Assembly: GCA_002256025.1 (NCBI GenBank)
Contig: NKIB01014413.1
Coordinates: forward strand, 1 to 43,687
Reading direction: 5' to 3'
From: Asterionella formosa
Taxonomy: Eukaryota
Length of the DNA: 43,687 nt
The notes beneath the pieces are model-generated. The model did not search any database, had not been told where the DNA came from, and worked only from the letters and a program-made list of their open reading frames with translations. Positions 1 through 43,687 of the stretch are shown here, piece by piece (the stretch's first letter is position 1; every line of letters starts with the position of its first letter). A program made the translations under genes and the position numbers.

Positions 1-296
1 TACATACTAGTGCCTACGAGGACAAAAAGAATTATGGCACGTTACTTTGTCTATGACAAGAAAATTATTGGGTGTTTGGTTCCACCTCGAGAAAAATGTA
101 CAGGGGGGTCCAGCAACCATAGGGGGGGTCCAGGACAATGAAGTATACGGTACTGGCAATGCCATGGACCATCACACAGCCCTTTTACCCGGTCGCTCGT
201 ACATACATAATGGTCAATGTGCATGCAGAGGCTCTATAGCAGTTATGATGGTTGAATTTAGCATTTTAACGCCAAACCCATCCCAGACAACTCATC

Positions 297-2603
297 AGGT
301 TCATTCCCTTCTTCTTACTAGGGCTGAAAGAAAAAAATAGTTCGAATAACAACACATTTCTAAGAAACAAACCTGGGGATTCAGAAAGAAGTATCCAAGC
401 ATCTATTTATCTGATAAACAAACTCAGAAAAAGAGGCAAATTTTTATCAGCAAAATCAAGATTCCCTAATCTCGATTTTGCTGTTAAAACATGATTTGCT
501 ATTAGCATGTCTAATCATAATTTTGGTTGAGTGCAGGCAATCGTCATTGCTCTTTCCTGGGATGGCATGTTGTGTTGGTCTGGTGTGGTGTCGTGTGGTG
601 TGTGGTGCTATATGAAATGGGTGATAATATGATAATCTACTATCTATCATATCATAATTTTTTTGCCTTGCTCATCATCACACTTCAGTAAACAGCTGTC
701 AATGTTGGCTACTTGCAACAACCAGCCACCACTCTTTCTTCCAAAAATGGTGGCTATAACATGGAATACAAATGGGACAAAGAATCAGCAAGAGGTCGTA
801 TCAACAACATCATGTCATTATAGTAAGCATCAGTTCAATCGAGGAGTGTAGCACTCAATCTGGAGCACCACTTTTCGGAATTCTTTGCTGATGCACCATC
901 CACCAATCATGTCACAAGAACTGCGGAAGACCAAGACACAAACCTATCGTGTCAACATTATAATGACGCCTTGTTCTCATTTCCGCCCAAAATTTATCTG
1001 TACCTTCTTCCATCAACGCAGTTTGGCTGAGCAGCCTCGTCTGACATGGAAAAAATGTGGTTCTTTGGCAAGTACTTTGTCTGTTTCCAGCCATGCTATT
1101 TTTGAAGATTTTGATTGGAGGATGATTCATATAATGAAGAAATATGATGATTTTTCAGGAAGGAGCGCAAGTGGTTGGACTTTAGTAAAACACGAAAGGG
1201 TGATGTTATTTGGTAACACATAAACAACGAAAAAATTCCTTGTAGATTCCATGCAATACAAGCTAGTAGTAACACATGTGATTTTGCAAGAATACACATA
1301 GGTAGCAAGCAGTTTTGTGTCATATTGGTTGTCGGTTTTACTGCTTCGTTAAACAATTTGATTGATCGGGCTTTTATTTGTTAGCAATGAAAGAAAGAAA
1401 AAATGAAACTGTGCCAATAGCGATGTTCCCTTGCACCCCCCTTCCCAGCTCGTTTCTCAAGAACACCACAATGCCACCTATCTGCCAGTAATGTCGAGGT
1501 CGAATAGGCTCAAAGGGGGGTCCAACTGAAATGCAATGTCAGGAACGAGTTTGTTAGTGGCAAAAGGATAGAATTGATTCTTGGCTCCTACTTGTCTTCA
1601 TCATATGATCCCAACTCTTACCATGTGAATATCAATTTGGATTTTGCCGATAAAAGTGATGCCATGGACTCTTGCTCTGTCACATTTATACCCTGCAACA
1701 AAATAATAATTTGAGTTTCTTGTCATTCACACATGGCAATTTTTTTGCAATACAGAGGATGAGGATTTCCAATAAAAGTAAAACCTGAACGAAGCAGATC
1801 CCTAAAGGATTCAATACACAAACATTGGAGATTAAACCAAAGGTCTTCCCAATTCCTACCAGCATGCCACAGATCCCCATAGGATTGTTTCGCCATCATA
1901 CACTGATGGTGAATTGCAGTCTAGCAAAATCTATTGCGCTTCGATGCTTCTGTATGAGGGATTTCATTTGCCATTGATCTTGCAGCAAGATATAGCACAC
2001 AAGGACGATGATCATGCTGATATAAGTAATCTCAGGTTTGGAAGCTTGCGTGTTTCACTTTCTTCAAGAACCAGGCAGGCAGGTAGGCTGCCAGCCAGAC
2101 AGCATGTTCTTGTGTGATTTGTGACCATGGTCTTCTTTGCTGGCTCTTCAGATGCGCAAAACTCAAATTGGCTATGTAAGCATGTATCAAAATTAAATGC
2201 TTCATACCATGGAGAGATCAATCCATTTGCCTGTCAGAAACAAAACTTCAATTTCTTCAATTGCATTACAACTGTTGATGCCCAGCAGAATGGAAATGGA
2301 GGTCATCGAAAGTATTTGACATTTACAAATCATGCTATTCTTGTTGCTGTATAAAGCTACCATACAGCACAAACTAACATTGGACAGTTGGGAGGAGCAA
2401 AAACCCAACATCCAATTAAATGCAGGAAATTACCGCAAAAGCCATGCTGAAGAATTCACGGATTATCAACAAATTATTAATAAAAACAGGCGCCCTAATG
2501 GAACAAACAGGCATTTTTGATAAAATGTCTAATGTCATAACTTGTTCTACCAGAAAGTTTATCAGAACCTTTTTAGTTTTATCAGCCCTAAGGAAATGAA
2601 CCT
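297..2603. mobile_element. Decayed ~2.3-kb TIR DNA transposon, superfamily unassigned
   Basis: Left end 297 AGGTTCATTCCCTT[cttcttact]AGGGCTGA matches the reverse complement of the right end at 2603 (AGGTTCATTTCCTTAGGGCTGA), with looser similarity continuing inward. Flanks CATC/CAGC may be a 4-bp TSD with one mismatch. The interior has only short broken ORFs. Confidence 0.55.
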
Positions 2604-2740
2604 CAGCCAGCTGGACCCCTTCTGAATTTTGCAATGTACAATGAAAAATAAGGTTAAAGGCGAATTTGTTTAACATTTTGCTCAATTTTGAAGTACAGTA
2701 CTCTAATAATAAATATAAAAGTCATTGAAAAATAGACTTG

Positions 2741-4717
2741 TTAGCTCGCATCATTCGTCCTCACTTGGCCATAAGTTTGGCTCCCACCAGAAGCCGCACT
2801 CAAGATATCATGCAAAACACCAACACAATTGCGTTCGCCATTCTCACTAAGCACCATATGCATACGCTCAACACTAGAACCCAGGGCCATGATGAACTGG
2901 CTCACACGTTGGGTCTCATCCTCCAAATTTGACAACAAGTGATCTGTATCAATTTCGGATCGACTTCGTTTGGTCGAAAGGGCTTCATCTGACAAAGTTT
3001 CACCCTCCTCTTCGAACGAAAACATGTTGTCTGGTGATGGTGGCAACGGTCGGCCAAGTCGGCGAGACAATTGCAAAAGCTCTCGTTCGAAATCTTTCAG
3101 GGATTCCTTCATCAATTGCTGTTGCGACAATGCCTTGGGCGTAAAAGTAAACTTGATGCTGTCACGTAATTTACAGCTCAATTCGCGCTCACCATCCAAT
3201 GTTCTCAACACTGTCATGAGCTCATGCTTAGCAGTCAGTCGTTTCGTCTTGTGCAAGGTTGTCTCTTGCGCTGACTTTGCCATTTGTATTTCCATCTTAT
3301 CGCCTATGCGATTGGCGGTTTCTTGATCCTTTTGAAGTTTGCTTAATTCACGCAAAAGTTCTCGATTCCTGGTTTGTGACTGTACCCACTGAGCATGCAA
3401 TTGCTTCCATCGGGTTTGGTGTTCTCGCATGGACCGGTTGGTTTGACTAAGTTCCAAATTAAGTTCATCTGCTTGAGCACGCGCCTGTCGTAATTCTTCT
3501 TGTTTGGATTCTACAAAGACCTTCATTTTCTTCTTCCGCTCTTCATTGAGACGACGTTCGTCGGCAAGTGCCACTTCCGCATTTTGGAGTCGTTCCGTGA
3601 CATTCGCTAGAGCTGTGGTGTGTGACAATTCTTCACTGTCCTTTTCTTCCTTCACCAGCTTCAATTCCTTCATGGTAGTATCCAGTTGCTCCTGTAAGGA
3701 CGTGACTTGTAATTTCAGTTGTTCTGCCAAGTTGGCCTTGAGTGCTTCCTTTTTCTTCGCATCGTTAACTCGATTGCTCAATAAAACTTCTTTCCGTTCA
3801 TGCTCATCTCTAGCTACTCTCAATTTGCTCAATTCCATTTCCAACGAATTCTTGTCATGCGTGAGACTTGACAGTTGATCCTTACTCCAATCTAGTTCTT
3901 GTTGTATAGAATTCTTTTCCGCAAGCATGTCATTGTACTCCTTGGTTAGTACTTCTGCTTCGTGACGAGAACGTCGTTCCGTCTCTGCAAATAATGTCAT
4001 TTGTTCTTGTAACATGGAACGAAGTTCCATAATCATCATGGCATCGTTGTTTGATATTGAAGGTGGCGGCTCTGTCTTGTTTTGAACTCTTTCTTCAACG
4101 TCAACATCAACCATCTTTTGTTTCATGGTTTCATCGCCTCCCTGAATATGCGGGCTTTCGTCATTGACTTTTTGTTTTAAAAGTAGAGTAGTTCCATCGG
4201 CATTATTATTATCATCAATATCAATCGTGTTTTTTTCATTGACGACAGTTAAAGTCATGATGGTGCTCATGGTATTATCTTCAATGGTGGTTGCTGTAGC
4301 TGGAGCTGTAGTTGTTGTTGGTGTTGACTCTTCCGTTGTTTCCAGGGGGAGAATGCTGGTCAAATCGGTTGTTGAGGAGTCCACTACTTGTAATGATGCT
4401 TCTTCGTTGTTATTGTTGTCGTGTGATGGTGGCGGTGATGGCGTTTGTGTTGGTGGTTCGTCGGCAGCAATGGTTTCCACCACGTTGTTCTGAACAACGA
4501 CCTCTCCGTTGGCAGCATTAGTATCAGTATTCATATCAGAAATCGTCTTTGAATCTTGACTCATGTGACTTTCATCAACTGCCGCAACCTCATTTGCTGT
4601 ATCAGTTTTGGTTGGAGTATCATTGTTGTTGTCGTTGTCGTTGTCGTTGTCATTGTGCATCGTGATGGAAGGTCCTACCGGAACTTCAACCGCCACCTCC
4701 TCCTCGCCTGCAATCAT
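2741..4717 (-). CDS. 658-aa protein with a disordered acidic/Thr/Asn-rich N-terminus and a long coiled-coil (myosin-tail/golgin-like composition), function unknown
   Basis: Uninterrupted 658-codon ORF. E/K/L/Q-rich heptad pattern from about residue 230 to 550, followed by a short C-terminal helical region. Confidence 0.85.
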   Translation of the reverse strand: MIAGEEEVAVEVPVGPSITMHNDNDNDNDNNNDTPTKTDTANEVAAVDESHMSQDSKTISDMNTDTNAANGEVVVQNNVVETIAADEPPTQTPSPPPSHDNNNNEEASLQVVDSSTTDLTSILPLETTEESTPTTTTAPATATTIEDNTMSTIMTLTVVNEKNTIDIDDNNNADGTTLLLKQKVNDESPHIQGGDETMKQKMVDVDVEERVQNKTEPPPSISNNDAMMIMELRSMLQEQMTLFAETERRSRHEAEVLTKEYNDMLAEKNSIQQELDWSKDQLSSLTHDKNSLEMELSKLRVARDEHERKEVLLSNRVNDAKKKEALKANLAEQLKLQVTSLQEQLDTTMKELKLVKEEKDSEELSHTTALANVTERLQNAEVALADERRLNEERKKKMKVFVESKQEELRQARAQADELNLELSQTNRSMREHQTRWKQLHAQWVQSQTRNRELLRELSKLQKDQETANRIGDKMEIQMAKSAQETTLHKTKRLTAKHELMTVLRTLDGERELSCKLRDSIKFTFTPKALSQQQLMKESLKDFERELLQLSRRLGRPLPPSPDNMFSFEEEGETLSDEALSTKRSRSEIDTDHLLSNLEDETQRVSQFIMALGSSVERMHMVLSENGERNCVGVLHDILSAASGGSQTYGQVRTNDAS

Positions 4718-5034
4718 TCGTCGTCAGTCAAGCCTTTCGCGGTGACGGAATACTGCTATATCGATCTCGCTTCCTCTCTTTGCACAAAGAAAGGTGCGAG
4801 AAAGGCAAACGACTACCCGGTAGGCGGATATGTAAGGATTGTTTGTTAGTTTTAGCCTCCAACAGAAATACCGGAAATATGAAATGATGGTAACTGATAG
4901 TGTGGGCAGCATTACATATATATACCTGATGATACAGAACTACAAATGTGACCATGTTTATAATCGGTACTGTATATAAATAAAAATATAATGCATTCAC
5001 ATGGTGCGTATGGTCGGTATAGCTACAAGTAAAC

Positions 5035-5520
5035 TACCGGGTACTCAGTTAATCTACATCCCGTTCGAATACCGGTATATATCTCATGATCTGCACATAA
5101 CGGTACCCGGTACCAGGTATAGTACCAGGGTGCAAGGTACCTGTTCTCCTGTACCTGGGAGTACCAGTCCCAGTACTGGCACCTGGTACCAGGTACACAC
5201 ACCTGTGATACCGGTAGTTGATGGCAAACAGTCTACCGTTGAGAATGTATACATATATTCATGTACAAATAGCAAACATCAAGCCCCACTTCCTCGTCAT
5301 CGGGAATGTCCATGAACAATTTATTTAGCATGATTGAAAAGAAGCAAAATCAGATACTTCAACTCTACTTTACATGTAGCATATCATACCTAACGTAGAA
5401 TCGTAGAAGATTGCTGAGGACCCCTCGTCCCCAGCCTACTGGTACCAGGGTACCTGTTATGTATAATGTGTCATGCGTGTAGACTACCTGGTACTATATG
5501 TACTAGTGTAGTATAGCTAT
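5035..5520. repeat. Cluster of GTAC/TACC(A/T)GGTA palindromic micro-repeats in a divergent intergenic region
   Basis: Examples: CGGTACCCGGTACCAGGTATAGTACCAGG (5101), ACCTGGTACCAGGTAC (5181), TACTGGTACCAGGGTACCTG (5437). Confidence 0.85.
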
Positions 5521-5711
5521 ATGACGGTTCACTGCTAAATTATTCGCGGCTCAATGTACGGTACGGAGTCATACGCCATGCCGGAAGTTACCAGATACTC
5601 CGCACCAGTCATCGCATGAGCGATCCGTGTGCTTTAGAATTTCTATGATTTCTCCAAAGAAATAATTATTAGCTATTTTTACTGTTATTATATATTTTGT
5701 TGTATCGCACC

Positions 5712-6483
5712 ATGTTTATTCCAAACGCCAATGCAGCAGCGGAAGCGGCTGCTATTAAACAAGCATGTGCTCGTGTAGAACAACTCGCTTTAGAACTTGT
5801 TCCTGATGATATACGAAGTGCTTGTCAAATCAATGTATCAGAAGTGCAATGTGGCGATCCGCAATGTGCACCCATTGACACGACAGTGCTGATTTTATTT
5901 GAAAGGTACGTTTTGACAGTTTCTGAATGTGTAGGCGAAGTACTGGATTGTACGTACAATAGAGTTCGGGCCTGTTTCCCTCCCATACTCGAGCCATACA
6001 GCTATAGCTTTACCGACGTTGACTTTCTTCAACACTCCTCTATAGACACATGCTACCCAATATCTCGCTAACAAGCAAACGCAAACGTATACAATTATTT
6101 CTATTAGTGGCGGACAAGGAATGTTGGGATTGCCAATGGAAAGTAATGAAGTGACAGACGAAGAATTGGCCGAAGCGTTTCCTCCAGAAGAAATCTTGCG
6201 AAAATGGTTTCATGGTCAAGATGCTGAATGGCCTCCAGATAACTCGAACGCTATGGAGGACGGAACTCTCCCGCAACTTAGATTTGATGTAGGGGACAAA
6301 GTATTGTGTCGAATAGGGCCAGATGCAATTACTGGATGGGCCAAGGGGACGATTGTTCAATTGTGGTATAGAGAATCCTCATGGCCAGCAGGGAATTGGG
6401 CACCCTATAAAGTGCAATTGGATGATGGAAGAAATATATTTGCCCCAGGAGATTTGGAACAGATTATTAAGAAACAATCCTAG
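5712..6483 (+). CDS. Two-exon ~189-aa protein with an N-terminal VxExxCxDPxCxPxDT motif and a C-terminal SH3/Tudor-like beta-barrel (LRFxVGDxV...W..G.I...PY.V.LDDG..IFAP.D)
   Basis: Exon 1 is 5712-5905. Intron 5906-6107 has a GTACGT donor, GCTAAC branch site at ~6067 and TAG acceptor. Exon 2 is 6108-6483. Phase-2 splicing joins the two ORFs in frame (...LFE-S-GGQG-MLG...). Confidence 0.85.
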
Positions 6484-7003
6484 GAATAGTGAGTGGCTGG
6501 CCAGTAGGCGGAAACATGCTAATTCAGTTTTCATTCGGTCAGTAGCTATATTCCATTGAATTCCTCGATGCAAGCGCTGAACTGAGAATTGAGCGGAGTG
6601 AAATATTTGAATGATGGATTTTATCGTAGGGTCATCGAGGCAGTTAGTTGGATCCCAACAACATGAAGATATGTTTTAGTGAAAATGATTATTTGAATGT
6701 TTTGGATACTACTCTTGTTCAGGTTGTAATTTTGTCAGCTATTGAATCCTCCATCCTGTCATCCTCATCTACATTAAACACATTATACCGCCATGCAACA
6801 ACTTGTATTAGCATGTTGCTCTCTAGCGGGAACTTTTGAAGCGCGCTTTGCTGAGCTATCAGGACCACATTTCACACGTGTGATTGACAGACGTCTTAGG
6901 GTTGATGGTGATGCTGTTGTTGTGTTCGCCGCTCGTCCACCACAAAACACATGAATAACGGTAACAAATTATAAGGATGCATGCCCATCATGATGATATG
7001 GAG

Positions 7004-7305
7004 TAGGTACCTGGTACCAGGTACCATACCTGGTAACTGGTAGAGTACCAGGTACCAGTACAATCTCAGTAGACCATCATTATATTCCTATATTACATGA
7101 TAACATATTTTCTCACTATGAAATATGAATACCTGCAATACATAATATTCCCTTGCTAGTAGATACTGATACCAGGGTACCAGATACTACGATCGTAAAG
7201 CTCGATTCCTTGCTCCTTGCTACGACATGGTACCTGGTAACCTGGTACGGAGTACCCCGTTCGATATTAATTACCGGTAGTCGTGCGTAGCAGAAGGTAC
7301 CTGGC
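7004..7305. repeat. Cluster of TACC(A/T)GGTA palindromic micro-repeats upstream of the PPR gene
   Basis: TAGGTACCTGGTACCAGGTACCATACCTGGTAACTGGTAGAGTACCAGGTACCAGTAC at 7004-7061, with further units at 7170-7305. Confidence 0.85.
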
Positions 7306-7613
7306 ATTCCAGCTAATCTATTATGTATGAAAAGGTATGTACAGTACAGGTGTAATAATTGCTTTGGCTCTGGAATTTCAAATTTCAGAGTGGCTGGTCC
7401 TGAGCAGCAACGAGACAGGTGACTCAGTTTGTCCTGTTGTGATTCTTGATTGTTTCATGACAGCGCGTTCAGTACCTTCAATCTAGGCATCAGGGAGATA
7501 GATTTACATCATTGACTCGGAGCAAATTTGCTTGTCACCCTGCCATTCCCACAGTGCACTACGTTCTTTTCAGCCTCGCAGGTTGTTATTATCAATCAAT
7601 AGCCAGTAGAAGT

Positions 7614-10595
7614 ATGCGCGCTTCTGTTCCATTGAAGCGATTTTCAAAACTGAGCCCCTTCCATCATTTGATTCTGAATCAGGGTCAGAGCCTTGCGGTT
7701 TTACCTCTGCTTCCACATTTGCAACTGCAGCTGCTGCAGAAACAACAACAACAACAGCAAAAGCAGCAATCTAGAGCATTCTTCTCGCTGTTCAACAAAT
7801 CAGATCGAACGGAAAGCGTCTCGCAGGAAACGTGGATCCGAGTGTCGAACAACATCGTTGCCGTGAAAGATGGGTCTCTCGCGCGGGTCAAGCGGCAAGA
7901 GGCGTTAGAAGCGCTGGAGTACTGGGCCAAACAGTGGACCAAATTGGGTTTCGATTGGTCGTTTAGACTGCTGAGCCGTCTAGTCAACGAAGAAGCCTAT
8001 GTGCTTTCCCATCGACCTGAAGACGAGTTGTTCTTGACGCAGAGACACTTAGGCATTGTGGTTGCAAATTGGAGCAATTCGGCAAATAAGGTAAATGCAT
8101 CATTGGTTTTACAGACATTTGATGAATACAAAGCACTCGTTCCTCAACTTGAACCCAATGCACGCATACTGGGGGCCTTGTTATCTGGAGCTGTCAAGAA
8201 GAGAGATCCCAATATTCTGGACTTGGTGGACACGGTCCTAGATAGACTAGAAAAAAATTCGAAGAGGGAGCGACATCCGCTATCCGACTCAGACATTACT
8301 GCCATTGAACCTGCCATTCGAGCGACCACCCGAAGGGGATACTTTCAATCTCCAGAACGAGCAGATAAAATTCTAGAACGACTCGAGCGATTATCAAAGT
8401 CGTCGTCGGACTTCCCACCAGATGACATGAAGGAACTCATCATGTCAAACTTGGCAAAAAGTTCGCAACCGGGTGCAGCGCTCAGGGTAGAGGGAATGCT
8501 CAAGGATTTGATGGAACCCTCAACCGCGGGATATATTGCTGTCTTGCAGGCCTGGGCGAGAAGTCAAGAACCAGGTGCTGCCGATCGATGCTTTGCTATT
8601 TTGAAGCATATACAGTCTCAGAACAAGATCAAAGCAGGGGCTCGGTGCTACACACCAGTGATTCGGGCTTTTGGAAACGAACAGAGACCGCAAGAGGCTG
8701 AGGCAGTCCTTCAAGGACTGCTGGACGAATACGAAAGAACCAAAGATCCAGGCTTGCTCCCTTCCGTCATTCCTTTTAATGCCCTTCTTTATTCATGGAG
8801 TAGATCTGGCGCGATCGATGCTGGTTTAAGGGCTGAAAATATTCTCCATCGCATGTCGGATATGGCCAAAACAACAGGAAATCCCAGTCTGGAGCCCGAC
8901 AAAATATCCTTCACGACAGTCATGTCAGCATGGGCTAATTCTAAACATGAAGCTGGCGCAGAACGGGCACATCAGATTTTACGACACATGGAAGAATTGC
9001 ACCAAGCTGGCAACGAATCTCTGAAACCTGATGCGCGATCCTATTCTGTCACCATGGAAGCTTGGTTTCACAGTGGGTCTAACGTTGCATTATTGCGAGT
9101 ACAAGAGTTGTTCGATCAATTGATCAGCAGATATGAAGCTGGAGATTTAGAAATGAAACCAAACTTGAGAACATACTCTGTCCTTCTCGAGACCTTGGCC
9201 AAGTACAGGGCATCACCCGAACGATTGGACGCTGTTATTCTAGGTATGAAAACAAGAGCGGAAGCTGAGGATCCATCGATTCAACCGACATCTCTAAACT
9301 ATAAATGTGTAATGGAGGCATGGGCATCTTCCGGTCGGCAAGCGGCTCCAGAAAGAATAGATGCCTTGTTCCAAGACTTGCATAATTCTGGAAGGAAAGC
9401 AGATCGCCACATGTACTACCTGTTACTGCATTCTTGGGCAACAAGTAGATCTGTCCACGCAGCACGACGAGTTGATTCCATTCTCGCGCTTATGAAAAGA
9501 AAGTGGAAAGCTGGGGAGGAATCTGTTCAACCAAACACTCGAATCTATAATATCATACTGAAGGCCTGGGCACATTCAAAATCCCACCTTGCGCCGCGTC
9601 GAGCCCGCGAAATCATGAAGGAAATCAGCGACGAACGAAATGCAGGAAATTCGCATTTACTTCCGTCAACGAGCACCTTCAATTATGCAATTATTTGCTG
9701 CATTCCGTTCAATCCAGCCTTGGCACAGGATCTCTTAGAAGAAATGATCGCCACGTATAAGTCTGGAGTCGATTACTGCAAGCCGGATGAAACATCCTAT
9801 AACAATCTTATTGTCGCCTGGTCTAACAGCAAGCATGAGCACCGCACATCCCAGGCAGCACTTGTGTTTCGTCGCATGGAAAATGATAGCGATGGGATCG
9901 GGGTCAGGCCTAACAGCATATCGTTCAGTCTCATGATTAAAGCATTCTTCAATGACCGCAAAAACGAAGTGAGGGCGGCAGACATGGCCAGAGGGTATCT
10001 CGAACAAATGATCAAGTTATCTGACACCGACAAGGCCTTTAGACCAACAGTAATTTCTTTCAACCAAGTTATAGTTGCTTTGTTACAGAGCAGGCTGCCC
10101 GATTCGGACGAGCAAGCGATTGCTCTACTGCACCGTATGGACGCCATGGAAAAATTTGGAAACGTTCAAGGACGCAAGGATGTTATATTTTATTCGAAGA
10201 TCCTTGCGGCTCTGGCGCAATCCAACGCCAGCGGAAAATTTAGCCGAATCCATGCTCTTTTGATGGAGGCCGCCAGGTCTGGGATTAACGATATTAATAT
10301 TTGGACTCTCCACAATATACTCGAGGCGTGTGGTTCATTGTCATCTGACGCCGAGTGCGATGATAACACGAAAATAAAATTGATCAAGGACACCCTCGCC
10401 CATATGTCCACTTTCACAGACAATACTTTTCTGTTGGTGTTCAAGGCTCTGCAGACAATTCGTGGTCATGAAGGTGATGTCAATTTGTTCTATAGCATGT
10501 GTGTAGAACACGGACTCCAAAATTCGGAATCAGTGTTGAAGGCGTATAATGATGCCTTGATTCAAAACAATAAGACTTGCATAGAACACAGTTAA
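7614..10595 (+). CDS. Pentatricopeptide repeat (PPR) protein, probably mitochondrion-targeted
   Basis: Many degenerate helical repeats of the form P(D/N)xxS(F/Y)xx(V/L)(M/L)xAWxxS...A.RA..IL..M. The first in-frame ATG (7614) gives an R/S/L-rich leader without acidic residues, ending in SRAFFS. The ORF-track start at 7512 is a TTG. Confidence 0.9.
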   Translation: MRASVPLKRFSKLSPFHHLILNQGQSLAVLPLLPHLQLQLLQKQQQQQQKQQSRAFFSLFNKSDRTESVSQETWIRVSNNIVAVKDGSLARVKRQEALEALEYWAKQWTKLGFDWSFRLLSRLVNEEAYVLSHRPEDELFLTQRHLGIVVANWSNSANKVNASLVLQTFDEYKALVPQLEPNARILGALLSGAVKKRDPNILDLVDTVLDRLEKNSKRERHPLSDSDITAIEPAIRATTRRGYFQSPERADKILERLERLSKSSSDFPPDDMKELIMSNLAKSSQPGAALRVEGMLKDLMEPSTAGYIAVLQAWARSQEPGAADRCFAILKHIQSQNKIKAGARCYTPVIRAFGNEQRPQEAEAVLQGLLDEYERTKDPGLLPSVIPFNALLYSWSRSGAIDAGLRAENILHRMSDMAKTTGNPSLEPDKISFTTVMSAWANSKHEAGAERAHQILRHMEELHQAGNESLKPDARSYSVTMEAWFHSGSNVALLRVQELFDQLISRYEAGDLEMKPNLRTYSVLLETLAKYRASPERLDAVILGMKTRAEAEDPSIQPTSLNYKCVMEAWASSGRQAAPERIDALFQDLHNSGRKADRHMYYLLLHSWATSRSVHAARRVDSILALMKRKWKAGEESVQPNTRIYNIILKAWAHSKSHLAPRRAREIMKEISDERNAGNSHLLPSTSTFNYAIICCIPFNPALAQDLLEEMIATYKSGVDYCKPDETSYNNLIVAWSNSKHEHRTSQAALVFRRMENDSDGIGVRPNSISFSLMIKAFFNDRKNEVRAADMARGYLEQMIKLSDTDKAFRPTVISFNQVIVALLQSRLPDSDEQAIALLHRMDAMEKFGNVQGRKDVIFYSKILAALAQSNASGKFSRIHALLMEAARSGINDINIWTLHNILEACGSLSSDAECDDNTKIKLIKDTLAHMSTFTDNTFLLVFKALQTIRGHEGDVNLFYSMCVEHGLQNSESVLKAYNDALIQNNKTCIEHS

Positions 10596-10884
10596 ATCGA
10601 ATGGCTTGCATCATTTGGTATAGTTCTTTGCCATTGTCGTAAAATAAGCCTGCAGCTGGAAGATGTTCCCTGCAGATATTCTACTTGTGTACCTATCAAG
10701 GACATGCATTTCTACTTGTTTCGAATATGATTTAGCTTTGCCTTCAATCTGCCACAGTGGCAGCAACACTTGATGAAGGACTAGGAGAAGACAGACATCA
10801 GTGAGCAAAAGAACAATGGAATATGCACGACTTTTTCTAGTGGCTTCATTGCTCACAGGGATCAGTGCCATGGTTAAATTGATG

Positions 10885-12245
10885 CTACCTACGTGCTAAG
10901 CTACCGTCATCCATGTCTGCACAGTTGAGAGAACACCCAATCTTTACAAAGGACAGGTTTGTAAGAGGCTGGGACATGATGTGTGAGGGGAATTCAGGTT
11001 CATCTCTCCGTCTGTTCATGGCGGGATTTTGGGGAGAGTATCTCTTAGTGGAAATAGATTCATTTGCTATTTTGTTAGAATATACAACTAAACCAATAGT
11101 TGAAATAAAAGGCAAGGTTGCTACTACTCATGTACTACTACTTTGTTATCCTCTTGGAAGTCAATGGAAACTTGCTTCATCAGCATCCTATTAATCTGTG
11201 ATGTATATTTTGATACTGATCAAATATTCCAACAAAGATATCATCGGCTTCATCCTGTCCAACAGTTGTTTCCAGGCTTTTTCGAGGTCGTCAAACTGGC
11301 CTGTCGTTGTCCGCAACTCATTAGAAAAAAGCCTCCTCCCATGCGTTTTCGGCATGAACCTGTGCACCTATTCTTTGTTTTCCTAATGCAGATTCATGTT
11401 TGATCTTCTTCTTAGCTTGTCAATCAAACTTTGACTGCTGAGCGTAGTTTCTGCTCCTCCCTGCGCTTTCGAGCGAGCTGCTTGAGATACTTAGATGTGG
11501 TCACCAATTGCATTACCAAGCGCCTCCTCCTCTGGCTGTGACAAGCAAGAATGGGGGTCAACTAATACCTAACCATAAAAAAATTACCTTCCAAGATGAA
11601 ATACAATGGGCGGGAATTGAAGAGAAGATTATTTTTGATATCCTGTGGCCTGTGGGGGGGGGTGGGGTTCAGCTTTCTGTTAAAGTCCAATTCTTTCAGC
11701 TAGCTACAACTACTATCATGGTGGAAGCAAGCACTCTACATTATAGATACAAAGTCTACTGGCAACAAGAAAGGAATAACAGCTCACCTTATTTTGCTTT
11801 TTGAATCCAAATAGTACCTCCTGCCTGTACAGAGCATCAGAGCTCATTGGCTCATCCTTTGTCTTGACAAAGCCTTTGTCTTGACAAAGCAAGCAAAAGA
11901 TATTAGGTATCAACCAAAAACTTCGTTGAGGCCAAGAATACTGCAATGATTGCCTGTTTATATGGCACTCAACAAGCCATACTACTACTCTTTTGCAGTA
12001 TTGTATATGAAACACCAAAACAGCCTTGCAGACTAGCCAATGTTCAGGGGCAACATATCCACCAATGTAGGGGGGAGTTTGTATGGTGGATGATGAATAA
12101 TCCGAAGAACAATCATTTTCATCCAAATTGTAGTTGTGAATGAAATCATTACTATCAGCAGTGGGGGGCTCAGCTGGGACAATCATGGTTGATGGAGATT
12201 GGTCAGACAGAGAAGACAAGGAGGACATGTCATCCAGCAGTGCTG

Positions 12246-12288
<43 letters not shown>

Positions 12289-12423
12289 AACCAACAATGG
12301 GAAAGCAAGCTGTGGAAATAATGATTTTTGCCTGTTGCAACTGCAATGACAGTTGCACAATATGAATTGCTCAGCCAGTACAATCAATGCCCCCTTTGTA
12401 CAGCAATTCCATTTCAAATTCAA
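10885..12423 (-). pseudogene. Degenerate coding-like or TE-like remnant, unassigned
   Basis: Minus-strand stretches read as protein-like but are broken by stops and frameshifts (e.g. KYLKQLARKRREEQKLR, NELRTTTGQFDDLEKAWKQLLDRMKPMISLLEYL). No family was recognised. Confidence 0.3.
12247..12285. repeat. (AAC)13 microsatellite
   Basis: Perfect trinucleotide run, read directly from the sequence. Confidence 0.95.
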
Positions 12424-13111
12424 ATATGTTGTATTTATTGTCCATACATGAGATTAGAAAGAAAGATTTGAACAAGTGATGTCATCCTTGTTGACGAAGA
12501 TGATGAGTGCTGGTATATTCATTGACAAGGAGACAGCTAGTACAAAAGCACGGTCTGTATATAAAATATATATATACATGTATAAAAATATACCACTACC
12601 GGTAACTTGATGGAGTCTACGTCATTTCTTGAAAAGCCTCAGCATGTTCCTACTTCATACCGGTATACTACCAGTATAATCATACCGGCATCTTTACCGG
12701 TATTATTCTTGAATATCATAAATCATTCCGGTACTGGCAGCTTCTTGTTGTACCTCTCCGCCCGTTGCTTCAGTGGAAGGGAGATCATCTAATAGCAGCT
12801 GTCAGCTATTGAGTCGCTCGCTCATCAGTCGGATGTTGTGTTGAGAAACCACCATCATTCCATTGAGTTGATCATTTCCTTTCTTTCCCTCTGAGAGCTG
12901 TCATTCCAAACGAAGCGGCGCATTTGTTCAACGATCAGATCAGATTCGAGTCGTTGGAGCCGCGGTCACTCGTGGCTACAGTAGCGGTCGTAAATTAGTC
13001 GTGCTCCGACTTCGGGCGCGGTCGTGACTCCGGCAGCACTGCTTCCCGGTGCTTGTAGAACAGATCCCGCCTCGCAAAATCTGGACAAAATAACCCGAGC
13101 ACTCCACAGCC

Positions 13112-15493
13112 ATGGCTAATGCGCTGCCAACCGAAGCCAATATCAAGCTAGCCGCATTGCTCCGAGAATGCGCCGGGCACATTGAACAGAACGAGTTCCA
13201 CCCGTCCGTCTACAAGGCGCTCGGGGGCTTGCATGAATACGCCGCCGCGTTTCAATCCAGCAGCAATAGTTCCACTCCTACTTCCAAGCAAATGGATGAG
13301 GCAGTCAACTCACAGGCGGCGCCGCCTGCAGACGTCAAGGTTGTCAAGCCGCAAGTGCACGAGGTTGCAGTGACTAAGCCGTATGTCACGCCGGGGGGAA
13401 TAGGGTCAGGATTGGGGGCTCTGGGAAGCAAATTTAAAAAGGGGCTCGGGCTGTCGTCATCGTCGACCCCGGGAGTGATCGACTCTGCCAATCGTCAGGC
13501 CACATCCACCAAGAACGCCGATCGCATCAAGGCCGACTTGGCAGCCACCAGCGTTCATTCCTCAACCCCTGTTGTGACGACTCATCACGAAGAATGGTGT
13601 GAAACTCACTTTGTCATGGGCTGTGCTTGCAAATTCCGCCAGCCGGGGTCCGTTAATTGGCCCACCAGCAATGTCGTCGCACCACCCGCAACGACTGCTA
13701 TGACGAGACCTGCCTTTTCGAGACCAAGTAATCCCAATACGAATCTCATTGCCAACGGATGGATCGAACAACAGCGAAGGTCCAAAATGCGCATCGTATG
13801 GAAAGATATACTGGCATCACTCGTAGAAGGGAGGAAGCCGGGAGAAGAAACGACACTGTGGATTCAACGGGAAATTTCGAACCCAACCACTGGAAAAATA
13901 GAATTGGAGGCATTGCATCAAATACCTGTCAAGTGGTTGGAAGATGTCAAGTTTTTAGACTTTTATGGAGATCATCGATTCAGCATCAAAGTTTACAATG
14001 TCGCGGATGAATTTCTATTCAAATGTGTAAATGAAGATGCCGCGCAAAATTGGGTACTTACTTTGCTTTCAATCAAGGAGATTGTCAACAACAAGGTAAA
14101 CAATAAGATGGTGGACGACCGACCAGCTAGTGATTTTTCCTTTGGATCCACCGCTACTACTCCTGTTGCAGCAGCAACTACTACTACTACAGCAGCGGCG
14201 CCGGCAGCAATGGCAGATACTGACTCACCTCCATACAAAATGTCAATCAAGGAACTCCGTGCCCTTGCTAATGGAGCTGGGATCAATACGACTGGGATGG
14301 AACGATCGGATTTAGAAAAGGCAGTTTCCGAAATCTCGAATGGAAATGGGGAGAGACAGCAGCAAGATGCAGAGCAAAGGAAGCGTCAAATGGACGAGGA
14401 TGAAATCATGCGCCGACAATTGGAAGAACAGCAGAGGCAACGTGTAGCGGCAGCTGTTACTTCAAATGTCCGTAAGGCTGCAGAAGAAGCAGATGCAAAA
14501 CGATTGGCGGAGCGACAAGCAGCAGAACGGCAAAAAGCAGAAGAAGAGCAGCGACGTGTTTGGCAGCAGCAAGTAGAGCAACGTAAACGTCAAGAAGACG
14601 CTGTCCGAGCGGAAGCAGTCAGACAAGAAGCAGCCAGACAAGAAGCAGCCAGGCAGGAGGCAGCGAGGCAACAAGTCGCTCGTGACGAAGCTGCAAGGCA
14701 ACAAGCAGCACGTGAGGAAGCGGCGAGGCAACAGGCGGCACGTGATGAAGCTGCACGGCAACAAGCCGCCCGCGAAGAAGCGGCACAGCGGGAAGCCTAT
14801 GCGAAGCAACAATGGGCGCAACAGCAGGCAGCGCAACAAGCTTATGCAGCGCAACAGCAACAATGGGCACAACAGCAGGCAGCAGCTCAGGCACAAGCAC
14901 GTGCGGCTCAACAGCAGGCCTGGCAAGCTCAGCAGCAACAACAACAACAACAACAACAATATCGCGCACAGCAGCCCGACAAGTTTCCACCAGCTGGGGT
15001 AACACCACCACAACCAGCACCTCCACCACCGAAACCACCAAACAGTGGTTCAAGCGCTTCCTCTGTCAATCAGAAGTACGCAAACATGGCAAATGGAGGG
15101 GACATAGATGGGCAAGCGACTATTGCCCATGTCAAACGAAACATTTTAATTCACTGGGCCCTACAGCCACCCATGCTGCAATCGCTCCGGCCAATTCATC
15201 TACTTTTGTCGTCGGTTCACACTGTCTTTCCTCCTGCCTTTGGAGTTCCAGGGCATGCATACTTTGGGAAGTGGAAGGCAGTTACTGCTGCCGATCTCGG
15301 AGGGGCAAATCCTGATGAAGAGAAGCTTAAAAAAGCAGTCAGACAACTTCGATTCTTTTTGCACCCGGACAAGTTGCCGAAGGATTTGAGCGAAGAGCAG
15401 ACCTTTATGTGTAAAATGCTTTGGGATGTTGCCAATGATTCGTGGGAGGAGCATCATAAAAAGAAGGAGGATTTGGATTGGATAAAGCACTAA
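13112..15493 (+). CDS. 793-aa auxilin-like J-domain protein with a PH-like domain, a short SAP/HeH-like motif and an EAARQQAAR helical repeat
   Basis: C-terminal LLSSVHTVF...WK.VT.ADL...LKKAVRQLRFFLHPDKLP is an auxilin-type J domain with HPD. GWIEQQ...FLFKCVNEDAAQNWVLTL is PH-like. MSIKELRALA..AGINTTGMERSDLEKAV is SAP/HeH-like. Q/A-rich 10-aa repeats and poly-Pro are present. Confidence 0.85.
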   Translation: MANALPTEANIKLAALLRECAGHIEQNEFHPSVYKALGGLHEYAAAFQSSSNSSTPTSKQMDEAVNSQAAPPADVKVVKPQVHEVAVTKPYVTPGGIGSGLGALGSKFKKGLGLSSSSTPGVIDSANRQATSTKNADRIKADLAATSVHSSTPVVTTHHEEWCETHFVMGCACKFRQPGSVNWPTSNVVAPPATTAMTRPAFSRPSNPNTNLIANGWIEQQRRSKMRIVWKDILASLVEGRKPGEETTLWIQREISNPTTGKIELEALHQIPVKWLEDVKFLDFYGDHRFSIKVYNVADEFLFKCVNEDAAQNWVLTLLSIKEIVNNKVNNKMVDDRPASDFSFGSTATTPVAAATTTTTAAAPAAMADTDSPPYKMSIKELRALANGAGINTTGMERSDLEKAVSEISNGNGERQQQDAEQRKRQMDEDEIMRRQLEEQQRQRVAAAVTSNVRKAAEEADAKRLAERQAAERQKAEEEQRRVWQQQVEQRKRQEDAVRAEAVRQEAARQEAARQEAARQQVARDEAARQQAAREEAARQQAARDEAARQQAAREEAAQREAYAKQQWAQQQAAQQAYAAQQQQWAQQQAAAQAQARAAQQQAWQAQQQQQQQQQQYRAQQPDKFPPAGVTPPQPAPPPPKPPNSGSSASSVNQKYANMANGGDIDGQATIAHVKRNILIHWALQPPMLQSLRPIHLLLSSVHTVFPPAFGVPGHAYFGKWKAVTAADLGGANPDEEKLKKAVRQLRFFLHPDKLPKDLSEEQTFMCKMLWDVANDSWEEHHKKKEDLDWIKH

Positions 15494-15673
15494 CTTTTAT
15501 GTCACGAAGTAAATATTTTTTGAGTTCATATTTAGATAGGTTACGTCCTGGGCCGCACAACAAGTTTTGCATTAGTCTTTGTTCGGTGTGACCCCAAAGG
15601 AGGAACGGTGTAGAGAATCTGTTAAAATATTGAATATCTATTGTCGTGACTTAGCAAGCTTTTCAGGATCCCT

Positions 15674-17445
15674 TTACAACTTGAGCCAGACACCCGATGT
15701 GCATTTAAAGCCAGACCCAAATGCCACTTGCATGATGCGATCTCCCTTTTTAATTGGATTTGTTTTCTGATGTTCATGAATATACTCCAATTCATACCAA
15801 ATTGATGACGAACTAGTATTTCCATAATTCAACAATGCCATACGAGAAGGTTCCGTATGATAGAGTTCCAACTTCATATTCTTTTCAATACCATCAATGA
15901 CTGCCCGTCCCCCAGCGTGGATGCAGAAATGATCGATACCTTGCTTGAAATCTGGAACATACGGTTTAACTGTTGGCAACTTAAGTGCCAAATCTTCTCT
16001 CTTGTGGTTCTTGAGAGTACGGGCCAAAATCTTGAGAACATATCGTGTTACAATGGAGACAACCACTTTTGCTTGTTCTGTGATGGGCAAAACCAGGGGG
16101 CCCAACATTGTCATGTTCTTTTCCATGCATTTACCCGCCACTTTGACAATTTCTTTCGAAAGGCGAACACCGCGCTCGCCATTCTCATCTTCTGTTTCAA
16201 AGACGCATTGGTACGCGTCTTCACCGGTACCTTGTACGCGAACGGTGTGGAGTAGTTTGTACCATGCCCTTCTTCCGTCCATCCAAGAGTTGCTCAATAC
16301 AATGGCGGCGCCACCACATCGGAATAGAGTATTTTGAATCAAGAATGCTCGATCATTTCCATGATATAGGTTGGGAGTGATAACTTCCGTTGACACGACC
16401 AAAGCCTTGCTGGCCCCACGCTTGGCCTGCAGTAGCTGCTTAGCGAGTTCCACCGAAATGAGCGATGCCGAACATCCCATGCCCGATAGATTGTAGGTTT
16501 TGATATCTGATCGCATTCCAAACTTGGAAGCTACCAGAGCGCAGAGGGATGGTGTTGGTGAAAACAACGAACAGTTAATAACCAAAACGTCAATATCTTT
16601 TGGGTGGCAGTTGGCTTTCTTCAAAGCCTGTTCAACAATGTCAAAAACAACGATCTTCGCTTCTTCTCGCGACGCTTCCATGGAACGGTCCGCTTTTTTC
16701 GACTTATCCTTGAGCGATCGCACGATGCCTGGTGGCCACGCTGTAGCTTGTCCAGTTCCAGACCTCTCCAAAATGCGCTTCATGAAATTCAGTGAATCTT
16801 GAGTGAAACACTCTTGACGGCGCATCATTTCCACAATATCATCGTGACTGCACTTCCAGTCGTCGGGTGCCTTGAAGGTTGCGAAGCTCATAAGGTAAAT
16901 GGGGCTGTCCATTCGAATCCACCAGCCGCAGACGAACAAAGCAAGTGCTGTGCCCTTGACGGCTGGCGAGAACAGCGCAAATCCGTGTGAGTCGTAAATG
17001 GTCATTGCGAATCCCAGGATGAGGTCTTTAATGGCCAGAAGGACTGATTTGATAGTTTCCAACGAAAATTGGAGCCCCCCAGGCTCGGCTGCGTGGTCGA
17101 TCTCCATGGAAGTGACCACTTGTCGAACGATTTGCGCCACCAAGACGACGAGGCCGAACATCATGAGCTGAGGCGCGTGTGTTCCAAGAACATGAGTCCA
17201 GTTGATCATGCTTCGGAGGGAGGTGTGAGTGAGAGTGACTGCAATGCGGAGAGATCGATGCTGTATGTGATACGATTGCTGGCAGGCCATCCCACTTACC
17301 CAATCAGCGAAGACTTTCGCACTCGGTATTCCTTCTTTGGCTCGTCGCCCGCCTGGCTGAAGTCAGATTCACTTCCAGATCGACGAATGGTTTCACCAGC
17401 CGCTCGGCCTGCTCCGGCTGATGCAGGTTGTGACTGGGGTGCCAT
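15674..17445 (-). CDS. KCS: FAE1/KCS-type very-long-chain 3-ketoacyl-CoA synthase, two exons, ~560 aa
   Basis: Catalytic motifs NLSGMGCSAS, HFCIHAGGRAVID and YGNTSSSSIWYEL, plus FSPTPSL and AFGSGFKC. N-terminal hydrophobic segments. Exon 1 is 17445-17300 (MAPQSQ...KSSLIG). Intron 17299-17211 has GTAAGT donor, CTCAC branch and AAG acceptor. Exon 2 (17210-15674) is in frame. Confidence 0.95.
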
Positions 17446-17978
17446 TGTTGCTGGTGGTTGGATCGTCGGATTTGGTGGACTGAGAGTGGAAAAAGTTAGA
17501 CTTGATTGTGACGACGGTGAAGGCGCCCGATGCACAAATAGTGAACAGTCCAGAGTTTGGTTTCGAGGCGACGTGCGTTTCTCGATGGTGTCGACGTTGT
17601 TTGTTGGCAGCAAGAAAGTAGACAAAACAAAAAACTAATTAAATTTATATAGCCATAATAATTTTTGTGACTGCCGGAGCGGTAGGTACCTGGTAATAGA
17701 AATCCAAGTCTACATGAGTCCTGATTGAAGGTGAAGAAAACACGTCATCACGTAAAAGAGGAATCTAATTAAAAGGAATCTTAGAGGGTCAATCTCAACA
17801 GTGATACAAATTATTTTTTGTTGTATCTTCAGAAAAAAATGAATCTTTACAGAGATTCATTTTACAAATATATCTCTGTAATGGTGCAAACATGTGCATC
17901 AGACTCAGCAAAAATAGTTGCAATGTGTGCTTCAATTATTCAACGTGGCTGACCATTGTTATCAATAGTGTAACAACA

Positions 17979-19485
17979 ATGACAAATAGACCAGAAGAAC
18001 CAGACAGTTGGGATTTAATTGACAATCTTGATATAGAAGCGGAACAACAGAGCGTTTTGTTAATTGCAGCAGTTGCATTATCATTTTTGGAGTCCTATGA
18101 ATGAAACTCAAAGCCAGTGCGAATTCCAAAATGGGTGCATCAATGAATTGACTGGAATGAGCATGTCACAAAGCTTCTTCATGAGAATAGATTTCATCGT
18201 GAATATCGCATGTCTCTTGAAGCTTTCAATCAACTACTGGAACTCCTTCGACCTTCCATCACAGTTAGTGCTGTTAAATCAAAAATGCAAGTTCTGGTTT
18301 ATACCGCTCAAATCAGCATGATGTTTATCCTGAGTTGATCCTTGCCATCAGACTTCGCTGGCTTGCAGGCGGAAACCTCATAGACATTCATCATGTCTAT
18401 GGATTTTCTTATCCATCTGTTTATGCCATCACTAAAACATTCCTTGATGCAGTGAACTCCTGCACAGCATTATCAATAAAATTCCCTACAACAAACAAGG
18501 AGAAACAAACAGTGATGAATGAATTCCTTGAAAAAAGCGAGCAGCAACTATTTCGTAGGTGCATTGGTGCTATAGATGGATATTTACAGCCTATTTCTAA
18601 ACCAAGAAAAAAAGGATTGTGATGGCTTCTCTCAAGCATATTGGTCTGGGCATTATATGTCTTATGGATTAAATGTTCAAGCTGTTTGCGACAGCAATTG
18701 TTGTTTCCTATACTTTGGTGTCATGACAGCACCATGAAAATGTACAGATCAGAAGGCATTCGAAAGAACAAAATTTTTTCAGATTGTATCCAACCTTCGT
18801 CCTGGACAATACATAGTAGGTGATGCTACTTACACATTGACTTATCAAGCGCTCTGTCCATTTGTTGGAAGTCAAAGGGAATCAACAAATAAAGATGCAT
18901 AAAACTATTTCCTTTCACAACTCCGCATTAGAATTGAGATGACTTTTGGATTGCTCACCAATAAATGGAGGATAAAACTCAACCTTCTTCCAGGAAAATA
19001 CATAGTAGATGATGCTGCTTACACATTGACTAATCAAGTGCTCTGTCCATTTGTTGGAAGTCAAAGGGAATCAACAAACAAAGATGCATACAGCTATTTC
19101 CTTTCACAACTCGCTCCGCATTAGAATTGAGATGACGTTTGGATTGCTCACCAATAAATGGAGGATCCTGAGGACATCCTTGTCCTTCAGGATGAAGGAA
19201 TCACTTGAAATTATTTCTGCTTGTGCCCGCTTACACAATTTTTGCCTACTCATGGATGATGATAAAAAGAAAGAACTTTCTAATGGTTTTGAATTTCTGA
19301 ATACTTTAGAGCTTGTTGATCCAATGCCCAATGCTCCTCTTGGGTGGGCTTATCTTCCAACTGTCAGGAAGTTGGATTTAGTACAAGATAATTCACAGAT
19401 TCGGCAAATTTTTTCTTGATGTTGTCACCAACAATGGGTTTAGGCGACCTCCGGCTAATGTGTTGCACCAACGGCGTGAACTGAT
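17979..19485 (+). pseudogene. Harbinger DDE transposase (DDE_Tnp_4/HARBI1-like), frameshifted; last codons displaced to 31161-31181
   Basis: YRMSLEAFNQLL, LRWLAGG, CIGAIDG (first Asp), GLNVQAVCD, GDATY/DDAAY (second Asp), RIRIEMTFGLL (Glu) and LHNFC. Several stops and frameshifts. Confidence 0.92.
18791..19166 (+). repeat. ~185-bp tandem duplication inside the Harbinger transposase
   Basis: 18791-18973 closely matches 18980-19166 (CAACCTT...GGATTGCTCACCAATAAATGGAGGAT). Confidence 0.95.
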
Positions 19486-19600
19486 CGTCTGCAAATAAAA
19501 AGTATCATGCATATAGGATCAAGGGTATTGTACGCTAAGTGGCACAGGATTTTCGTATACATGATAATTTTTGGATCAAAACTATGATCAAGGTATCCTA

Positions 19601-19716
19601 TAACTATGATGATTTATTAATATTTTACCGACCTTGAAGTGTAATGATAATAAGAACATAACTATGATGATTTATTAATATTTTACCGACCTTGAAGTGT
19701 AATGATAATAAGAACA
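19601..19716. repeat. Perfect 58-bp tandem duplication in the subterminal region
   Basis: TAACTATGATGATTTATTAATATTTTACCGACCTTGAAGTGTAATGATAATAAGAACA occurs twice in tandem. Confidence 0.97.
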
Positions 19717-21552
19717 TTATCATCACACAATGTATAACAACTGATCAACAACATTTCTCATGAATATCATAAACCTTCTCATTCTATTTTCAATTCTCAT
19801 GATCGCCCAATGTAAATTATTACTACAACGCATCCTAAAATCAGCTCAACTCTATGCTATCATGTGAATTGTTTCATCGTAAATCTATCTTAAACATGAT
19901 CATAATTCTAATCACAGGCATTGTTTAAAATAGATTGGAACGGATCGAAATTTAAAAATGATATTTCTGTGTTGACAGCTACCTGAGGAATGTTTCTCTC
20001 CTCTTCCACTCGTCTCAATGTATATTATTCCTGTCTCGCCCTCTTTTCCTCTTTTCTGAATCTTGTGCCAAGCAATGCCTTACTAATATTGCGTCTCTCT
20101 CCCTGCTATTAGTGTCATTCTGAACTCGCCGACTATTCCGTTGTTTGATCGGTTTTATTGTCCTATGATGCAGTTACAGTAACAATGAGAAGGAATGACT
20201 TGTTAGCTAGACATGTTACACTGACACAACATCACGCCATTCCATCGTATCCTCTTGCTTGCTTCACTTACCACAAATCAAAGCAAATGAGGAGGCATAA
20301 GTCTGTAATAGTAAATTGTCAGTAAATTCTTGAATAAGTAAGTTTCAGGTTGCTTTCCAATGTTGCCAAATAAAACTTACCGATTCATTTTCGTTAGCTT
20401 AACTTTGAGAGAAGGTAATGGTGCGTGTCTGTCAGTTATGTTCCATCAGAAGTGAATACTAGGTCCAACGACAAGAGCACTTACCGATTTTGTTTGTTTT
20501 ACATTGGTGCTCCCCAACAAGCAAAACGAGCTGTTGATTCAACTGAGAAAAAAGTAAATGTGCATTTAGTTTACAATTTGTTGTTTTCCTGCCTCCCAAC
20601 GATTATCATCCAAGTACCACGCACATTGATGGCTTCATTACCTTAAACATACTCCATCCTTCGAAGGCGCAATGTGTCGAAGGCACAATGTTTTTCGTCA
20701 TTGCGTAAACTTTTCCTTATTTGTCATGTGCTTTACTCCGATGTTTCTTTTCATGAAGCAGGCATTGTTTGTTAACATGACAGAACGATTTCAAATATAT
20801 TTGCCATGTATATAGTTTTAAATTTGTAAATATATAAATATATCAAGTGTCGTACATTTATAAATATCAAAGGCACTCTCAATATGGAACGTCTGGTAGC
20901 CATTGTTGAGATGATCATATTCGCATATAGATAATTCGAAAATATTCAATGCACAATATGTCCATTGTTTTTCAAGACTTCGTGTACCGATACTGTTTTT
21001 TGAAATTTGTTTGCATCAATATTTTCTACGTCCATTGGAACTAATTATTTACCGGCAGATCATTAAATGGTGTAAGTCATAACCCATTTGTATCATTATT
21101 TATATGCAAGGATTTTGGTAGCAAATTGTTTAAGCCACTTTTTTGGGCGGGAGTTCTTCATGTGTACTGGTACATCATATGACAATAACATTTTATCATA
21201 TATATACCACAGAGTACCAGTAGCAGGTAGGAAGTGATATACTGGGGGTACCAGGTAGTCAGAGTACCAGGTAGTAAGCAAGCAACAGAACATCATATGT
21301 TCTGGACTGTTGCTACTACAGTGGGACAGTAAATCATCATAGTTTCAGGATCATATAATTGTATAATTAAAAACAAGATCTGCTATTACTCAAACTTGGT
21401 TCTGATTTTGTATATGATAATGTAAATAGCACTGTTGGTCGTAAAATAATATATGTAGTGGCTGATGATTCATTTCATTGTAGCTAGCAACACCTGATTT
21501 TAAGATCATCGAACTTTAAGGAAGACAACGACAACAGTTATCTAGCAGTACA

Positions 21553-22800
21553 ATGTCTTCAAAAAAACCATAAAGATGTTCACCGAAACAAGCGACATGT
21601 GGCAGATACTGCCGGTATGGAACAAAGAAGCAAGTACCAAAATGAGTTAACAGAGAAAAAGTGAATAGGCGATTGTCCAAAGGAACCCAATCAGCGACAG
21701 GGAGTTAGTGGTGGTGCTACCCCATCGTCGATGGAGACACCATCAGCTACTACTACAAAGGTTTTGTCGTGATTTGATTCAAAACTCGTCTATATGAGGT
21801 TATCAAGAATCTTCAATTTCAGCAGCCTTATCAGAACATCGTTCCCGCTTGGCTAAAATTGAACCATCAATTGTCACAAAGGTTGTGAGTTTTATTTTCA
21901 AGACCAAGAAGTTTTGCTGCGGCTATACACAGTGAAACCAGATTTATGCAAAAAATTGGAGAGTGACCCAGAGCTTGCCGACTTCAAATGGAATGGTTCT
22001 GATGCACTACTTCCGATGAATCAGACCATTGAACATACCAACAAGGCATGTTTAGATTACATCAAATTAACAATTGGTGGCATGCGCATTAAATTGAATA
22101 ATTAATTTAAAGGAATCTTAGGTAAGTTCTTGCAGGGAGATGCTCTGAAAGCATGATGTTTTGAGTCGGTGATTATTTTCTTATCAAATATGTTTCAATT
22201 CAAAAATGCTAACATAATTCATGACACACCAGCTGGTCTAACAGAATATAGCTAACTTCCAGACTATGGATATTGATGACTTTAATAGGTGGGCGTTCAC
22301 GCTTTATCGTTTTGCGCAGTCAAAGGACATTGACATGGGAAGCCAAGGATACCAAGTCTGGCGTGATGTTCTTGCTCCAGTGTATTTTATAGGCAGGACA
22401 AGCCATGGAGAACCATTTTTAACAGGAGACAAATCTGGTGTGACCAAGCCAAATTTCAACTGAGTCCTCGGGCACAGTGTGAATTGCAATCACGTTTTGT
22501 TGGTTCGCTGATCAATGCCAGTACAGAAGCCTTTTGCTTCTTGGTGCTGAAAGGAAAATTCCGATTGCAAAAAAAATATTTGGGTTTCAATCCAGATACG
22601 CAGGAAATTTCAGAGAACGATATTCGTCATTCTACTAATTATGTCGACATTGGTGGGAAACCACTTATCAAAAAAAGTGTGAGGGAAGAAAAGTTCAGTT
22701 TCAAATGGTCTCACTGATCATTGGACTGATGATTTACTCGTTTATTATACGGAAATCTACACTGGACTTTCACAAAAGAATCGATCTGATTATAGAAGGA
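21553..22800 (+). pseudogene. Decayed accessory gene of the Plavaka-like element
   Basis: Collinear plus-strand ORF fragments (21914-22105, 22266-22463, 22484-22717) follow an ATG at 21553. The STEAFCFLVLK segment recalls the SDEAFxLLxLEN-like motif I associate with accessory ORFs of such elements. Confidence 0.5.
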
Positions 22801-23311
22801 ATCCTAGTGGAATTGCTACTTCCACAATAAAAATCATCTACCCACACTCATACTTATCATTTCCCAACGTAAGTGAAGAGGATATGCATCAATATGTTGA
22901 ACCACTTCAACCAAATGTTCCTGAGAAGAATATTGATTACAATGACCGCAGAAGTTAATCGACGGGACATTGATGACGATGTTGATTTTGAATGGATCTA
23001 ATAGAATCCAATGCATACTTAGTAGTTACATAATAATTATAGTTACTAGTGTGAGACTTCAAGAATGCAAGCCATATCATAGATGATAGAAAAACATTGA
23101 TTCTTCTCTATACTACTATTACTATTAGTGCCGCCTGTACTACATTTAGCGGTATACCTCCATTTTTACTACTATGGTGGAGTGATAATTTCAAAACTCT
23201 GTATTTTCCAGCACAGCATGTTCGAAGTGGCGCTCAATTTATTATAGTATATTAATTCATTTTCATTCTATCCTTTTCATATCCTGACTTGTTCATCATT
23301 TGCAATTTGCA

Positions 23312-24457
23312 ATGTCTTTGCGCACATTGCAATGGTGTTTTCTGTGTAACTACAAATTTCGGAAGAACAAACCCCCATCTGAGTCTCACAACCGAAATTG
23401 TAGCAACCGTGTTTTCTATGCATATGGTCACTGTCGACATTGCATGCAAGAACATCAAGTTCCTGTAATACATAATGAAACTATGTATTGCGGTAGTGCA
23501 TCGAATCATTCAATGAAAAAATTTAATGATGGCAGTGTAACTGCTACAGCATTTAGGGAGAGTAGACAACAAGAAGAGATTATGTGTCCTTTCCTTCAAT
23601 CAAGTGGCCACAATCATCCATTTCATGACGACAGCGATGATTCAGTTTATAACAATATTTAGTCACAACAAGACGAACAATTGAGACTAAAAACTGTCCA
23701 AGGGTTGAATTCAGAAACCATGCAATATTCAGATTTCCAAGATCACACCGGCTTTCTCCCTGAAAATGCAATGGAAATGCCCCTTCCCATTCCTCCACAA
23801 TTTCAACTTCCAAGTAAACATTCTCTAAAAATGCGCGCATCCAATCGAATTAGAACTCATGTTATTCCTTAACAAGAAATACCTTGCTTCCTCCCCTTCA
23901 CTTTGATCATCTAATGAAATGGCTGTTCAAGGCAAAAGCAATGAAATATTTTGATTGAAGGTATCAAGCTCCATTCTACCAGACTTTGAAGAAACGCATG
24001 GATATTTCATTTCCACCAACATTAGCTGGTGGTCAACTGTTGACCAAACAAATAAAGATGGATAAAAATTCAAACATGATCATCCCACGCACACTCCATT
24101 ATTTCGAACCAGTACAGCTCATGGCAGAATTGTTACATGATTCCGATGATATCATGCAACATTTTGTATGTCACCCACAAGTGAAACTTACAACTTGTGG
24201 AGAACGCATATATGACGAAGTAACTTCTGCGACTTGATTTGAAAATGCATTCAACAATTCTCCTGCATCAGAAAATGGAGTGTTGAAGCCAAGACAGGGT
24301 TTTTATTTGTTGCCGTAGCAGTTTTCAGTGATGGGATGGTTCACCTATTGATAAACAAATGAAACATTCCGAGCATCCGTTTTTGTTGACAATGTTAAAC
24401 TTAACGTTAGAAGGAAGGAAAAAAAGTTGATGGATGCATGGCAATTGGTATCTCTTT
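23312..24457 (+). pseudogene. 5' part of a Plavaka-type transposase with a Cys/His-rich N-terminus, truncated at 24457
   Basis: YFEPVQLMAELLHD...HFVCHPQ...GERIYDEVTSAT*FE, AVFSDG (first catalytic Asp) and KHSEHPFLLTMLNL..EGRKK follow the Plavaka motif order (ERVYxEMxTGDWW...ILxSDxT...PVYLTIGN). Upstream CxxC..H..C..CxxC segment at 23312-23662. Confidence 0.7.
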
Positions 24458-25098
24458 CGTCTGCAAATAAAAACTATCATATTTCCATGATGCATATTCT
24501 GATCATAATATTTCGTTATATCATCTAATAATTTTGATAAATGCCTTTGTAATTTAAATAGTATCCCTTTAACTACATATATTTAATTATTATATGTATT
24601 GTTTCTATTTGATTCCTGTATTCGAATTTCTTGGTAGGAAAATGTACCAGTTCAAGTAATGTAATTTGGCTCGTCATTTCCATCCGTCATCACTTCGATT
24701 TTTGAAACAACAACAAAATACTACTAGCGATGACAAGTGGAATGAATGTTTGCGATAACTTCTTCAATTTGTTAGTCAAGTGATCATTATGTCTTTGAGT
24801 ATTCGTCATGTGCAGTGAACCTTTGTTCATAGTCATTCAATTAAGAGTTTACAGGAGAGAAGAAATCATTCGAACTTGTAATGGTTCCGCACGCAGCGCA
24901 CAAAGTATATCCGTTTCGTCGACTTCAGCATGACAATTTCGTCAATCAACCCGCCAAAAACAATCACATTCTACTTGTTCTTGTTGACATTTTCAATTCT
25001 CACATGATACTACATCTACTATTGAGATTCAGCATAGAAGGAGATACGAAAATGTAACAGACTACTGTCCACATAGCTATAGTTATAGAATAATTCTG
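24458..25098 (-). repeat. Inverted ~640-bp copy of the Plavaka-like right end (partner 30519-31160)
   Basis: Begins CGTCTGCAAATAAAAACTATCATATTTCCATGATGCAT and aligns in reverse complement along its whole length. For example, 25023-25078 is the reverse complement of 30544-30599. Confidence 0.95.
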
Positions 25099-26322
25099 AT
25101 TAAGAATTTCATTTTCATATCGCTCGCTCGTTTCTGCTTTCATAATGTCCTTGAATTACCTATTGAACTTGTCCGCATCTTTGATACCATCAAGAGAGCG
25201 AAAGCAAGTGGCTCTTTTCATTGTTGTTTGCTTGTAGGAAAAATTTGATATCTGTATCATCATTAGCTTATTGGAACTGTCCGTTGCCTCAAACCTGCTT
25301 GGCGTGTGCATACACACACTGTCAACTTGTTTTCATTGGTATGATATGTAATATTGAATAAAGCAAATCACATAGCTATGATACATTGATCATAAAACTA
25401 TGATGATTTTATAAAATATTTATGATATAATTTTGATCGAAAAATGAATATGTTAAAATAGTACAATGACAATAACATACGATAAAATATGTACACAAGT
25501 GTTACCAAGACATCATAGAAAATAAATCAAGCAATCATAAAGTATGTTAATTAATATATATGTTTGTCATTTAATGTATACAGTTAAAGACAACAGTTAA
25601 TATGATAGTATTATACAGTGGATAGGATCTAAGTATATGGATGCGTTGATATGTACATCACTATAATATGATTTGTGACATGGATTGATGCATACCACAT
25701 ACCGGTATCCTCAACAACCAGCCATCACGTTCATTGTCATGTCGTCTTTCGTTGTTTTAGCTATATATATGCTGGCATGTGTATTGTGTAAACACTACGC
25801 TGGCGGAACATGCATATTACAGTGTGCTCTGTTCAACAATTACTACACTCGGTTACCATCACACCAGTCCAACCTCCACAAGCGCCGCAATAAGCTCCAC
25901 GAAAAGCTCTGCGTTTCCCTTCCACTGTTTTACATCATTGTCTTCTGGCCCTTTGACAACTTTCCAAATGGCATTTCACTGATTTCATGGAAAGGATCAG
26001 TCAAACAAGAAACGAGACTTATTTCCGTTGTTTACACTACACAACTTTATGTTTTTGGAAAAGAAGATGAAGAAACTTATGAAATCAATCAAAGATTCCT
26101 TTGAATAAACTCAACGGTCAAATGAATTTGAACAGATTCATAATACTCCAGAAAAAATAATGAAGTATGCTGATACAATAGTGGCTGAGATTGAAAAGAA
26201 GGAAAGATTGCTTTGAAAGAGCCAAGGAAACCCAAACAGTTGTTCTTCGGGGATGAAGACTTTATTCCTACAGAGTCACAGTTCCATCCAGTGTCGTATT
26301 TTGCTTGGTCTCCTGACATCCC

Positions 26323-29300
26323 TTATTTGTGTAATCAAATCTTGTCCTTTGGCTGAGAAAAGTCTTCCTTCATTCATGTCTATGAAAAGTGCTTGATGAT
26401 CTGAGTATTTAAGTCCATTGTTATAATCCATGATTCCACCCCTTACTACTGCCTGGGAAATAGCCAACAACCCAAGGATGAAGTTGATCTTTTTCTTTCT
26501 GCGCCCATACGATTCTGGAGGTGGGGTCAAACTAGTGAGATTTGAATGAAGGTCAAGCAACTTATGTTTGGTAACCATTTGAAGGAACTGAACATCATCA
26601 AAATTGGAGTTGGCATCAAGCATCAAAATAATTTCATCACCCTCCTCTTGAAATTGTTGTATCTTGGCTGATAGGTCTTGCCAGAATTGCACCCTTGGGT
26701 TGACCGGATCCACCTGCTGTGTATTTAGAAATCTTCACTGTTGCATAAATGCAGTGTCCATTTGCACACTCTGGGTGGATTTCTGACTCACTTGATATGC
26801 TGTAATTATTGGGAGGTGCTTCTGGTCTTGGCATTTGAAGCATTGACATGCCCATCGACCCATGTCCTTGTCATTTCCTTGTTGCGTCAAGCAGGACCCC
26901 ATTTTATTTGTAGACATCATGCTGCACCCTCCTTGTTGCAGGATTTTGTAAAATCCCTCATTACAGGAAGAATGAGAGAAGTAAAGGGTCTTATGTCCTG
27001 TGGTCATTTTTCTTTCCCATGAATCACAAAAGGAAACATTGTTCCAATTGATGTTTGTCTCACATGTCCTTGGATTTGAATACCATTTTTCTGAATCTCT
27101 GCGTGTACCATGCTTGATTGAGTAAGTCCATTGACGTTTTGGAATATTAATCTCACTATATCATCACTAACTGGTTTGATATCATCACCCCAGTGCCCAA
27201 ATCTGTCAGCATTTATCATTTCATTATGTTGTTTGTGTTGACTTGGTGTGTGGCTGGTGTCTCTGTGTCATTTGGAAGTGTTGTGAATCCAATTCTCATG
27301 TTGTGACATCTCTCTTGGGGGTAGGTGTAAATTTCTGATCCCAGGTTGTAGTGAACCTGGATTGTCTGGGAAGTCCTGAGAGACTCTCATGATGCCTGCC
27401 CATGCTGGCTTGCTTTGCCAGTTTGGGGAGATGTGTGGTGGAAGGGAGTGATGACAGTGGGTTGAGGAGTTCTATCTATCAAAGAACCATTTGGAGGGGA
27501 ATGTAAAGTATAGGGTGGTTGCAGTACAGAGAATTTAGGATGTAATTTCCATAACATATCCATCATCAATAATAGATTTCCCTTGATTTCCTCTGTGTCC
27601 TGTTGCATGTTATGCACTGTATCTTGAAGCAATTCTTGTGCCACCTGGTGGTAAGAATGCATGTTGTGTTGCATTTGTAAGAGTTCACTGCACAGAGAGG
27701 ACATTTCCGTTTGAACCACACTGTGAGCACGCCATGTGGGCTCCGAAGGTGTGATTTCGGACAAGTCTTCTGGGGGTCTCATTGCCAAGGCTGATGTTGC
27801 GACCCAATCTCTGGCAACCTGAGTGTATGTGGTACGTGAAGTTGTATAGGTGATATAGTGTTGATGAAGTTTATTAGCGCGCAGTCGACTTTTGTGAGTG
27901 CTGACACTATCACTGCTACTCCTGCTACTGCTGCTGAGGTCACTGTCTGTGGTGTCCCCTGTTTGTGCGAGCCGAGCCTTCTTGGATTGCATTTGTTTCT
28001 TGGTAGAGCGTGGATGTGTGCTGTTTAACAAGGGTAAGTCTTGGTGGTGAATGTTTCCCCTCATGAATTCCACGCCATTGGTGGACTTATAAGATGCTGT
28101 AGCACTTCCACTGCGAGATTGGTTATTAGATGCAATTGACAAGGTAGGAAATTTGTTGTCTAAATCTGCAAAAATCTCATCCAGTCTGGCTTCTCCGTCA
28201 TTACTGTTGTCCTGTGCATTTGCCATCCTTTTGAACAAGTCGTTGTCCTTCAAATCAGGGAATGTCTCCTGTGCCACCTTTAACAGATGGTATCTTATCT
28301 TGTACATTTGATCCTTTTTTCTTGTGGTACTAGACAGAATGGCTGGTCATATATTGTTTGGTACCATGTGGCACCACTGCATCAAACATGTTGTTGCCTG
28401 TATCATCTAGTATGTTTCTCAGGATATCTCCCACTGTGATATTAAATTCATTGTTATGGATTGTATCTTTGTAGGTAATCATCTCTTCCAATCCTTGCAG
28501 ATTTCGAGGCATCACTGTAAGCAGGTTCTTATCAAAAGATGATTGTCGCCTGATGAATTTATCATTAGACTCTGCTGTACTTTTGAGCATAGATAAGGGT
28601 ATGAATCTCAAGAGCGGCCTTGTCCAATCCTTGTTTGCTGTATCCGGACCATAAAGTTTGGTCAGCACCTCACAGGCCTCAGTATAGTCCTCTTTTTTAG
28701 TGCAAATCGTTGTAGCGGAAACTGATGGCGACTTTTCCGATGATCCATGTATTTTTGACCAACTTAGCTGGAGAGGAAGTTCCTTATTCTTGGTATGAAT
28801 GCTCATTTTGTTACTAATATGTTTTGCTAACTCAACTCGATTTTCCGCTGCCATTGTACCATACAACACTCCCACCATGACCACCGGTGATGTCCCAAAG
28901 TTCGCAAGGGATAAAGATAAGATGGTGTGGTGTTTTGTTAAAACCTCTTTTTTGGTCATTCCCAAGAATATCCATGGGTTGAGGGGTGCTCAAGTGAATT
29001 AATCCATGGAAATAATCCTTAGTCAGTGAACCTTTATGCACATACCGTCTGATTACTCTGGTTTCAATTGAGTCCGGTATATTTCCCTGCTTTCTTGTGA
29101 TGGGTTCGAGTAGTTTGTTTGTTTCTGGTGCAATGATTTGGGCCTCTGGTGCAGCTTTGAGGATAGACTTGAAAATTGCCTGGATAATTGCCATGATGGA
29201 TTCGTCATTTGCTGTGTTATCTGGGCGATTTATTTTTATAGCCATATATTTATTAGTCAGTATCCCCATGGATGGATACTTCGTCGTTGCGGGTGTGATG

Positions 29301-30518
29301 GTGGTAGCAATATGTTGATTGGGAGCTATGTTGGTCATGGGGTCATCCTGTACCTTTCGAGTTAAATCATTTGAGTGAGAACCTTGGCTATCCTTGGTGC
29401 TGTTTGTTAGTGCCTAAATCAATTGCTATTTGTCTCTGTTGGAGGGAATGCCATGTTTGTTGTCTTGGGAGTGCCCGGGGGACTCTGCATATCATTCATC
29501 TCGACATCTGAGTTGTTATTCTGCAGTGGGCTTGCTGGCATTGGTGCGAATCTAGGGTCAATTCGTCCGTCTGGTGACAACATTGGGCGTTTTGTACCCA
29601 TTGCCGGTTTCCTCTGAGATCGATGGGGGATGGTTGTTGTGAGAAGGGATAGTTTCGAGATGTTCTGCATGCTTTTCCTTGTTGTTATGATGGATCCGGG
29701 GAAGTGACATGTTCGTTGCCGATGCGTTGTGGGGGGTTCTTGGTGGTTGAATGCGATTTTGTGAGAACGTCTTCGACCGCCTTTGAGGGGAGACTGTCTG
29801 CCAGTTGGCCTCATGATCAGACAAGAAATGACCGCCAATCAAGTCGTTGTGGTCATTTAAGTATGTGTCGCCATTAGTCTGCCTTTGGTCTCTATCCATT
29901 TGTAGGCCTGCACCTAATGTGTCCAGAACTTTGGGGTGTCGGTTGGCGGTCTTTGTACCGTTCAAGGGAGTATCATGCATGGTGGTTGCAGTTGTCACAT
30001 TTGTTTTATTGGGCTGATCCCGCCGATGCAAGGCGATAAATGCACTGTGTGGGCTCTTTAGATTCGCATGAGTTGCGATCGTGATATTGCCATTGGCGCT
30101 TGTGGCCATTTCCATATATTCATCAGCCGAAGTGTTCATGTTGTTCCAATCGTCGTTGTTTTTGCCTATTGTAGTAAGTTTGTTGCCAAAGTTGTCGTTT
30201 GGCTCTGGTGTTGTTGGCACATCATTATTGAGTTCGAAGGGGGGTTCCGCTGTGAGAAGAGAGTAGTATTCGACTGCAAAATCTGTAATCTTAGCGTTGT
30301 TTTTCTTCATTTTTCGTTGTAGTGGGGAATCATCGGTCCCTGCATCCGATGCATGCGAAGTTTGAACAGCAGAGGCCTCCGTATCGTGCGAAGAAGAGGT
30401 ATCCGCCATGGTGGGGTGGAGGCACCATTCGACCAGAACGCTACGTAGGTACTCCTGTAGACTTGTAGTACACTTTTGTATGTAGTAGTTTAGTATGCTA
30501 TTCACTTTTCCACGTGTG
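26323..30518 (-). mobile_element. Ambal-like non-LTR retrotransposon (LINE): 5' UTR, broken ORF1 and APE endonuclease; reverse transcriptase and 3' end missing
   Basis: ORF1 fragments run from ATG 30409 to 27387. ORF2 from 27219 has WGDD..P...RLIFQNVNGL, QQGG..MM, GRW...IITAYQV, PRVQFWQDL...EIILMLDAN, KINFILG and SDHQALFID (APE motifs). Similarity stops at ~26323. Confidence 0.85.
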
Positions 30519-31250
30519 CGGAACTATTCTGTAACTATACTTTAGCTATGTGGACAGTAGTCTGTTACATTTTCGTATCTCCTTCTATGCTGAATCTCAG
30601 TACCAGGTACCTGGTAGGAGATGTAGTATCATGTGAGAATTGAAAATGTCAATGAGAACAAGTAGAATGTGTTTGTTTACGGGTTGATTGGCGAGATTGT
30701 AATGCTGGTGGTGGTTGACGAAACGGATTTACTATGTGAGCTGTGTGCGGAACCATTATGATTTCGAATGATTTCTTCTCTGTAAACTCTTAATTGAAGA
30801 ATGATTGTGAACAAAGTTTCACTGCACATGACGATTACTCAAAGACATAATGATCACTTGACCAACAATTGAAGACGTTATCGCAAACAATCATTCCACT
30901 TGTCATCGCTAGTATTTCGTTGTTGTTGCAAAAATCAGAGTGATGACGGATGGAAATGACAAGCCAAATTACATTACTTCAGCTGGTACATTATCCTACC
31001 AAGAAATTCGAAGAAAGGAATCTGATAGCAACAAGAAGGGTTACTTTTCAAATTACAAGGGCATTTATCAAAATTACTAGATGATATAACGAAAAATTAT
31101 GATCAGATGATCACAATCCTATGATGCATCATGGAAATATGATAGTTTTTTTTGCAGATGATTGAAATAAGATTAATGTAGCATACAAACTATAACTGAA
31201 AGGAATTAGCTAGGTAATAACAAGAACTAAGTAGAAATATAACTGTTAAC

Positions 31251-32513
31251 CTAATTATGATTAGATGCATGATCCTCTTCAGCTGTTCGTATGAGAGATA
31301 CAGAATTCATGGTCAGTGCTTTGGCTTCAAAAAATTCAACAAAACTGACATTCTCTTGATACTCTTTACCATCACATTTTTGTGAAACTTCATTGCTTGC
31401 TACTTCAGTCCGAGCTTCCTTTAACTTTTCGCGGTACATACTTACAACATCCATTAGTTCCTTCTCTTTTTTTACAAGAAAAGTCGCTCAAGAAAATTAT
31501 GCATTGGAACTTTGAGAGGCAAGTGTCATTTGTGTACGGCGCTCATTTGCTTTTGAAAGTTCTATAAGCGTGTCGACCACTTGTTTGGATATGTTCTTAA
31601 ACTCATTGCTGCCATACTTTCTACCTTTTCTTCGTTGAACAGGTAGCTTGGCAACATCTTCCTCTGCATGAACGTGAATTAGACTGTCCATGCCTAGCAT
31701 CACCACCACTTAAACTTGGTACTGCATAGGCACGGAAATGTGGCACCTGTTGATGCCATAAATGATAGTACAAACAATAAGGCCGATTTTGGGTGAAATT
31801 GTCAAAGTTATCGTGTCGGCCAGAAACTTTGTTATTATTAGCTATCCAAAATATCAAAAGTGCTGAGGAGATAGTTATCATCAATTCTGTGGTATTCAAA
31901 CTGGGTGTGTTTGAATGCCATGGATCCAACTGTATCATCGTCTATGTCCATGTAGGTATCCAATAACTTGTCCCAAACTGCTTCATGGGGAAATTTTCTT
32001 GCATCCAGCCAACTCACACATAGTTGGTGTATTCCTAAGACACAAAACATCTTGCCGATGTTTCTCATCGAAGAAGACATTAATTACTCGATAGTATATG
32101 CCATGCTTCTTAATATATTTAGGAGCAGTTGCAGCATTTCTTATCCTATAATTCTTGGGAGGTCGTCCCTGTTTCTTAATAATCTGGTGAGATCTTTCAG
32201 AATCGTCATCCAATAAAATATCAGCAGGAACTGGAGATGTAAATGCAGACAAGTGGGAAGGAGATAGTTCGGAATCTGTACTTAGCTAAGTCATTGGCAA
32301 TATCTTCTCTGGTAGTAGAAAGTTGCTTTGATAGTATTAGGCGAGGAGACTTCCTTGCTGATGATTCAGGAGTGTAAAGGGAGAGCCTTTTCTTTTCAGA
32401 TTCTTCTTTAGGCGAGGAGACAACCTTGTTGATGATTCAGGAGTAAAGGGAGCGCTGTTTCTTTTCAGATACTTCTTTGGTTCTTTTGACGACTTTTTGT
32501 TGTACCCCGTCAT
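31251..32513 (-). pseudogene. Harbinger accessory (second, putative DNA-binding/Myb-SANT-like) gene, frameshifted
   Basis: Collinear fragments YYRVINVFFDE..., LDARKFPHEAVWDKLLDTY and SGRHDNFDNF...YCLYYHLW..VPHF, with a coiled C-terminus. Convergent with the transposase inside the same TIRs. 71-bp tandem duplication at 32337-32476. Confidence 0.65.
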
Positions 32514-33393
32514 GTCTCAAAGATCAAGAGTCTTTAAACAGTTCTTAATGAGTGTAATCGTTATCATCTTTGTTTTTTGTCTGTATTCTGCGATTTTAAA
32601 GTGAACGCAAATACGACGAAGTCGTTGTAGCGATTTCTGTTGAATGAGCATGTCTTTTATCATCGTCAAACACCCTTCATGGTCGATGAAAAAATCAGCA
32701 GGAGTGATAGATACAATTCACTGGTCATCCTGTTTCCTTGCTGCAGAGTAAGTTTCTTAGTCCAAAGATTCAAATGATGCCATTGCGCAAGTTGTTTACA
32801 AGTGATGAAAAGCATTATTCCATGAGTAGCTTGAGATAATAATAATTGCTGCTGAGAATCCCGCCTCCCAAAATTCATTTCTGTTGTTGCCATGAGAGAT
32901 AAAAATGATGTCTTTGTTGATTAATTTAATCACATGACATATAATAAATTTATAAAATTAGTGTTGCTTAACGCTGTATCTGCAGCAATACACACAGATA
33001 CACATTTCGAAGCAACAAAAAATGTGTTGTTGGAAGCAACATATCACCCGGATATGTGACATCCAAAAAATTGGGCCAAGCAACATTTTTTTATTTTTTT
33101 TATCTCAGTTAAAATTGGCCATTAGCCAATCCGTCTCCCATCGCAATGATTGTTCTTCGATATTTCTGATGATGTATGATACATATACAGGTATACATTT
33201 AAGAATATTCATAAAATAACCTTGCCAGCATCAATTTACAGCATCATGTTAGTACTAGTTGGCTGTCGTAAATACATATAAATGCTCGATGCTGGACCAC
33301 TACCACACAGAATTGTTCACTCCAATCATGGTTCATCCTCTCACTGTCACTGATGAAGACACCAGTGAGGATTGTAATGAGGGCACTCAGTGA

Positions 33394-33992
33394 CAGCACC
33401 TATACAATGATATCAAGAAAATGTCAAATGCATCAAATGCTCAGCAACTATACAGTGATATCAACAGAGTGCATCTAATGCATCAAACACTCAGCCACTA
33501 TACAGTGATGTGGAGATCGAGAATGCATCAAATGCTCAGCAACTATGCTGTGATATCAAGATTGAGAATAAATTGATTGCTTGGAAAGAATCAAATGCTC
33601 AGCAACTGTAAAGTGATGCAGTGAACAAGAATGCATCAACCACATCAAATGCTCCGCAACTATCCAGTGATATTGTGAACAAGAATGCATCAACCACATC
33701 AAATGTTCTGCAACTATACAGTGAAATTGTGAACAAGAATGCATAGAAAGCATCAAATGCTCAGTAACTATACAGTTATATCGAGATCAAGAATGCTTTG
33801 AATGCTCAGCAACTATACAGTGATATCGTGAATTGCAATAATCCACCAAACACATTGAACACTTGTCAAGAAATATACAGTGATATCAAGAACTCATCAA
33901 ATGCTTTACATGGTCAGCAAATATTCAGTGATGTCAGGAATGCATCGAAGGCTCAGCAACAGCTCCTTTACAGTGATATTAAGAATTCATCA
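33394..33992 (+). repeat. Degenerate array of ~12 units with core GCATCAAATGCTCAGCAACTATACAGTGATATC, encoding ASNAQQLYSDI-like peptides
   Basis: Unit spacing is about 45-63 nt and almost always a multiple of 3. A single frame reads ..NASNAQQLYSDI.. with three internal stops and one frameshift. Confidence 0.85.
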
Positions 33993-34178
33993 AAACAACT
34001 GCAGGAGAAACGGCTTCAAAAATGTCATTTTGTGTCAGCATTGGCAATACGCCTGAATCTCATGAATATGATCTATGTTCACTTCTTAACGACACAATCC
34101 TCCTTAATGGTCAAAAATCAGATTCCCAAATAATATAAACCAATAGAAGTGATTCTTTAATTTGGCTACGGTCGGATT

Positions 34179-34303
34179 CTAATTGACCAAATACCTGGAA
34201 GTTGCGGTAATTTTGCTGAACCAAAGATTTAGCTATCTTTATGCCAAATTAAATTGTTGATTTAAGCAAAATGACCGCAACTTGCTGATATTTGGTTGAT
34301 TAG
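34179..34303. repeat. 125-bp foldback (42-bp imperfect inverted repeat), MITE-like
   Basis: 34179-34220 matches the reverse complement of 34262-34303 at 35/42 positions. Confidence 0.85.
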
Positions 34304-34712
34304 GGGGTCATCCTCAAACAAGACTAAAGTTTATTTAATCCTGGTTAATGCGGTGGCAAAAATATTTTTGCTTTTTCAACCAACACAATGCATTATGATG
34401 TATGATGACCTGCAACTTCAATTGGCTTGGTATTTAGTTTAAGTACCTAGTCACCTCATGGTCCTTGGATATAATTGTCATTGTAGCATTTTCCTCCACC
34501 TAACCCTAAAATGTGCTTTATATACATGCCCAGCTATAGAAGGCTGGGTGCTCCCTAGGGAAGATACATATCATAGAAGGCATAATCCCCTAACCCTAAT
34601 CCACGTACTCCAATAGATTCGAGTTTCAATAAATAGATAAAATATAAAATATTCTTATTCTACATTGTTTCAGTCATGTTCTCCTGTTTTAAGAGGATCA
34701 ATTTGAAGCACA

Positions 34713-37355
34713 TCAACTTGACAAAATACTTTGAGAGCCCCTGAGTCTCCCTGCTTCATTTCGAATTTCTGCACATCTGCTGGGATAACACTTCAACAAA
34801 TATCGAAAGTGACACAATGAATAGCCACTTGCACTTCGGTCACAGGCCTTCGGAATCACCAGGGGTAACCCATCAGTCTGACCATATGAATCACCATATG
34901 CATACAGATCTACAATTGCAACCCCATCAACACACATAGAAATATACTCATTTGGCATTCTGCAATTGCGGGTCTGTTGACAAATCAAATTGTTGCCTAA
35001 AGCCATGAAGTCTGTAGCCAACCACTCACTTTTACAATCTTGTGTCACAGAGAAACTGATCCTATCACCATCTTGAGAAATGATCTTGATTAGATTGTCA
35101 GTAGCTATATTCATACAATTGTCAACATGAATCTTGTGCACATCAATAGATTTTGACTGAATCTCACAATTAACTTCCTTGACCCTTGAAACGGAAATAT
35201 CATCTGTGCTAATCCCAAGCAGATGGCGGGAGCCAATAAGATTTCTAACTTTCTGAGTTAATGGCCAAGGTGTTGGTTGTGGAGATGGCCATGGTGAGAA
35301 TCCAAGAGTGATGGTAGGGACGGGAGATGAAATTGAAGTTGGATTTGGAGAAGGAATTTGTATTGGTATCGCTCTTGGTAAAAGAGTCGGTTGATAAGAA
35401 GGCTGATGAGTTGGTTGTTGGCTGGGAAATGCTGTCGTTATGGATGGTGAAGCATTGAAGAAGGTTGGCGTGGTTAATGATTGAAGAGATGGCCTCGGCG
35501 TTGGTGATGTTGTTGGTCGACTGGTGGGGCTGAGTGAGGGCTGTGTAGTTGGCCAAGGGGTTGGCTCAGGGGTTGGTAGTTGAGTCGGTGACGTGGTTGG
35601 TGAAAGTGTTGGCTTTGGGGTTGGTTCTGGAGTCGGCGTGAGAGTTGGTGGAAATGTTGGCCTTGGGGATGGTGGTAGAGTTGGTTTAACAGATGGTTGA
35701 GGAGTCGGCCTAGGTGTAGGTGATGCAGTTGGTTCGGGAGTAGGTTGAAGTGTAGGCTTAGATGATGGTCCAGGGGTTGGTGGTGGAGTTGGAGCAACAG
35801 TTGGTGAAAGCGTTGGCTCTGGGGTTGGTACTGGAGTCGGTTTCGGAGATGGATGAAAAGTAGGCTTTGGGGATGGTGGTAGGGTAGGTGCACTAGTCGG
35901 TGCAGAAGTTGGTTCTGGTGTTGGTTTTGGAGTTGGTTGAAGAGTTGGGAGCATTGTCGGTATCACTGTAGGTAAAAGAGTTGGTAGAGGAGATGGCGGA
36001 GGGGTGGGGTCTTGGCTCGGAAAAGCAGTTGTAAGGACTGGTGGAGCAACATATATGGTTGGAGAAGACGTAGGTTCTGGTGTCGGGGTCACTGTGGGGA
36101 CAAAAGTTGGTAATGGCGTTGGTACTGGAGTTGGTTGAAATGATGGAGGCACTGTTGGTGCATTTGTTGGTAATGGAGTTGGCTCTTTAGTAGGCTCTAC
36201 AGTTGGTAGCAATGTTGGCCGAGGGGTTGGTTCTGGAGTTGGGTTTGCCGACGGTTGAGGAGTCGGCCACGGCGTTGGTGATATTGTTGGTCCACGGGTG
36301 GGGCTGAGTGAGGGCTGTGTAGTTGGCCAAGGGGTTGGCTCAGGGGTTGGTAGTTGAGTCGGTGAAGTGGTTGGTGAAAGTGTTGGCTTTGGGGTTGGTT
36401 CTGGAGTCGGCGTGAGAGTTGGTGGAAATGTTGGCCTTGGGGATGGTGGTAGAGTTGGTTTAACAGATGGTTGAGGAGTCGGCCTAGGTGTAGGTGATGC
36501 AGTTGGTTCGGGAGTAGGTTGAAGTGTAGGCTTAGATGATGGTCCAGGGGTTGGTGGTGGAGTTGGAGCAACAGTTGGTGACAGCGTTGGCTCTGGGGTT
36601 GGTACTGGAGTCGGTTTCGGAGATGGATGAAAAGTAGGCTCTGGGGATGGTGGTAGGGTAGGTGCACTAGTCGGTGCAGAAGTTGGTTCTGGTGTTGGTT
36701 TTGGAGTTGGTTGAAGAGTTGGGAGCATTGTCGGTATCACTGTAGGTAAAAGAGTTGGTAGAGGAGATGGCGGAGGGGTGGGGTCTTGGCTCGGAAAAGC
36801 AGTTGTAAGGACTGGTGGAGCAACATATATGGTTGGAGAAGACGTAGGTTCTGGTGTCGGGGTCACTGTGGGGACAAAAGTTGGTAATGGCGTTGGTACT
36901 GGAGTTGGCTGAAATGATGGAGGCACTGTTGGTGCATTTGTTGGTAATGGAGTTGGCTCTTTAGTAGGCTCTACAGTTGGTTGAAGGGATGGTGATACTG
37001 TTGGTTCAGTTGTTGTTGCGAGAGTTGGCTCTGGGGTGGGCATTACAGTTGGTTGCAATGTCGGCCAAGGGGTTGGCCATGGAGTTGGCCATGGAGCTGG
37101 ATGTCCTGGCGTTAGGGGCACTTCAGAAACAGAAGTTGTTAATGGCGTTGGTACTGGAGTTGGTTGAAGGGATGGTGGTTGTGTTAGTGATGGAGTTGGC
37201 TTTGAGGCACATAGCTGACAAGAAGAATCCATGGACTTGCCTCCCAGTGTCTCAGCTGCCAATGAATCTTCTAACAAACACATACAAATAAACAATAGAA
37301 AAGAAACCAAAAAATCCACATTGTTTATACTCATAACAGTATGTTTGATTCTCAT
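34713..37355 (-). CDS. Secreted Pro/Thr/Ser-rich (PT-repeat, mucin-like) protein with a C-terminal Cys-rich domain
   Basis: 880-codon ORF (the true start may be M8). Hydrophobic signal peptide ...[19 protein letters not shown]. About 650 aa of PT/PSxxP tetrapeptides, then RHLL, then a Cys-rich domain ([11 protein letters not shown]...[10 protein letters not shown]...CHFRYLLKC). Confidence 0.9.
35491..36980. repeat. Near-identical intragenic duplication with period 774 nt (258 aa)
   Basis: 35491-36206 matches 36265-36980 with few substitutions. Confidence 0.95.
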
Positions 37356-37931
37356 ATTTCAATTCGCTTAGCTTGTAGATGTCCTCGTGATCGTATCGTT
37401 TTTGTGAATAACTGGGAACCCTGATCAATGATAGAGGCACAATGTACAACTTTGTTTCCCTCTTTCTGTTGTTGTCGTCACATCCGATGCATATTTGCAA
37501 ATTTTTGATGTTTTTAACTGAAGTCGATATTAGAAGTCTGCCGGTAGATGCGTTGGGTTTTTTCCAATTGTTCAAAACGTGAAAGACATAACGACCGAAG
37601 AATATATTTCACAGAAATTATGTCAGTTTTCAACCGTTATAGCGGTAAGTCCCTCACCCATCGTTCATACAGCACTTCCGATGCATAAGTAATTTTGATT
37701 GCGATGTTTTTAGCATTGCGGAATGCAAGCGTGTAATACTTAAGCCTGCATGCGTTGGATAATCATTCATTCAGTGACTTTATTTAAAACGTACACATTA
37801 ATTGTGAAACGTGTGTTCCAATTCACGTTCACATTCTGACAAGCGAGCGATTCGTAGTTAGTACATAATTATGTACCGGTAGACTAGATTGAGCATGACT
37901 TTGTACCAACTACGTACTATATACTGAGGGA

Positions 37932-39700
37932 TTACCTGGAAGGGGACGTGCATGGGGACCACCAACTAGGAGGACTTGGAGAGCTAACTCCAAAGTCGCC
38001 TATCCAAACATCCGTTTCTAGTGTCCTTTTGTACAAGGGAAGAATCATAGGAAAGTCTTGCTTGATCAACTGATACGATTCTTCGTCACTAAATTGTAAC
38101 CTCTTTATTATGTCATTTCGACCAACACGTGGTCTAAACCAGGACCCGTAATTAGGTTGCAATCAATATCTGATCCGGAATAGCAGAATCGCTCCTGTTA
38201 TAGCTGTTTTTCTTTTATTCAGTAGAGCGGTTCACAGCCATTTTCTCTTTGATTCTGTTCCATATTTCTTGTGGCAGACCTGACTAATATTTGCTCGACT
38301 GTTGAACTACCCTGGGGTAGGTTAACAATTCCTGGGATGTTGCTCTTGGCTTGTCTGATGTAAATGGAGCATTTAAAAACGATACTCAAGTTTGGCTGAA
38401 AAGATTGCCTTTGAATGTCAACCAATACCAATACCGGTAGTTGTCATGGTGCCCGATTTGTTCAGAGGTAACCCCTGCCTGGGAAGGAACATCCACATGG
38501 AAAATTGAAAAAGGTTAAATAAAAACCTATCAACAATGGAGATCCCAACATGATGAGCTCAGCTTGATTGTTGACATTCGGGCCGCCCCGCCGCAGCATT
38601 GTGCATGACTGGGATAGAACTGTCGGTACACCAGCCGTCGATCCAAGCGTTTGCGTGGCACGGTACCTGGTACCATTGTCTACTGAGTTTGCCAATCTCA
38701 CTCAGTATTGACATTCTTTCCAATAATTGCATCGGCACCAATGCGGAAATTGCCATTGACAACATGCTGATCCCCTTTGATGTGATTTCAATTAAAACAA
38801 CCCCTCCTAAAAATACAATGTTTTCAAACACAAACCATTGATGTTTCCGAATAGCTAGCTAGCTAGCTTGTTCTGTTTTCAGTCATCTTGAACAGGCTGT
38901 TTCTTCAAAAAGCTACGGAGAACAGAACAAGGCTCTGCCAGCACCAAGTTCGGAGCTAGTATACCGGTAGTAGTTGATCTGATTTGATTTACATTGTCTA
39001 CTGAGTTTGCCAAGCTCACTCAGTATTGACATTCTTTCTAATAATTGCATCGGCACCAACGCGGATATTGCCATTGACACCACGCTGATCCTCTTGATGT
39101 AATTTCAAATCAAACAACATGCAAACCCTCCTAAGAATACAATGTTTTCAAACACAAACCATTGATATTTCCGAATATCTACCTTGCTTGCTTGTTCTGT
39201 TTTCAGTCATCTTGAATTCTTCAATGAATCGTTGAGATTCAAAGCAAATTTCATCAACGACGACATTTGCGGGCTCATCTTGATTGAGTTTCGGCTGTTG
39301 GCCACAGTCTTTCCATGCTGGAGGATAGAATCGGAGACATTCTTGGCGGCAACTGCATAACGGCAGTGTAATTCCTCTTGTGGCTCATAGTTTCTTTGGG
39401 TTTGCCAAATTCCTGGAATTTTTGCTTTTTCATTTAACATTATACAGAATCTTTGCTTTGGCTAGATTCCTTTGAGAAGGTCCAGCTGATGAATTTCGCA
39501 ATGGATCAGTCTCCAATAAAAGTGTGGAGATGGAGCAACAAATATTTGTCTTTTCACGTCGTCATGCGTTGCATGACCCATTGGCATAGGTATTGTTATT
39601 GGCATTGGCCAGTCTCGGTATTTTCTGTTGCAAGTAGAGGAACATCAAAACGTTTCGAACAAATCGACAAATAGGTTCATATTCCACCAAGTTTGTAGTT
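37932..39700 (-). pseudogene. Fragmented gene remnant(s), family unassigned
   Basis: Protein-like minus-strand pieces (WFRPRVGRNDIIKRLQFSDEESYQLIKQDFPMILPLY; RFYPPAWKDCGQQPKLNQDEPANVVVDEICFESQRFIEEFKM) are separated by stops and a duplication. Confidence 0.35.
38674..39216. repeat. ~220-bp direct repeat pair
   Basis: 38674-38892 resembles 38992-39216 (CATTGTCTACTGAGTTTGCCAA...TTTTCAGTCATCTTGAA). Confidence 0.95.
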
Positions 39701-40024
39701 TGTTTTTATGTTGTGAGCTAGAGCGATCTTTCCCTGATTCCTAAGCATCAAAGTGCACACCGGTATGTTTGGTAAGGCTGGCTTGATCATTCTGAGTGAT
39801 GGTTTCCGAAATGGAAGGGATTACCGGTACAAGTAGAGGCTCCGAAATAGTCTACCGGTACCGGTACCAGGTACCGTACCAGCAGTTGTTTGGGGGACAT
39901 GCTTCGGAGATGGAAAAGCAAGCGTTGGAAGCGGCCGCTGTTATTTTACAGTTACTTCCCGGGTGAGAGTATGGTACCAGTGGACTTGATACATACGACA
40001 ACTTCCTGTCTATTATTTTAATTC

Positions 40025-40452
40025 TGTTCAGATTGTGTTTGCATGATGACAGATACAGACTCTGTGTGCTGTCTGTCCTTTGACTATGACGTGTCGCACC
40101 TCATCGATGCTATCAATTGATCCATTGATCCATCGTCTATCAGAAGTGAATATGAGGGATGTGAGGATCATTATTGATGCGACTGATAAGTACGGGAATG
40201 AGATTGCTTGGGTTCTCCGGGTAATTGGTGACTTACTGCTTACTGCAACTGATGAATCAAATATCCACAGTGTTGATGGGTACTGGTACAACGTGGTTGT
40301 ACCAGTTGTACCATCTACGTAGATACATACTAACCTAGTAAAAAGTACTGCTGGAACGGCCTCAAGTCACAACTTGTTGGACCTACCATTACAGCAGGGC
40401 ACTAACAGGCCAATTCGTCTTTAGATAGCATCTTATCAGATTATGAGACCGA
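40025..40452 (+). promoter_or_regulatory. Putative 5' LTR (40025-40438, TG...CA) plus primer-binding site GATTATGAGACC
   Basis: Starts TGTTCAGA and ends TCTTATCA. It is immediately followed by a sequence resembling the GGTTATGGGCCC internal-tRNAiMet PBS of copia. A gag ATG lies at 40502. The second LTR is not in the window, so the boundaries are unconfirmed. Confidence 0.6.
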
Positions 40453-42824
40453 GTCTACTACCGGGTAGTTCATGAACCGACGAAGAGTGACTAGTAGAAC
40501 CATGGATCCGAAAGTGGTGGAATTGTCTGGAATGACTCAACATGAGTTGGAAAGACTCGCAAACGCCGCTTGACAAATACAGACAACCTTTCCGTCCTCG
40601 AAGAAGCGGACATCGTCCAGTTACTTCCAAACTCTTCTATCCTGCTTAGGCGCAAGTTGGCAAGACTTGGGACATTTCTCGCAAGAGGACATGTCGTAAA
40701 TGTCCAAACAACTATGCAGAATGTCATGGTGACACTAAGCATGCCCATGGCCACTACGGCACAAGCAGTTGTACCAGCAGTACCAACCATGCCTGTAGAC
40801 CCTACGCGTGGGGCCCCGAAAATATATGTTGATGCACTCAAGGATTTTTCCGGGGATCCAATCGACTGGGAGGAATGGTACATTGGTACAGGTGCAACAC
40901 TTGGGCAGACGGCATATGCAACACTTTTGACAGATACAGGCAAGCCAGTACCAGCTGATATAGTAGGTATGGCACATGACCGTGAATTATACAACATGCT
41001 GAAGAAAGCACTGTATAAGGGGACTGCACATCACATAATTGATGCAAATGGGCACCAGAGTGGACATGATGCCTGGACTGGATTAAAGATGTGGTATGGA
41101 AAAGCAGAAGTATCAAGGACCCTTATTGATCACTACAGGAATCAACTCAATGAGTTACAACTGTCCAATAAGGTGAAAGCTAACAAGTACATAAACACGT
41201 TCATTCTCTGCAGTCGAAAGTTGGAAGATAAACATGAAGGCTACACTGAAGCAACAAAGTGGACTAAATTCCTTGATCAAATTGAGGATGAAGACTATGA
41301 TGTTTGTGTTCAGAACCTTCGTGGCGACACCAACAAGACTTTTGATGAGTGTGTTCAATGTATTTTGAGCAGAGAACAGGAATTGGAAAGATTCTCATGA
41401 GAGAGTTCCACCAAGGCAAGGCGTGCAACAACATCTACAAGTAGAGGCAGAGCCACACCTAAATCATCTAAAGACAACCAAATTCCTTTCCTCCCCACAC
41501 ACTTACTCAATACAATTTAATACAATTTAATCCAATTCTATCAAGAAAGATCTATTTAAGTGGAGAAGTGTCTGGAATAATGAAGGAAGGGCAATTCGTG
41601 TCGACGAGTTGACTGGCGCCAATGGAGGTGCCAAGAAAGATGACAACTCAGTCGAATCTGACAAGGGATGCCACTCCAAGAACAAGCCAAAGACAAGAAA
41701 GAGCAAGAAGAAGGCTAGAAGGACAAAGACCTCAGCTTCTGGATTATGCAATACGGCTACACCTCATGTGAAAATCAAGGACTCTGATGACAAAGACAGT
41801 GAGGATAATGGAGATGATAGTGACAAGGAATTAAATCCTACAACAAGTACCCAAAAGAAGGAAAAAGAAAAGCGACGTCGCAACCCAGTACTCCAACATG
41901 GACGCATTCCGGGGGAAGCAGCAAGGGTTGTGCTTGATGGAGGAACTGAATTTGAGGTCATTGGCAGAGTCGGATGGTAAGTTCTGGAAAAAGTGAGCAA
42001 GAGCGCAAATTTGCGTGGATGGGGGGCCAATATGGATGGACCTACTCTTCCAATTGTCAATGCAGTCACTGCTTATGAACATCCAGAAACAAAAGAAAAC
42101 TATTTGCTTGGGTTGGGGGGAGCAGCCTTTGATGAAAGACCAGAACAAACAGAAGCGCTGATGAACACTCATGTGATGAGGCGTTATAATGTTATTGTTC
42201 ATGACATTTCTGAACAGGATGGCAGTTTGCAATGCATTGAGGTTGACAACATTCAGATTAAACTATTGTTCACTGATGATGAAAAACTTCTTACATTCAA
42301 TGTTCGCCTACCTACAATTGAAGAAGCAAACTCCCACACAATTCATTGGTTGACACCACAAATTCCCAGCAACTCATCTGAGTTGTTGAAGCAGTCATTT
42401 AGGATGGGACACGGAAGCATTGGTGAAGAGGAGCCAACTCTATGGGACAAACGTCTTGGAAATTCAACTGAGATTGTAACCAAGAAGACACTCGAAGCAA
42501 CAACACAGCTCTGCACCCAAACAGTTGAAATGGAGAATAGAGAAACACCCAGACAGCATCAAAAGAAGCGTCTAATTCCTCTTCATCCTAATCGACTCGA
42601 TGGCAGGACAGATTTGGATACATTTTTCTCTTCTATCAAGTCTATCCGGAACTACTCATGTGTGCAACTCTTCATTCATATTCCATCACAATTTCTGTTT
42701 GCACATTGTATGTTTAGAGAGGCACATTCACATGGAGCATACCAGGATTTTGTACATGAGATAGGAGCTCCCAACATTTTGTTGACTGATAACTCTCAAA
42801 CTCAGTCTGGCACATTGTGGACTA

Positions 42825-43560
42825 AGGGTCGTTCTTATCATTTTCGATTTGGTATCATTTTTTTTGAAAAAGTATGATGTAACCGAAAAAATCCATTCTC
42901 CACAAAAATAAAAATGAAATTGTATCACCAAAAAGTATCACGAAAATTCAACGGTTACGGGCTGGCTACAAACATGTGCTTTTCCTTCCTGACTACCGGT
43001 ACATCATGATACCAAACCAGTCCTCAAACCATGCAAGAAATCTACGCGAATTATGTATATGGGTTACTATAGTCAATTGTGTTTGCACATGTATTTGTTG
43101 TAGTCACGTGATGATTTTCTTTTTCTATTGCCTAGTACGTGCTGGACGAGTGATAGTAGAATGTACCTGTAGTGACAGCCAAAGCCAAAGTATTAGTATA
43201 TGTCGTAGTCACGTGATCATTTTCGTATTCTATTGCCTAGTACCTTGTCATGAATTCCCGGACCAGGTACCAGGGTACCAGGTACCTGTAATTAGATAGC
43301 GGGTATGTCTCTATGCACTTGACTCAATCTGTTCAATTCTCGACTCAGTGGTTTTCGTTCTTTGGTGTTGTGGCTGAACATTACCACACACGGCCGCTAT
43401 AATGATTGTATTGTGCTTCTTTGATGCACACCATAATAATTTTTATGTATATTATATATATGTCAATAAAAGTACTGCCCTGCAGGCGTATTTTCGGTTA
43501 TTTTATCAGTGTCAACGGAAATGATACCCGCATGAAAACGTCAGTATCACTGATACCGTT
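42825..43560. mobile_element. Non-coding insertion in the copia integrase, probably a non-autonomous Harbinger-like element with a truncated right end
   Basis: Integrase similarity stops at WTK. The insert begins (CTA)AGGGTCGTTCTTATC, resembling the AGGGTCAATCTC terminus at 17785. GTATCA/TGATAC and TAACCGAAAA/TTTTCGGTTA motifs occur in inverted orientation near the two ends. 48-bp direct repeats at 43091-43138 and 43196-43243. Confidence 0.55.
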
Positions 43561-43687
43561 ACAACACAGCTCTGCACCCAAACAGTTGAAATGGAGAATA
43601 GAGAAACACCCAGACAGCATCAAAAGAAGCGTCTAATTCCTCTTCATCCTAATCGACTCGATGGCAGGACAGATTCGGATACATTTT
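43561..43687 (+). repeat. Duplicate of copia integrase segment 42500-42626
   Basis: 127 nt identical except one substitution (GATTCGGAT versus GATTTGGAT). It runs to the window end. Confidence 0.95.

Follow-up and report, generated by a model that had tools for sequence, protein, structure and literature searches.

The window, i.e., the whole stretch of DNA analysed here (43,687 bases), is of diatom origin: it contains a gene for 3-ketoacyl-CoA synthase at 15674-17290, the named matches of which were all diatom proteins with about 70% identity, one further match reaching 92%, and the runs containing this DNA were labelled as algae, freshwater or lake metagenomes. Two repeat arms of one family lie further along in opposite orientation: the left arm at 24498..25083 (minus strand), within the high-copy block at 17.6-26.8 kb, and the right arm at 30539..31107 (plus strand), a high-copy repeat fragment that is located upstream of a minus-strand ORF ending at 30505 and holds the palindromic insert under study. 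The arms comprised seven inverted-repeat pairs with 88-97% complementarity, and their MAFFT alignment contained 833 columns with a mean column identity of 86%, the arms being aligned over about 690 columns.

Contigs from four runs (four studies) were mapped on positions 12400-32000, where the summed depth does not equal copy number. In all four runs, the bins 17632-26787 and 30058-32000 were covered hundreds of times more deeply than the single-copy flanks, and more than 100 distinct contigs could be found at single positions within these bins in X1. Given this very high contig depth over both arms, they are clearly fragments of an abundant repeat family. The original prediction had described two paralogous copies; the inverted, similar arms were recovered, but by depth they are both fragments of a high-copy repeat rather than a simple pair.

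The high-copy block (17632-26787 and 30058-32000) contained no long ORF, and its edge near 17784 was sharp, with single-copy contigs ending at 17765-17784. A PIF/Harbinger DDE_Tnp_4 fragment was detected inside the block at 19030-19416 (Pfam, E 4e-6). The stretch between the arms (26788-30523, minus strand) was low-copy, its X1 depth exceeding the single-copy flanks by a factor of about 2-4, and the several consecutive ORFs at 27390-30523 were apparently disordered and had no Pfam match. Beyond the right arm, non-coding tandem repeats occupied 33401-33936 (eight copies, spacing 45-54 nt, 63-81% alike), and an 880-aa ORF at 34713-37355 (minus strand) had no Pfam match, contained diverged 48-nt-periodic repeats and carried a 300-nt duplication (95% identical, 774 nt apart). 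A weak copia-type gag match was located at 40546-41397 on the plus strand (Retrotran_gag_2, E 4e-4, which misses the Pfam cut-off), and a 127-nt direct repeat (99% identical) at 42500 and 43561; together they are probably the remnant of an LTR retrotransposon extending past the end of the window.

The palindrome at 30601-30616 and its empty site

Positions 30601..30616 of the right arm read TACCAGGTACCTGGTA, embedded in GAATCTCAg-...-GgAGATG. This is a perfect 16-nt palindrome made of two TA+CC(A/T)GG units, TA-CCAGG-TA-CCTGG-TA, with the middle TA common to both. The other arm, as its reverse complement, reads GAATCTCAaTAGtAGATG and has a bare TA at 25020..25021 (minus strand), the context of which, CTCAATAGTAGATG, was the same in 8/8 metagenome copies. 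MAFFT placed a single 14-column gap here, flanked to the left and to the right by a single mismatch. The change from ATAGT to GTACCAGGTACCTGGTAGG thus comprises 14 bases gained and two flank substitutions, A to G directly before the left TA and T to G two positions beyond the right TA; around the insert, the arms were otherwise identical for 57 nt on the left and 34 nt on the right in the same alignment. The original prediction that a palindrome replaces a single TA in one of two copies was exact, as seen from reading both arms and from the MAFFT gap, and the letters at 30601-30616 also matched its build from two units. The two flank substitutions are not explained by clean excision repair or by a simple scar model. 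As single-stranded DNA, the palindrome gave a hairpin of -7 kcal/mol (z -2.64), and CCWGGTACCWGG with at most one mismatch occurred 10 times in the window against 0.16 expected, a count reached by none of 100 shuffles.

A polarity search of a metagenome collection, in which two 13-nt anchors could be 1-31 nt apart, returned eight contigs, and all eight had the 6-nt gap ATAGTA of the short arm, including its flanking A and T. The palindrome was missing from nine of the ten aligned copies (these eight contigs and the other arm), among which the metagenome contigs appear mosaic, correspond to three to eight independent copies and may stem from related strains. Most copies had been expected to carry the palindrome if the short allele were a deletion; since none of the nine other copies did so, the long allele is derived, as an insertion in the right arm. 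Among the indels listed from contigs of the four runs, none fell at 30601 or 25020, which is uninformative on strains or alleles there.

Two further inserts were noticed in the arms. At 24571-24598, the left arm has a 28-nt AT-rich insert that includes a near-palindrome of 25 nt with TA at its boundaries (TACATATA...TATATGTA). The insert is missing from the right arm in the MAFFT alignment and apparently from other copies (X1 has 69 loose ends ahead of 24568), and it may be the scar of a different TA-targeting element. At 30538-30544, about 60 nt from the focal palindrome, a 5-nt insert exists in the right arm only (1/10 copies) and turns ...AAC-TA-TA-GC... into ...AAC-TA-TA-CTT-TA-GC..., a TA-duplicating change with a 3-nt core.

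TA-bounded units across the window and in repeat copies

The units of the focal palindrome were far more frequent in the window than expected. TACCWGGTA occurred 16 times, against 0.11 expected and at most two in any of 100 shuffles, or against 0.27-0.38 expected from second-order Markov models including 300 simulations, and TACCGGTA, with a CCGG core, was found 14 times against 0.27-0.29 expected from second-order Markov models. The motif was thus about 50-fold enriched within the window. Related cores also exceeded the expectation of 300 second-order Markov simulations, including CCSGG (4 vs 0.12), CCAGGG (3 vs 0.05) and CCAG/CTGG (6 vs 1.43). CCA between TAs (TA-CCA-TA) showed no enrichment (4 vs 6.7 expected from 300 simulations), and neither CCATGG nor any of six control palindromic cores (GGCC, GCGC, CGCG, GATC, CTAG and AGCT) was found between TAs in the window. 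CCWGG and CCGG ranked top among all TA-x-TA words, and the W of CCWGG was A in nine cases and T in seven on the plus strand.

All 34 perfect TACC(N)GGTA units were located outside long ORFs, which take up 16,301 of the 43,687 bases (37%), so that units occupied 34 of the 1808 TA sites outside long ORFs (about 2%). They were also clustered, with 16 neighbour pairs less than 100 nt apart against 4.2 expected and five adjacent pairs with a common TA against 0.62 expected (P ~0.0005). The arrays were strings of full and partial cores punctuated by TA, as at 7008-7060. The intergenic arrays at 7008..7305 begin with the TA-separated cores CCTGG, CCAGG, CCA, CCTGG, ACTGG, GAG, CCAGG and CCAG, followed by more units, and an intergenic cluster at 5030..5493 contains units and partial units with CCGGG, CCGG, CCCGG, CCAGG, CCTGG and longer cores, also punctuated by TA. 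Upstream of the ORF ending at 37355, units were found between 37874 and 39873 (at 37874, 38432, 38664, 38962 and 39822), together with an array of CCGG, CCGG, CCAGG and CCG at 39853-39873. Another unit-bearing stretch at 42994..43289 starts with TACCGGTA at 42994 and ends with an array at 43263-43289, the TA-separated cores of which are CCAGG, CCAGGG, CCAGG and CCTG. Isolated units included three copies of TACCGGTA in a divergent intergenic region (12597..12702) and a lone TACCTGGTA at 17687..17695, preceded by TA-GG and located in single-copy DNA about 90 nt ahead of the repeat block. The flanks of isolated TACCGGTA units were unrelated to one another. Units lying in repeats included TACCGGTA at 25700..25707, two lone TA-CCAGG-TA units 16 nt apart in a copy of a high-copy repeat at 21249..21273 (starting at 21249 and 21265), both missing from other copies of the repeat, and TA-CCGG-CA at 21050..21057, a probable unit with CA as its second TA, the 6 nt CCGGCA of which are missing in other copies.

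TAGCTA (TA-GC-TA) was also frequent, with 21 occurrences against 5.3 expected (0/300 simulations as high), for example at 5020, 5514, 6543, 25074 and 30543; three of the 21 are part of a microsatellite of TAGC units at 38852-38865. These sites may form a second class of TA-bounded palindromes, also small, or simply reflect a quirk of composition.

The same change as at the focal site could be recognised, in the derived state, at five further sites in repeat copies, namely columns 883 and 1573 of the repeat alignment (eight metagenome contigs and both arms) and positions 21249, 21265 and 21050 of the window. At column 883, CACA-TA-CTCA becomes CACA-TA-CCGG-TA-CTCA, with the unit present in L003, L005, L006 and L008 and absent from L002, L004 and L007. 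At column 1573, the TA of AACAAG-TA-GAATG likewise becomes TA-CCGG-TA in L001, L005 and L006, and the unit is absent from the other seven copies. The more diverged copies lack the unit at both columns, and carriers and non-carriers are nearly identical over 300 columns apart from the unit itself, which indicates that these units are recent insertions or recent recombinants of such insertions. Among the gap runs of at least four columns between columns 840 and 2300, three of the 37 listed were these units. After 21250, five contigs each in X6 and X7 read as the window minus both CCAGGTA units (21249 and 21265), and after 21051, 103 loose ends in X1 run on without the 6 nt CCGGCA; the loose-end tails are short (median 12-13 nt), and this evidence is weaker than that of the alignment.

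At the focal site, both columns, 21249 and 21265, an ancestral TA corresponds to a derived TA-core-TA, in which TA alone is duplicated and a 3-bp reading fails. The claim that units are added de novo at TA sites was therefore borne out at five further repeat sites, at one of them with CA in place of the second TA. In micro- or minisatellites, units arise only by copying of a neighbour into head-to-tail arrays, unlike the lone units here, which arose de novo at TAs in unrelated contexts; slippage may, on top of this, enlarge existing arrays. The unit at 25700 reads TACCAGTA at the corresponding columns 294-301 of the related copy L002, a difference from TACCGGTA that fits CpG decay and thus accounts for the excess of CCAG/CTGG cores. 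A tandem duplication of AAT (3 nt, columns ~1545-1547), 27 nt from the column-1573 unit, is shared by exactly the same carriers (L001, L005 and L006), the background being identical apart from this; the two may reflect one repair event, linkage or mosaicism of the contigs.

Possible origin of the units as excision scars

The units are derived at TA sites, recurrent, enriched, confined to non-coding DNA and clustered. Excision footprints of the Tc1/mariner superfamily are textbook knowledge, and the fixed core between duplicated TAs, together with a central A/T that occurs either way, matches an excision product of this type. It is therefore fairly probable that the units are scars left on excision by a cut-and-paste element of Tc1/mariner/IS630 type that targets TA and has CC(A)...(T)GG tips. 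Such an element would insert at TA, which would become duplicated, and on excision its transposase would cleave the non-transferred strand slightly inward of each tip, by a few nucleotides, so that TA and a short piece of the tip, as a 3' overhang, would remain on each flank. From these overhangs, end joining could produce TA-CCGG-TA if two tip bases were kept per side, or TA-CC(A/T)GG-TA if three were kept per side and overlapped on a mismatched central A.A, which would be resolved either way. The central ambiguity expected of mismatched identical overhangs was observed (CCAGG 9, CCTGG 7; CCSGG 4).

In PMC2170065, Tc1/mariner elements are described as integrating at TA only, duplicating it and being cut 2-3 nt inside their 5' ends, and PMC7827188 describes 3-nt 3' overhangs on the donor flanks after SB and mariner excision, with footprints formed by end joining. 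The 5' inverted repeat of Mos1 starts with CCAGGT in Table 1 of PMC3419177, so that CC(A) tips do exist in the superfamily, a resemblance and not a sign of membership. Since the CCGG core was as common as CCWGG (14 vs 16), a 5-nt stagger is unnecessary: overhangs of 2-3 nt from CC(A) tips would suffice for both CCGG and CC(A/T)GG, whereas a 5-nt self-annealing CCAGG would give CC(A/T)GG only. The original prediction of successive scars at TA thus gains support from polarity and recurrence, but its unusually long 5-nt core can be dispensed with. Given that each scar would supply new TA targets and that scars are strongly clustered, the simplest reading of the focal palindrome is two scars with one TA in common, left by two rounds at one site. 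The strong adjacency of units further suggests that scars attract new events, that arrays extend by slippage, or both. Nevertheless, a load of about 2% of the intergenic TA sites (34/1808) is unusually high and counts against the scar reading, as do the two flank substitutions at the focal site, the lack of enrichment of the Mos1-type core in TA-CCA-TA (4 vs 6.7) and the absence of CCATGG.

Neither the 43.7-kb window nor the eight loci L001-L008 (12.4 kb) contained a TA-flanked element with inverted repeats and CC... tips, and no Tc1/mariner transposase domain was detected by Pfam in 67 (12 + 55) ORF translations of the window. As the source element was not found in the window and the eight loci, the transposon origin of the units, the tip sequence and the stagger width are what we infer. 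Several candidate sources were considered and rejected. PIF/Harbinger elements, to which the only transposase trace in the window (DDE_Tnp_4) belongs, duplicate a 3-bp TWA target; at the units, just TA is duplicated and is followed by a base that varies by site. In addition, the repeat edge near 17784 reads GAGGGTC and has no partner. The clusters near 5.1 kb and 7.0 kb do not represent inverted ends of a 1.9-kb element, as they are separated by an ordinary small gene (5713-6483) and their matches are merely unit against unit. A 14-nt inverted repeat (37873-37886 and 39848-39861) consists of a unit plus 5 nt, with a chance of about 0.1 given 14 units, and the three TA-CCGG-CAG half-sites are not element ends, as at 21050 other copies simply lack 6 nt. 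The double unit was also present in viral contigs, at 10 IMG/VR loci that are apparently unrelated, no more than expected by chance from a rough estimate of the collection size.

A TA-specific insertion process other than Tc1/mariner excision, such as another TA-duplicating class, a domesticated transposase or nuclease, or a repair pathway, seems rather unlikely. It would accommodate the lack of an element or transposase in the 43.7 kb window and the 12.4 kb of loci, the very high scar density (34/1808 TA sites), the altered flanking bases at the focal site and the AAT duplication linked to the column-1573 unit. However, absence from one window carries little weight, tip-derived overhangs would leave just such a fixed CC(W)GG, in no set orientation, between duplicated TAs, and to our knowledge no repair pathway adds a fixed sequence. 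For the focal palindrome itself, a single event, either a two-tip remnant (CCAGGT + ACCTGG = CCAGGTACCTGG, about 6 nt per tip) or slippage or unequal exchange of a 7-nt unit, is less probable still. The order CCAGG-TA-CCTGG fits a remnant of a left tip followed by a right tip, Mos1-type tips read CCAGGT, and the number of adjacent units (5 vs 0.62) is far above that of random re-insertion. Nevertheless, the order is the opposite, CCTGG-TA-CCAGG, at 7008 and 5182, and mixed at 5104 (CCCGG-TA-CCAGG) and 39853 (the cores CCGG, CCGG and CCAGG with single TAs between them), which a two-tip remnant cannot produce; simple copying by slippage would have kept the same W, and single units elsewhere are clearly independent events.

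Being palindromic, exclusively intergenic, mostly promoter-side and clustered, the units could also resemble cis-regulatory sites under selection, bound by a dimeric factor and concentrated in promoters, and not scars at all. This is very improbable considering that units arise in repeats as one-step, exact insertions of 6-7 nt at TA instead of by point changes, and that they decay in a neutral-like manner (TACCAGTA vs TACCGGTA; CCAG/CTGG cores 6 vs 1.4), although units may be co-opted after insertion. In mechanical terms, two TA repeats would readily allow a deletion between them, but nine of the ten copies are short with identical flanks; chance or an assembly artefact would have to contend with the roughly 50-fold enrichment of the motif and with the presence of the same units in contigs of independent metagenomes. 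We thus regard a deleted short allele or a spurious palindrome as scarcely credible.

It could tentatively be suggested that this freshwater diatom genome is subject to highly active, possibly ongoing scar-writing at TA sites, in which scars draw further events and generate GGTACC-rich palindromic promoter arrays, the agent perhaps being a mariner-like transposase, hyperactive or domesticated, for which few element copies, or none, are resident. Such a process would be a distinct mutational force on regulatory DNA, and it would leave a dense and datable fossil record of transposition. If the units are excision scars, and assuming that the density in this one window holds genome-wide, they would document, to the single base, tens of thousands of cut-and-paste events, serve as a clock and map for transposon activity, supply new palindromes and hairpins to promoters, and provide presence/absence markers to tell apart strains that show no other difference over hundreds of bases. 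The pattern also hints at a very efficient diatom-native TA-targeting transposon, which would be useful for insertional mutagenesis, for which tools are lacking in diatoms. No description of the CC(W)GG motif or of scar arrays in diatoms was found in the open-access papers searched, against which the CC(W)GG cores, the frequency of the scars (about one per kb in non-coding DNA) and the scar arrays in a diatom are apparently new, the footprint type itself being known.

Comparison with known systems

The mobile GC-rich clusters of yeast mitochondria are likewise short palindromic inserts in AT-rich non-coding DNA with a short flanking duplication; they are organellar, 30-50 bp long and mobile as units, whereas the diatom units are nuclear, have 4-5 bp and are too short for mobility of their own. 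The footprint of Sleeping Beauty, TA-C(A/T)G-TA, as described in PMC7827188, is closer, with TA duplicated on both sides, a tip-derived core, end joining and a central A/T ambiguity that comes from the mismatch of identical 3' overhangs. Its core is C(A/T)G, in contrast to CC(A/T)GG or CCGG in the diatom, and the diatom scars differ further in occurring about once per kb of non-coding DNA and in being stacked in arrays.

Mariners of the Mos1 type have inverted repeats of about 28 bp that start with YYAGGT, and they encode a DD34D transposase. The usual footprints of Mos1 consist of 3 nt of one end plus TA (TA-CCA-TA). This mariner of Drosophila mauritiana also targets TA, and its CCAGGT tip, as given in Table 1 of PMC3419177, has the letters of the CCAGG core, with cleavage 3 nt inside the 5' end according to PMC7827188; its 3' repeat starts with TCAGG in PMC3419177, unlike the CC(A) tips proposed here. 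The TA-CCA-TA class was not enriched in the diatom window (4 vs 6.7). Tc1/Tc3 and ISY100 have CA...TG tips, as opposed to CC...GG here, and the 5-nt CCWGG would need an extra base or a longer overhang in such a system. Their cleavage 2 nt inside the 5' ends, as described in PMC2170065, would nevertheless result in a 4-nt core, as in TA-CC+GG-TA.
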